IMG/VR virus record: IMGVR_UViG_3300018071_000003
Span: 1 to 50,944 of that record
Source: a virus
Taxonomy: Duplodnaviria > Caudoviricetes
Direction: 5' to 3' (one strand)
DNA: 50,944 bases
Position 1 is the first letter of the stretch. Each line of letters begins with the position of its first letter. Made by a program: the position numbers and the translations under genes. The notes beneath the pieces are model-generated. The model saw nothing but the letters and a program-made list of their open reading frames with translations, was not told where the DNA came from and made no database searches. Shown one piece after another: positions 1 through 50,944 of this stretch.

Positions 1-246
1 GCTGCTGGCTTACGGCATGGGTGGATGGATAAAACTGAGAAAATCAAACCACAGATGGCTTTGTCTGTAGGTTTCCTAATTAAAGATGAACCCGATCATA
101 TCATCATTGCACAAGACACAGATGATGATGGTGGTCACAATGGACGTACTCAAATACCTAGAGGAATGGTAAAGCACATGAAGTTGCTTAGGAAGAAGGA
201 CGAGAAAAAAGAATGTCCCGTAGATATAAAAAACCAGCTCCCCTAG
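1..246 (+). CDS. Conserved-looking phage hypothetical protein, 5'-truncated by window edge
   Basis: Frame open from base 1 (AAGLRHGWMDK...SVGFLIKD...IIIAQD...QIPRGMV); the ORF-track start at 25 is probably internal. Confidence 0.6.
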   Translation, partial: AAGLRHGWMDKTEKIKPQMALSVGFLIKDEPDHIIIAQDTDDDGGHNGRTQIPRGMVKHMKLLRKKDEKKECPVDIKNQLP

Positions 247-422
247 AGATTGTTAAGATCAAAGGACGGAACGGGTTATTTGGGCACAAGGTTATGTGCT
301 GTGATTGTGCTTTAGTACATAAGTTCTTTTATAAAATTATCAATAAAAATTTAATTGAATTTGCTGCGGAACGGGATGCTCGTGCTACTGCGGCAGCTAG
401 GAGAAAACACGGTGAAATTTAA
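213..422 (+). CDS. Small basic CxxC hypothetical protein
   Basis: 69-aa ORF overlapping both neighbours; MCCDCALVH motif. Confidence 0.55.
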
Positions 423-834
423 ATTATTGCGAATAGCCTCTGGTGATACTCTTACCAACGGGCAACTGTACATTGAGGAGGAGTTCTTCTGCTTTACTTT
501 AGAAGACAAGGTACGGGAGGAGGATGGAGTAGCTGTTGAGAAATGGAAGGTAAAAGGGGAGACCGCAATACCACGCGGGATATATGATCTGGTGCTTCAA
601 TATAGTCCACGTTTCGGACCACAGACTCCTACACTTTTGAATGTACCAGGATTTGAGGGGATTCGTATTCATGCGGGCAATCGTCCTGAAGATACGGAAG
701 GATGCATCATCGTTGGTTATAAAATAGATACTCGTTCTGGATTAATTGTTCCCGGCACTACACGCTCTTGTGTGACAAACTTAAAGAGACGACTTTCCGA
801 GACTCCGGGCAAACACACTATTCAGATTGTTTAG
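412..834 (+). CDS. Putative endolysin, DUF5675 / L,D-transpeptidase-like family
   Basis: Motifs [37 protein letters not shown]; GTG at 412 follows an AGGAG SD. Confidence 0.8.
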
Positions 835-964
835 AATAATACCATTCTTTCCAGAACTTATAACCGTACCAAGCAATCGTAAACAATGCTGCAATGTTAG
901 GCAACAACCCAACTAGTGTTGCTGTTAAACTACCTAGAGCAATTGCATCAATGTATTTCTGCAT
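818..964 (-). CDS. Putative small holin (48 aa, not in ORF track)
   Basis: [48 protein letters not shown]: hydrophobic core, charged C-tail, TAATG coupling to the upstream gene, last gene of late arm. Confidence 0.6.
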
Positions 965-1395
965 TATTGGTTTCTCAGAAGTTCTTGTTGATTCTCAATA
1001 CCGACTTGCCTATGTTGGGCCATTTGAGCTTCTATCTGTTGTGTAAACAGCCGTTCTAAATCCATAGGATGAACATTGACTCCTTTTCGTTTTAAATAAG
1101 CATTAAATTGTGCAAGTAAACTTTGATTAGAAGCAGCATTAGTGCTGCCCGGTATTTTGTTCTGCATTTGATCCATCCAATTGGACTGATGTCCTGTTCC
1201 TGGAGTATCCGAATAAATCCATGGATTTCCCATTGATCTTTCTGGGGCATAGTCCCAATCGCCTCTTACTATTCCCTGTGATGGGGGTATAGGAGGACGG
1301 TTTTGAGGAGGCAGTGGTTGTCCATTAATACCAGGAATCGGTTGTTCTTGTCTTTGACGCAGCATCATCATCAAGCGTTGAAGGAAATCATTCAT
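964..1395 (-). CDS. Gln/Pro-rich hypothetical late protein
   Basis: 143-aa ORF translationally coupled (ATGA) to the 1340-aa gene. Confidence 0.6.
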   Translation of the reverse strand: MNDFLQRLMMMLRQRQEQPIPGINGQPLPPQNRPPIPPSQGIVRGDWDYAPERSMGNPWIYSDTPGTGHQSNWMDQMQNKIPGSTNAASNQSLLAQFNAYLKRKGVNVHPMDLERLFTQQIEAQMAQHRQVGIENQQELLRNQ

Positions 1396-4300
1396 CTTTG
1401 TCCCTTCAGCCTTTGTAGCAAAATTGCCAATTGTTGTTGCTTGGTACTTTGTAGTTTACCCATGGCCCTATAATCGCCTTGAATCAATTGAGATTGAATC
1501 TCATTCATTAAACCTTGTTTAATGTTATCTCCCGAGAATCCACGCTTACCAAGTTCCTGCCAAATCGGTGCCAGATTTTTGTACGACTGAGGATCATTTA
1601 ACATAATATCGACGGCACGATTCATTGATTTGTCGAAGATAGCTTTACGCCCTGCCATATCTTTCTGTGCCGCATAAAATTCACCCTTCGCGGCAGCTTC
1701 TTTATTTGTATAGGTACCAAGCCGTCTAGCTAATTCATCAGCCTTATCCCGAGTGTATGGTCCTGCGCGTCCTGAACTCTCTTGATAGGGCGCTCCGGGA
1801 CGAGTATAGTGTTTCTCAATGTCTCCCCAATTGAGGCCGGGAATAGGAGAGAATCTAGGAGTGATTCCTTTCAAAGCATCTCGTTTTTCAACATTTGTTG
1901 GTTTATTAACTTCTCCAAATAGGCCGGTGGACTTTAATCCTTGCAAACCGATATTAGCTGCATGACCAAGAAGTTGAAGTCCGGGGGCAAAACTTCCAGT
2001 TAACGTAGGAGCATTAAGAGAAGCTCCAATGTTCGCACCAATAGCATCACTCAACACACCGAATCTGACTCTGTTAGATTTGAAATTGGACATCATCCAT
2101 TCAGTACCAGACATTATATTGGTGCCAAGTAATTTATTAGCTATAAAAGCTAGTGCATCCCATTCCTTGATACCAATAATACCCAATACCCCAGAAGTCA
2201 ATAAATTAGATGCCAAGAAAGTACCAAGAGGCAGTTGTTTAGATATAGAACCTTCTTTTAATCCCTGACCACTAAGTTTAACGTCCTCTCGTAACATTCC
2301 AAGCCATGTCATCGAGAAATTTTGTAGTGGGCCAATTGCTTGTCCAACTAATCCAGTACGATTAAATGCATGTGGTTTCTTATAGAACTTGTTTGTAACC
2401 ATATAGTGGTCGGTCATTTCTTTGGCAACGTAATATATTTCATTCTTGTCTTTGGCAATTTTATCGTAATCAAGTTCTCGAAGCATTTCCAAGAACATAT
2501 GTGCCGCTGGCCGACGAACAGCCGCTGCTTCAAGCCATGAGAGTGTCGAAAGACCAGACAAATGAGAGGACATAGTTTGTTTAAAACGAGGATTGGCATC
2601 TCCAGCATACGTAGACCAGTCATATCTAAACTGTGCTTCAAATGCTCCAATAGAATCGAGTATCTGAGCATCTTTTGATCCATTCCATTTCTTATATTCG
2701 ACCAAAGCTTTTCCTAAAGCATTCATTACAATGGCAGGATTCCTACCTTCTTCTGCTGCCATAGCTAATAGTTTAGGAGGCATATAAGTAGGTGCTTGTA
2801 GAAATTGTGCCGCAATTTGAATAGGATGAAAGAATCCGAGAAGCAGGGTAGTCATTACTTTATTGCTTTGTTGCAATAAATCCCGAGTGAATCTTTGAGG
2901 TAAAACCACTGTACCTTTTGTTACAAATTTAACATTTCCTGATACAATAGATGAAAAAGCATTTCCGAGTTTATCCATTATCTCGTTAGACTTTCCTCTG
3001 GCTACATCAATGGATTCCAGAGCATAGGATTTCGTAAAAGGCACATGATCGGCTTCCTTCATATCATTTACATCTTGATACAATTTATCCAGTTTTCTAT
3101 TGGCAATGAAGTCGTAGGCTTGTCGGATGTAGCGTTCTGAAATCTCCTCATAACCTCGCATTCCAGTAATACCACCTTCTGTTCCTTTTGCACCAAGGAC
3201 ACCCGCTCTGCGCATTGTGCGTGCCCCAAACCCCATTCGACGCAAACCCTCGGTTATCGCCTTAGCTGCAGGATCACGCATTTCCTTATTTAACTGACGT
3301 AGAATCCACTCAAATTGTTGCCAATTGACATCTCCACGTAAACCACTGTCTGGAAGTTGAATAGCTTTAACATCGGGTCCAGCTAGTTTCTGTAATTTTG
3401 CCAAATTGGGTTTTAGATAGAAAGCATCAACTTTAACGGTTTCTCCGGTTTTCTCATTAACCCATTTTACCTTAAATGGACCGTCGAATATGGATGGAAA
3501 TCCGTAGTGAGGAAGTTGTTGAATAGGTTCTTTGCCTTCTGCAATGTACACTTTATTAATATCACCAAGAACGTCATTCATTGTCCTATCCCGATCAAGG
3601 AACGCTTGCAATTCTTTTGGAGATAGGTCACGTCCTATAATCTCACGAGCCTTCGCTCTAATACCTTGTTCACCCAATTTAACATCAGAATTACGTAGAG
3701 CCACTACAAGATCAGTTACGGCAACTCTACTTCTCTGTGGGAGTTGTTCCCACATATAGTTGAAAGTACCAACATTGGGCATCTTGCGACTTAGTCCATG
3801 TAGTCTATTGTTGGCATTCTGAATTGATTCATTCTTTGTCCAATTAGTCTGGCTGCTAACCCAAGACAAGAGAGGGTTATCCTTGGCAATGAACCCACCA
3901 GCAAGCATTTTATCAACAGTATTGCGTCCTGCGAATTGGGCAAGTGTATCTTTCTTCATAGCTGCAATTTGTGGTTTAATCTCGTCAATGGTACGACGAT
4001 CCACATATTGACGCTGAAGTTGGTCAATTCCCTTAATCTTGCCAATAACATCAATTGCCGGTTCAGAGGGGTGTGCAAGAGGTTTAGGAGCAGCTCCTTG
4101 ACTTTTATCCCAAACTGCATTAAGTTGTTCGGTAGGGAGAGTTATACCCCTAGCCCTAGCTTCTTTAATAAAGTCATTCCGAGCCGTGGCTTTCTTGTTC
4201 TCAATGGTCATTCCACCAAGTTGCTTTGATGGCCCAACAGGAGTGAGGTCTTTTAGAACCGGGCCTTCTTTGGTGCTAATCTCTACATTAGGAGAAGGCT

Positions 4301-5414
4301 TACCTTGGATCTTGTCAACAGCCTCTTCTAGGAAGCCAGGACGTGGGAACTGTAGACCTTCGGTATTAGGGGTCTGGGTAACCTTCGGCATAGCCGGGTC
4401 TTTGGCCGAAACAGCGGAATAAGGCTGCTTTTGGTTAGAAAACACTCTAGGATCGCGCGTAGGCGTTTCTAGCAAGGGGTCTGGGGTATACCCACTACCT
4501 CGGGCATAAGGCCCGCCAGCGCCTTCAGGTCCAATCCTAGGGGATGTGGCGTCTGGACCGACGCTATCTAGCATATTAAGCCCCGGTTCAAAAGGAATAG
4601 GACCACCTCCTCTCTGTGGAACAGCCATTTCTTCGGGAGTACGAGTACCTGTGTCAAACATGTCAGGTTGCAAGGGGCTAATTTCGCCTCCCGGTCTAAT
4701 GTTACCAGCACCTACTTCTTTACTAGTTGGAGGACCAACCTCCGGTTCAAACATATCAGGTTGTGTCTGCATTTCGTTGGCTTTTGAAGCCTGTTCAGAC
4801 ATCATTTGCTGCTGTAGGGCATCAATGTCTTTTAAAGCTTGGTCCGTACGTGCTTTGGCCTTGGCTTCTTGTTTAGCCCGATATTTGAGACCAGAACCAA
4901 CAAGCCCTCGACCCATTGCGGCTCCTGCTAGCAAATCTGTACCAAATTCACCAACTTGCTGGAATTGTTGTCCTAGTTGTTCATCTCCAATTGCTTCTCC
5001 AACATGTTTACCAATTTGACCAATGCCTTCAGGAATCATTTCAAAGGGCTTCATGGCCCCCTGATAGGCACCTGTTTCCCGATAGGGTTGTAGAGCATCA
5101 ATGTGGGTAAGCGGATTAAACCATTCACCAGTTGCACGGCCAATGTTCTTGGCGGATTCAACAGGTTCGCCTTGAGCAAAGGCTGATACACCTGCTCCTG
5201 CTCCTGCGATCATTCCAGGAATACCGGTCATAAAGTCACCAGCGGCTAGTGCTGCACCTCCAAGGTTCTCCCCATAAGCACCAGCAAATGTATTACCTGC
5301 TGTAGCCGCTCGTCGAAAGTGTTGATCTGAGGCACGAATTTTGGCTACAGTTGATGGTAAGTCTAAGGAGTCATCAATTGTATAGTCAATTCCATCGATG
5401 GAATAGTCAGCCAT
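1392..5414 (-). CDS. Large internal virion (DNA ejection) protein, 1340 aa
   Basis: Size, Gly/Ala-rich N-terminus, Pro-rich linker, helical C-terminal part, last of three consecutive genes after the tail hub as in podoviruses. Confidence 0.7.
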   Translation of the reverse strand: MADYSIDGIDYTIDDSLDLPSTVAKIRASDQHFRRAATAGNTFAGAYGENLGGAALAAGDFMTGIPGMIAGAGAGVSAFAQGEPVESAKNIGRATGEWFNPLTHIDALQPYRETGAYQGAMKPFEMIPEGIGQIGKHVGEAIGDEQLGQQFQQVGEFGTDLLAGAAMGRGLVGSGLKYRAKQEAKAKARTDQALKDIDALQQQMMSEQASKANEMQTQPDMFEPEVGPPTSKEVGAGNIRPGGEISPLQPDMFDTGTRTPEEMAVPQRGGGPIPFEPGLNMLDSVGPDATSPRIGPEGAGGPYARGSGYTPDPLLETPTRDPRVFSNQKQPYSAVSAKDPAMPKVTQTPNTEGLQFPRPGFLEEAVDKIQGKPSPNVEISTKEGPVLKDLTPVGPSKQLGGMTIENKKATARNDFIKEARARGITLPTEQLNAVWDKSQGAAPKPLAHPSEPAIDVIGKIKGIDQLQRQYVDRRTIDEIKPQIAAMKKDTLAQFAGRNTVDKMLAGGFIAKDNPLLSWVSSQTNWTKNESIQNANNRLHGLSRKMPNVGTFNYMWEQLPQRSRVAVTDLVVALRNSDVKLGEQGIRAKAREIIGRDLSPKELQAFLDRDRTMNDVLGDINKVYIAEGKEPIQQLPHYGFPSIFDGPFKVKWVNEKTGETVKVDAFYLKPNLAKLQKLAGPDVKAIQLPDSGLRGDVNWQQFEWILRQLNKEMRDPAAKAITEGLRRMGFGARTMRRAGVLGAKGTEGGITGMRGYEEISERYIRQAYDFIANRKLDKLYQDVNDMKEADHVPFTKSYALESIDVARGKSNEIMDKLGNAFSSIVSGNVKFVTKGTVVLPQRFTRDLLQQSNKVMTTLLLGFFHPIQIAAQFLQAPTYMPPKLLAMAAEEGRNPAIVMNALGKALVEYKKWNGSKDAQILDSIGAFEAQFRYDWSTYAGDANPRFKQTMSSHLSGLSTLSWLEAAAVRRPAAHMFLEMLRELDYDKIAKDKNEIYYVAKEMTDHYMVTNKFYKKPHAFNRTGLVGQAIGPLQNFSMTWLGMLREDVKLSGQGLKEGSISKQLPLGTFLASNLLTSGVLGIIGIKEWDALAFIANKLLGTNIMSGTEWMMSNFKSNRVRFGVLSDAIGANIGASLNAPTLTGSFAPGLQLLGHAANIGLQGLKSTGLFGEVNKPTNVEKRDALKGITPRFSPIPGLNWGDIEKHYTRPGAPYQESSGRAGPYTRDKADELARRLGTYTNKEAAAKGEFYAAQKDMAGRKAIFDKSMNRAVDIMLNDPQSYKNLAPIWQELGKRGFSGDNIKQGLMNEIQSQLIQGDYRAMGKLQSTKQQQLAILLQRLKGQR

Positions 5415-6421
5415 TATTTTCTAATAACTCCGGGTATTCCTACGTTGCTTTGCGGTTGTTGTCCGCCCGCACCAGGAGTCCACATATTGGGATTGGGTTG
5501 GGTCTGCGGGAGGCCGGGGCCGAGATCATAAGGATTGCGTGATTGGGCTTTAGCCGCTAAATTCTGTTTGGCTTGTGTCATCATAGCAGTTACCATTGCT
5601 CGAACAGATTCGTCTAAATCTGTATTAGCTAAAAGACCAGCACCAATAGATAGCTTATTATTATCATCGCCAGTTAAGAATCTATCAATGGCTTCTTTTT
5701 TCTGTGCTGCCGTGCGTGCTTTAGCAGCTTCCACAGACCACCAACCACTAATGTTGGCTACGTCAGCAGTGCCCGCGTTATGTTGTGCGCCCAGAGCCAT
5801 TTTATTAGCTTGCTCAATTGAATTTTCCAGCTTGGCTCTAATTTGCTTCATGCGCTCGGGACTATATTGCTGTCCAAACGCTTGCTGTGCTTTTTCAGGA
5901 AGTGATTTAATAAAAGAATTATAAGCTTCTTGACCTTGGGTAGAACCCGGCGCTTGTCCGGGAGTTGTATTCTGAAACATTGGTTCTTGCAAATCCAGAT
6001 GATTTAGAAAGGTTTGATATTGTTTGAGTTGATTACCTGCATTCTCTACACCAACCTTTCCACCAACTGTACCAAGAGCAAGTCTACCAGCAGCTTCTTC
6101 TGTACCAAATTTTCCAATGTCTCCTCGAACAGCACTTGGGCCATAGTCAGGAGATTGATTGCGTAGTCGCGCTAGTTGGGCTGCAAGGTCCGCTTCTCCA
6201 ATGCCTTTCGCTCGTTCTGCTGCGCGAAGAGGTTCATCAGCTTTATAAGTTTGAAATTTTGCTTCGGCTTCTCCGACTCCAGCTCGACTAAGTGCATCTT
6301 GCAAAGACATTGCATTTCGATAGTCTTGGTTCTGTTGCCACATAAGACCACCAGCTAGTCCAGATGGAACTTGGCCCAAATCGAGTTTAGTAGCTGCTGG
6401 ATTAAAGTAGGAATCTGGCAT
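5414..6421 (-). CDS. Internal virion/ejection protein
   Basis: Ala/Gln-rich helical ORF; likely start MPDSYF at 6421, immediately after the upstream stop. Confidence 0.6.
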   Translation of the reverse strand: MPDSYFNPAATKLDLGQVPSGLAGGLMWQQNQDYRNAMSLQDALSRAGVGEAEAKFQTYKADEPLRAAERAKGIGEADLAAQLARLRNQSPDYGPSAVRGDIGKFGTEEAAGRLALGTVGGKVGVENAGNQLKQYQTFLNHLDLQEPMFQNTTPGQAPGSTQGQEAYNSFIKSLPEKAQQAFGQQYSPERMKQIRAKLENSIEQANKMALGAQHNAGTADVANISGWWSVEAAKARTAAQKKEAIDRFLTGDDNNKLSIGAGLLANTDLDESVRAMVTAMMTQAKQNLAAKAQSRNPYDLGPGLPQTQPNPNMWTPGAGGQQPQSNVGIPGVIRK

Positions 6422-6422
6422 G

Positions 6423-7685
6423 TTATAGTCCGAAATATTGTAAGAGGTTTTGGTTCGGTGGAGTACCAGTCCTCTGTTGATTAGAAGTTGGTTGCTGTCC
6501 TCCAAGGATAGAACCTAGACCATAACCAAGAGAGTTGTTTTGACCAACTTGAGATTGCATAATTCCTGGAGTCATACTAGCAATGGTTGATCCAACTCCA
6601 CCATTACCACGAGCATATGGGCCAATGGCATTCATGTAATCGACAGTTCCTCTATTCAAGTCTTGTCCCAGTTGACTAATTTGATTGCCACTCATGTTGT
6701 AGCCCATAGAAGCCATTTTACGAGTAGAGGCATCTGCAATAGATTGTCCATATGGAGTGTTGCCAATTCCTTGTGTAGCGGCCTGATAAGCAGGTTCAAA
6801 GTATTTGGGTTGTTCGGTACGGAATAGATCTGAGTTAATGGCCTTGTCCATCAGCCGTTCTTGGGTGGCTTGTCCTTGTCGATTGCTCAGATAACCAAGT
6901 CCTGCATTAAGTATATCCCCATATGGAAATTGATATTGTCCAGGAACTTGTGGACCACCTGTAGCACCTCCTGTAGGAGCCAATCCTGGAATTCCAAGAG
7001 CCTTCAATACAGAATTAATATTGGAAGGGTTCTTGAGCCAATCAGGTAGGCCACCAGTTCCAAATGGATTATCAGCAGTTCCACCAAAAATAGTAGAGTT
7101 GCTGCCAGGACCAGACATTGATCCAAATTGATCGAAGGCACCAGCATCTCCTACCCCAGGAGTAGAAGCTTGTCCAGCTTCCCCAGCACCACCAAAGTCA
7201 TAATTATCTAACCAATCCCATTCACCCATTGTTCCCCCTTGTGGAACTGTTCCTGCACCAAATCCTGTATCTGATACTCCACCCGCAGTTGGAAGTGCCC
7301 ATGATGGTGTATTAATATCTCCACCAACTCCGCCAGCAGATCCACCAGCCCCTCCGAGAGGTCCAAATCCTGCCGCGCCCATTCCAATAAAACTAGCCAT
7401 TGCAGGAACCACATATTTCTCAAAACCCCAATCTGATGATGGATTAGTTCCTTGTGTGGCGAGCGCCATTTCCCATGGACTATGTGTTCCACCTCCCTCT
7501 GAATCGACATTCGCATAGATAGGATTATGCCCCTCGTTGATAGCATCCTGCCAAGGTATATATTTTCCATCACCTCCAAGTGCAACTCGAACGGGTGTTC
7601 CTGAAGAGGTGTCATAATACGCCGGATTTTGCGTACTGCGATCCGCCACAATATTATTACCAAATTGTGTTGGTGAGAATGTCAT
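6423..7685 (-). CDS. Gly-rich internal virion/pilot (ejection) protein
   Basis: Gly-rich ORF with a C-terminal region like DNA-transfer proteins (ASMGYNMSGNQISQL); likely start MTFSP at 7685. Confidence 0.6.
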   Translation of the reverse strand: MTFSPTQFGNNIVADRSTQNPAYYDTSSGTPVRVALGGDGKYIPWQDAINEGHNPIYANVDSEGGGTHSPWEMALATQGTNPSSDWGFEKYVVPAMASFIGMGAAGFGPLGGAGGSAGGVGGDINTPSWALPTAGGVSDTGFGAGTVPQGGTMGEWDWLDNYDFGGAGEAGQASTPGVGDAGAFDQFGSMSGPGSNSTIFGGTADNPFGTGGLPDWLKNPSNINSVLKALGIPGLAPTGGATGGPQVPGQYQFPYGDILNAGLGYLSNRQGQATQERLMDKAINSDLFRTEQPKYFEPAYQAATQGIGNTPYGQSIADASTRKMASMGYNMSGNQISQLGQDLNRGTVDYMNAIGPYARGNGGVGSTIASMTPGIMQSQVGQNNSLGYGLGSILGGQQPTSNQQRTGTPPNQNLLQYFGL

Positions 7686-7686
7686 A

Positions 7687-8064
7687 TTAAACGATCCTCT
7701 CCCATCCATTATTACCATTGCTAATTACAAGAGCTTTGGACCATTGGGCAGCAAGAGCCACTGTTGCTGCTCCTTGTATAGTATCTGAGCCAGCCGCAGC
7801 AACCGTAACAGCATTGCCGGAAGCATCTATTTTGGTCACGAGTATTTGTCGTCCTTCCCTTGTTAAGGCTGCTGGCAGAGTAACAGTTCGAGCGCCGCCC
7901 GTTGCATCTTCTCGAACATGAAATACGTTGTCTGCCACAGTGTATGCTGCTGTTTGGGTGACAATTGCGGTGCGACGTTTAATTGCTCTGTAGATACTCT
8001 GGAACCATCCCTTCATTCCATAAGTTTCTTTACTTTCATAAACAGGAGGTTCTTGAATATCCAT
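7687..8064 (-). CDS. Small tail/needle-associated structural protein
   Basis: Follows the tail hub gene; beta-rich C-domain with TVTLPAA...GRQILVTKID...NAVTV motif common in phage fibre domains. Confidence 0.55.
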   Translation of the reverse strand: MDIQEPPVYESKETYGMKGWFQSIYRAIKRRTAIVTQTAAYTVADNVFHVREDATGGARTVTLPAALTREGRQILVTKIDASGNAVTVAAAGSDTIQGAATVALAAQWSKALVISNGNNGWERIV

Positions 8065-9588
8065 TTAATGTATGTTTTTGTCAATGAAAAACTCAAGAGC
8101 TTCTAGACGAATAGGCAAAGCCGAAGTTTCTGTCATAAAGAACGCACGCCGTCTAAACTGTCCACAATTTGTAAGATACTTCGTTTGTTTATTCAGATCA
8201 ATGTTACGAACTGTGGAATATGTGGTATAATCATTATCAGACCAACTAACACCTAAATTCGTAGTGCTAGTTGATGTATCTCCAATGATTGTAAATCTAC
8301 GAAGTCGTTTCCGATAATCCAAACCAAGGTCAACATGAGAAGTTTGAATTGTCATAACATATAAGTTGCCGTCATCAGAGTACACTGGACTAACTAGACT
8401 AATCTTATATACTTTGCCGCTTGTCGAATCACGACTGATACTAAATAAAGCACTCGTAGAAGATGCCGAAGCAGCGAATTTATGCCATAATATATCGGTG
8501 GCCGGTGCCCATTCGTGCCACATTTTATTTTCGACGCAATAAATATATGTTTTCTTGTTAAATTGTACAAAGATAAGTGTTTGTCCGTTTAACTTCGCAC
8601 ACGTAAGATAAATCGGAGTATCCCCACGTTGGGCGATAAAGGCATCAATTGTATTGTCAGACACACGGACTGGTTTATATCCGTCAAGAATATAGACACT
8701 TTCCGTACCTGTATCAGAACCCGCTACCCAAGCAATGTTATCTTCAAATGAAGTTATTGCTGTATGTGAAATACAACCAATTTTAATTGTTGCTTCTTTA
8801 ACTTTCTCAAGAGGGCTGCCTGTAGGATTACCTACGTTACGGAAAAATTCGATACTTTCTTTGCCGAAAGCTACAATTAGTTCTTTATATCTAGCAAGAC
8901 CAACACCTCTATCAGGATACATGTTAGCTTGAATAAAAGACAAAGCACTCCACGATGAAAGTGAATTTAAATCAGAATTATATATACTACCATCAGTTGC
9001 CATGATGAACATATAGCCATCCATATGTACTGCATTCCCGGTAATTGTTTTACCAGCTACTCCGGGAAAGTCACCATCCGTAATTTCGGTTAAAGCTCCG
9101 CCATCTGGATAAAAGTATGCTTTATTTCCATTACTGATAAAAGTTAAGTTAGCAGTAGTTCCAACGAATGTTTCTTGAATATCATACACAACTCCTGTCA
9201 CAGCTCCAAGAGAAGAAGTTCCATTGTACACTGTACTGTTCGTGGCACCAAATGCAGTAATAATTTCATTTGTCTTACCAGTCCAAATCTTAATTGCTGT
9301 ACCAATGTTACCAGCGGATGGAGTATTATTTGTCGCAAATCCAGGGCGTTTATAAACATAATATTTGGTTTGGTTTGTAATTGGATTTATGTTTACTTCA
9401 GGAATAACATTGACAAAACGCTGATCTTTAGATACCGAACTTGGTGCTGATCCAATGATAAATTGTCCGATAATACCTATACCAATTGTACCAGAGGTTC
9501 CATCTGAAGCACCGTAAAACAAACGAGTATTGTATGAACCTATTATAGGAATTCTAATTGGATCATTTACTGGTTTAAGATTAGCCAA
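8065..9588 (-). CDS. Tail hub / DNA stabilisation protein (P22 gp10-like)
   Basis: 507 aa, YKRPG near N-terminus, DGYMFI, SIEFF.N, GC, WHEW, GQFRRRAF motifs; position. Confidence 0.75.
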   Translation of the reverse strand: MANLKPVNDPIRIPIIGSYNTRLFYGASDGTSGTIGIGIIGQFIIGSAPSSVSKDQRFVNVIPEVNINPITNQTKYYVYKRPGFATNNTPSAGNIGTAIKIWTGKTNEIITAFGATNSTVYNGTSSLGAVTGVVYDIQETFVGTTANLTFISNGNKAYFYPDGGALTEITDGDFPGVAGKTITGNAVHMDGYMFIMATDGSIYNSDLNSLSSWSALSFIQANMYPDRGVGLARYKELIVAFGKESIEFFRNVGNPTGSPLEKVKEATIKIGCISHTAITSFEDNIAWVAGSDTGTESVYILDGYKPVRVSDNTIDAFIAQRGDTPIYLTCAKLNGQTLIFVQFNKKTYIYCVENKMWHEWAPATDILWHKFAASASSTSALFSISRDSTSGKVYKISLVSPVYSDDGNLYVMTIQTSHVDLGLDYRKRLRRFTIIGDTSTSTTNLGVSWSDNDYTTYSTVRNIDLNKQTKYLTNCGQFRRRAFFMTETSALPIRLEALEFFIDKNIH

Positions 9589-10447
9589 AAATAAATCCTT
9601 GATTACCCGACGCCATAAGCGGTATGTATGTTATAACAATGATCCCATCAGTTCCATTCCCGCCTTGTCCACCTGGTATAACCCCACAAGTCGTCTTTGC
9701 AGCTCCTCCGCCGCCTCCACCACCAGCACCATAGTTACCACCTCCTCCAGCAACTTCTGGCTGTCCATCTAGTCCTACTCCGCCAGTTCCTCCTCCACCC
9801 CCACCTCCTGAACCTGCGCCACCACCAATTTCGCTTCCAGCAGAACCTACTGCTCCCGGAGAATCTCCGGCACCACCGGCACCGCCCGTTCCTGCATCCC
9901 CTGAACCTCCATTTCCGGGAGTCGAACTTGATCCAGATGTACCAACATTACCTGCACCATTCTTCCCGCCACCTCCGCCCCCTCCACCGCCACCGCCTCC
10001 ACTGGGATTGCCAGCGCCCCCGCCATTACCGCCATCTCCGCCATTCTGAGCACCTGTACTCGGTGTGCAGGATGAACCAAGTCCACCGATTCCTTTATTA
10101 GTAGGAAATCCAATACCAGAAGTACCTAATCCTCCACCTTTAGCAACTAATACTGATGTAAAAGTAGTGTCAGTACCAGCAGTTCCATTGGTATTACTAG
10201 AACCGTGATTGCCTTTGACTCCTACCACAAATGACGCGGTACCACTTAACGTAGTGTTAATTGCCTTCGCATACGCACCAGCACCCGCACCGCCTCCGCC
10301 GTTTCCGGCCGAGGATGTGCCTCCAGCCTTACCACCACCTCCGCCCCCTCCAGCTCCAATTCCCTCAATAGTATTGTTAGCATTGTTCCAATTGCTTGGA
10401 ACAGTCCAAGGGGAAGATGATGCAGTTGTGAGGACTACAACAGTCAT
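9581..10447 (-). CDS. Glycine-rich tail/fibre-associated protein
   Basis: WTVP...IEGIGAGGGGG start and GGNGTDGIIVITY end, typical of the phage glycine-rich domain. Confidence 0.7.
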   Translation of the reverse strand: MTVVVLTTASSSPWTVPSNWNNANNTIEGIGAGGGGGGGKAGGTSSAGNGGGGAGAGAYAKAINTTLSGTASFVVGVKGNHGSSNTNGTAGTDTTFTSVLVAKGGGLGTSGIGFPTNKGIGGLGSSCTPSTGAQNGGDGGNGGGAGNPSGGGGGGGGGGGGKNGAGNVGTSGSSSTPGNGGSGDAGTGGAGGAGDSPGAVGSAGSEIGGGAGSGGGGGGGTGGVGLDGQPEVAGGGGNYGAGGGGGGGAAKTTCGVIPGGQGGNGTDGIIVITYIPLMASGNQGFIFG

Positions 10448-10713
10448 AGCGGATGCACCGTTACGACTATAGCATCGGTGAGAGCCTCGAAGTTATGCAG
10501 CGCGCCAGTCGGAAAGTGAACTGTGTCCGGTGCCGTGAGATCCTTGCAGATCGGTCCGATTTGTACACGCACGATACCTTGCGAAATAAACATATCATGG
10601 GCATACAACTGGTGCTGATGTTCGGACACGCCTTCCCCCGAGCGAAGATGGAAAACCTGGATCTCATGCTTCGTGTCATAAGTCCGAAAAGGGACCGGAG
10701 ACTTGATTTCCAT
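10444..10713 (-). CDS. Small cupin-fold protein
   Basis: HQH..AHD and FPTGALHNFEAL cupin metal-binding motifs. Confidence 0.7.
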   Translation of the reverse strand: MEIKSPVPFRTYDTKHEIQVFHLRSGEGVSEHQHQLYAHDMFISQGIVRVQIGPICKDLTAPDTVHFPTGALHNFEALTDAIVVTVHPL

Positions 10714-11529
10714 TTAAGTTTTCGTCACTTTCAATGTGAGAACTGCACGTTGAATGGTTGTGATTGAATCAATATTAAACCGCAATGTGTCTCCTGCTGC
10801 AATTGTCGTAGTCCAACCAGTGAGCGTGGTATCCTCAGATTTGGTGGCTGTGGTAATTGTCGGTTTAGCACTTGCTGTAATTGTGTCTGCAACAGTCGGA
10901 GGATAGTTAGCATATGTATCTTTCCATATATCCACCACAATAGAGCCACTCTGATCTGCGAGAAGTCGATTGCCTGTAATTGTACAAGCAAAAGGAATAG
11001 ACAAGTCTCCTTTAATACCTGTTGTCAGAACAGATCCACCTCCATCAAATACATAAGTAATTGCTGCTTTATTCGCAATGGTTCCTATTGCATCTGCATA
11101 AGCAGTCGTAGCATAAAATGAAGCTCCTCTGAAATAGGACAAACATCTTACATTACCACCACCATCTCCTCTAAATACAGCAATATCTCCGGCAGCAGTT
11201 GTAATGTTTGCAGCACCTGGTAGGATAAGGGATGTGCCATTATGCGTAAGAGTTAAGATACCATCAAAAACTACAGTTCGCTCATCCCCAGACGACAAGG
11301 TAATTGCTGTAATTGTAGTTACGCCCGTAATGTGTACAAAATCTCCGGTTGCATTTGATAAATCAACAGTTGCACCAGATGCCTTGTCTGCACCCTTAAT
11401 CTTTAAGGCATCAAGAGCGGCAATGGCTGTAGCAGGATCGCCAAAAATTGTATAATGAAGTCGGTTTACATCATTAAACCAATCAGAATCTGAAAGGGTA
11501 ACTCCGTTGGTAAATGCAGTATCGCTCAA
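10714..11529 (-). CDS. Tail fibre/spike-associated structural protein
   Basis: N-terminal SDWFNDVN anchor-like motif, Thr-rich beta domains; follows the adaptor. Confidence 0.6.
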   Translation of the reverse strand: MSDTAFTNGVTLSDSDWFNDVNRLHYTIFGDPATAIAALDALKIKGADKASGATVDLSNATGDFVHITGVTTITAITLSSGDERTVVFDGILTLTHNGTSLILPGAANITTAAGDIAVFRGDGGGNVRCLSYFRGASFYATTAYADAIGTIANKAAITYVFDGGGSVLTTGIKGDLSIPFACTITGNRLLADQSGSIVVDIWKDTYANYPPTVADTITASAKPTITTATKSEDTTLTGWTTTIAAGDTLRFNIDSITTIQRAVLTLKVTKT

Positions 11530-11539
11530 GTGGCTTTCC

Positions 11540-11746
11540 TTATATAATATCTATTGGAATAATCGTATTCACAGCATCTCTAGCATCTTGTTGTTCTTGC
11601 TGCAAAATTGAATCTTTAATTCTATTAATAATAAATGTTCGTGATTCTTGTAAAGTCGCAGGACGCCCCAAAGCTAGGAGTCGCCCAATTGCTTGTTGTA
11701 CTCGAGTTGCTTGTGTTGCTGTTAAATCAATAGTAATTGTTGGCAT
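11540..11746 (-). CDS. Hypothetical protein
   Basis: 68-aa ORF coupled to upstream gene. Confidence 0.55.
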   Translation of the reverse strand: MPTITIDLTATQATRVQQAIGRLLALGRPATLQESRTFIINRIKDSILQQEQQDARDAVNTIIPIDII

Positions 11747-12706
11747 TTAGGCTCTATCGAAATTAGGTTGAATTTGGAAACTACCTTCTGGATATATGGT
11801 AGTTAATGCTTCTGAACGGTACATCGCGGCTTCTGCTATAAGTTGCTTACGTTCGTCTAGAGCCACTCCAGACTTAGCTCCAAGCAAACTTGCCAATTCC
11901 AACATAAGGGGCAGATAGAATGCTTGAGGGAAATCGGGAGTATCTGAGGAAGCATTAAAGTCTTGGAAAGGACGATGATATGTGAATTCAATTACAGAGT
12001 CTCCATTACTAAATCTAGGATATATAAAAATCTGACCATTTAAATCAGGGTTTGTAATTGTACTTGCCGGATCATAGTAAATAAGTACCGGGGTTCCGGT
12101 AGTTGTTCTGCTACCTAAACTGAAATAGTCAGAACGATCTTCTACTTCAATGTCCCAACTAGAGTTTGAAAGTACACTAAGCATGTTAGCTTCAATGATA
12201 CGAAGGGGTTTCTGTATACGATCTGAGGAAGCTGTGTAAACATATACATTAGTACCCGCTGAAACAGCGTTTGTTAAAGTGGCAGTAAGTGTAACCGTAG
12301 TTCCAACCGGCGCTCCATTTACTGTGGTCCATTGGATTGAAGTGCCTTGTTCAATTGCAATTTGATCTCCACTTAAGATTCCTGTTGCAGAGGTTACAAC
12401 AATTGTAGATGTCCCACTAGCTGCTGCCGCTGAAACAGTTGTATGCCTATACGTAGTTACCACATGACTATCTGTAGCGACTGAACTAATTCCAGTGACA
12501 GGAAGTAAAGTTCCTCGTTTCAAGGCCCACAAAGGCATACCATCAGCTTCACGAAGCTTAACAATCATGTTAAGCAATTTAGAAGCCTCTGTTATTTGTG
12601 AAGCATTTGCAGTTTCTCCTTCACCAACATCTCCAATGTGTTGATAAGCTAGGTCAATGATATTGTCTCTGGAAAGTGAGAAGTCGTAGCTGTTACTCGT
12701 CGTCAA
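11747..12706 (-). CDS. Head-tail adaptor / tail tubular protein A (P22 gp4-like) with inserted beta domain
   Basis: MTTS..YDF..SRDNIIDLAY, LLNMIV, LW, YPR, DFPQAFYLPLMLELA motifs; Thr/Val-rich internal insertion. Confidence 0.7.
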   Translation of the reverse strand: MTTSNSYDFSLSRDNIIDLAYQHIGDVGEGETANASQITEASKLLNMIVKLREADGMPLWALKRGTLLPVTGISSVATDSHVVTTYRHTTVSAAAASGTSTIVVTSATGILSGDQIAIEQGTSIQWTTVNGAPVGTTVTLTATLTNAVSAGTNVYVYTASSDRIQKPLRIIEANMLSVLSNSSWDIEVEDRSDYFSLGSRTTTGTPVLIYYDPASTITNPDLNGQIFIYPRFSNGDSVIEFTYHRPFQDFNASSDTPDFPQAFYLPLMLELASLLGAKSGVALDERKQLIAEAAMYRSEALTTIYPEGSFQIQPNFDRA

Positions 12707-13023
12707 AGAGTGCTCCCATTACCCGGTGTTCCGGGTGGAATTGTTCGTTCTTGTACACCAACAGATGCGGCTATATAAGTGGGTTGCATGTCAACAAGAG
12801 GTTGTCCGTTGGAATCTAAATCATTGTCAGGCCGAACCCAAGCAACATCTTGCTTATCTGGAACAGCCCTTAGAAAATCTTGAGGATGGCGGTGTTCAAA
12901 GTCCTTTTCACAAACCATCAAATTGTCCCACCGTTTGCGAAGTTCAGAGGCTTTGTACTTAAAGCCACAAACATCACAAATGGCGTTCCAGTCAGAAATT
13001 TTTAAATAGTCTCTGTCACCCAT
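12703..13023 (-). CDS. Conserved Cys-motif head-completion-region protein
   Basis: AICDVCGFKYK...LRKRWDNLMVC..DFE.RHPQ...VRP, a motif commonly seen next to adaptor genes in podoviruses. Confidence 0.7.
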   Translation of the reverse strand: MGDRDYLKISDWNAICDVCGFKYKASELRKRWDNLMVCEKDFEHRHPQDFLRAVPDKQDVAWVRPDNDLDSNGQPLVDMQPTYIAASVGVQERTIPPGTPGNGSTL

Positions 13024-13024
13024 T

Positions 13025-13546
13025 CTATCCTGCTCCTAATAACATAAAATTTTGTCGTCCTTCTCCTGGAGGCGGTGGTGGACCTCCAACGGTAACATCT
13101 GGAACATTTCCTTGAAAAACAATTGCTCCATTTGTACTAGATAGTGCTAGAGACAAAGATGGCGTCTGTCCTGATAAGATCTCCGAACCACTCGAAGGAC
13201 CAAATACAAAGGATAAACTCGCTGTTTGACCGGATACAACTACCGCGCCGCTTGATGGCGCAAAGACCTTTGTAATTGTTGGAGTCTGTCCTCCGAGAAC
13301 AATTTGCCCTGCTGTCGGAACTAATGTATTCGAAAGTGCTGGCGCATTACCACTCTTGACCACCGAGCCATTCGAAACGGCCAAACTCTGTGTAATGCTT
13401 GGACTATTGCCTGCAAGGACAACTGATCCAGGCGTAGGTGCAAGTGTAAGGACAAGTGCTGCAACTATTCCGGCAAATACAACTGAACCAGAACTAGGTG
13501 CTAATGTATTTGTACTTCCACCTCCTGCTGTGAGAAGCAGTGACAC
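13025..13546 (-). CDS. Fibre-shaft-like protein with seven 20-aa repeats
   Basis: Repeat unit approx TLAPSSGSVVLxGQTPSLxx visible seven times. Confidence 0.65.
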   Translation of the reverse strand: MSLLLTAGGGSTNTLAPSSGSVVFAGIVAALVLTLAPTPGSVVLAGNSPSITQSLAVSNGSVVKSGNAPALSNTLVPTAGQIVLGGQTPTITKVFAPSSGAVVVSGQTASLSFVFGPSSGSEILSGQTPSLSLALSSTNGAIVFQGNVPDVTVGGPPPPPGEGRQNFMLLGAG

Positions 13547-13549
13547 ATT

Positions 13550-14209
13550 TTACCTCTCAAACCAATACATATTCCAAGAGTAAGTCCAAGTAGCAGTTGC
13601 CGGACAAGTAGCCTGCGTCCGCAAAGCTATACCATCCCCTGCTGCTAATTCGATAGGCGTAGCAAATTCTGCTATCCACTCCATTCCATTAATTTGGGTC
13701 AAACTAGTCGCCGAAGGAGTACCTTGGATAACTGGAATCTGTGTGCTACATATAATATCACCGAAGGTTGGCGCCCCAGTTAGAGCGGCATTTAAATCAC
13801 GAATATCAGTCATATCTGATGCACTACCCTTGGTCGCACTGGAACGTGCTGCTGTACGAGCATTGCCTCCAGTCGGGGTTACGGCTGTAAACCGCATGAA
13901 GGAAAGAACACCGGAGTTGACAGGTGTTACTACGCCCGTTACAGGAAAAAGTAGAACCCTCAACCGTGTAATATATGCTTTGCGAGCAGAGCCAACTACC
14001 AGACGGGCAGACATCAACAGCGTGTTCGTAGCGAGGGCGGCGGCAACAACTGCCGGAGTTGCGGGCGTACCTGCCGCTGCGGACCATCCCGAGGAACTAT
14101 AAAACCCGCCTGCGGCGGGATAACCAGGTATTGTCTGTGCGATTTGGAGATTTCGAGCTTCATCTACTTCAAGTACAACACCTGCATTCCCTGCGATTTG
14201 TACACTCAT
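13550..14209 (-). CDS. Putative virion structural protein
   Basis: 219-aa Ala/Thr-rich beta protein ending W.E; coupled within the operon. Confidence 0.55.
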   Translation of the reverse strand: MSVQIAGNAGVVLEVDEARNLQIAQTIPGYPAAGGFYSSSGWSAAAGTPATPAVVAAALATNTLLMSARLVVGSARKAYITRLRVLLFPVTGVVTPVNSGVLSFMRFTAVTPTGGNARTAARSSATKGSASDMTDIRDLNAALTGAPTFGDIICSTQIPVIQGTPSATSLTQINGMEWIAEFATPIELAAGDGIALRTQATCPATATWTYSWNMYWFER

Positions 14210-14210
14210 G

Positions 14211-14543
14211 TTAGTTCCATGCCCATCCTAAGTTATATTCTCCGTATAGACGTTGTGCTTGCGCTCCCGGATTCTTAGTATCATAATTGACATCTTTCCA
14301 TGCAGGAGAAGCATTATCATATGCGACAAGACGTAGTGTATCATTTACAAACCAAAATCCGATTACTCTGATGCGTTCGATCTTATTCTCGTCTGCTGTG
14401 TGTGTAGCGGTATCAACGGGAAGAACCCATCCCTCAACTTCGCTAGTAACCACGAGTCCAGTTTGTCCTGCAACGTCCACGGATGCTTCACTGGTGCCGG
14501 GAAAGGCACCGAAGTTGACAGTTGTTTGTCCATTGGCGCTCAT
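14211..14543 (-). CDS. Hypothetical structural protein
   Basis: 110-aa ORF, coupled. Confidence 0.55.
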   Translation of the reverse strand: MSANGQTTVNFGAFPGTSEASVDVAGQTGLVVTSEVEGWVLPVDTATHTADENKIERIRVIGFWFVNDTLRLVAYDNASPAWKDVNYDTKNPGAQAQRLYGEYNLGWAWN

Positions 14544-15007
14544 GTTCTTGTATCCGTAAACCAGCCATTAGCGGGAGTTGTCACTTGCAGCGAATTACCT
14601 GCTGCTGTAAGTGGAATATCTGCTGGTGCAGAGTCTCCTGTGAAAACACCCAACAGCGGACTAGTAAATCCCCACAGTGAACCGACCACGTAGATGACGC
14701 CATAGCGCCATGCTGGAATGCCGGAACCGCTTGCAGTCCACAGAGCATTGCCTGTCGAGAACTTATAGCCGGTGGTCGAAAAATCAGCGATGGTCGGAGA
14801 GGCTAGCGCCACGCCTCCGGTTGTATATCCATTTCCATTAGCCAGTTCATTGGTGATGTCGGCAAGCACCGAATGCCCGACATTATCAGTATCGGGCACA
14901 TAGGTTGAAGTGGTGAGCAACATCTTAATCGTCGCACTAGTGAGGTCTGTGAGTTTCATCACATTCAACACTTCTGCATAACATTGAATTGCACTAGGAG
15001 CTGACAT
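14540..15007 (-). CDS. Putative fibre-base/structural protein
   Basis: DL...TIKMLLTTSTY.P, DITNE.A.GNGYTTGG motifs seen in widespread phage structural proteins. Confidence 0.6.
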   Translation of the reverse strand: MSAPSAIQCYAEVLNVMKLTDLTSATIKMLLTTSTYVPDTDNVGHSVLADITNELANGNGYTTGGVALASPTIADFSTTGYKFSTGNALWTASGSGIPAWRYGVIYVVGSLWGFTSPLLGVFTGDSAPADIPLTAAGNSLQVTTPANGWFTDTRT

Positions 15008-15384
15008 TATTTATAATCCAAATTAACAATTATTTCATTAGCCGCCACTGCTCCTGTATCCGAATCTGGAGCACCCGTAGTTAATGCAAAACTAATACCA
15101 ACTAGAAATGCCACTCCAACTGGGAATGCAATGACTGCTCCCGCACCGGCAGTATTACCGGGAATAGTAATTACTTTAACAGGAACATCTGATCCAACAC
15201 TAGGTGCTGTAGCCTTATCATAAAATTTCAAATATCGAACAGCAGCATTAGTATTTATAACTTGTACTCCATAGATAGTTCCAAGTGAAGCTTTAACATT
15301 GGTACCATTAGTAGTTGCAGCCGATATAAGTTTGAACGGAATTGCACCAGTTGTAATACTGCCGCTAATTGTAACGCGACCCAC
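15007..15384 (-). CDS. Small beta-sandwich virion decoration-like protein
   Basis: VKAS.G.IYG...NTNAAVRYLKFYD..TAP..G motif. Confidence 0.6.
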   Translation of the reverse strand: MGRVTISGSITTGAIPFKLISAATTNGTNVKASLGTIYGVQVINTNAAVRYLKFYDKATAPSVGSDVPVKVITIPGNTAGAGAVIAFPVGVAFLVGISFALTTGAPDSDTGAVAANEIIVNLDYK

Positions 15385-15771
15385 TTAATATTTCTTCCGT
15401 AGAAAGAGAATGATGGAACCTGAGTCTCCGACAGTATCTCCAGAAGAAGTAAGTGTAATGTTTCCAGTGCCTCCAGACGAACCCGGATCAACAAAACCTT
15501 GATGTATTCCATCATTTGTCAAATCCATGAATCCCTGCCCGGCTATCTCAACAATTTTATCGTCAGTGTCATGGTCAAATTCTAAAAGAACACTTAAACC
15601 ATCTAAAGACCATTCAATGCGTTCTACTACCAATCGTCCCACAATTGATAAAGCAGATTTATCCACAAGAACTACGTCGGTACCTGTAACACCATCCACA
15701 AGTAAGTTGCACATTACAACGAGTTTTCTACTGGATGTTTGAAGAACAGTGTTGGTGGAAGTTAAGGCCAC
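15385..15771 (-). CDS. Virion structural protein, paralog of 17925..18362
   Basis: Shared TVL...R.L.., G.I.L.(S/T)SG...G..G...L..(R/K)K pattern. Confidence 0.6.
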   Translation of the reverse strand: MALTSTNTVLQTSSRKLVVMCNLLVDGVTGTDVVLVDKSALSIVGRLVVERIEWSLDGLSVLLEFDHDTDDKIVEIAGQGFMDLTNDGIHQGFVDPGSSGGTGNITLTSSGDTVGDSGSIILFLRKKY

Positions 15772-16247
15772 TAGCTGCCCATTACTTTACGAAGACCCTC
15801 TACCTTAGTATAATATTCTTCTTTAAGTTTACCAAGTTCTATTTCTTGTAGTTTCAACTTTTCCATAATAGAGGCAACCCATTCTTCTTTTTTAGCAGTT
15901 TCATGCCTAAGTCTACGGGATTCTCTATGCAATTCTTCTACTTGATTTGTTCTAAGTAGAAACTCACTTTCTTTCTTAGCAAAAGCAACTTCTTTTTCAT
16001 TAACTTTAACTAACCTAGCTGCTGCTTCTTCTTCTGCTTTTTCAATTAGTTTCTTTGCGGTTGTATTCGCAACTTCTAATGCTTTCTTTGCTTTTTCTAC
16101 TTCTCTATTAGCAACTTCTACGGTTGCCACAATTAGTTTTTGTTCCTTGAATTTCTCTGATTCAATACGAAACTTATCGAGACGTTCATTATATAGTTTC
16201 TCATTTCTAATGACATCTAATATGCCAAGAAGCTCTACACTATCCAT
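15771..16247 (-). CDS. Coiled-coil hypothetical protein
   Basis: Lys/Glu-rich helical 158 aa. Confidence 0.55.
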   Translation of the reverse strand: MDSVELLGILDVIRNEKLYNERLDKFRIESEKFKEQKLIVATVEVANREVEKAKKALEVANTTAKKLIEKAEEEAAARLVKVNEKEVAFAKKESEFLLRTNQVEELHRESRRLRHETAKKEEWVASIMEKLKLQEIELGKLKEEYYTKVEGLRKVMGS

Positions 16248-16264
16248 ATTATCCTCTAAATAAA

Positions 16265-17710
16265 TTATCTACTACGAGTTCGCAATGATGCTTGAAAACT
16301 AGGAGTATTTCTTGTTCTCGTTATGGAAAAAATTTTAATATCAGACCCATCAATACCTTCAACTTTCGAGGCACTTCCGCCAGCGGCAGGTATCCACATA
16401 TTACTAGTAGTAAGAATTGCATTAAAATGATTGGTACTAGTATCAACTGCCGTCGTTCCAGTTCCTTCACTAAATGGAATTCGCAATATCGTGTTGCCAT
16501 CGGCGGTGGGCAGCACGTCTAGCGCAGAGTTGGCGCTGATGAAGGTCTGATCCTTGGCCACGTTCCAGACCATCCAGCCGCTCATAGCTCCGTGCAACCA
16601 CGAGGTTGGTTCCGCTCCAAGCTGGTTTGTAATGAACATTTGCTGGCCTGCCGAGACAATCGAAAGTCCACCGAGAGTGTTCTTCACAACTGTTAGAGTT
16701 TCCAAAAGAGCATTGAGATATATCTTGACCCCCGCTGCCGTACCGGAGCCGTCATAAGTGACGAATACCGTGCGCCAGTGACTGTCAATAATGCCGGTGC
16801 TACCTGCAACCTCAATGTACTGATTCGCGTTAAAGTCGTGAATGATTCTGACAATTAAAACGCCGCGAGTATCCCAAAAAAGTTCCCAGCAAGCGAAAGC
16901 CCCGTCGTTCTTTGCATTGCTCCAAATGAGACTGAATCCTGGGTTGGCGTCAGCTCTCAAGGCGACACGAGCGCTCCACGGTTGTGTGTATTCAAGATTC
17001 ATTACGTCAACTGTAAGCGTCGCTTTCTGATTTGAGATCCCTTGGATCCAGACGGACGGCAGGACGACGGGTACAACCGGGTAAGTTACGATGAGGCACG
17101 TAGGATTCGAGCCGTTGCCGTGAGTGATCGTCAACGTCTGTGCCGCAGTTCCGCTGTTGATGATCCTGTGTCCAACGACAGTGTTGACACCTGTTGCACC
17201 AGGATTCAGGCTTTCAGTATTCTGATCGGTAATCCACGCGACATCGAGAGTCAGCCCGTCCACTCCTAGTTCCGCATCCGTCCCGACACCTAGTGCGAAT
17301 TGACCAGAAGATGATTGCAGCACGGGAGTAGTGCAAGTAAGCCCAGCAGCACTCGCTTTTTGGTCATAACCACCCGCTGAAGCTAGCCCGGACACTTCAG
17401 TCACCGTGAGAGACATATAAGCATTCACAGTTACCGTGAGCGTTGCGATGTATCCGACCTTTGCAATGATGTTGGCTTTGCTGAAAACGTAGGTTATTGT
17501 CGCGGTCGCTGCTTGAACGGCATTTTGACCGAAAGCGTTTGCACTCCCATCGTTGTCTGCAAAGCTCGTCAGCAACGCGCCGGCATTAGTGACGAATGCA
17601 CCGACACCAATGAGCGTGTTTCCGGCAGTCGTAGTGATGGAATTGGTGGATGCCACAGCACCTGTGTTGTCCACCCGACCCTTGGCGCTCTGGACGTAGA
17701 CGATAGCCAT
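16265..17710 (-). CDS. Putative receptor-binding/decoration protein with C-terminal concanavalin A-like (LamG) domain
   Basis: DSHWRTVFVTYDGSG...VKIYLN, WLHGAM, FSEGTGTTAVDTS LamG motifs; N-terminal Ala/Thr-rich beta domain. Confidence 0.7.
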   Translation of the reverse strand: MAIVYVQSAKGRVDNTGAVASTNSITTTAGNTLIGVGAFVTNAGALLTSFADNDGSANAFGQNAVQAATATITYVFSKANIIAKVGYIATLTVTVNAYMSLTVTEVSGLASAGGYDQKASAAGLTCTTPVLQSSSGQFALGVGTDAELGVDGLTLDVAWITDQNTESLNPGATGVNTVVGHRIINSGTAAQTLTITHGNGSNPTCLIVTYPVVPVVLPSVWIQGISNQKATLTVDVMNLEYTQPWSARVALRADANPGFSLIWSNAKNDGAFACWELFWDTRGVLIVRIIHDFNANQYIEVAGSTGIIDSHWRTVFVTYDGSGTAAGVKIYLNALLETLTVVKNTLGGLSIVSAGQQMFITNQLGAEPTSWLHGAMSGWMVWNVAKDQTFISANSALDVLPTADGNTILRIPFSEGTGTTAVDTSTNHFNAILTTSNMWIPAAGGSASKVEGIDGSDIKIFSITRTRNTPSFQASLRTRSR

Positions 17711-17922
17711 TACTGCTTCTCTCGGATGGAGAACAGGTACTTCAGGTTTGGAGATGCGAGATAGATATTGGAGTCGATTGCCTTTGATTTGGCTATAACA
17801 TCAGGCTGCATAACGCAGCCCCACTGATCAGCCAATCTGTCTGGACGTGATACACCAATAACGGTTGCCCACGTTGTCCCACCATCCATCGAATAAATAC
17901 CTTCTAGATCTTTACTCATCAA
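17710..17922 (-). CDS. Hypothetical protein
   Basis: 70-aa ORF filling the gap with TAATG coupling. Confidence 0.45.
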   Translation of the reverse strand: MMSKDLEGIYSMDGGTTWATVIGVSRPDRLADQWGCVMQPDVIAKSKAIDSNIYLASPNLKYLFSIREKQ

Positions 17923-17924
17923 CT

Positions 17925-18362
17925 TTATTCCAGACTTTTCTTGATTTCCAACACCATTGTTCCTATTGAACCATCAGGAGCAAATCCACTAGTGGATAAA
18001 AGAATTTTTCCAGTGCGGTCTGTTCCTTTAGATGTTTGTGGATCGATAAGTCTATTGGCTAATCCCCCAAAATAACGAAAATCAACATGATTTTCTTGAT
18101 CTCGTGGTAATGCCCAACATGGAACAGGAGCATTTACATCAAATGAAATAAGTCCATCAAACCAATTAAAACTATACCAAACTTGCATAAGTGTAAGTTT
18201 CATACCTGGTTTGATAATGTCAGGAGTAATCACTCCATCATAGAACTCTGGATCAGCTAGAACAAAATTATTAAGTTCTCCTTCAGAACCATTACTTTCC
18301 AGATAGACGTGAAGTAACAGGTTTCTAGAACCATTGTTTAAAACTGTACGAGTAACTGCCAT
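17925..18362 (-). CDS. Virion structural protein, paralog of 15385..15771
   Basis: GAGGT SD; motif similarity to 15385..15771. Confidence 0.6.
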   Translation of the reverse strand: MAVTRTVLNNGSRNLLLHVYLESNGSEGELNNFVLADPEFYDGVITPDIIKPGMKLTLMQVWYSFNWFDGLISFDVNAPVPCWALPRDQENHVDFRYFGGLANRLIDPQTSKGTDRTGKILLSTSGFAPDGSIGTMVLEIKKSLE

Positions 18363-18377
18363 AATTTTACCTCATGA

Positions 18378-18405
18378 GAAATACACGGGCCTTTCGACCC
18401 GTGTA
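18378..18405 (-). terminator. Intergenic hairpin, probable weak intrinsic terminator
   Basis: Minus strand TACACGGGTC-GAAA-GGCCCGTGTA followed by TTTC. Confidence 0.55.
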
Positions 18406-18424
18406 AACATTCACAATTTCCTGC

Positions 18425-18937
18425 TTACGCCGGAACTTCAACCCACAGGAATGAACCAATTCCAGTAGCTACTGTAGTAATATGCGAGAACATCACGTAA
18501 TTACCTTGCCCGACGATAAAACCACCTTCCGGTAGTTTGGTAAGGTCAGCGGATGCAGTAGTTGAAGAAGCTACCGACAAAGGACAAACATACACATTAA
18601 CGACGTTTAGAGTTGCAACAGTGAAAACTCGTGCAGCAGAAGTTGTGGAAACACCAGAACCATCCGCAGCCCAAATAACATCTGCCGTACCAGCCGGAGT
18701 AGCCGCTACTGACGGAGTGTTGCCCGTCGATAGCATAACTGCACCAGCAGCAGTAGGCACCGCACTAAATGCAAAACGTGCATCAACAACAATTAGTTTC
18801 TTGTTACTTCCCCATGGATTATGCAGAATAAGTCCCGTGGCTGTAGTAGAAAGAGCCGTTGTTGCTTTGTTCGCCTGATTGCAGGCAAAGTACATTTTTC
18901 CTTGCCTGTTATAACTTGCTACGTCCATATTAGACAT
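18425..18937 (-). CDS. Putative capsid-associated structural protein
   Basis: 170-aa Ala/Thr-rich protein (LHNPWGSNKKL...WVEVP) with AAAGGA SD, near the capsid gene. Confidence 0.6.
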   Translation of the reverse strand: MSNMDVASYNRQGKMYFACNQANKATTALSTTATGLILHNPWGSNKKLIVVDARFAFSAVPTAAGAVMLSTGNTPSVAATPAGTADVIWAADGSGVSTTSAARVFTVATLNVVNVYVCPLSVASSTTASADLTKLPEGGFIVGQGNYVMFSHITTVATGIGSFLWVEVPA

Positions 18938-18951
18938 TTTATTTCCTTTGT

Positions 18952-18981
18952 GGTTGGGCGGGAGGTTTTATCCTCCCAACC
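18952..18981 (-). other. Intergenic hairpin (mRNA stabiliser or attenuator)
   Basis: GGTTGGG..GGAGG / CCTCC-CAACC inverted repeat without a U-tract. Confidence 0.4.
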
Positions 18982-18985
18982 TTTA

Positions 18986-19984
18986 TTACACTGCCGCCGG
19001 ATTAATCAGCGCTGATTTATCAGCAGCGCCAGTAATCATGGCGTAGTTGTTAATAAAACTAGCTTTTGAACCTGTATTCATAAGCAATCCAGTTGCGCCA
19101 GATAATTGACCAGCAAAATTCTCCGCAACCATAGTGCCTAACCAACTAGTACCTGAGTTACTAATCATAAGCGGATTAGAAGCATCAGTATTAGGACGAA
19201 CAACAATATTTCTCTGAATCAAACTATTGGCAATGTTAGTTGCACCAGCAGCAATAAGAACTGCTGTAGCCGCCAAAAGAACTTGATGACTGCAATAGTT
19301 ATTCGTAATTGTCCATCTCACTGCATCGCTAGCCGTTACAATGGCTGTAGTAGCAGCAGTTGGTGTACCCATTTTACCAATTACCCTGTTGTTGTTAAAC
19401 GTCAAACCATCTGAAATATTAGCAGTTGTTCCAATTACCAAAACAGACACAAAATTTAAGGTAGTGGAAGTATCTCTGAATTCACAACTGTCAATGGTTA
19501 GATCATTTGCAACTTGAGCATTGGCAATGTTAAATACAGTCGCACAGGCTGCCACAGTAGACAAAAACAACAAATTGGAAACTGTAACATTATTAGCTGT
19601 AACAGTGACGCTGGCGGTAGAAGCTGTACTTAATGTAACAGTAGGACGAGTAGAACCAGAGCCAAGACCAATAATTGCTACACCAGCGGTACTTAGAACT
19701 AAACCTGCTGCCGCTGTAATAGTTTCGGCATGTCCTGGTTTAACAAATATGATGTCACCTTTACCAGCACGAGCAGATGTAACTGCAAATTGAATGGTAG
19801 CAAAAGGAGCATCAAAAGTACCCTTGTTAGCATTAGAACCATTTTTAGCGTGATCTAAGTTACCCAATGTACTGTTGTCTACCCACCATACACGACCAGG
19901 ATGTGTTTGCAAAATTGGTACACCACGAATGGTAATACCAGAAGGAAACCCACCTGGGTAATTCGATAAATTATAATTCGCCAT
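18986..19984 (-). CDS. Capsid fibre/decoration protein with pectin-lyase-like beta-helix
   Basis: PFATIQFAV...GDIIFVKPGHAE motif followed by Asn-rich beta-helix rungs; directly after the major capsid gene. Confidence 0.7.
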   Translation of the reverse strand: MANYNLSNYPGGFPSGITIRGVPILQTHPGRVWWVDNSTLGNLDHAKNGSNANKGTFDAPFATIQFAVTSARAGKGDIIFVKPGHAETITAAAGLVLSTAGVAIIGLGSGSTRPTVTLSTASTASVTVTANNVTVSNLLFLSTVAACATVFNIANAQVANDLTIDSCEFRDTSTTLNFVSVLVIGTTANISDGLTFNNNRVIGKMGTPTAATTAIVTASDAVRWTITNNYCSHQVLLAATAVLIAAGATNIANSLIQRNIVVRPNTDASNPLMISNSGTSWLGTMVAENFAGQLSGATGLLMNTGSKASFINNYAMITGAADKSALINPAAV

Positions 19985-20011
19985 TTTAACTCTCCTTTAA
20001 ATAGGGAAATG

Positions 20012-20037
20012 TGGGAGCAGCATGGCTGCTGCTCCCA
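20012..20037 (-). terminator. Hairpin after major capsid gene (leaky terminator or stabiliser)
   Basis: 11-bp stem TGGGAGCAGCA / TGCTGCTCCCA, 4-nt loop, weak U-tract. Confidence 0.6.
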
Positions 20038-20044
20038 ACAAGTT

Positions 20045-20950
20045 TTAAGCTCCAGCCGTCAGGTAAATAGCCCGCGCATCGGTCCAGCCGAAGCTGTAAC
20101 GAGACGTAGCCTTATACTTGGCGTTATCAGTATCAAAGTCGTTGTCGTTGGCGAAATCGTCAGCGCGACGCTCAAAATACTTCAGGCCGTTATCAACATT
20201 AGTGCGAATAAACCAAGCATCAACGTCCGTCAAATAGTGATTTACCGTCACACCCATTGGAAGGCGAGAACGAACCACGTTTACCGTGTTATTCGCTGTA
20301 TCCACTTGGTATTCAGTCTTCAAAATCTTGTTGGCCTCAAAATCAAGGTCAACAGGGACAATGAGAGACTGCGGCATCACACTAATTTTCATACCGCGAT
20401 CATCAGTGTACTTCGCAATGTCGATCACTGCTTGTTCCAAAGACGCTTCGGAAAGATCAACAGGCACGGACGGAAGGTTAGACCAAGTTCCACCCGCCAC
20501 GTTTACGTGGGAAGCAGAGCCAAGGGATACCGCATCCCCACCAACGTAGCTGCTGTTAAACGCCCTATTATAGACGTTGGCCCCTACTGTTTCTTTCGTT
20601 TGCCTTAAGGAACGGGCAAGACCTTTTGCTTTACGTTCTCCAACTAATGCATATTGGTCATCTTCCACCATGTTGCGGGTGATGATGAAACCAAGGGCAT
20701 ATTCAACGTGTGTGTAGCGAGAGACGAACCCTTGAATTTCGGTGTCGTACGCAACTGGAGCGCCTTCACCTTTTTGCTGAGCAAGTCCAAAACTCGAAAT
20801 CAGCACATCTTCTTCCCATGCTTTGTTGGATTTGTACGTATCAAATAACTTCGTATACTCGACAGGGTATTCGCTATAGCCTTTACCATACCAAGCATTT
20901 ACGCCGGGCCAGAGGGCCTTAGCGAAATTACCAGTTGTGATAATAGCCAT
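20045..20950 (-). CDS. Major capsid protein
   Basis: MAIITTGNFAKALWPG, K.EGA.V.YD, Y.H..YALGF.IT, LSE.SLE, L.VP, NHYLTD.DAWF, RYSFGW.D.R: widespread HK97-fold capsid family. Confidence 0.9.
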   Translation of the reverse strand: MAIITTGNFAKALWPGVNAWYGKGYSEYPVEYTKLFDTYKSNKAWEEDVLISSFGLAQQKGEGAPVAYDTEIQGFVSRYTHVEYALGFIITRNMVEDDQYALVGERKAKGLARSLRQTKETVGANVYNRAFNSSYVGGDAVSLGSASHVNVAGGTWSNLPSVPVDLSEASLEQAVIDIAKYTDDRGMKISVMPQSLIVPVDLDFEANKILKTEYQVDTANNTVNVVRSRLPMGVTVNHYLTDVDAWFIRTNVDNGLKYFERRADDFANDNDFDTDNAKYKATSRYSFGWTDARAIYLTAGA

Positions 20951-20951
20951 A

Positions 20952-21548
20952 TTAAGCTCCTGTAGTCGATTTCAGATCGTGTTCATTGATCATGACAAGA
21001 ATCTTGGCCAACGCACCAATTGCGTTGTCAGGTCTCTTAACAAGAGAAAGAATACGAATCTGAGCGGTAGCCGTCTTGTGATCACTGGAATCAAGCATCA
21101 TTCCAGATTGACCAGTTGTGGTGGAACCCGCATTGACGATGATATCAGCATTTTCACCGAAATCAACGGCAGCGAGAGCAGCACCAAGACTATCCTCTTG
21201 AACTTCAAAAATTGCGTTCGGCGAGTCACACACCAACGCTACTCTGTTGGTAGAAGCAACTCGGTGAAGCACTGTTAGATCAGATTGCAAAGGCAAGAAA
21301 CCAACCACCACGCCTCGCAGTTGATCCCCTGCAGCGGCCTGAATAACAGTTGGCACACCTTCCATATCTTGACCATTTACCGTAACGCCAGCAGCACCAG
21401 TGGTACCTCCAGCCTTCACTGCGTCACCAACAAACAATGCCGTGCCATCAGCCGCGGGCACGAGATATTGGTTTACAGCACCATTAGGAGAAGCACCATC
21501 AGCCATACCGACGAAACGGAACCCGTTAGGTCTATTTGTATTAGCCAA
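20952..21548 (-). CDS. Capsid cement/decoration protein
   Basis: MAN.NRPNGFR...LFVGDAV...DSPNAIFEVQ...INEH; family usually found directly upstream of this capsid type. Confidence 0.7.
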   Translation of the reverse strand: MANTNRPNGFRFVGMADGASPNGAVNQYLVPAADGTALFVGDAVKAGGTTGAAGVTVNGQDMEGVPTVIQAAAGDQLRGVVVGFLPLQSDLTVLHRVASTNRVALVCDSPNAIFEVQEDSLGAALAAVDFGENADIIVNAGSTTTGQSGMMLDSSDHKTATAQIRILSLVKRPDNAIGALAKILVMINEHDLKSTTGA

Positions 21549-21609
21549 AGTAAATTACCTCATAAATAAAAGTTAAACAAAAGTATGAGTAGACCCAACG
21601 AAAGCAAAC

Positions 21610-21999
21610 CTACTTCTTACGGCTAATCTTTAAAGTACCGTAATCTTTTGCAGCTTCAGCAGAAGCTCTCATTGTGGCTTCCAAGGCATCAATTTCGTCT
21701 TGTTTAGCCTTTTGATCTTCGTCATACCATTCCTTCGGGATTCTCATAAGAACTAGGGTGGAACTCCCTCGGGTCTGAGTATAAGCAGATGCCAATCTAG
21801 TACCCTTATCTACAGCGGGTTGACCAACTTCATGGTCTCTGACGACGACTTCATAGCCGCCCTGCTTAAATATATCAATACGGCCTATATCGTCTCTTAC
21901 CCATCTGTACGAATAATTTGGATCTAAATCAGGAACACTCAGAATGCTCCTAGGCCCACCTACGGGGATTCTTTCGACACGTTGTTCACGTTTAGTCAT
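21610..21999 (-). CDS. Conserved head-assembly-region protein
   Basis: YSYRWVRD...GGYEVV...LVLMRIPKEWYDED motif; lies between scaffold and capsid genes. Confidence 0.7.
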   Translation of the reverse strand: MTKREQRVERIPVGGPRSILSVPDLDPNYSYRWVRDDIGRIDIFKQGGYEVVVRDHEVGQPAVDKGTRLASAYTQTRGSSTLVLMRIPKEWYDEDQKAKQDEIDALEATMRASAEAAKDYGTLKISRKK

Positions 22000-22001
22000 G
22001 A

Positions 22002-22823
22002 TTATTTACCTCTCGCTTTTTTGAGATCCTCTTTGTATTTCTCTTCTGTGAGAACTCCCTGTCTAACCAGGGTCTTCATAATTTCAACTTCCATCTCATC
22101 TAACACAACTTCATCCTTTTTCTGGACTTGACGACTAGCTGTTTTATCAACTACCGTTGTTGGATTAGAAGCAACTCTTTTTACCCCAAACTTATCGGGA
22201 AACTGTTTTCTAAGTTTTTGATCAATGTATCGAAGTACATCATCCGGCTTTGCATTTGGGGTTTTTGACATATAGATAAACCCAGTAGCATCCGCATATT
22301 CTCGTAAATCTGAGTCAGTATCATACCATCTATTATCAGCTTTCCATGCCTCAAATTCAGGTGGTGCTGAAGCTTGTGCTTGTTGAGCAGCTTGGACCAT
22401 ATTATCACGGTCTTTCTGGAACTGAGTTTTAACTTCCTCAATTTCCTCATCAATAGCATTTACTCTATCGAGGTCTTCTGATCTAAGCGCTTCGCGCTTT
22501 TCCTTCTTCAAATCAGTGACAGCTTGTTGATGAGCTTTTTCAAACACATATTGATGGTGTCGTTGCAGTGCCGTAAGAGCAGCTTGGGTTTGTTTAAGGT
22601 CTCGCTTCGTTTGATGAATTGTCTTGAACAATTCACCACGATCTACGAACTCCTTGGCTGGTCTCCATTCATCAAGACTTTTGCCTTCAGCTTCCCACTT
22701 GTCTTTCGGCATCCAACCTTGTTCGGCTGCTTGTATTTCAACCTCGGTTGGTTCAACAACTTTTACTTCCTCTTTTATTTCTTCTTTCTTTTCTTCTTTT
22801 ACTTCCTTAACCTCTTCAGTCAT
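22002..22823 (-). CDS. Capsid scaffolding protein
   Basis: Acidic N-terminus, GW.PK..W, coiled coil, W...N.WY, basic C-tail; position. Confidence 0.75.
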   Translation of the reverse strand: MTEEVKEVKEEKKEEIKEEVKVVEPTEVEIQAAEQGWMPKDKWEAEGKSLDEWRPAKEFVDRGELFKTIHQTKRDLKQTQAALTALQRHHQYVFEKAHQQAVTDLKKEKREALRSEDLDRVNAIDEEIEEVKTQFQKDRDNMVQAAQQAQASAPPEFEAWKADNRWYDTDSDLREYADATGFIYMSKTPNAKPDDVLRYIDQKLRKQFPDKFGVKRVASNPTTVVDKTASRQVQKKDEVVLDEMEVEIMKTLVRQGVLTEEKYKEDLKKARGK

Positions 22824-23115
22824 CTGTATACCCCACTAGGATATCCTTGTCATTACAAATGATAAGGAACTCGTCACCTACTTTAATTGTTTTAGCCCCA
22901 TAATGAGAGTAAAACACCTTGTCACCTACTTTAAGGTCTGGTTTCTGTGGCAAATCATACCAAGCGGCTGGACCAATCATAAATATTTCTCCGCGATCTG
23001 TATTAATCGCTTGTGTCCTGTCGTCTCTTGCTATGACAATACCACCCTTACTTACTTTCTCAATTAGGGGTTTGAGAAGTACCCGTTCAGCTAGCGTCTC
23101 CGCTTGAAACTTCAT
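22816..23115 (-). CDS. groES: GroES/Cpn10-like co-chaperonin
   Basis: RVLLKP...SKGGIVI (mobile loop)...G.I..IGP...LKVGDKVFYSHYG...I..DKDIL; likely ATG at 23115. Confidence 0.85.
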   Translation of the reverse strand: MKFQAETLAERVLLKPLIEKVSKGGIVIARDDRTQAINTDRGEIFMIGPAAWYDLPQKPDLKVGDKVFYSHYGAKTIKVGDEFLIICNDKDILVGYTDD

Positions 23116-23329
23116 CTTCTGGTTCTCCCTCTTGGTAGTCAAACTCTGGTTCCCACGCTGCCATTTCTCGGAATGCGTGTATCATGCCCTTAAGAAAACG
23201 ATCAAATTCTGCATCACTGGAATCGACGATTTGACCCATCGCCTCATCCATCCGTTCATTTAGAACTTCCTTTAGAACTTCCGTTACCGGATGATTTTGC
23301 CACTCCACCACTTGCTCTTTGCTTAGCAC
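23087..23329 (-). CDS. Conserved small portal-downstream protein
   Basis: GTG start with GGAGG SD; W..HPVT motif, helical. Confidence 0.65.
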   Translation of the reverse strand: MLSKEQVVEWQNHPVTEVLKEVLNERMDEAMGQIVDSSDAEFDRFLKGMIHAFREMAAWEPEFDYQEGEPEDEVSSGDAS

Positions 23330-23699
23330 TCGCTGCCTCCTTTCGCTTTCTCCAAAACTCTTTTTGCCATCCACCGCGCCCCGGTTTTATCTTCCAAGCT
23401 GCAATTACTTCTTCTATTTTAGAACGCCGTCTAATTCCCAACATTGTATATAATGTAAACATCCAACTAATAGCTTTTTTACCAAATATTTGTGCACAAT
23501 ATTGGGTTTTACGATTATTTTCTTTTTCACGATTATATGTATAATATGAAATTTTCCAATATTTAGATAATCGTTCAATAATATCTTTATCTGTCATTCT
23601 AACAACAATACATGGACTACCTTGGCGACCTACACCTTGAATACAACCTTCACCTTCCACAATTCCTGCAATCCAATTAAGATTTGGAACCGTTACCAT
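23256..23699 (-). CDS. Free-standing single-motif LAGLIDADG homing endonuclease
   Basis: WIAGIVEGEGCI LAGLIDADG-like motif, VRMTDKDII; AT-rich relative to flanks. Confidence 0.8.
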   Translation of the reverse strand: MVTVPNLNWIAGIVEGEGCIQGVGRQGSPCIVVRMTDKDIIERLSKYWKISYYTYNREKENNRKTQYCAQIFGKKAISWMFTLYTMLGIRRRSKIEEVIAAWKIKPGRGGWQKEFWRKRKEAASAKQRASGGVAKSSGNGSSKGSSK

Positions 23700-25800
23700 T
23701 TTTTGATTTTATATTTTGTTGTTCTTTAAGCTGTTTCATCTTCTGTTGATGCTGTGCTTCATTCTGCTGTAACTTCTGTTGATGTTGTGTTGCACCTTGA
23801 GTTAATTGTTGTCTATGCTCAACATTACCCATTGCCATTTCCCTAGCCAACGTCATTGCATCAAGATTGTCTTGACGAACTTGGTGCTCTGCATCCATTT
23901 TAAATTTCATATCTTCAAATTGCAACTTCATCTGTGCTGATGCTGCATCAAACTTCTGCTGCATCATTTCTTCTTGTTGCTTAAACTGGAGTTTCATTTG
24001 CTCTCCAGCCATATCCATCTGATGAGATTCTTTGTCCATTTGCATCTTGGCCTGCATCTGTGCCACCTTTGGATCAGGAGGAGGAGCAGGTTGTTGCATC
24101 AAGACTTCAATGTTTGGTTGTTCTTGAGCTTCTAAACTACGCTTGGTTACTTCCATTACATTCAATGTACCGAGCTGCATGAGCTGCATTAACCCTTCAA
24201 CCTTCAAAAGCTTCTGGGTGGAACTCACTGCAGTTGGATCCGCTGTAGGACACACATCATAACTCTTCATATCATAGTCTTGAATCGTAATTGGAGCATC
24301 AAGAATATGCAGGGCTTTTTCAATATTCTCAGCATAAATCGAGTTAAGTCGAAAGAGTTTCTCAAATTCTTTACTCAGACTCCGATAAACACGTTTGTAA
24401 ATGGCCGTGAAAACCTTCATTCCTTGCTCAATTGTAGCCATTGTCGTAGTTGCCGGAGTATTCTGTCCGGGCATCTTACCAACGAAAATCTCAGCTACTG
24501 AAGCAAGTTTCTCACTAGATTCGATTACTAAACCAAGTAATTTGAACAAAACCTCAGACGGCTCCTTCACGGGAATCGGGAAAATCTGTTTCTTAATGTC
24601 GTCACCAGTTGCGGGCACACTCTTCCACTCTCCAGGCTGGAATCGATTGTCCCCCATTTTCAACTTAAGTCCCTTACCTATAAAACCTGATTGAAGATTA
24701 GCAAGAGTACCAGCGTCAATAAGTTGATTAATAATAGTGTTGGCTGATTCGTTAAGAGGGCCAAGTAAATGCCCAAACCCAACGCTATAAAAGCCCCCGT
24801 CAGGATTAGGAATGAAATCATACTTAGTATAATATTCTACAGGCTCAATACAGACAAGCTTACCATCAGCAGTAGTAACAATACCATCTGAATCGAAACG
24901 TGCGACGATACGTAAAACCTGCTTTGAGTCTTCCTCAATAGTGATAATGTAGGGTTCAGCATATCCATCCTCATCCATGTCCCAATAGGTATGTTGTTCT
25001 AGAATAACATATGGAGTTGTTTCATCTGTCCGAGAAGGCGACACAGCTTTATGCACATCTGCTTTGGAAGGCAAAGCTGGATTCGACTTGGGCTCAGGTA
25101 ATTCACATTCACAATACAAACCTGCATTCTGCATCGACTTGATTTGATTCTTCGTCATCGGAATGATTTCCGTCTTCCGATAGGCGCTCTCTAATCCAGA
25201 TGCCCAATAGTTGACTACCAAATCTTTTGGACCAAGAAGCTTGCTACAATTTTTCTTCCTAATTGAGTCCCAATAGGTCTTCTTAAACAAGCATCCTACA
25301 ATTGGTAGTTGAATAAGAAGTTTATCCATATCTTCTTCCCAACCTGACATATCCTTTAAAATCTGGTAATTCATGTGTTGTGCAAGACGCTCGGCTTTAG
25401 CGGCCTTTTGTCCTTGCTGATCCACACCAATTACTTTCATCTGTACAACTTTACCATCAGCCGGTACGAGAGCTGGATAAGCTCTAGCTGCAAATTGCAT
25501 AGCCGCTGTACTGAGAAGAGGATACTTAACGTTCGCAGCTTTGGGCCACGGCCAGGACTTTTCTTCCTTTATCTGGGCTGCCAACTTCACCCAGACATCT
25601 ACCAATTTATCCCACTCCTGTTTAGAGTCCAAATCAAGTTTGTAACCATTATAAACTATATCGCTGATTTCTTCTAGTTTATCTTCATCTAGATGTTCAG
25701 CAATGTTGGCTTCTTCAAGAAGCCGGTTTAAACTGGTATCAGTAGCCGGTTGTTGCTGACCGGCCTGATTCAAAGAGTCCGCTGGATTGTAAGTCGGCAT
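23677..25800 (-). CDS. Portal protein
   Basis: 707 aa after terminase; PWP.AANVKYPL...AMQFAARAY, GFY..GFG.LL, QLIDAGTL.N, TT.A.IEQG.KVF..I.KR; Gln/Met-rich C-terminal barrel. Confidence 0.9.
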   Translation of the reverse strand: MPTYNPADSLNQAGQQQPATDTSLNRLLEEANIAEHLDEDKLEEISDIVYNGYKLDLDSKQEWDKLVDVWVKLAAQIKEEKSWPWPKAANVKYPLLSTAAMQFAARAYPALVPADGKVVQMKVIGVDQQGQKAAKAERLAQHMNYQILKDMSGWEEDMDKLLIQLPIVGCLFKKTYWDSIRKKNCSKLLGPKDLVVNYWASGLESAYRKTEIIPMTKNQIKSMQNAGLYCECELPEPKSNPALPSKADVHKAVSPSRTDETTPYVILEQHTYWDMDEDGYAEPYIITIEEDSKQVLRIVARFDSDGIVTTADGKLVCIEPVEYYTKYDFIPNPDGGFYSVGFGHLLGPLNESANTIINQLIDAGTLANLQSGFIGKGLKLKMGDNRFQPGEWKSVPATGDDIKKQIFPIPVKEPSEVLFKLLGLVIESSEKLASVAEIFVGKMPGQNTPATTTMATIEQGMKVFTAIYKRVYRSLSKEFEKLFRLNSIYAENIEKALHILDAPITIQDYDMKSYDVCPTADPTAVSSTQKLLKVEGLMQLMQLGTLNVMEVTKRSLEAQEQPNIEVLMQQPAPPPDPKVAQMQAKMQMDKESHQMDMAGEQMKLQFKQQEEMMQQKFDAASAQMKLQFEDMKFKMDAEHQVRQDNLDAMTLAREMAMGNVEHRQQLTQGATQHQQKLQQNEAQHQQKMKQLKEQQNIKSKNGNGSKS

Positions 25801-27250
25801 TATAGATTTCGTCGTTTATCTCTTCTTTAGTTGGTGCTTCAACCATCTTATTCAATATCAACCCAAGATATGCAAAAGCATCAACTTGGTCATCATGCTT
25901 GTCCCGAGGGAATCTTATCAACTCCTCTTGAAAAATCTGGAACCAATCTCCATCTTTCTCGAAGCGTATCGCGCGAGCACGCATTCTTGCCTGTATACTT
26001 CGTGCTCGTTGCATCTTATCCGTCGAAGGTTTCATCCCAAGCATGTTAGGATAAATACCTCGTTTAATCATTTCTTCGTGAAGAAAAGGTCCAATTGCCT
26101 TACTAATCTGCCCCTCTTCAATTGCAAACACTTCTGGTTTGTACAAGTTCTCAAGAGCAAACATACAATCTACAATTTCCAAACCATTCATTCGTTCTCT
26201 TACGACATTAACAATGTGCAAGATACCAAGTTCATCTAATCCACCAATTACGAAGGCGGTGTAGTCGGCTCTATCTCTTTCACTGACTGCCAAATCACAG
26301 GCGATGTAATAACGTAACGCTTTCTTTCTGTCTTCCTCAAGGCGTGGTATAAAGTCATTTCTTTTGAAATATGCGGTGGACTCGTCGATTGGTATGTTAA
26401 GGTATTCCTGGGAGTAAATCTCGGGCAAACCTTGTGCAACATATTTATCATACTCTGCTCGAAGCCATGCTTCATCGCGCTTATCAGCCCAGAGAAGATG
26501 TTCAAAGGTTTCGTCATGGGCTTTATACTTTACAGACAACCACGGGAGTCGGAACTTGGTAGATGTCTTGAGTGGTTCGACAACCAGTTCTTTCGGACGA
26601 CGACGTTCGGAAAGTTGATACTCCGGCATCAGTCTCTCCAACAGGCTGTCCATGTGTAAAATCGTACCAACCACCCGGACTAGTCCATTGTCTGAACGCA
26701 ACGGGAGCAAAGCTCCGAAAAACCATTTCCGGAATTTCTCCCGCCTGTCTTTGTTTATTACGCATTCATCCTCTTCAATGTCATCACAAACAATTAAATC
26801 AGGTCTTTTAGCTGCCCACTTCGCACCACGAAGTTGCTGCTCAGCCCCCTTAGCCATAACCCTAAATCTATGTCCATCGGGCATTTCCACAATTATGTCT
26901 GTCTCAGCATCTTTTAAGAACTTAGGAATACCAAACAATAGATGTATATTAGTATTGTCTTTAAGTTCATTCTTCAAATCATTAAGAAACAAAATGGCTT
27001 GTGCCTCAGTGCCTGAGATTAGGAGTATAAACTTGCGTTCTCTAAAGAGGGCACAAGCCAGCACATAACTGTGTGTAATTGCAGTTGACTTGGCAAATCC
27101 TCTAGGTGCAGCTATCGCTACAAACGGATTCTTAGAACAGCACAAACTCCACATCTCTCGATGGAAGTCGGGAATTGGAGCCGGTTGATCAAACTTCTTA
27201 AGAAGGACCGAACCTACAAATCCCTCTACAGTTTCACTAGTAATACTCAC
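25739..27250 (-). CDS. terL: Terminase large subunit
   Basis: Walker A APRGFAKST, Walker B LIVCDDIE, VVGT coupling motif, nuclease ACDLA...HDDQVDA. Confidence 0.95.
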   Translation of the reverse strand: MSITSETVEGFVGSVLLKKFDQPAPIPDFHREMWSLCCSKNPFVAIAAPRGFAKSTAITHSYVLACALFRERKFILLISGTEAQAILFLNDLKNELKDNTNIHLLFGIPKFLKDAETDIIVEMPDGHRFRVMAKGAEQQLRGAKWAAKRPDLIVCDDIEEDECVINKDRREKFRKWFFGALLPLRSDNGLVRVVGTILHMDSLLERLMPEYQLSERRRPKELVVEPLKTSTKFRLPWLSVKYKAHDETFEHLLWADKRDEAWLRAEYDKYVAQGLPEIYSQEYLNIPIDESTAYFKRNDFIPRLEEDRKKALRYYIACDLAVSERDRADYTAFVIGGLDELGILHIVNVVRERMNGLEIVDCMFALENLYKPEVFAIEEGQISKAIGPFLHEEMIKRGIYPNMLGMKPSTDKMQRARSIQARMRARAIRFEKDGDWFQIFQEELIRFPRDKHDDQVDAFAYLGLILNKMVEAPTKEEINDEIYNADLQSSGLFESGRSATTGY

Positions 27251-27402
27251 TTCTTATTCTTATGTGGCCCGCTTGCCCTTGGTTTCTGTTCAACATGTTG
27301 AGGCAATTTACCTTGAGACGGATATTCCTTATCCCATCGCTTTGCAATGTCAGGATGATTGATATGCATGAAAGCTGCTTGAGCCTTACTTTTGTACGGC
27401 AT
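27247..27402 (-). CDS. Small basic phage protein (51 aa, not in ORF track)
   Basis: MPYKSKAQAAFMHINHPDIAKRWDKE..., a common small phage protein pattern; stop overlaps the terL start. Confidence 0.7.
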   Translation of the reverse strand: MPYKSKAQAAFMHINHPDIAKRWDKEYPSQGKLPQHVEQKPRASGPHKNKK

Positions 27403-27565
27403 TAGGCACCCTACACTCAAAATATTGCCCCGGAGTAATATCCCATTTATATTGAATCATTGCAGTTTCACAATCTGTCTTAGATGTATATTGTCCATAT
27501 TCTTTTACGAGAGGATCAGAACAACTCATAAGTGTTACAATGATTAACGTCCACATTGGAGCCAT
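27386..27565 (-). CDS. Putative small lipoprotein/exported protein (59 aa, not in ORF track)
   Basis: MAPMWTLIIVTLMSC lipobox-like signal, two further Cys. Confidence 0.5.
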   Translation of the reverse strand: MAPMWTLIIVTLMSCSDPLVKEYGQYTSKTDCETAMIQYKWDITPGQYFECRVPNAVQK

Positions 27566-27570
27566 AGCAA

Positions 27571-27846
27571 CTATTTCATCCTGGCATTCTTAGTTCTATT
27601 AAAAGATCTATTCCTATGAGCAGAAATAGCACGAGTATTCCCAAGGACATTAGAACCCCCTTTAATAAGAGGATTAATATGATCAACATCGGTTGACCCA
27701 GATAGATTCCCATGAACTGACTCATACTTACGTCGTGCCTGATTTCTTAACGAACGATTGTGTATCTGTTTAGGCTTCCCTTGGTAGTTCAGATACTCCC
27801 GCTTATAATTACGTGTTTGTGTCTTGTGTGACCGGCTCTGCGGCAT
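27571..27846 (-). CDS. Terminase-associated HNH endonuclease
   Basis: RNYKREY...DVDHINPL..GGSN...N.R......NRS. Confidence 0.8.
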   Translation of the reverse strand: MPQSRSHKTQTRNYKREYLNYQGKPKQIHNRSLRNQARRKYESVHGNLSGSTDVDHINPLIKGGSNVLGNTRAISAHRNRSFNRTKNARMK

Positions 27847-28330
27847 CTGTTATGTCCTTCATTCTTTTCTTAGCCATTTGTTCAAACTCCTTGGCTAAGT
27901 TCTTCAAAATATCTGCGACGGCTTCTTGACTCTGTGCATCCTTGGGCTGCTTACGCAGCAACAAGCGTTTGTCCACCATGTCTACCATAACCTTGTTAGT
28001 ATCTTTCATACCAACAGGTTTACGGATGAAGGTACCTGTTTTGGGGTCATACAGGAAATCCCCATTCTCCAACCTGTCCCAAATTACATCCAGAGCCTTA
28101 TCTATTCGTTTAGAGAGTTTGGTGTCTAGTTGTTGATCAGTTTCCGTTTGAACCGAAATTTCAATTTCTTTCCACCAAGGTTGGGTACGCCATTGACGAA
28201 TGGTACCTTCTGGTACATTCGTACACCCAGACGTAAGAACAATGTTTCCAAGAGCCAACCAAGTGGTGACCACCTCGATTCGCTTCTTGTCAGACCACCA
28301 TTCACCTTCTTTGTGATTTCCGTCACTCAT
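27809..28330 (-). CDS. terS: Terminase small subunit
   Basis: N-terminal HTH (WSDKKRIEVV...VP..TIRQW...PWW), helical oligomerisation region, upstream of terL. Confidence 0.7.
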   Translation of the reverse strand: MSDGNHKEGEWWSDKKRIEVVTTWLALGNIVLTSGCTNVPEGTIRQWRTQPWWKEIEISVQTETDQQLDTKLSKRIDKALDVIWDRLENGDFLYDPKTGTFIRKPVGMKDTNKVMVDMVDKRLLLRKQPKDAQSQEAVADILKNLAKEFEQMAKKRMKDITDAAEPVTQDTNT

Positions 28331-28425
28331 GACTTAGGTTCTCTGTAATTGTGGGTCTTGCCAATCTTGAGGGTTACGGGGAGGATCATCTGTACGCGGT
28401 TCCCATTCCCCTTTAGGTTCCGAAA

Positions 28426-28740
28426 CTACTTTGGGGATAGTGGGAGCATTCCCAAATCACCGCTGTCATCAACTATAAAGGTTGCTTCCCCAGATTCCGA
28501 GTCTTTGTAACAAAACTGTCGTTTTGGAGAAGCGTCAGTAAACACCACTTCTCCAGCTTTCATAACTTCTACAATTGGTTTTGGTACACCAACTCTAGAA
28601 GCAATGGATAAGACTTCCTTATTCTTGCAAGGAGTATCATAGAATGTAGCTGTGAAGGTGTCTTCTTTAATTACTCGGACAACTTTAGGAGAACAGGCAA
28701 CTAGGAATAGAGATAGGATAAGAAGAAGGGCTAGTCTCAT
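28426..28740 (-). CDS. Lipoprotein (first gene of late operon)
   Basis: MRLALLLILSLFLVAC signal II/lipobox; GAGGT SD. Confidence 0.75.
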   Translation of the reverse strand: MRLALLLILSLFLVACSPKVVRVIKEDTFTATFYDTPCKNKEVLSIASRVGVPKPIVEVMKAGEVVFTDASPKRQFCYKDSESGEATFIVDDSGDLGMLPLSPK

Positions 28741-28788
28741 AAGACCTCAAGGTTAGATGAAAATTACAAATACTTACTCTATATCTAC

Positions 28789-28817
28789 ATTATAGCATAA
28801 ATTATTATAATATGCAA
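28789..28817 (-). promoter_or_regulatory. Sigma70-type promoter driving the structural arm
   Basis: TTGCAT-17 nt-TATAAT with extended -10 TG. Confidence 0.7.
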
Positions 28818-28825
28818 GAAATAAC

Positions 28826-28854
28826 TTGACAAGATGTCATTTTCGTGATATAAT
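28826..28854 (+). promoter_or_regulatory. Sigma70 consensus promoter (divergent)
   Basis: TTGACA-17 nt-TATAAT. Confidence 0.8.
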
Positions 28855-28883
28855 AGATGTGTGTCAAATATAAAGGAGAGATA

Positions 28884-29366
28884 ATGACTCATACTGAAAG
28901 ACAACAAGTAATACAGAAGTTAATTACAAAAGGATGTACAATGAAAGAAATTGGTAGAGCTATTGGTGGTGTATCAAGACAACGTGTGTATCAATTACTT
29001 ACAAAATATAATATACCAATACTAAATCGGAAAAACCATGGATTTTGGAAACAACAACCTATTCAAGCCAAATGGCTTTGGAAAATTATATGTAGTAAAA
29101 AATTAGAGAAACATATTAAATGGGAACTCTTTCAATATTTAAGTTCTAAATTTCCAACACATTGTCCAATTTTTAATTTAGAATTAGATTATTCTAATGG
29201 TACCAAAACTCGCAGAGATAATAGTCCCTCTATAGACCGAATAGATTCATTTAAACCTTATAGTGTAACTAATGTTCATATTATTAGTTGGAGAGCTAAT
29301 AGAATCAAAAATGATGGAACATCCGAAGAACATAGACGCATTGCTGACTACCTCTTGTCACAATAA
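28884..29366 (+). CDS. HTH + HNH-like endonuclease
   Basis: N-terminal HTH (MKEIG...VSRQRVYQLL); C-terminal CPIF...PSIDRID...Y...NVHIISWRANRIK; AAAGGAG SD before ATG 28884. Confidence 0.75.
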   Translation: MTHTERQQVIQKLITKGCTMKEIGRAIGGVSRQRVYQLLTKYNIPILNRKNHGFWKQQPIQAKWLWKIICSKKLEKHIKWELFQYLSSKFPTHCPIFNLELDYSNGTKTRRDNSPSIDRIDSFKPYSVTNVHIISWRANRIKNDGTSEEHRRIADYLLSQ

Positions 29367-29368
29367 AT

Positions 29369-29397
29369 TTGACAACTATAATAAAAAGGAGTATAAT
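29369..29397 (+). promoter_or_regulatory. Sigma70 consensus promoter with no clear downstream gene
   Basis: TTGACA-17 nt-TATAAT. Confidence 0.7.
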
Positions 29398-29553
29398 GTA
29401 GTTATAACAGGGCAAAGATATATAACAAAGAACAAAGATATAATATATAATATAGTTGTAGTTGTTTTATGTTTATACCGTCTTAAGATGGTGGCAAACG
29501 GCCCACCCCAAACCCCTTCTCGTAACCCCTCCATTAGACGCTTTCATTAATCC

Positions 29554-29586
29554 TGTGCGAGCTGCGGTTGCTTCCTAGCGAGCACA
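29554..29586. other. Hairpin with tandem G.A mismatch (copy 1)
   Basis: TGTGC-GA-GCT...AGC-GA-GCACA. Confidence 0.5.
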
Positions 29587-29775
29587 AAAGTTCCGTTCAG
29601 TTCAATATAATGTATATATTAAATAAATTAATATTATAAGAGATACTCCCCTAAGTTTAAAAATAGCTCAAACTATTGTTTACATGTATGAACCAAATTC
29701 CCATGGGGCCAATTTTCCCCCCATCCCCCCTTGAGAAAGGGAAAAAGAAAATCTGCCCTCTGGGCAATTACCTAG

Positions 29776-29792
29776 ATGAGAATGATTCTCAT
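29776..29792. promoter_or_regulatory. Fur-box-like palindrome
   Basis: ATGAGAAT-G-ATTCTCAT; perfect inverted repeat, 13/15 match to the 7-1-7 Fur core TGATAATNATTATCA. Confidence 0.55.
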
Positions 29793-29890
29793 TACCTCGA
29801 CGAAGATCATGCTGCGGTATTCACACTCCATCCATTCAATACCTTACAACTATGTCAGGCTACCAGAATGCCCTTGTAACAGAGCGCCTG

Positions 29891-29904
29891 GTCATACGTA
29901 TGAC
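29891..29904. promoter_or_regulatory. Palindromic operator-like motif, copy 1
   Basis: GTCATACGTATGAC; related copies at 30998 and 31124. Confidence 0.55.
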
Positions 29905-29945
29905 AAGGTCACAGCCTACGACAACTTCATCCCAGGCCAAACCCA

Positions 29946-30006
29946 TTCCTGAAAAGGGAAGATGAACAGAAACACACGCTCTCTATTGAACTTTCCTGAA
30001 AAGGGA
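29946..30006 (+). repeat. 14-bp direct repeat TTCCTGAAAAGGGA (29946-29959, 29993-30006)
   Basis: Exact duplication; each copy is also a quasi-palindrome. Confidence 0.65.
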
Positions 30007-30013
30007 GTATCAT
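29986..30013 (+). promoter_or_regulatory. Probable early sigma70-type promoter
   Basis: TTGAAC-16 nt-TATCAT upstream of the first early gene. Confidence 0.45.
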
Positions 30014-30223
30014 ACGGGTAGTGGGTAGATAAGCAGGTTCACGGGCAAGGCTGGCGCGGGATACGTAGCTACTCTCGCGGGAAGTCCCCAGCGATGCCCC
30101 TACTCCGAAGCAAGCCTTGGCCCATGCGCATCCGCACGCAGGCACGCTACCATCTGCCTCTGCTCCCATCCTCGCGCTATCCCGGTCAACCAAGGTCAAC
30201 CCTCACAATCAAAGGTGAACACA

Positions 30224-30913
30224 ATGGCGAAAGCCAACAGGAAACAGAAAGCGCAGGAACAGCCCGAGGTGAACGTGCTTCAGGCTGCGCTACAGCAGGC
30301 CCTAGACGCTCCAGCTACGGTCAAGGCTGCCCCAGTAGTCAACATGCAGCCTCAGCCCGATCTGCAAGCCGTGAACGTGTTCGTAGTGGTTGGCGGAACG
30401 TCGTCCAAGCCTGTTCTCACGGACGCGAAAGTTCATCCCGCCATCACGGCGGAGCAGCTCAAGAAGTACGGCGCAAGCCGCAAAGATGTGACGCAAGGTC
30501 TTTCCCTGAACTTGATGGCTGGTACGAAGTTGGAGTCCTCCATCCTGAACAGGGATAACGACCTCTGGGCGGAGCGTAGTCTGCGGACGGACAAGGCCGC
30601 GTTCTTTCACTTGACCGAATCCGAAGGCGGGAGCAAGATGTTCTGCACCGCGTGGGCACTCGACATCGCCGAACGCAAGCGCTACGACGCGCCGACTCTC
30701 CAGACTCTCTGGCGCGCAGTAAGGCGCTACAAGGTCGCAGGCGGAGAGATGGAAGCCCGTCTCAGCCCGATGGAGAAGTTCGCCCGTGCGCTGCTTGAAG
30801 TGATCGACAATCCCGACATGCAGTCGGGCGCGAAAATCGCTTCTCTCAGACAGAGCGTGTTTGCGAAAGCGAATATCGAAGGGGTTGTCATCCCCATCGC
30901 CAAGCAGGCGTGA
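30224..30913 (+). CDS. First early protein, GC-rich, function unknown
   Basis: ATG at 30224 after AAAGGTG; strong G/C third-position bias; followed by a terminator. Confidence 0.8.
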   Translation: MAKANRKQKAQEQPEVNVLQAALQQALDAPATVKAAPVVNMQPQPDLQAVNVFVVVGGTSSKPVLTDAKVHPAITAEQLKKYGASRKDVTQGLSLNLMAGTKLESSILNRDNDLWAERSLRTDKAAFFHLTESEGGSKMFCTAWALDIAERKRYDAPTLQTLWRAVRRYKVAGGEMEARLSPMEKFARALLEVIDNPDMQSGAKIASLRQSVFAKANIEGVVIPIAKQA

Positions 30914-30920
30914 CCCTTCA

Positions 30921-30951
30921 AAGCCTACCCTAACCCGGTAGGCTTTTTTTT
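30921..30951 (+). terminator. Rho-independent terminator
   Basis: GCCTACC / GGTAGGC stem followed by T8. Confidence 0.85.
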
Positions 30952-30997
30952 GTCCTCAAAACCCCTATTCCCAATAGGGGCATAAAACTACTCATCA

Positions 30998-31013
30998 TGT
31001 CATAAGTATGACA
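30998..31013. promoter_or_regulatory. Palindromic operator-like motif, copy 2
   Basis: TGTCATA-AG-TATGACA. Confidence 0.55.
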
Positions 31014-31028
31014 AAAATCATCAATCCC

Positions 31029-31041
31029 TAACTCATTGATA
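31029..31041 (-). promoter_or_regulatory. IHF consensus site
   Basis: Minus strand TATCAATGAGTTA matches WATCAANNNNTTR; abuts the -35 element. Confidence 0.5.
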
Positions 31042-31044
31042 CTA

Positions 31045-31073
31045 TTGACTTTCTTCCAAAAGTGTGCTATAAT
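31045..31073 (+). promoter_or_regulatory. Strong early sigma70 promoter
   Basis: TTGACT-17 nt-TATAAT with extended -10 TG. Confidence 0.8.
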
Positions 31074-31123
31074 GGGGGACATAATAGGATGATATTGTCT
31101 TATTGTGGCCGAATTGTCATTGT

Positions 31124-31138
31124 GGCATAAGTATGACA
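31124..31138. promoter_or_regulatory. Palindromic operator-like motif, copy 3
   Basis: GGCATAAGTATGACA (one change from copy 2). Confidence 0.5.
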
Positions 31139-31144
31139 AATTTC

Positions 31145-31596
31145 GGGTGCTCTCTAAAAACTCGGGTCTATTCCAGGTTAAACTAGGGATAGACAACAAA
31201 GCCCTTACGCGCAATCCGTAAGGCGTCAAGTAGGACGGCTAATAGTCGGCCCCAAGCCGATGTATAGGCCAGCTATACTTGTCGTGATCCGGTGCTGGAA
31301 ATCCTCCCCACATCGCCAAAACCTAGGTGTAATTCCCTAACAATCGAAAGAATTGGAATTAGGGTTATAATTCCTAGGCAATAGCCGACAAGCTACGTAG
31401 CAGCCTCCCCCTCGCCCGATTACCGGCCCACGTACCTTGACTAAGTCTAAACAGGCAATCCCGCCAACGATAGATAACGGGATAACGGGCCTCCAAAACC
31501 CAATTGCGAATGTCTTGTTTAAGACCCATCCCGCTAACACCCACACAGGACTGGAAACAATCCAGCGCGGAATCCGTCTATTCGGAAAAGCACCTA
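31145..31596 (+). ncRNA. Candidate large structured ncRNA / structured leader (~450 nt)
   Basis: More than 10 nested helices including long-range closing pairs; no credible ORF; downstream of a consensus promoter. Confidence 0.6.
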
Positions 31597-31615
31597 GGCA
31601 AATGAAAGGAAAATT

Positions 31616-31705
31616 ATGAGCACAATCGGTTTTATCTATTATCGTAAGCGTGGCTGGTCGAGAGCAAAGATTCATCCTGTCTGCCGCGGTATCTGGCAAC
31701 GGTAG
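31616..31705 (+). CDS. Small basic early peptide (29 aa, not in ORF track)
   Basis: GAAAGGA SD; MSTIGFIYYRKRGWSRAKIHPVCRGIWQR. Confidence 0.45.
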   Translation: MSTIGFIYYRKRGWSRAKIHPVCRGIWQR

Positions 31706-31789
31706 TTCCCAAGCTTGGGTGCTTCTCCGAGTAGACCAAAAGGAGCTCAATTTGGAGCGACACTTGTTTACTCGTTTTAAGGAGGTTTT

Positions 31790-31987
31790 ATGCATCCAGA
31801 AATTGAAGCAATGTTAGATGATTTGCAGGCTTTATGCGCAAGGCATAACCTGCATTGGGCGCACATGGTAGATCCTGACACAGGTAAGACCGGCGTACTC
31901 CTCGCCCACGCCAAGTCTGTCCCTTCCATGAAATATATGGAATTGTTGGGCCTCATTGATCCAATTGCTCCACAGGAACTTCAATGA
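31790..31987 (+). CDS. Early hypothetical protein
   Basis: Perfect TAAGGAGGT SD. Confidence 0.7.
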   Translation: MHPEIEAMLDDLQALCARHNLHWAHMVDPDTGKTGVLLAHAKSVPSMKYMELLGLIDPIAPQELQ

Positions 31988-32271
31988 ATAACTCCAACGG
32001 AATTGAAGTTGGTGATTTAGTTGTAGTTTATAAGTTGCCTTCGTGTAAATGTCCACAGTCTCTTGGTCTCTTTGGCCAGGTACTTGCCTTACGACATGTA
32101 GGAAAAGCCTCCTGTGCTCATTGTGGTGCCGAGCGAGAACCGGCTTTAGTGGCGTTTGGAATAACCGAGGATGGTTGTGGAATTGAGGCATATCGCCTCA
32201 AAAAAATCCCTCCCATCGAAGTTCTTGATGAACTCATTTTAGAAGAGGAGTTTTACGACGAAAATGTATAA
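31984..32271 (+). CDS. Early hypothetical protein, SH3-like with Cys pairs
   Basis: IEVGDLVVV, CxC and CxxC, LKKIPP; ATGA coupling. Confidence 0.65.
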   Translation: MNNSNGIEVGDLVVVYKLPSCKCPQSLGLFGQVLALRHVGKASCAHCGAEREPALVAFGITEDGCGIEAYRLKKIPPIEVLDELILEEEFYDENV

Positions 32272-32458
32272 ACTTGAAGTAGTGCCACATCAAAGTGGTT
32301 CATTTAGATATAGTGTGTGTTATTGCCCTAACGATAACTTGGAAATTGAGGTTTCAAGTGGATTTCGTTCTTCTGAAGCACAGGCGCACCGTGACGGTGC
32401 TGAGGAATTGAAGTTTGCTAAATTGTTCAATTTAGGAAAAGAATACTCCCGTGAATAA
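32264..32458 (+). CDS. Early hypothetical protein
   Basis: GAGGAG upstream; overlap coupling. Confidence 0.6.
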   Translation: MYKLEVVPHQSGSFRYSVCYCPNDNLEIEVSSGFRSSEAQAHRDGAEELKFAKLFNLGKEYSRE

Positions 32459-32852
32459 AACATTCGCCAAGCAAGCCCATCTGTTCGCTCATCGTAAGGC
32501 AGGAGCGCAGCACAGATTCGAGAAGCTATATGTCGAGTTGAAAGCACAGGTTGAAATGGCTTGGACTTCGGATTTGATGAAGCTTGAGGCAGAATTCAAA
32601 CTTACCTCGAAATCCAATCAGGCTTTGGCTTTCACCAAGACCAATCGTATCCGCGAAATGGCGGAGAAAACTGCTCGTGAAGTTATGCGGACAGTGTTCA
32701 ACGAGTGGCGTCAAGAAATTAACCGCATTGTTTCAGACCTAGGCGGTTATCCCCAAGAGGATGGCAACATTCTCTTTCCAGATGCATCCATTGCCAAGAT
32801 GCCTAAAGGTTTGTGGATTGCACCAGAAAATCTTCTTAAATTAGCAGCATGA
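32451..32852 (+). CDS. Early hypothetical helical protein
   Basis: 133-aa ORF, coupled. Confidence 0.65.
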   Translation: MNKTFAKQAHLFAHRKAGAQHRFEKLYVELKAQVEMAWTSDLMKLEAEFKLTSKSNQALAFTKTNRIREMAEKTAREVMRTVFNEWRQEINRIVSDLGGYPQEDGNILFPDASIAKMPKGLWIAPENLLKLAA

Positions 32853-33001
32853 TTTCCGTTTTAAGTTTTGTTATGTATTTTATTGCAGGTGTCCTTATTG
32901 GTTTTATCGCTCCATCAGCATTTGGAAGCGAAGGATGGAAATTTTGGTGTGGAATATTAGCATGTGTATTAGTGCTGTTTGCTAAGAAGTTGGCAGCATG
33001 A
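32849..33001 (+). CDS. Small two-helix membrane protein (50 aa, not in ORF track)
   Basis: MISVLSFVMYFIAGVLIGFIAPSAFGSEGWKFWCGILACVLVLFAKKLAA; ATGA coupling at both ends. Confidence 0.65.
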   Translation: MISVLSFVMYFIAGVLIGFIAPSAFGSEGWKFWCGILACVLVLFAKKLAA

Positions 33002-33171
33002 AGTGTGTGGCTTGTGGTACATTAATGTTAAATGATTTTTGGTGTTCTGAATGTGGTTATGATCAAGGAATTACAGTAAAATTAGAGCCTAGAAATCAAC
33101 AATGTAATTATCCTGAATGTGAATGTAATTCTGCTTGTTTAGGCTTGTTGGATGATTCAAAAGGTGGGTAA
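32998..33171 (+). CDS. Small Cys-rich zinc-binding protein (57 aa, not in ORF track)
   Basis: MKCVACG...WCSECG...CNYPECECNSAC. Confidence 0.6.
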   Translation: MKCVACGTLMLNDFWCSECGYDQGITVKLEPRNQQCNYPECECNSACLGLLDDSKGG

Positions 33172-33194
33172 AAAAGCCACTTGTCCGATTAAAA

Positions 33195-33557
33195 ATGTCT
33201 TACTCTGTCTTGAAGGGTAAAGTAACACCATCTGACGTTGCTCCTCCAGAAGAAAAACCAGAAGCGGAGCCTTCTAGCGGAAAATGTCCTCACGGCTATT
33301 ACCTCCAAACTGCCTGTTGGCATTGCCAACCCCAACTTGATACACTACTTTATGCTGATATTCCGGCGTACTCAGCCTTGAAAGTTGGCGATGTAGTATG
33401 TCGTCGTATTAGACCTGATGAACGTGGTGTTGTGTCATCCATTGTTTATAAATGGACAGATTCAGTTCATATGAAAGATATTTGGGTAGATTTTTGTAAT
33501 AGAGGAAGATCAACACCTTACACGCCCGATGAACTACTGAAGGTAAAAGTACAATGA
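33195..33557 (+). CDS. Early hypothetical protein (CPHG/CWHC plus SH3-like domain)
   Basis: LKVGDVV...GVV...Y..DEL. Confidence 0.6.
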   Translation: MSYSVLKGKVTPSDVAPPEEKPEAEPSSGKCPHGYYLQTACWHCQPQLDTLLYADIPAYSALKVGDVVCRRIRPDERGVVSSIVYKWTDSVHMKDIWVDFCNRGRSTPYTPDELLKVKVQ

Positions 33558-33754
33558 TGCAGCATAATACACACGTCGTAATTAAGACATTGCCAGATTC
33601 TGTTATGGATGTGTTCTGGGGCATAGGATGGGACAATTGGAGTAGATGTCGTCTTATCTCAAGTCCGAAGCCAGACTTTGTGCATATGGCTGGTATTAAG
33701 CTACCATTTTACGTTCGCATTGCACTTGCTCGTTATCTGAGGTTAGATAAATGA
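33554..33754 (+). CDS. Early hypothetical protein
   Basis: DVFWG.GWDNWSR motif; coupled. Confidence 0.6.
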   Translation: MMQHNTHVVIKTLPDSVMDVFWGIGWDNWSRCRLISSPKPDFVHMAGIKLPFYVRIALARYLRLDK

Positions 33755-33993
33755 AACCCTCTTGTTTAAACTTAGATGCTAAACAAACAAACGTTTTGAA
33801 AAAGTTTGTTAAATCTTTGAATAAACATAAATTAGCAGAATTATATGAAGAAACTTGTTCGATGGATGGACCAGTATTCCATTGTTATTCATCAGGACTG
33901 GGTGATGTTATATATGTAGAAATCTTAGGAAGGATTTGTCATTTAGAATATGATGATGATGGTAGAATAATCGGTGAAGTAAACTATGCGTAA
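33751..33993 (+). CDS. Early hypothetical protein
   Basis: Coupled ORF. Confidence 0.55.
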   Translation: MKPSCLNLDAKQTNVLKKFVKSLNKHKLAELYEETCSMDGPVFHCYSSGLGDVIYVEILGRICHLEYDDDGRIIGEVNYA

Positions 33994-34330
33994 ACTATAT
34001 TTAGTTTTAGAAACAACTAAGCTTGCTGTTCCTCCTGTGCCACATCCTCGCGCACCAAGAGCCCCGGAGGAGCAGGCTATTCGTCCACGCGCTGCTGATC
34101 GTCAAAGGCAGCCTGAGCCTGATGACGAACGATTTGAAATACATCAAAATGTTGACATAATCGTTTGCTATTCGATGCCTGAAGCTGAAGAATACATTGA
34201 TCAGCAACTTGAGCGACAGCCTCAATATAAGTTTATAATTTTTGAATCAATTGCTTTCCTTGAGACTGTTGCCTCTCCCACAATTCGTAAACTTTGGGAT
34301 GCCAACGGCCAACTAGTGGAGACAAGATAA
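33986..34330 (+). CDS. Early hypothetical protein
   Basis: Coupled ORF, Pro-rich linker. Confidence 0.55.
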   Translation: MRKLYLVLETTKLAVPPVPHPRAPRAPEEQAIRPRAADRQRQPEPDDERFEIHQNVDIIVCYSMPEAEEYIDQQLERQPQYKFIIFESIAFLETVASPTIRKLWDANGQLVETR

Positions 34331-35065
34331 TTGGGACATGATTTTTGTCGTGCGCATTATCGAATTAAACATGAACAAGAAGACTCATGGCTTCAACCTC
34401 ATACCCAGTCTTGTTATTCTGAAGTTCGTGTCAATTATAATGCTGTTGCAATTCGGGTTAAATATATTCCAACTTTTAAGGGGACACCGGGGACACGTGG
34501 TAGTATATATCCGTGCCAGTTAACTCCTGCTAAAGCCGAAAGATTTATTAGTGATGTCTTGGAAATTTGTCCGGGAGTAGCAACTCGCGTAGATGAATAT
34601 GTGTTTGAATTTCCTCTCGGCACTTGGCCAAACTATTGGAAGTTTCTTGGGGTTGCTTCCCTTTTACGTTATATTGAAGAGTGGTGGATGTGGGTTGATC
34701 ATTATTTTGAAATGGTTGACAGCGGAATTCCAAAAGATGTTGCTGCAATTTGTATGGGACTTTATGATAAAGACAGTGTGGTGCTTTATTGTGGACACGC
34801 ATTTAATGGAACCTTGTCTGATTTAGCAAGTTTGAAAGATTTTAATTTAAAAGATGTATTCTTAAAATCTTGTGAAACTGCAACATCGCACTCAACTATA
34901 TGGCACCTGTTAAACCAACGTCCTTGGTTTACTGTTGGTGAGTACAATTTCGCCGACTGGTTCAAAATGACACCACAAATATATAAAATCTTTGTGAATG
35001 ACTCTTCGATTAAAGAAAAACAACAAGCACTTGGTATGCTTCATGTATACAAGGCACTTTTATGA
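34331..35065 (+). CDS. Hypothetical protein heading the ligase cluster
   Basis: 244-aa ORF coupled to the glutamine amidotransferase gene. Confidence 0.6.
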   Translation: MGHDFCRAHYRIKHEQEDSWLQPHTQSCYSEVRVNYNAVAIRVKYIPTFKGTPGTRGSIYPCQLTPAKAERFISDVLEICPGVATRVDEYVFEFPLGTWPNYWKFLGVASLLRYIEEWWMWVDHYFEMVDSGIPKDVAAICMGLYDKDSVVLYCGHAFNGTLSDLASLKDFNLKDVFLKSCETATSHSTIWHLLNQRPWFTVGEYNFADWFKMTPQIYKIFVNDSSIKEKQQALGMLHVYKALL

Positions 35066-35742
35066 AACTAGTCAGTGCAATTTATAAAGACTGGTATCCA
35101 TTTGATAAGATGTTTCAACAACTAAAAGTTGGATTCCATCCCATCCAACTTGACGGAGCTTCGGCGTTGTTGTTGTGGGGTGGCGAAGACATTAGCCCAT
35201 CTATTTATAGACAGAAGTGTCCGAAAATTGTTTATTCCGGTCCAGACGAGCCATCTGTTCGTGACTTAATAGAAATTGCTTTAGCCAAAGAAGCGATCCG
35301 TCTCGGCATTCCAATCATTGCAATTTGTCGAGGCGCACAACTCATGTGTGCATTATCGGGCGGAAGTTTATTCCAGCATGTGACACATCATGACGGTCCA
35401 TCTCATGTCTGTCAAACCGATGAAGGAGGAGAAATTGTGTCTAATTCAGTGCATCATCAGATGATGAATGTGGAGAAAACAAACTATCATCGAATCGCGT
35501 GGATTGAGCCTGGCATCAGTAGCGTGTACATAAATGGGGATGGGCCTATTGAGGATCATCCTAAGTTTGAACCTGAAATTGTCTATTTTCCCGAGACAAA
35601 AGCCCTTTGTATTCAAGGGCATCCAGAGTATATGGAAGAAAAGAATCCATTCGTGAAATATTGCTTAGAACTAGTTGATAAATATGTTCTGTCGAACGTA
35701 GTCTTAAACAAGACAGATGAAAATGAACACCATCGGAGCTGA
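35062..35742 (+). CDS. Class I glutamine amidotransferase / peptidase C26-like
   Basis: GGEDI.P, ICRGAQ nucleophile elbow, NSVHHQ, QGHPE catalytic His-Glu. Confidence 0.9.
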   Translation: MKLVSAIYKDWYPFDKMFQQLKVGFHPIQLDGASALLLWGGEDISPSIYRQKCPKIVYSGPDEPSVRDLIEIALAKEAIRLGIPIIAICRGAQLMCALSGGSLFQHVTHHDGPSHVCQTDEGGEIVSNSVHHQMMNVEKTNYHRIAWIEPGISSVYINGDGPIEDHPKFEPEIVYFPETKALCIQGHPEYMEEKNPFVKYCLELVDKYVLSNVVLNKTDENEHHRS

Positions 35743-36487
35743 TCCCGAGCTGTTCTTGCAAGATAAGTCAGGTAAGTTTATATCGGCAGTTGGGAAATTC
35801 GGCGGCACAAAAGAACAACCACGCCCGCTGCTTAACATTCCCGGTTATATGGTGCAGGAAGATAATGTAGCGGTGGAGTTTAATATTCCACCTTGTGAAA
35901 TTGGAAACTCTCACAACTTTTCCCAGTCAATTGCAATTGCGATGAATGCACTTGAGCAAGAAGCACATGCGCTCAAGCTTAAGCTTGTTGTTGTAGCATC
36001 TGCTGAGTTCGAAGCTGATCAACTTGTAGCCCCACAAGCTAGGCGATTTGGGTGTGATCCTGATTTCAATGTGTGGTCGTTGAAGGTAAATCCTCCGCCT
36101 CGTGCAAAGAACAAAGCACTACGTTCTTGCGGCGGACATGTCCACTTTGGAGGAAGGTTTACAGATAAAATTGGTTTTGGTCGGGCGTGTGATTTATTTA
36201 TGGGATGCCCAAGTATTTTATTTGACCCAGATCAAAATAGACGACTCTTGTATGGTAAAGCTGGAGCAATTAGATACAAACCATACGGAATTGAGTATAG
36301 AACCCTATCCAATTTTTGGGTTAAATCAGAGGAATTGTCTGCTATGATTCACGATCAAGCAGTGAAGGTCTTTAATTTCAGGAAGGTAATTCCTGATGAG
36401 GATGGGCGTGCAATTATTAAGTGCATCAATGAAATGGATCAAAATTTACTACGAGAACTCACTGAAAAATATGGATTAATTTATTGA
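35717..36487 (+). CDS. phiEco32-type COOH-NH2 ligase (type 2)
   Basis: IGADPELF, QEDNVAVEFNI, FGCDPD, CGGHVH, RR.LYGKAG..R.KPYGIEYRTLSNFW. Confidence 0.9.
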   Translation: MKMNTIGADPELFLQDKSGKFISAVGKFGGTKEQPRPLLNIPGYMVQEDNVAVEFNIPPCEIGNSHNFSQSIAIAMNALEQEAHALKLKLVVVASAEFEADQLVAPQARRFGCDPDFNVWSLKVNPPPRAKNKALRSCGGHVHFGGRFTDKIGFGRACDLFMGCPSILFDPDQNRRLLYGKAGAIRYKPYGIEYRTLSNFWVKSEELSAMIHDQAVKVFNFRKVIPDEDGRAIIKCINEMDQNLLRELTEKYGLIY

Positions 36488-37117
36488 ATGGATAACCTCG
36501 AAGATTTTCATCAGAAATATCACAACACTTGGGTTCAATATCGTTCTGATGGTGTGTTGTCTCCAGCTCTAATTGAATTGATACAATTTGGTGAAAAATT
36601 AATATATATTCGTAGTTTGGAACTTGGAATAGTGTCGATTAAATATACAGAAAACCAATTGAAAGAGAAATTAGAACTATCACCGCCCCAAACCGGGTAT
36701 TTCAATTATAATGGGCACGCACTTGTCTTATTCAAGATTCCCGTAAGACAGTGGCGTGTCGGGCTTTGTCATGAAAATCATGAAATATACAATCCTTTCA
36801 AATACCTGTTGAATTCCGGAGTTTATCGTCCAACCTTCGGAGAAAGAACAGTAAGCGCTTTATTCAATCCAGCTTACATTCCTGACCCTCAAATAGCTTA
36901 TTCTATGTTTAATAAGAGCACTCATTCCGTTGCTCTTTCATGCCATCTTATGATTTCTAAATCACCTACAGAGAAACATTCAGGGCCACTTATCTGGTTT
37001 GATTGTAATCCATGTGGATTTATCCAAAGATCAAAATTTGTAGTCGAGGATGAATTATTTCGACAGGAAATTGAAGATGAATTACATCGCCTTGGACAAG
37101 AGAAATGGATTTTTTAG
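36488..37117 (+). CDS. Hypothetical protein within the ligase cluster
   Basis: P..GYFN...KIPVRQWRVGL motif; abuts both neighbours. Confidence 0.65.
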   Translation: MDNLEDFHQKYHNTWVQYRSDGVLSPALIELIQFGEKLIYIRSLELGIVSIKYTENQLKEKLELSPPQTGYFNYNGHALVLFKIPVRQWRVGLCHENHEIYNPFKYLLNSGVYRPTFGERTVSALFNPAYIPDPQIAYSMFNKSTHSVALSCHLMISKSPTEKHSGPLIWFDCNPCGFIQRSKFVVEDELFRQEIEDELHRLGQEKWIF

Positions 37118-38133
37118 CACACCTTGTTAAAGATTATGGAGGTCGTTGGAATGATCTTGCCCGGCTAAGTTATCCATTTGAAGATTATATGAAAGCAATT
37201 CCAGTTGCTAGCTATAAACCATTTGAAATGGTGCGTCCTCGTTTGAAAATAGGTATTGAAGTAGAAGTAGAAAAGGTAGCTCATCATCTAGGTGTGAATA
37301 TGGCCAATGAAATGTGGATGACACGAGAGGATGGTTCTCTCAGACAAGGTGGAATCGAATTCGTCTCTATTCCAATTGCAGATCAACAAATTCCTTGGGC
37401 CATTCACTATTTATTCGATCAATATTTACCTAAAGACGCTGATTTCTCAGCCCGCACATCTATTCACGTCCACGTGAATGTCCGTAATTGGTCATGTAAG
37501 GAGATTTTGAATTTGATTTTGTTATACATTGTGTTTGAACGGTTGTTATATCGTTTTGCAGGACCACAACGCTATCAAAACATTTTCTGTGTGCCTATTC
37601 GAGAAACAAAACTGCCAATTGTATTATCAAATTATTTAGCAAATGGAAATTTTCAAGGTTTGCTAGAATCTTGGACTAAATATAGTGGACTTAATTTAGT
37701 ACCTATTCGTAAATTTGGGACAGTTGAATACAGGCATATGCGTGGACACCGTAACACTGAATATCTTTTAAATTGGATTAATGTTATTCAGCAACTTCAC
37801 AAAACAGCATGTAACGTAGATTTTATTGAATTATTTGATGAAATTAAAATGTTAAATACAACTTCTTCGTATGAACAATTTCTTATGAATACATTCAAAG
37901 ATCAATCTGTGTTTCTACTTGGTAAATGTAGTTTACAACGAGAAATGGAATACGGAGTTTCTATAGTAAAAAGTATTCAACCACCATCGCAATTTATTAA
38001 AAAACTACTTAATGACATTTCAAATGAATCCGACTTGCTTCAAAGTTTGAAAATAATTGATAAACAAACTAAAAAAGATATTAATTACTATGCCCCTGGG
38101 GTTTGGGATGTCATTGATGGAGTAGTAAGATAA
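37105..38133 (+). CDS. Putative amidoligase (glutamine-synthetase/COOH-NH2 ligase fold)
   Basis: IGIEVEVE, DGSLR..GIEFVS, RTSIHVHVN, KYSGLN, GTVEYRH. Confidence 0.85.
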   Translation: MDFLAHLVKDYGGRWNDLARLSYPFEDYMKAIPVASYKPFEMVRPRLKIGIEVEVEKVAHHLGVNMANEMWMTREDGSLRQGGIEFVSIPIADQQIPWAIHYLFDQYLPKDADFSARTSIHVHVNVRNWSCKEILNLILLYIVFERLLYRFAGPQRYQNIFCVPIRETKLPIVLSNYLANGNFQGLLESWTKYSGLNLVPIRKFGTVEYRHMRGHRNTEYLLNWINVIQQLHKTACNVDFIELFDEIKMLNTTSSYEQFLMNTFKDQSVFLLGKCSLQREMEYGVSIVKSIQPPSQFIKKLLNDISNESDLLQSLKIIDKQTKKDINYYAPGVWDVIDGVVR

Positions 38134-39570
38134 ATGTGTGGAATTGTAGGGCTTGTAACTAAATCAACTAATGGTTGTACTGCTTTTCAGCAGGAACTAT
38201 TTGCTGAAATGTTAGTGTGTGATGCAATTCGTGGAGAGGATTCCACAGGTATTTTCGCAGTTAATAATTCCGGAAACGTCACTTACATTAAACTTGCAAG
38301 TCATCCTTTTAATCTTCTTAAGACCAGCGAATATCTAACATTAAAACAGGATTCTTGGAACTCTGGACGTATCTTGGTTGGTCACAATCGGAAGGCATCA
38401 AGTGGAGCAATTTCTAACGAAAATGCACACCCATTTGCATTTGGGCCTATTGTTCTTGTTCATAATGGGTTCATTGATAATTTTCGTAGTCTCGTTCATC
38501 ACAAAGAACGTGAGAAGAACAATATTGAAGTAGATTCTCATGCATTAACGTCTTTGTTGGCGCGCAATGATCCAATGAAAATTATTCCTGAATTGAAGGG
38601 AGCTTTCGTTATCATATGGTATAACGCAACAGAGAAAAAACTATATTTTGTTCGCAACACAGAACGTCCGTTTTCTTTAGTAGATATAAATGATGGAATT
38701 TATTTTGCGTCGGAAAAAGGAATGCTTCGATGGCTCTTGCATCGTCATCAAGCTAAAGCCGAAATTGCAGAAATAAAACCCGGTGTCTTACTTTCCTTAG
38801 ATGAGAATAATGTTTGGGAAAACAGGCCCGTTAAGCTTTATGAGAAACCTGCGGTGTTTGTTCCTAAAGAATATGCTCCACCAGCAACAAATGGAGAGAT
38901 AGTTTATCTCCCTAACCAAATTAAGCAAGTTCCCAAAACAATTGACATGAAACTTGAGGAATCATTTAATATCCATTATGGTGATGATCATGATGTTGAT
39001 TTGACTAATGCACCACCCTTTCCACAAATTGTATTCTCTGTTGACGACTACAAGAAAGTCTCTGAAGACCACGTAAATCCTCCTGTATGGAGACTGTGGG
39101 GCAAGGCACTAGACTCGGAACAAATTGATGTCTATTGTCAATTTAGAGGAACAGAAACACAATGTGACGAATATGCCTATCAGGCATTTTTAACAGGGCA
39201 CATTAGTAGGGTCTCCGATAGAATTATCAATAATCAACAGGGTCAGGCTGTTTACTGTCTGCATCCGAAACTATGCGAAATTACAGCAACGTCAGATAAT
39301 TTCGCAATTACCACAGAGCATTTAGCATATTTGCAGAATAAATCTAAATGCACTTGTGGGCATGTGGAAATTTCGACTATGAATGATGAAGACAAGGTAG
39401 TTATGAGACTTGGATTTGAAACTCAGATAACCTGTAAATGGTGTTTAGTAAATACTCCAGAGTGTAAAGAATTGTGTAAAGAGCCAGGGCAATGTCAATA
39501 TTGTGTGGGTGAAAAACAAAAGGAAGAAGGTGAAAAGCTTAAGAATATTGCCGTACAAGCCAGGAAGTAA
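38134..39570 (+). CDS. Class II (Ntn) glutamine amidotransferase with C-terminal extension
   Basis: N-terminal MCGIVG, RG.DSTG, GHNR, NAHPF, HNG, VDS; Cys-rich C-terminal tail. Confidence 0.9.
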   Translation: MCGIVGLVTKSTNGCTAFQQELFAEMLVCDAIRGEDSTGIFAVNNSGNVTYIKLASHPFNLLKTSEYLTLKQDSWNSGRILVGHNRKASSGAISNENAHPFAFGPIVLVHNGFIDNFRSLVHHKEREKNNIEVDSHALTSLLARNDPMKIIPELKGAFVIIWYNATEKKLYFVRNTERPFSLVDINDGIYFASEKGMLRWLLHRHQAKAEIAEIKPGVLLSLDENNVWENRPVKLYEKPAVFVPKEYAPPATNGEIVYLPNQIKQVPKTIDMKLEESFNIHYGDDHDVDLTNAPPFPQIVFSVDDYKKVSEDHVNPPVWRLWGKALDSEQIDVYCQFRGTETQCDEYAYQAFLTGHISRVSDRIINNQQGQAVYCLHPKLCEITATSDNFAITTEHLAYLQNKSKCTCGHVEISTMNDEDKVVMRLGFETQITCKWCLVNTPECKELCKEPGQCQYCVGEKQKEEGEKLKNIAVQARK

Positions 39571-40369
39571 GTCCGCTAGAGCCATTGCTAAGGCGCTCAA
39601 TGGATTGAGAGTTAGATTCAATGGTTTGTTCCGCCCAAAACTTAAACATCTTGTGGTCAATTGGGGTAAGGTAGCCAAGCCTAGGTGGTGGATTACCGGA
39701 TTGAATGATCCTGCGAAAGTGCAACTATCATCAAACAAGCTAACGGCATTGTCGTGTTTAAGACAAGCAGGAGTTTCCACACCGGAGTTTACTGATGACA
39801 TTCAAACAGCGCGTCAATGGTGGTTGTCCGGATCAGTTGTTGTCGGACGACAGATTTTAAATGGTCACGGAGGTATAGGATGTATTATTTTTCATAAAGA
39901 TCGAGACGACGTTGACGGTGGGTTTGACGGAGAACCACGAGATTGTCCTTTGTATACTAAACACCTACGTCATAAACGTGAATTCCGCATTCATGTCTTT
40001 AAAGGACAAATAATTGACCAAGTTGAAAAGCTCAAAAAGAAAGGATTTGAAAACCGTAACTCATGGATCAGGAACTACAATAATGGATATGTCTTTGTAC
40101 GTGGCGGTGTTGTCATTCCCAAATGCGTACGAATGGAAGCACTTCAAGCTGTCCAAGCCCTACAGCTTGACTTCGGGGCAGTCGATGTGGCGTATCGTGA
40201 AAAAGAAGACAAAGCCTACGTGCTAGAGTGCAACACAGCACCGGGTATTGAAGGGCAAACAATTAGGAGCTACATTGAAGCAATTAGACAAGAACTTCAA
40301 AGGAAGGTAAAATCCAATCATGGTAACCACTTTATTCATCTTCTTAGTATTCAACGGAGAAAAAAATAA
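39530..40369 (+). CDS. ATP-grasp ligase (RimK-like, phiEco32 type)
   Basis: VNWG, NKL..L..L, EFRIHV, WIRN...G, LDFGAVDV, VLECNTAPG; probable GTG start 39530. Confidence 0.85.
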   Translation: MKSLRILPYKPGSKSARAIAKALNGLRVRFNGLFRPKLKHLVVNWGKVAKPRWWITGLNDPAKVQLSSNKLTALSCLRQAGVSTPEFTDDIQTARQWWLSGSVVVGRQILNGHGGIGCIIFHKDRDDVDGGFDGEPRDCPLYTKHLRHKREFRIHVFKGQIIDQVEKLKKKGFENRNSWIRNYNNGYVFVRGGVVIPKCVRMEALQAVQALQLDFGAVDVAYREKEDKAYVLECNTAPGIEGQTIRSYIEAIRQELQRKVKSNHGNHFIHLLSIQRRKK

Positions 40370-40392
40370 ATGACTCGTATTATAGAGGATGT

Positions 40393-40617
40393 ATGCGCTG
40401 CGTAGCTTGTGACTGTGAATTGAAAGAGCATGAATCCAAACGAAAAGGATTGTTCAGCCGTGAATACATTGATCTGTGTGACGCCTGTTTCGTAACAATT
40501 GCCGATGATTTTCCTCTGGCCACTGGCAATGATGCAGTGGATGACGATTTACGGAAAGAATATTCCAACCCCACCAGCCCCACTTGGGAAGATGACAGCA
40601 ACGAAAATTTCGATTAA
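40393..40617 (+). CDS. Small zinc-finger protein
   Basis: MRCVACD...DLCDAC, acidic tail; GAGG SD. Confidence 0.7.
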   Translation: MRCVACDCELKEHESKRKGLFSREYIDLCDACFVTIADDFPLATGNDAVDDDLRKEYSNPTSPTWEDDSNENFD

Positions 40618-40888
40618 ATGTCGAAAATGTGACAAAGAGATTTATTTCAGCAGCTTTCAATATAATGCAAAAGCCTGCAATAGGAAGAAGTGTTGGATTA
40701 GAACACAGAAGGCTCGCAATGAAGCAGCTCTTTTGAAAGGATGCAACGCTGATGATTTTCTGTTTCCACTTACAGGTAAAATTGTAATAGTTGAAGAAAC
40801 CAAAGTAGTCAATGAGAATCGATATGCAGAAGGTAAAATAATGAGGGATGGAAAGTGGGTCTATCCTGTTGATTATTATGGTGATTAA
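40592..40888 (+). CDS. Cys-motif hypothetical protein
   Basis: CRKC...CNRKKC; likely ATG at 40592. Confidence 0.55.
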   Translation: MTATKISIKCRKCDKEIYFSSFQYNAKACNRKKCWIRTQKARNEAALLKGCNADDFLFPLTGKIVIVEETKVVNENRYAEGKIMRDGKWVYPVDYYGD

Positions 40889-41607
40889 TGAGCGAATTTG
40901 TCAGACATGAAAACTGCCCCTATTGTAACAGCCGCGATAATTTGGCTCGTTACGATGATGGTCACGGCTATTGTTTTGGCTGCCATTACACTGAACCAGC
41001 TACCGAAAAATGGTTAGGTCACAAACCCGTCTTAAAGGTGCTAACAACCCTTCGGGCATTGCCAGACGACGCAAAGCCTCAAATCGGGGCAACCGGGTGG
41101 ATGTGGCTCAAGAAGTATGGTATAATCGAAACCGAGACCTCGGGCTTTCTCTGGAGCGACTCAAAGCAATGGCTGATTTTTACCTTCAAAGATGGTAATG
41201 GAACTATCATCGCTTGGCAAGCTCGTAACTTCAACAAAGATCGTCCTAAACCCAAGTACCTTAGCTACGGCCCCATTGGCGACATCTTGGTGGAGTTTGG
41301 GGAAGGCAATTGTTGTGTACTTACCGAAGACGTAATTTCTGCAATAAAGGTAGGTAGAAGCACTGGGGTAGTTGGGGTACCTCTCTTTGGCTCAGGAATA
41401 CCCCTAAAACTGCTCACAAGGCTCTACAGGCTCTTTAAAACAGTGGGTATATGGCTAGATAGCGACAAGACTAGAGAATCGCTCCTAGCGCGTTCTAGAG
41501 CCAACCAATATTTCCCTCACGTATTTACCATATTAACTGAGAAAGACCCCAAGGAGTACAGCGATGAGGCAATTAACGAGAAAATATGTAATTCTATGGA
41601 AATTTAG
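40888..41607 (+). CDS. DNA primase (Zn ribbon + TOPRIM)
   Basis: CPYC.S.DNL..Y.DGH.YCFGC; WQARNF; KY; LTEDVISAIK; WLDSD; DPK. Confidence 0.9.
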   Translation: MSEFVRHENCPYCNSRDNLARYDDGHGYCFGCHYTEPATEKWLGHKPVLKVLTTLRALPDDAKPQIGATGWMWLKKYGIIETETSGFLWSDSKQWLIFTFKDGNGTIIAWQARNFNKDRPKPKYLSYGPIGDILVEFGEGNCCVLTEDVISAIKVGRSTGVVGVPLFGSGIPLKLLTRLYRLFKTVGIWLDSDKTRESLLARSRANQYFPHVFTILTEKDPKEYSDEAINEKICNSMEI

Positions 41608-41610
41608 TTC

Positions 41611-41639
41611 TTGACAGTCTTTTAAATATATGTTATAAT
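41611..41639 (+). promoter_or_regulatory. Sigma70 consensus promoter for helicase/polymerase operon
   Basis: TTGACA-17 nt-TATAAT with extended -10 TG. Confidence 0.85.
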
Positions 41640-41712
41640 TATATTATGAAAAGGGCGAAGGTAAATGAAATGAAAGGGCTCTGGTAATAGTATATATATA
41701 TATAATAAAGAA

Positions 41713-41731
41713 GTGCGAGCTGTCCGAGCAC
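41713..41731. other. Hairpin with tandem G.A mismatch (copy 2)
   Basis: GTGC-GA-G-CTGTC-C-GA-GCAC, just after (TA)7 at 41691-41704. Confidence 0.45.
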
Positions 41732-41744
41732 GGAGGTAATAACA

Positions 41745-42986
41745 ATAATCCCTGAAATAGCATTCTTCAAGCTTCTCCTCACCGTCGAAGGTTACAAGCG
41801 GTGGTATTCCCTTATCAATGTGGATAAATATCAATACAAAGAAATTAGTGTCTTATATAAGACACTTAAGATTTACTTTGATAAATATCCAGATCAGGAT
41901 TCAACAATTGATGAATTCTCATCATTCTTTTTTAATTACTACGTTAGACTCAAGAAAGAGGACATAGATGCGTACCAGATCATCTTCAAGCAAATTAAGG
42001 AATCGGACGTATCTCCAGACAAAGCACAGGATTTACTTCAAAACATAGAAGCACGTCGTACAGCAATTGAAATCGCAGAGTGTGCCTTGTCTTTCTCCGA
42101 GGGAAAGACTTCTGAGGATAAGTTTCGGGAAAGCTTTCAACATTTTCAAACTCGGGATGTTGAGACAGAATCTACGCAGTTTATCACGGACGATTTAGAT
42201 GAAATACTCAACCAAACGTACCTCAAACCGGGACTTCGATGGAGGCTCGGAACTCTTAACCGTGCTTTGGGATCATTACGTCGAGGAGATTTCGGATTTG
42301 TGTTCGCCCGCCCGGAGACTGGAAAGACTACATTTCTTGCTTCGGAAGTTACGTACTTTGCAACACAAACAGATAAGCCAATTATATGGTTCAACAACGA
42401 AGAACAAGGACAAAAGGTAAAGGTAAGATGCTACCAAGCAGCACTAGGTTGTACCCGTGAATACCTCATCTCAAACAGAAAAAAATGTTATGAAGACTTT
42501 ATCAGACTCACAAAAGGCAACATTAAGCTATCTGACTCAGGCACACTCTTTCGCGCGGACGTTGAGCGCATTGTCGATGGAGTTGGCCCAGGACTTATCA
42601 TATTTGATCAAATTGACAAGATTGGAGGGTTCTCTGCCGACCGAAACGACCTTGTTATGGGAGCGATCTACCAATGGGCTAGAAACCTTGCTAAAGAAGT
42701 TGCACCAGTCATTGGAATCTGTCAAGCTGATGGCTCAGGGGACGGACAGAAATGGCTAACCATGAACAACGTAGCGGAAGCTAAGACAGCCAAGCAAGCA
42801 GAGGCCGATTGGATTTTGGGCATAGGGAAAACTTACTCTGATGATATGGAATATATTAGACACTTTCATCTAAGCAAGAACAAATTAGCAGGAGATGGTG
42901 ACTCAGACCCAACATGGAGACACGCAAAATGGGACGTGCTGTTGCAACCAGAACTAGCGAGGTATAAAGACCTTGGAAACGATTGA
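41745..42986 (+). CDS. Replicative DnaB-like (SF4) helicase; probable ATA start at 41745
   Basis: ARPETGKTTF Walker A, NNEE, IIFDQIDK, CQAD, K.AEAD.ILGIG, KNK; frame extends 25 codons above the GTG at 41820 to an ATA 7 nt after GGAGGT. Confidence 0.9.
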   Translation: MIPEIAFFKLLLTVEGYKRWYSLINVDKYQYKEISVLYKTLKIYFDKYPDQDSTIDEFSSFFFNYYVRLKKEDIDAYQIIFKQIKESDVSPDKAQDLLQNIEARRTAIEIAECALSFSEGKTSEDKFRESFQHFQTRDVETESTQFITDDLDEILNQTYLKPGLRWRLGTLNRALGSLRRGDFGFVFARPETGKTTFLASEVTYFATQTDKPIIWFNNEEQGQKVKVRCYQAALGCTREYLISNRKKCYEDFIRLTKGNIKLSDSGTLFRADVERIVDGVGPGLIIFDQIDKIGGFSADRNDLVMGAIYQWARNLAKEVAPVIGICQADGSGDGQKWLTMNNVAEAKTAKQAEADWILGIGKTYSDDMEYIRHFHLSKNKLAGDGDSDPTWRHAKWDVLLQPELARYKDLGND

Positions 42987-43024
42987 GCTAGTTGTAATTC
43001 TCGTTACTTTAATGAGTGTCAAGA

Positions 43025-43396
43025 ATGATTGAAGCTGCTCTCCTCTGCCTAGCCCTCAATTTATATCATGAGGGCGCGAAGGAGGAGCCATTACCCGGAC
43101 TATTTGCCATTGCTCAAGTAACTCTCAATAGGGCACAGCGTAATCCAGATAAAGTCTGTGAGGTGGTACAGGAATATAAGCAATTCTCATGGACATTGCG
43201 TCCTCCCAAGGTAGAAGAAGGTCCAGCATGGAGGCGTGCGCAGGATGTAGCTAAGTTATCTTTAAGTACGAATGATTTTACTGGAGGAGCAACCCACTTC
43301 GCAGCAATTTATGTAAATCCCTATTGGAAATCTGATATGACAATTCTTGGACAATGGGGATCTCACATCTTTTATAAACAGAAAAGAAAAAAATGA
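43025..43396 (+). CDS. SleB/Hydrolase_2-like cell wall hydrolase
   Basis: CLALNLYHE, V..NR, CEVV...QFSW, GATHF, P.W, G.HIFY. Confidence 0.85.
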   Translation: MIEAALLCLALNLYHEGAKEEPLPGLFAIAQVTLNRAQRNPDKVCEVVQEYKQFSWTLRPPKVEEGPAWRRAQDVAKLSLSTNDFTGGATHFAAIYVNPYWKSDMTILGQWGSHIFYKQKRKK

Positions 43397-44019
43397 GGCT
43401 TGTAATTATCAGTGATACCCACTGCACTCAGCCAAACGTACCCGACGGTGATGTTCTAATTCATTGTGGGGATTTTACATTTCATGGTAGGGCGTTTGAG
43501 ACAAAAGATTCACTTGAATGGTTTAACAGCCTTCCACACAAGCATAAACTATTCACTGCTGGAAACCATGAACTTGGATGGGAAGATGAGGTTAAGCGGA
43601 ATGTTTATCTTGATTGGGCTTCAAAATGTACTTACCTGCATGCAACGGGCGTAGAAATTGATGGCGTAAAGTTTTGGGGTAGTCCTTTTCAACCGGACTT
43701 TATGGGATGGGCATTTCAACTTCCGAGAGGCAACCGCTTAAAGGAACATTGGAGTTTAATTCCAGATGATACCGACGTGCTAATTACACATGGTCCACCT
43801 TACGGATTTGGCGATACTAACGGCGATCCTCGGGACTTTCGTTTTGGAGATAAAGACCTGTTAGCTCGTGTCTTAGAAGTTAAACCCGATGTTCACTGTT
43901 ATGGTCACGCCCATGGCGGATATGGTCAATGGTTCTTTGAAGGCATTCACTTTATCAACGCAGCATTATTAAACGAGAGCTATATGCTCGCAAACCAACC
44001 TGTCGTGGTGGATTTATGA
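43393..44019 (+). CDS. Metallophosphoesterase
   Basis: ISDTH, HCGD, GNHE, THGPP, GHAH. Confidence 0.9.
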   Translation: MRLVIISDTHCTQPNVPDGDVLIHCGDFTFHGRAFETKDSLEWFNSLPHKHKLFTAGNHELGWEDEVKRNVYLDWASKCTYLHATGVEIDGVKFWGSPFQPDFMGWAFQLPRGNRLKEHWSLIPDDTDVLITHGPPYGFGDTNGDPRDFRFGDKDLLARVLEVKPDVHCYGHAHGGYGQWFFEGIHFINAALLNESYMLANQPVVVDL

Positions 44020-44363
44020 GAAAACTATTGTTGCTGTTGGTGTGTGTACCATCGTTTGCATTTGCACAAGGAATAGATTTTACACGTCCTCCTGCTCCAG
44101 ACTGGCCCAATCTTGAGATTGTCAAACACTATGGAAACATTACAATTTGTACGCAGCCTTTAGGTATTACAACAATTGCTTGTGCTACACCTGATTTTAA
44201 GAATAATAAGTGCGATGTCTACCTTCCGTCTGCACCTGTCTTACGTTGGATTGTTCAACACGAAGAAGCCCATTGCCAAGGATATGATCATTATGAAGAC
44301 TCGGTAATGCACGATGCTTGGGAAAATTACAAAAAGGATCATAATGAAGAAGGGGAAGAATGA
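44016..44363 (+). CDS. Exported small HExxH (zincin-like) protein
   Basis: Signal peptide MRKLLLLLVCVPSFAFA; HEEAHCQGYDH. Confidence 0.6.
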   Translation: MRKLLLLLVCVPSFAFAQGIDFTRPPAPDWPNLEIVKHYGNITICTQPLGITTIACATPDFKNNKCDVYLPSAPVLRWIVQHEEAHCQGYDHYEDSVMHDAWENYKKDHNEEGEE

Positions 44364-44366
44364 GGA

Positions 44367-45062
44367 ATGAAGCTCTGTGTTGACACCGAAATTACCACCT
44401 ACGCGACAGGTAATGCTTTTAGCCGTCGTAACCATTTGTGCTGTGTTTCTGTTCGTTCGGACAACGACGGGGTTACTAGGTGCATCAAATGGGAGCATAA
44501 CGGAGAGCCAGTATCAGCAGATAATGTCTCATATCTACAGGATGCCTTAAACCGTGCCTTATTGGTCATTGGCTTTGCCATCAAATTTGACTTGCATTGG
44601 CTTCGCCGTTGTGGTATAATAGAGGGGTATTCTTTTGAAAACTTACAGATTTGGGACTGCCAACTCGCACAGTTTGTCATTCAATGTCAGTCGGAACGAT
44701 ATCCGTCACTCGACAAGTCGTGCGCTTATTTTAACCTTGGCCAGAAATCGACGATCATTGAGAAAGAATATTGGGATCGTGGAATTGATACGGACCAAGT
44801 ACCTTGGGAAATCTTAGAAGAGTATGCTAATCGGGACGTAGATTTGACGTGGGAGTTGTATCAAGCACAACAGAAATACTTGACCGACAAACCGGCCTTA
44901 CTACGTCTAATTAAACTGAGTTGCATGGACACACTTGTACTTGCGGAAATGGAATATAATGGTTTGAAATATGATGTAGAAGAATCTCTGAAAAGAGCAG
45001 CACAAAAACAACAGGAGATTGACGAAATTGAGAGGCAAGTTAAAAGCATCTGTCGTATTTAA
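44367..45062 (+). CDS. DNA polymerase family A, part 1 (3'-5' exonuclease domain)
   Basis: ExoI VDTE, ExoII KFDLHWL, ExoIII YANRDV, then L.EMEYNG. Confidence 0.9.
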   Translation: MKLCVDTEITTYATGNAFSRRNHLCCVSVRSDNDGVTRCIKWEHNGEPVSADNVSYLQDALNRALLVIGFAIKFDLHWLRRCGIIEGYSFENLQIWDCQLAQFVIQCQSERYPSLDKSCAYFNLGQKSTIIEKEYWDRGIDTDQVPWEILEEYANRDVDLTWELYQAQQKYLTDKPALLRLIKLSCMDTLVLAEMEYNGLKYDVEESLKRAAQKQQEIDEIERQVKSICRI

Positions 45063-45067
45063 GACTG

Positions 45068-45565
45068 ATGAATAATGCAGGTTTTAGCTTTAACAGTGGA
45101 GAGCATCTTTCCGCTCTTTTGTATGGTGGTGTTGTGCGTTTTGTTGAATCAACTCCTTATCTGCATACGTTCAAGACTGGGCCACTAGCAGGCCAAACGA
45201 AGGAACGATTCATTAAAAAGAAGATAGAGACTACTCTACCTCGCCTTGTCGAACCGTTACCCAAAACCGAGTTGAAGAAACTAGGTTATTGGTCTACGGA
45301 CGCATCAGTGCTAAGTCGGTTAAAAGCCAAAGGCACTGCTCGACGAGTCGTTGAGCTTATAAAACGAAGAAACGAACTCGAACGACTTGTTTCTACCTAC
45401 TATCATGGAATACCGAAAACCATTGAAGAGAAAGATTGGGAACCCGGATGGCTACACGGCCAGTTCAACCAAGTTACTGTTGTCACTGGCAGAACTTCGT
45501 CTAGTAGTCCTAATTTGCAAAACATGGCATCAGAGGTGGACGAATTAATAAAAACAAGGTTCTAA
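45068..45565 (+). CDS. DNA polymerase family A, part 2 (thumb/palm)
   Basis: FNSGEHLSALLYGG, STD..VL..L, LHGQFNQ....TGRTSSS.PNLQN. Confidence 0.85.
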   Translation: MNNAGFSFNSGEHLSALLYGGVVRFVESTPYLHTFKTGPLAGQTKERFIKKKIETTLPRLVEPLPKTELKKLGYWSTDASVLSRLKAKGTARRVVELIKRRNELERLVSTYYHGIPKTIEEKDWEPGWLHGQFNQVTVVTGRTSSSSPNLQNMASEVDELIKTRF

Positions 45566-46131
45566 TAGCCTGTGAATTTAGTGGCATTGTGCGCGAAGCC
45601 TTTAGAGTACGCGGCCATTCGGCATTATCGTGTGATCTGCTGCCTTGCGAGAGGGGACCAGAGCATCATTTACAGCAAGATATTTGTGACCTATTTGGTA
45701 CCATCCGCCGTTCGCTCGGTGACGGTTGGGAGCCTGATTTAATTATCGCTTTCCCTCCTTGTACGCATTTATCCGTAAGCGGGGCACGATGGTTCAAAGA
45801 TAAGCTTATAGAACAGGAAGAAGCTGTGAAATTTTTTATGGAAATGATAAATGCGCCAGCATTAAAAGTTGCGGTAGAGAATCCCATTGGCATCATGTCT
45901 ACTAGGTATCGTAAGCCAGATCAGATTATCCAGCCGTGGCAATTCGGACATCCTGAGACAAAGGCTACGTGTTTATGGCTAAAGAATCTGCCAAAACTAC
46001 AACCTACAAATGTTGTAGTTGGTCGTGAGGGACGGGTATGGAAACTAGGCCCATCCCCTAATCGATGGAAAGATCGTTCCAGAACTTACCAAGGAATTGC
46101 TGATGCAATGGCGGAACAATGGACTCATTAA
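45544..46131 (+). CDS. Short DNA cytosine methyltransferase-like protein; probable ATT start at 45544
   Basis: KVLIACEFSGIVREAF (upstream of the track start), SCDL, AFPPCTHL, ENP, QPWQFG, KATCLWL, RSRTY.GIA.AMA.QW. Confidence 0.75.
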   Translation: MNKNKVLIACEFSGIVREAFRVRGHSALSCDLLPCERGPEHHLQQDICDLFGTIRRSLGDGWEPDLIIAFPPCTHLSVSGARWFKDKLIEQEEAVKFFMEMINAPALKVAVENPIGIMSTRYRKPDQIIQPWQFGHPETKATCLWLKNLPKLQPTNVVVGREGRVWKLGPSPNRWKDRSRTYQGIADAMAEQWTH

Positions 46132-46493
46132 AATTCGCTTTGAATAAAAAAGAATATTATAAAGAATATTACCGTAGGAATAAATGGCGTTGGATTGAAC
46201 GTTATCATATTCTTACCGGAGAAGGTTCGGGAAGTAAAAAAGATTTAAAGGCATCTAATTATAAACATGGTCGAAGTTGTTTTCGTCGTTGGGCAAAGGA
46301 ACGCAAATTAAAACTACAACAATGTGAACGCTGTCAATGTAGTTTACTAAATGTTACATCATATCAATGGGCAGGACATCATAAAGATCACAATTCTACT
46401 AATAATACAATTATAAATTTAGAAGTATTGTGCAAGCGATGTCATCAAATAGAACACAAATGTTGGAAACAATTAAATGTTACTACAAGGTGA
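46119..46493 (+). CDS. HNH endonuclease
   Basis: CERC...HHKDHN..NN...NLEVLCKRCH..EH. Confidence 0.85.
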   Translation: MDSLKFALNKKEYYKEYYRRNKWRWIERYHILTGEGSGSKKDLKASNYKHGRSCFRRWAKERKLKLQQCERCQCSLLNVTSYQWAGHHKDHNSTNNTIINLEVLCKRCHQIEHKCWKQLNVTTR

Positions 46494-47217
46494 TATTAAG
46501 AGTTTGGAAATTGTAGCTGCGGCTTATTTAAGCCAAGATATCATCTTACAAGATGAAGTAAAACAAGGAAAGGATTTCCATAGTGATAATCAAAGGCGAT
46601 TTAAATTACCAGATCGTGTTACAGCAAAACGATTCGTCTTTAAGCTCATCTACGGAGCGTCTGCTTACGGATATGCAAATGACGGCGACTTCCAGACTAT
46701 TGGGTTTTCACAACGTCAATGGCAAGGAGTAATTGATGAATACTACGAGAAGTATAAAGGTATTCGACAGTGGCACCAAAACTTGGTGCGAAGCGTTCTT
46801 GAAACCGGATGCTACGTTTCTCCTACTGGTAGACGGTACGAGTACCCCTCTAAAGATGTTGCTTCAAGAGAGTGGTTCTGGAGACCTAGGATACTTAACT
46901 ATCCCGTTCAAGGACTTGGAGCAGATTTAGTGATGTTGGCTCGTATTAGTATGTGGAGACGAATACAAAGACTTGGTTTTTATGAAGTTCCTCCTGTTTC
47001 CAGTGTTCATGATTCGATTGTTCTAGACGTTCCGTCTGATAAATCTCTTGACATGAAGAAAGGATTGTGTTATACTATTGGTAAGATGTTGCGTAAATGT
47101 GTACAAGATGTTCCAATTAATTTCGAGAGGCAATTCGGCCAACCTTTCGACCTACCTTTAGATTGTGAAGTAAAGGTAGGACTTAACCTTGGGTCGATGG
47201 AGAAAATTGAATGCTAA
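46477..47217 (+). CDS. DNA polymerase family A, part 3 (catalytic motifs A, B, C)
   Basis: Motif A GDIKSLE, motif B RVTAKRFVFKLIYG, NYPVQG, motif C VHDS. Confidence 0.9.
   Translation: MLLQGDIKSLEIVAAAYLSQDIILQDEVKQGKDFHSDNQRRFKLPDRVTAKRFVFKLIYGASAYGYANDGDFQTIGFSQRQWQGVIDEYYEKYKGIRQWHQNLVRSVLETGCYVSPTGRRYEYPSKDVASREWFWRPRILNYPVQGLGADLVMLARISMWRRIQRLGFYEVPPVSSVHDSIVLDVPSDKSLDMKKGLCYTIGKMLRKCVQDVPINFERQFGQPFDLPLDCEVKVGLNLGSMEKIEC
47048..47076 (+). promoter_or_regulatory. Sigma70 promoter embedded in the polymerase coding sequence
   Basis: TTGACA-17 nt-TATACT with TG extension. Confidence 0.65.
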
Positions 47218-47708
47218 TATCAATTCAATCAGTAAACGTCACTCGTGCTCCTAAAGGGTATTCCATCGCAGAAGTAACATATCTGCGTGAGGGACGCGAA
47301 GAAGCTCGTAAGGTAATGTCATTTGTCAATGAAGGTGTATTTAAAACGGTTTCTGAATTTAAAGTTTTTCCAGTTGATGTTAATGTAACTCTTGCCAAAG
47401 AACGTGGTAAAGATGGAAAAGACTATTGGCAATGGAAGGCAATTGAACAGGGACAAACAGTGCAAAATGACGTTACGGCAAAAGCAGTAGATCCGAAGAT
47501 TCAAGGCGGCAAAGTTTATAGCTCCAATTATGAAACACCCACAGAGCGGGCTAAGAGACAAGTTTACATCGTACGTCAATCTAGCTTGTCAAACGCTATT
47601 GCACTTATGGCAGCACGTAGTCCAAAAGGTGCAGAAGTGAATGTTGAAAGTGTCATTGAAGTGGCGAAACAATTTGAAGAATATGTTCTCAACGTGGAGG
47701 TTGTATGA
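47211..47708 (+). CDS. Putative ssDNA-binding / recombination protein
   Basis: OB-like N-terminal domain, YET..ERA.RQVYIVRQSSLSNAI motif; position after the polymerase. Confidence 0.55.
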   Translation: MLISIQSVNVTRAPKGYSIAEVTYLREGREEARKVMSFVNEGVFKTVSEFKVFPVDVNVTLAKERGKDGKDYWQWKAIEQGQTVQNDVTAKAVDPKIQGGKVYSSNYETPTERAKRQVYIVRQSSLSNAIALMAARSPKGAEVNVESVIEVAKQFEEYVLNVEVV

Positions 47709-47887
47709 TTAGAGAAGCATTTAAAGTGCATGTAGACGATTTTGGACCAGGTATTGAAAAAGTGGATATTACAGATCAGGATGGTATTAGTTGGCGCTCG
47801 GCTAAGAAACAACTTAGACAATGGTATTTAGATCAAGCAAAAAAACTTCGTGATGTAACTCAAAAAGACTATTTCCCACATGCTTAA
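47705..47887 (+). CDS. Hypothetical protein
   Basis: GGAGG SD; coupled. Confidence 0.6.
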   Translation: MIREAFKVHVDDFGPGIEKVDITDQDGISWRSAKKQLRQWYLDQAKKLRDVTQKDYFPHA

Positions 47888-48095
47888 AAGTTTGTTTCAA
47901 CCTGATGTTGATTCAATACTTGAAGAGTTTCATAAAGTAATTAAACGGCTGGATACAGCAGTTGAGTTTTATAATTCTGAAGCCGCAAGACAACTTGATT
48001 TGATGGCACAAGCTCAAAATGCGAAGCAATTTGCCGAGGATGAAGGTAAACGTGCATTGCGTATTGCCGGTCAACTTTCTGAACTACTCAGGTAA
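47880..48095 (+). CDS. Small helical hypothetical protein
   Basis: Coupled 71-aa ORF. Confidence 0.6.
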   Translation: MLKSLFQPDVDSILEEFHKVIKRLDTAVEFYNSEAARQLDLMAQAQNAKQFAEDEGKRALRIAGQLSELLR

Positions 48096-48097
48096 GG

Positions 48098-48841
48098 GTG
48101 AAGGCACTTGTGAAGGCACTCATTGATGGCGACATCATTGCGTATCGCTGTGCGGTGTCAGCGGAACAAGAAGATCAAGCTTTTATCCCTATCTCGCGTT
48201 GTGAGAATCTTGTCGAAGAAATTCTCGAAGCTACTGAAGCAAATCTGCACGAGATTTTTATCAGCGGTCCGGGAAATTTTCGTAGAGAAATCTACCCGGC
48301 GTACAAAGTTAACAGGAAGCAACCACCGCCGAAATGGTTAGAAACTTGTGAGAGGTATTTAATTGACGAATGGAATGCGACCGTTACTGACGGATGTGAA
48401 GCTGACGATGCGTTGGGTGTTGCCCAAATGGAAGGAATTTATTTTGACGATCCTGAAATTCCATTTGGTCTATATACAGTTATTTGTTCCATTGATAAAG
48501 ACCTTCTTCAGATTCCCGGAAAGCATTATAACTTTGTTAAACGGGAGTTTCAGGAAATCTCCTATGCCCGAGGAATGCGAGAGTTTTACTTAAGTATGCT
48601 CATTGGCGACGCCACAGATAACATCAAAGGTTTGAAAAATGTTGGAAAATCTAAAGCGCCTAGACTTTTAGAAGGTTGTTCAACCGAAGATGAATTATTT
48701 AATACTTGTCGTGAATTATATAATGATGACGAGTACATGCTGCTAACAGGACGACTCTTATGGATATGGCGTCAAACAAATGGAGATTGGTTAAATACGC
48801 ATTACGGTCAAATATTAAATGAAGCAATGCACAAAGTGTAA
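48098..48841 (+). CDS. 5'-3' exonuclease (T7 gp6 / FEN-like)
   Basis: IDGDIIAY, NFR..I...YK.NR, EADD, SIDKDL.Q, GD.TDNI.G. Confidence 0.9.
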   Translation: MKALVKALIDGDIIAYRCAVSAEQEDQAFIPISRCENLVEEILEATEANLHEIFISGPGNFRREIYPAYKVNRKQPPPKWLETCERYLIDEWNATVTDGCEADDALGVAQMEGIYFDDPEIPFGLYTVICSIDKDLLQIPGKHYNFVKREFQEISYARGMREFYLSMLIGDATDNIKGLKNVGKSKAPRLLEGCSTEDELFNTCRELYNDDEYMLLTGRLLWIWRQTNGDWLNTHYGQILNEAMHKV

Positions 48842-48865
48842 AGTTAGCTATAAGGAAAAAAATAT

Positions 48866-49063
48866 TTGGAACCCGGTACAATTACAAAAACAAGAAGCGG
48901 GGCCGCAGTGAGAATCTATTGTGTAGATGCTGGAGGTAGACATCCTATTCATGGAGCCTATTGGAACGCAATTGAAATGTGTTGGACGCCTTCCAGTTGG
49001 GACAAAGACGGATGTTTCGTAGGGGCTAAATGGCCCCGATCGGTTGATCTTGTCCAAGAATGA
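48866..49063 (+). CDS. Small hypothetical protein
   Basis: KTRSG..VRIYC.D.GG.HPIHGA...W..DG......DLV pattern; TAAGGA SD. Confidence 0.6.
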   Translation: MEPGTITKTRSGAAVRIYCVDAGGRHPIHGAYWNAIEMCWTPSSWDKDGCFVGAKWPRSVDLVQE

Positions 49064-49415
49064 ACATACCCGGAATGGAGGCACTTGGACGGAAGGACGA
49101 TTCCGTGGATTCATTACTAGTGCTCTTAGAGGGGCTTTTAGACGTTGGCAACCAAAGTATACAACACTTGCGAACAGTTGTGTCGGACGTAAGAAGAATA
49201 AACAATCAGGTAGGCTCGCAAAGCATTATAGATGCGCTATATGTAATGGAGCGTTCCCACAAACCGGAGTACAGGTGGATCATAAACTTCCTATCGGCAG
49301 TACGAAAAGCTGGAATGAGTTTATAGAAAAGCTATTTTGTGAATCAAACAACCTACAGGTTTTGTGCAAATTGTGTCATAAGAAAAAGACAAAGAAGGAA
49401 CAAGTGTGCAAATAA
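49044..49415 (+). CDS. HNH endonuclease
   Basis: WTEGRFRGFI.SALR...RW, YRCAIC, VQVDH, NLQVLCK.CH..KT. Confidence 0.85.
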   Translation: MILSKNEHTRNGGTWTEGRFRGFITSALRGAFRRWQPKYTTLANSCVGRKKNKQSGRLAKHYRCAICNGAFPQTGVQVDHKLPIGSTKSWNEFIEKLFCESNNLQVLCKLCHKKKTKKEQVCK

Positions 49416-49618
49416 ACTTTGAAGAACCAACTCCAAATGGGATAGCACAATTTAGTGGAGAACTTACCAAAGAAGAAGTTGACTTCCTTCTGCGTTTCGC
49501 ACTACTTAGCTTACTTACACGTGGAATGCTTCCACAAACAATTGTAGTTAAGTACCCGAATGAAGATGAAGATATTATTGATGCGGAAATTATTCCGGAC
49601 AAGAAGGATATGAATTGA
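49406..49618 (+). CDS. Hypothetical protein
   Basis: Coupled 70-aa ORF. Confidence 0.55.
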   Translation: MQINFEEPTPNGIAQFSGELTKEEVDFLLRFALLSLLTRGMLPQTIVVKYPNEDEDIIDAEIIPDKKDMN

Positions 49619-50418
49619 AGCACCTTGTCATTCCAGATGCACAGTGTAAGCCCGGTGTACCTCTAGAGCACCTTACTTGGGCCGGTAAGTACATTGTCGA
49701 AAAGAAACCTGATACAATTATCTGCATTGGTGACTTTGCAGATATGGAATCCCTTTCGATGTACGATGTAGGCAAGAAAAGTTTTGAGGGCCGACGATAT
49801 CAGTCTGACATTAAGTGTGCTCACGAATCAATGGAATTGTTACTTAGTCCTATATGGGATTTTAATGAGAAAGCTGCTCGAAATCATGAGAAACAATATT
49901 TTCCTAGGATGGTTCTTACCTTAGGGAACCATGAGGATAGAATTTCTAGATGTGTAGATGCTGACCCTAAACTAGATGGAGTCTTGTCTCTAAAGGATTT
50001 AAAGTATGAAGACTATGGTTGGGAAGTTTTCCCTTACCTCGAACCCATTATTATTGACGGAGTGGCTTACTGTCACTTCTTTACTTCTGGAGTGTTGGGG
50101 AAACCTGTCACAAGCGCAGCGGCGCTCCTTACTAAGAAGCACCAGAGTTGTGCTATGGGACACGTTCAGGGAAGGCAAATTGCATATGGAACAAGAGCCG
50201 ATGGTACGCAAATTACTGGACTTTTTGTGGGAGGTTTCTACCAACACGATGAAGCCTACCTTAGATGGCAAGGAAACAAGCACTGGCGCGGCTTGTGGGT
50301 CTTGCACCAGGTCCGAGAAGGAAGTTTCGATGAAATGCCAGTGAGTTTAGAATATTTAGGGATGAAATATGGTGGAAAACCACAAGATTGGTATGACAAA
50401 AAAGTGTCCAACGTGTAA
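49615..50418 (+). CDS. Metallophosphoesterase / nuclease-like protein
   Basis: IPDAQ, IGDFADM, LGNHE, YCH, GH.Q motifs. Confidence 0.85.
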   Translation: MKHLVIPDAQCKPGVPLEHLTWAGKYIVEKKPDTIICIGDFADMESLSMYDVGKKSFEGRRYQSDIKCAHESMELLLSPIWDFNEKAARNHEKQYFPRMVLTLGNHEDRISRCVDADPKLDGVLSLKDLKYEDYGWEVFPYLEPIIIDGVAYCHFFTSGVLGKPVTSAAALLTKKHQSCAMGHVQGRQIAYGTRADGTQITGLFVGGFYQHDEAYLRWQGNKHWRGLWVLHQVREGSFDEMPVSLEYLGMKYGGKPQDWYDKKVSNV

Positions 50419-50836
50419 TACCGTTAAGTCCATTGAGGCTTTTCAAAAAAATCGATGTGCACCTGATGGACTACAATGGCATTGCAAATTGTGCAGAAAA
50501 GTTATTGATTCTCGTCCTGAGAAACGTGCACAAGATCGTGCGCGTTATCATACAAATAAAGATCAATGGTTAGATCTCCATTTGAAAAACATGTATGGGA
50601 TTTCATTGTTTGAGTATAAACAAGTAGAAACACGTCAAAATGGTGTTTGTGCTATTTGTCAAAAAATATGTGCTTCTGGAAGAAAATTAGCTGTAGATCA
50701 TTGTCATGCAACAGGGAGATTCCGTGGACTTCTGTGTGGCAAATGTAATCAAGGAATTGGGCTTCTTCAAGAAAGTTCAGAACTTATGAAAAGAGCAATC
50801 AACTATTTGAAAAGTAAGTATGCCACTGCCAACTGA
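50369..50836 (+). CDS. Endonuclease VII-like protein with N-terminal Zn finger
   Basis: YGI...Y......Q.G.CAIC, LAVDHCH.TG.FRGLLC..CN.GIG. Confidence 0.85.
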   Translation: MVENHKIGMTKKCPTCNTVKSIEAFQKNRCAPDGLQWHCKLCRKVIDSRPEKRAQDRARYHTNKDQWLDLHLKNMYGISLFEYKQVETRQNGVCAICQKICASGRKLAVDHCHATGRFRGLLCGKCNQGIGLLQESSELMKRAINYLKSKYATAN

Positions 50837-50944
50837 TCCAAAGGAACGAAAGAATGTTCCTATTGCTCGCGGTCTTCTTGATTACTTCCCTGATGCTTGC
50901 TGTGCAGTTGCTGAACTTAGCCGTATTGGTAATGATCAGCATAA
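50820..50944 (+). CDS. dATP/dGTP diphosphohydrolase-like (DUF5664) protein, 3'-truncated (not in ORF track)
   Basis: MPLPTDPKERKNVPIARGLLDYFPDACCAVAELSRIGNDQH, which matches the family N-terminal pattern as I recall it. Confidence 0.65.
   Translation, partial: MPLPTDPKERKNVPIARGLLDYFPDACCAVAELSRIGNDQH

What the first reader, a model, noticed from the sequence alone, without database searches (positions are those of the whole stretch)
31145..31596. Candidate novel ~450-nt multi-domain structured RNA at the start of the early region
Seen: a gene-free stretch after a consensus promoter (31045-31073) is almost fully covered by nested pairings. Long-range helices: GGTGCT(31146)/AGCACC(31589), GTCAAG(31225)/CTTGAC(31436), CGGCTA(31236)/TAGCCG(31382) and GTCT-AAACAGGCA(31445)/TGTCTTGTTT-AAGAC(31511). 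Local hairpins: GTCTATTCC/GGGATAGAC, CCTTACG/CGTAAGG, TCGGC/GCCGA, GTATAG/CTATAC, a long arm CCTAGG..CCCTAA..CAAT-C-GAAA-G..TTAGGG..CCTAGG capped by a GNRA loop, ATCCCG/CGGGAT, CTGGA/TCCAG and TCCG/CGGA. G.U pairs favour the plus strand. I do not recognise tRNA, tmRNA, RNase P or group I core motifs. Inference: an early large ncRNA that could act as a ribozyme, a decoy for host defence or RNA-binding proteins, or a put-like antiterminator for the long early operon.
Basis: partly seen in the sequence, partly recalled or inferred. Interest (0 to 1): 0.85.

Follow-up and report, generated by a model that had tools for sequence, protein, structure and literature searches.

The report
Long untranslated phage early-operon leader
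A roughly 700-base untranslated stretch at the start of an uncultured phage's early genes folds partly into stable hairpins, but it has no relatives anywhere, so it looks like a regulatory leader and cannot be shown to be a new large functional RNA.

Summary
The promoter is real-looking (TTGACT-17-TATAAT with TG, 31045-31073), and the stretch is non-coding by every test I ran. The claimed closed 450-nt multi-domain architecture does not hold. Long-range 6-bp helices are at chance level (18 observed, 13.3±4.9 in shuffles). Two claimed helices have pairing probability of about 0. The "closing" helix GGTGCT/AGCACC falls to probability 0 once flanking sequence is included. It is replaced by a 24-nt duplex (31576-31599 with 31713-31736, 23 of 24 pairs), the best duplex of that length in the genome.

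The non-coding unit is about 709 nt (31081-31789) and has three parts:
- a plus-strand-specific hairpin module (31140-31400);
- an unstructured C-rich tract (31400-31575), part of the longest C>G run in the plus-strand-transcribed part of the genome (28800 to the end);
- the long duplex.

It is flanked by palindromic operators that occur only in this region. Rfam gives nothing. No homolog was found in any collection, so covariation cannot be tested.

Best reading: a cis-acting early-operon leader, with a candidate RNase III site and a rut-like tract. A discrete trans-acting ncRNA is not excluded, but nothing supports it. Interest is low to moderate.

The parts
29891..29904 (.). Operator-like palindrome O1 (GTCATACGTATGAC), at the 5' edge of the GC-rich block that holds ORF232
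   Evidence: the motif GTCATAMGTATGAC (up to 2 mismatches) occurs at only three places in the 50.9-kb genome, all in this region. 0 of 100 shuffles reach the observed 6 strand-matches. family D1.
30920..30946 (+). Intrinsic terminator after ORF232. It insulates the leader's promoter from upstream transcription.
   Evidence: 10-bp stem plus T-run. (z -4.74 for window 30850-30999). (a weak match to the terminator part of GlmZ, 26.7 bits, far below the gathering score of 60).
30999..31012 (.). Operator-like palindrome O2, about 75 nt upstream of the predicted transcription start
31045..31073 (+). Sigma-70-type early promoter, TTGACT-17-TATAAT with extended -10 TG. The start is predicted near 31079-31081.
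   Evidence: 11 of 12 consensus positions. The start position is inferred from the usual spacing and was not measured.
31094..31126 (.). Two direct repeats, ATTGTC(T)TATTGTGGC and ATTGTCATTGTGGC, in the initial transcribed region
   Evidence: Read directly. Not tested statistically.
31124..31137 (.).
31081..31789 (+). Whole untranslated leader (about 709 nt) of the early operon.
   Evidence: Codon log-odds of all internal ORFs is 0.03 or lower. Whole-leader z is -3.13 on plus and -2.08 on minus, from 20 shuffles. GC is 0.474 against a genome value of 0.426.
31140..31400 (+). Structured 5' module: hairpins 31166-31194 and 31203-31223, a branched region 31224-31285, and the long GAAA-capped arm 31322-31378
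   Evidence: z -3.68 on plus (0 of 150 shuffles reach it) and -2.28 on minus; z -3.19 and -3.46 on plus against -1.28 and -1.12 on minus. P>=0.9 for the hairpins; 5 of 170 genome windows reach z <= -3.19.
31400..31575 (+). C-rich, G-poor, thermodynamically unstructured tract (rut-like) with one small hairpin at 31458-31483
   Evidence: z -0.02 on plus. C/G ratio 1.3-2.07; 31340-31607 is the longest run with C/G > 1.25 on the plus strand from 28800 to the end. The median C/G there is 0.82.
31576..31599 (+). 5' arm of the 24-nt long-range duplex.
   Evidence: pair I3. (P about 1.0 with flanks). (23 of 24 WC/G.U pairs, the best in the genome on either strand). (z -3.87).
31618..31707 (+). 29-codon ORF with an AGGA Shine-Dalgarno, lying wholly inside the 113-nt loop of the duplex. 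Probably not a gene; possibly a leader peptide.
   Evidence: codon score -0.435, the lowest of all ORFs tested. Position read.
31713..31736 (+). 3' arm of the 24-nt duplex
31790..31987 (+). First convincing early gene (65 aa), preceded by AAGGAGG
   Evidence: codon score 0.214, within the gene range. Ribosome-binding site read.

Best explanation
The finding is the central part of a roughly 709-nt untranslated 5' leader (31081-31789) of the phage's early operon. A strong sigma-70 promoter transcribes it. Palindromic operators bracket that promoter at about -75 and +50.

The leader is not one closed 450-nt fold. It has three modules:
1. a plus-strand-specific cluster of hairpins (31140-31400);
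2. an unstructured, untranslated C-rich tract (31400-31575);
3. a 24-nt near-perfect duplex (31576-31599 with 31713-31736) that loops out 113 nt.

The most likely function is control of early-gene expression in cis. The long duplex is a candidate RNase III processing site that would sever the leader from the mRNA, as in the lambda N leader and T7 early RNA. The C-rich tract is a candidate Rho loading site that would attenuate transcription before the first gene. The 5' hairpins would protect or time the transcript.

Shown: the promoter consensus, the non-coding nature, local structure above chance, the strand bias of modules A and D, the composition, and presence in an RNA library. Inferred: actual cleavage, Rho action, and any regulatory consequence.
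For: - Promoter and upstream terminator.
- Operators occur only in this region.
- Non-coding.
- No plus-strand terminator inside the leader, so transcription should run into the early genes.
- Segment z-scores, plus/minus: A+B -3.68/-2.28, C -0.02/-1.42, D -4.0/-2.55.
- Local complementary 6-mers: 15 against 4.65±2.67 (2 of 500 shuffles reach 15).
- The duplex has 23 of 24 pairs. That is the top 24-nt duplex with span up to 300 nt in the whole genome on both strands. It exceeds the 22-nt minimum RNase III target size stated in PMC5371410, which also lists lambda, T7 and T3 RNAs as RNase III targets (passages read).
- The C-rich tract meets the published rut description: unstructured, ribosome-free, C>G, at least 70-80 nt (PMC6407284, passages read). 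It lies in the longest C/G>1.25 run of the plus-strand-transcribed part of the genome.
- Contigs of an RNA library cover 31094-31318 and 31304-31572.
- Two related phages also carry long, stable leaders after a similar promoter, without sequence similarity. L005 has 325 nt with z -3.51. L002 has 676 nt with z -3.97 from 20 shuffles.
Against: - No homolog exists to test conservation or covariation, so function at the RNA level is unproven.
- The rut criterion is unspecific. RhoTermPredict,930 sites in E. coli, and 29.5% of this phage's plus-strand 78-nt windows have C/G > 1.
- Ensemble diversity is not lower than in shuffles for any segment: z from -1.32 to +1.09 on the plus strand.
- Windows as stable as module A occur elsewhere in the genome (5 of 170).
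- DNA can be present in an RNA library, and contigs show neither strand nor ends.
- A more distant relative, MW202796.1, has only about 310 nt between its divergent modules, so a long leader is not a fixed trait of the group.
- The host is unknown, so the presence of RNase III and Rho is assumed.
Confidence: 0.45

Rival explanations
1. One reading: a discrete, novel large structured ncRNA of about 450-500 nt. It would be released from the early transcript and act on its own, as a ribozyme, a decoy for host defence or RNA-binding proteins, or an RNA-polymerase-modifying antiterminator.
For: - No Rfam family matches.
- GC is 0.502 against a genome value of 0.426.
- The 5' module has plus-strand-specific stability.
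- RNA-library contigs span 31094-31572. That is close to the predicted start and to the 5' arm of the duplex, where cleavage could free a roughly 490-nt species.
- Folded in isolation, a 7-bp helix joins the two ends.
Against: - Long-range helices are at chance level (93 of 500 shuffles reach the observed count).
- The closing helix has P=0 in context.
- The 3' third is unstructured (z -0.02).
- There is no terminator to define a 3' end.
- No homolog was found, so there is no covariation evidence.
- Terminator-like sites in the early operon are not in excess, 17 against 15.0±3.5, so a put-like element has nothing to read through.
- No ribozyme family matches, even at E<=10.
- Contig depth over the leader (3.35 and 4.7) is no higher than over the other pieces of the phage (2.3-4.6).
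Confidence: 0.15
2. A DNA-level control region. The stretch serves mainly as binding sites and spacing for regulators, perhaps with replication initiation. On this reading the RNA hairpins are by-products of DNA palindromes.
For: - There are three copies of a 14-bp palindrome unique to this region, two of them bracketing the promoter 125 bp apart.
- Direct repeats lie at 31094-31126.
- The long arm 31322-31378 is built from self-complementary words (CCTAGG, AATT).
- CCTAGG occurs 3 times in the leader out of 9 in the genome.
Against: - The recognisable protein-binding motifs all lie upstream of 31140.
- Modules A and D are clearly more stable on the plus strand: -2.78 against -0.83, and -4.0 against -2.55.
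- The duplex has 3 G.U pairs, which are mismatches as DNA or on the minus strand. It scores 23 of 24 on plus and 21 of 24 on minus.
- There are no iteron arrays or tandem repeats. TRF finds only three 15-17-nt micro-repeats.
Confidence: 0.25
3. A functionless spacer or decayed remnant. The region is leftover sequence, such as eroded early genes or a recombination scar, and its hairpins are fortuitous.
For: - The sequence is an orphan, as are the early genes next to it. ORF95 matches only itself among 5.8 billion proteins.
- The early region of this phage lineage is highly variable.
- The z-scores are moderate.
Against: - tblastx of the leader against 198 related or fetched loci (2.39 Mb) gives no hit at E<=1, so no gene remnant is detectable.
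- The genome's best duplex, its longest C>G run and a top-3% stability window all lie within one 700-nt stretch directly after a consensus promoter. That coincidence is unlikely for junk.
- Phage genomes are compact, and this one keeps about 1.5 kb of non-coding DNA in 29400-31789.
Confidence: 0.15

Closest known systems
Phage lambda N-gene leader RNA and T7/T3 early RNA processing sites (RNase III substrates). Named in PMC5371410 (passages read). Details of their architecture are recalled, not checked here.
   Same: An untranslated RNA at the start of an early operon, transcribed by host RNA polymerase from a strong promoter. It carries a double-stranded stem long enough for RNase III (here 23 of 24 pairs) upstream of the first gene.
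   Different: There is no sequence similarity and no family model to test. The leader here is far longer (about 709 nt). The duplex is formed by arms 113 nt apart rather than by a compact hairpin. Cleavage is untested.
Rho-dependent attenuators in 5' leaders (rut site plus pause), as described in PMC6407284 (passages read)
   Same: A tract of more than 78 nt that is C>G, unstructured and untranslated, followed by a strong structure that could pause RNA polymerase.
   Different: Only composition and predicted lack of structure are shown. The criterion is met by many sequences by chance. No 3' ends were mapped.
HK022 put antiterminator RNAs (recalled from memory, not checked in any call)
   Same: Two neighbouring stem-loops (31166-31194 and 31203-31223) lie in the early transcript downstream of an early promoter.
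   Different: put is about 70 nt and acts on terminators downstream. Here terminator-like sites in the operon are at chance level. The hairpins are part of a much longer leader, and no similarity could be tested.
Large ornate phage- or prophage-associated RNAs such as GOLLD and ROOL. The listing and start of the abstract of 10.1101/2024.12.08.627333 were seen. Their presence in Rfam is recalled.
   Same: A non-coding RNA candidate several hundred nucleotides long, in a phage genome, with GC above the genome mean.
   Different: No Rfam match at gathering score or at E<=10. There is no family of homologs and no covariation. A third of the region is unstructured, and the long-range helices are at chance level.

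Membership tests
Any Rfam 15 family (4227 models: ribozymes, riboswitches, introns, RNase P, 6S, large ornate RNAs and others) | Covariance-model score at or above the family's gathering score | tested here: not met
   0 matches in the whole window. (30900-31850, E<=10): 11 weak matches, none inside 31145-31596. (31080-31800, E<=10): 1 match, RNase MRP at 11 bits against a gathering score of 50.
tRNA / tmRNA | ARAGORN detection | tested here: not met
   0 genes in the window.
RNase III processing site (lambda N leader / T7 early RNA kind) | Double-stranded RNA of at least about 22 bp | tested here: met
   31576-31599 pairs with 31713-31736 at 23 of 24 positions, including 3 G.U. P is about 1.0. 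The size criterion comes from PMC5371410.
RNase III processing site (lambda N leader / T7 early RNA kind) | Staggered cleavage by RNase III in vitro or in vivo | not testable with these tools
   Needs an enzyme assay or RNA end mapping in rnc mutant and wild-type cells.
Rho utilisation (rut) site / Rho-dependent attenuator | At least 70-80 nt of C-rich, G-poor, unstructured, ribosome-free RNA | tested here: met
   C/G ratio is 1.3-2.07 over 31360-31600. It is the longest C/G>1.25 run of the plus-strand-transcribed part of the genome. z is -0.02. The tract is non-coding. The criterion has low specificity.
Rho utilisation (rut) site / Rho-dependent attenuator | Rho-dependent (bicyclomycin-sensitive) 3' ends downstream | not testable with these tools
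   Contigs cannot show RNA ends.
put-type / processive antiterminator RNA | A promoter-proximal structured RNA that is needed to read through terminators within the operon | tested here: inconclusive
   Two adjacent hairpins exist. Terminator-like sites in 31000-50944 number 17 against 15.0±3.5 in shuffles. Similarity to put could not be tested because no model or sequence was at hand.
Riboswitch / classical attenuator | An aptamer directly coupled to an intrinsic terminator or to a helix that sequesters the ribosome-binding site | tested here: not met
   No plus-strand terminator-like site lies in 31081-31789. The structured module ends about 390 nt before the first convincing gene. No riboswitch model matches.
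Conserved structured ncRNA (general criterion) | Homologs with compensatory base changes | not testable with these tools
   No homolog in the phage records, in 10 related IMG/VR records, in 198 fetched loci, or in metagenome or genome pattern scans.

The most novel reading that the evidence does not exclude
The early transcript is cut at the 24-nt duplex (or terminated by Rho just before it). This would release a stable, orphan RNA of about 490 nt (about 31081-31575). Its hairpin module would act in trans during host takeover, for example as a decoy for a host RNA-binding or defence protein. That would make it the first member of a new class of phage early ncRNAs.
Probability: 0.12. Interest if true: 0.6.

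Novelty: new member of a known kind. Interest (0 to 1): 0.3.

Why it matters
If the leader works as proposed, it would be an uncultured-phage example of early-gene control that layers four mechanisms: operator-flanked promoter repression, a 5' hairpin module, a Rho loading tract and an RNase III site. That is useful for understanding how phages time host takeover, but it does not change concepts. The practical value of this check is negative. The claimed nested 450-nt architecture comes from folding the stretch in isolation and from counting 6-bp complements that occur by chance. The one really exceptional structure, the genome's best 24-nt duplex, lies largely outside the reported coordinates. 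Without homologs or a host, the candidate cannot currently be raised to the level of a new RNA class.

Tried and rejected
Homolog searches, all negative:
- blastn (distant mode) of 30900-31800 against 50,697 phage records: no match.
- BLAST of 30950-31800 in 10 related IMG/VR records: 0 of 10.
- nhmmer against 23 terminase-based loci: none.
- blastn with word size 7 against the same loci: only chance-level pieces, plus the promoter and a weak match of 29634-29732 to L002.
- Neighbour-protein scans of viral contigs with ORF232, ORF133 and the 226-aa amidotransferase: no relatives.
- The ORF232+P0002 alignment in viral, metagenome and genome contigs: none confirmed.
- Exact-pattern scans:
  - the operator 15-mer gave 64 viral hits, all single and non-homologous by nhmmer;
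  - a loop 17-mer gave 12 viral hits, none homologous;
  - a 19-mer gave 0 hits in metagenome contigs;
  - an 18-mer gave 16 hits in genome contigs, none homologous.
- 80 loci carrying the amidoligase gene: no nhmmer hit for 29400-31800.
- All-against-all blastn of divergent regions: only L004 and L005 resemble each other, not the window.
- tblastx of the leader: nothing at E<=1.

The closest relative by terminase (72% identity, G001) lacks the part corresponding to window positions of about 31000-45000. G005's contig ends before it.

Sequencing runs:
- In the RNA run X4, no contig lay on 31573-32969. This comes from one study and from contigs only, so I do not count the stop at 31572 as evidence for an RNA end.
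- X5 (share 0.13) gave only 35-45-nt pieces with 4-9 mismatches, which is chance.
- X3 and X6 are at least 99% identical and add no variation.
- The single difference in X4 (G31234A) lies in a weak lone pair and is uninformative.

Other steps that led nowhere:
- An AlphaFold model of ORF232 had mean pLDDT 41.9 and was not searched further.
- A 15-nt complementarity of 31511-31525 to 35701-35715 has E 0.028 and was left as a note.
- Repeats of GGGTGCT and GTCTATTC (2 copies each in the genome) were considered as switch elements. By my own estimate, 7- and 8-mer repeats within 700 nt are expected by chance.
- I did not build a covariance model. A single-sequence model on an uncertain structure would add little beyond nhmmer.
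- Supplementary files of papers were not consulted.

Full report
Context. The window is a complete 50,944-bp virus record. Structural genes lie on the minus strand up to about 28.7 kb. Early and replication genes lie on the plus strand from about 28.8 kb. The finding sits where the plus-strand early operon begins. Upstream lie an HTH-HNH endonuclease gene (28857-29366), an 815-nt non-coding stretch, and a GC-rich orphan gene, ORF232 (30215-30913, GC about 0.59 against 0.43 for the genome). That gene ends in a strong terminator (30920-30946).

Checking the observation: what holds.
- The promoter 31045-31073 is TTGACT-17-TATAAT with an extended -10 TG, 11 of 12 consensus positions.
- The stretch is non-coding.
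  - Its internal ORFs score -0.44 to +0.03 on a codon log-odds scale. On that scale 26 training genes score 0.10-0.64 and the neighbouring small early genes score 0.21-0.34.
  - The longest overlapping ORF (152 aa, minus strand) has no Pfam or PHROG match and 0 homologs among 1.84 billion representatives.
  - The longest plus-strand ORF (60 aa) has no homolog.
  - The 29-codon ORF at 31618-31707 scores -0.435.
- The non-coding unit is therefore about 709 nt (31081-31789). It ends at the AAGGAGG-led gene at 31790.

Checking the observation: is the structure more than chance? Partly.
- Folded alone, the 452 nt give z -2.71 on the plus strand and -3.11 on the minus strand. There is no strand preference at that scale.
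- Perfectly complementary 6-mers at least 100 nt apart number 18, against 13.3±4.9 in dinucleotide shuffles (93 of 500 reach 18). The long-range helices are therefore what chance gives.
- Local 6-mers (no more than 60 nt apart) number 15, against 4.65±2.67 (2 of 500).
- Pairing probabilities:
  - The hairpins at 31166-31194, 31205-31221, 31322-31378 (GAAA loop) and 31458-31483 are robust.
  - GTCAAG/CTTGAC is moderate, at about 0.7.
  - CGGCTA/TAGCCG is 0.0 and GTATAG/CTATAC is about 0.01.
  - The closing helix GGTGCT/AGCACC is about 1.0 in isolation but 0.0 once 31081-31800 is folded.
- In context, AGCACC belongs to a 24-nt duplex, 31576-31599 with 31713-31736. It forms 23 of 24 pairs, 3 of them G.U, with P about 1.0.
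- A genome-wide scan shows this is the single best 24-nt duplex with span up to 300 nt on either strand. Its segment has z -3.87 to -4.0 on plus and -2.55 to -2.72 on minus.
- G.U counts among confident pairs do not favour the plus strand: 2 of 54 on plus, 7 of 64 on minus.

Anatomy. Segment analysis with 150 shuffles each splits the leader as follows, giving z on plus and then minus:
- A, 31140-31300: -2.78 / -0.83.
- A+B, 31140-31400: -3.68 / -2.28.
- C, 31400-31575: -0.02 / -1.42.
- D, 31570-31742: -4.0 / -2.55.

Against a genome background of 170 windows on the transcribed strand (mean z -0.37, sd 1.24), only 5 windows reach -3.19. Module A reaches -3.19 and -3.46 in the sliding scan.

Segment C is C-rich and G-poor, with a C/G ratio of 1.3-2.07. 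The run 31340-31607 is the longest stretch with C/G > 1.25 on the plus strand from 28800 to the genome end, where the median is 0.82.

The promoter is bracketed by two copies of the palindrome GTCATAMGTATGAC, at 30999 and 31124. A third copy lies at 29891. The motif occurs nowhere else in the genome, and 0 of 100 shuffles reach the observed count.

No plus-strand terminator-like site lies in the leader, so transcription should continue into the early genes.

Expression. Contigs of one metatranscriptomic run lie on 31094-31318 and 31304-31572, at least 99% identical. Other contigs of that run lie on other parts of the phage. This shows presence in an RNA library and nothing more. Contigs give no strand, ends or level.

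Relatives. No homolog of the leader was found by any route (84/85, 86, 87).
- The adjacent genes are orphans too. ORF95 matches only itself. ORF232 has one 43%-identical relative, whose contig could not be reached.
- The closest phage by terminase (72% identity) lacks this part of the genome.
- Two related phages carry analogous, non-homologous long leaders after a similar promoter. L005 has 325 nt with z -3.51. L002 has 676 nt with z -3.97 from 20 shuffles.
- A more distant relative has only about 310 nt between its divergent modules.
- Covariation, the decisive test, is therefore impossible at present.

Interpretation. The best-supported reading (0.45) is a cis-acting early-operon leader.
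- The 24-nt duplex exceeds the 22-nt minimum RNase III target size. RNase III is known to process lambda, T7 and T3 RNAs (PMC5371410, passages read).
- The C tract fits the published description of a Rho loading site (PMC6407284, passages read), although that criterion is unspecific.
- What the 5' hairpins do is inferred only.

Rivals:
- A DNA-level control region whose RNA folding is incidental (0.25). The plus-strand bias of A and D and the G.U pairs in the duplex weaken this.
It is not excluded, but its architectural arguments fail, and a put-like role lacks terminators to act on.
- A functionless spacer (0.15). The co-location of several genome-extreme features behind a consensus promoter weakens this.

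Comparison with known systems. The leader matches no Rfam family at gathering score or at E<=10 and is not a tRNA or tmRNA. It works most like the RNase III-processed leaders of lambda N and T7 early RNA, and like Rho-dependent leader attenuators. Membership in any sequence family cannot be claimed. The architecture of those examples, and of HK022 put, is recalled from memory and was not checked.

Verdict. Interest is 0.3. The most novel reading still open is a released trans-acting RNA of about 490 nt, at a probability of about 0.12.

Noticed in passing
window 29891-29904, 30999-31012, 31124-31137: Three copies of a 14-bp palindrome (GTCATAMGTATGAC) that occur nowhere else in the genome. Two bracket the early promoter 125 bp apart. 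The outer pair brackets the GC-rich ORF232 block. They are probably operators of an unidentified regulator.
   Followed up: partly
window 29900-30950: A GC-rich island (0.58-0.62 against 0.43 for the genome) holding orphan ORF232. ORF232 has one 43%-identical relative among 5.8 billion proteins, no Pfam or PHROG match, and an AlphaFold model with pLDDT 41.9. The closest relative, L002, has an unrelated GC-rich 254-aa ORF with its own long leader and terminator at the same position (L002 165-1640, minus strand).
   Followed up: partly
window 29400-30214: A second long non-coding stretch (about 815 nt) downstream of two consensus promoters (29355-29397). It carries a T/C-rich motif (TTTTCCCCCCATCCCCCC, about 29711) also seen in L002 (about 1288-1270) and L005 (about 8272-8255). 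It also carries a 14-mer, GTGCGAGCTGCGGT (29555), shared with L005 and L004. There is no folding excess (z about 0 to -0.7) apart from one window, 29650-29799 (z -2.6 on plus, -3.87 on minus), and no Rfam hit.
   Followed up: partly
window 31576-31599 / 31713-31736: The best 24-nt RNA duplex in the whole genome (23 of 24 pairs). It loops out 113 nt that contain a Shine-Dalgarno sequence and a 29-codon ORF ending 6 nt before the 3' arm. It could be an RNase III site, or a structure opened by translation of a leader peptide.
   Followed up: partly
window 31511-31525 and 35701-35715: A perfect 15-nt inverted match (E 0.028 in a search of the leader against the genome). The hairpin GTCTTGTTTAAGAC in the leader is complementary to the sequence just upstream of the start of the COOH-NH2 ligase gene (35717).
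   Followed up: no
window 35062-40369: An early gene cluster encoding glutamine amidotransferases, a COOH-NH2 ligase, an amidoligase and an enzyme like the ribosomal protein S6 glutaminyl transferase (PHROG matches, E from 7e-25 down to 6e-68). It is shared with at least 80 IMG/VR phage contigs.
   Followed up: partly
window 44367-47217: The DNA polymerase is encoded in at least three pieces (44367-45062, 45068-45565, 46477-47217). They are interrupted by a DNA-methyltransferase-like ORF (45589-46131) and an HNH endonuclease (46119-46493). No group I intron was reported by Rfam at gathering score.
   Followed up: no
L005 6385-6460 (minus strand): A tRNA-Met (CAT) gene lies in the early region of a related phage, directly after its 190-aa first early gene. 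The window itself has no tRNA.
   Followed up: yes
window 41611-41639 and 28826-28854, 29369-29397: Further perfect 12-of-12 sigma-70 consensus promoters on the plus strand. One lies ahead of the helicase/replication block and two lie in the AT-rich region (GC 0.25-0.35) before the leader. This suggests the phage relies on host RNA polymerase throughout.
   Followed up: no
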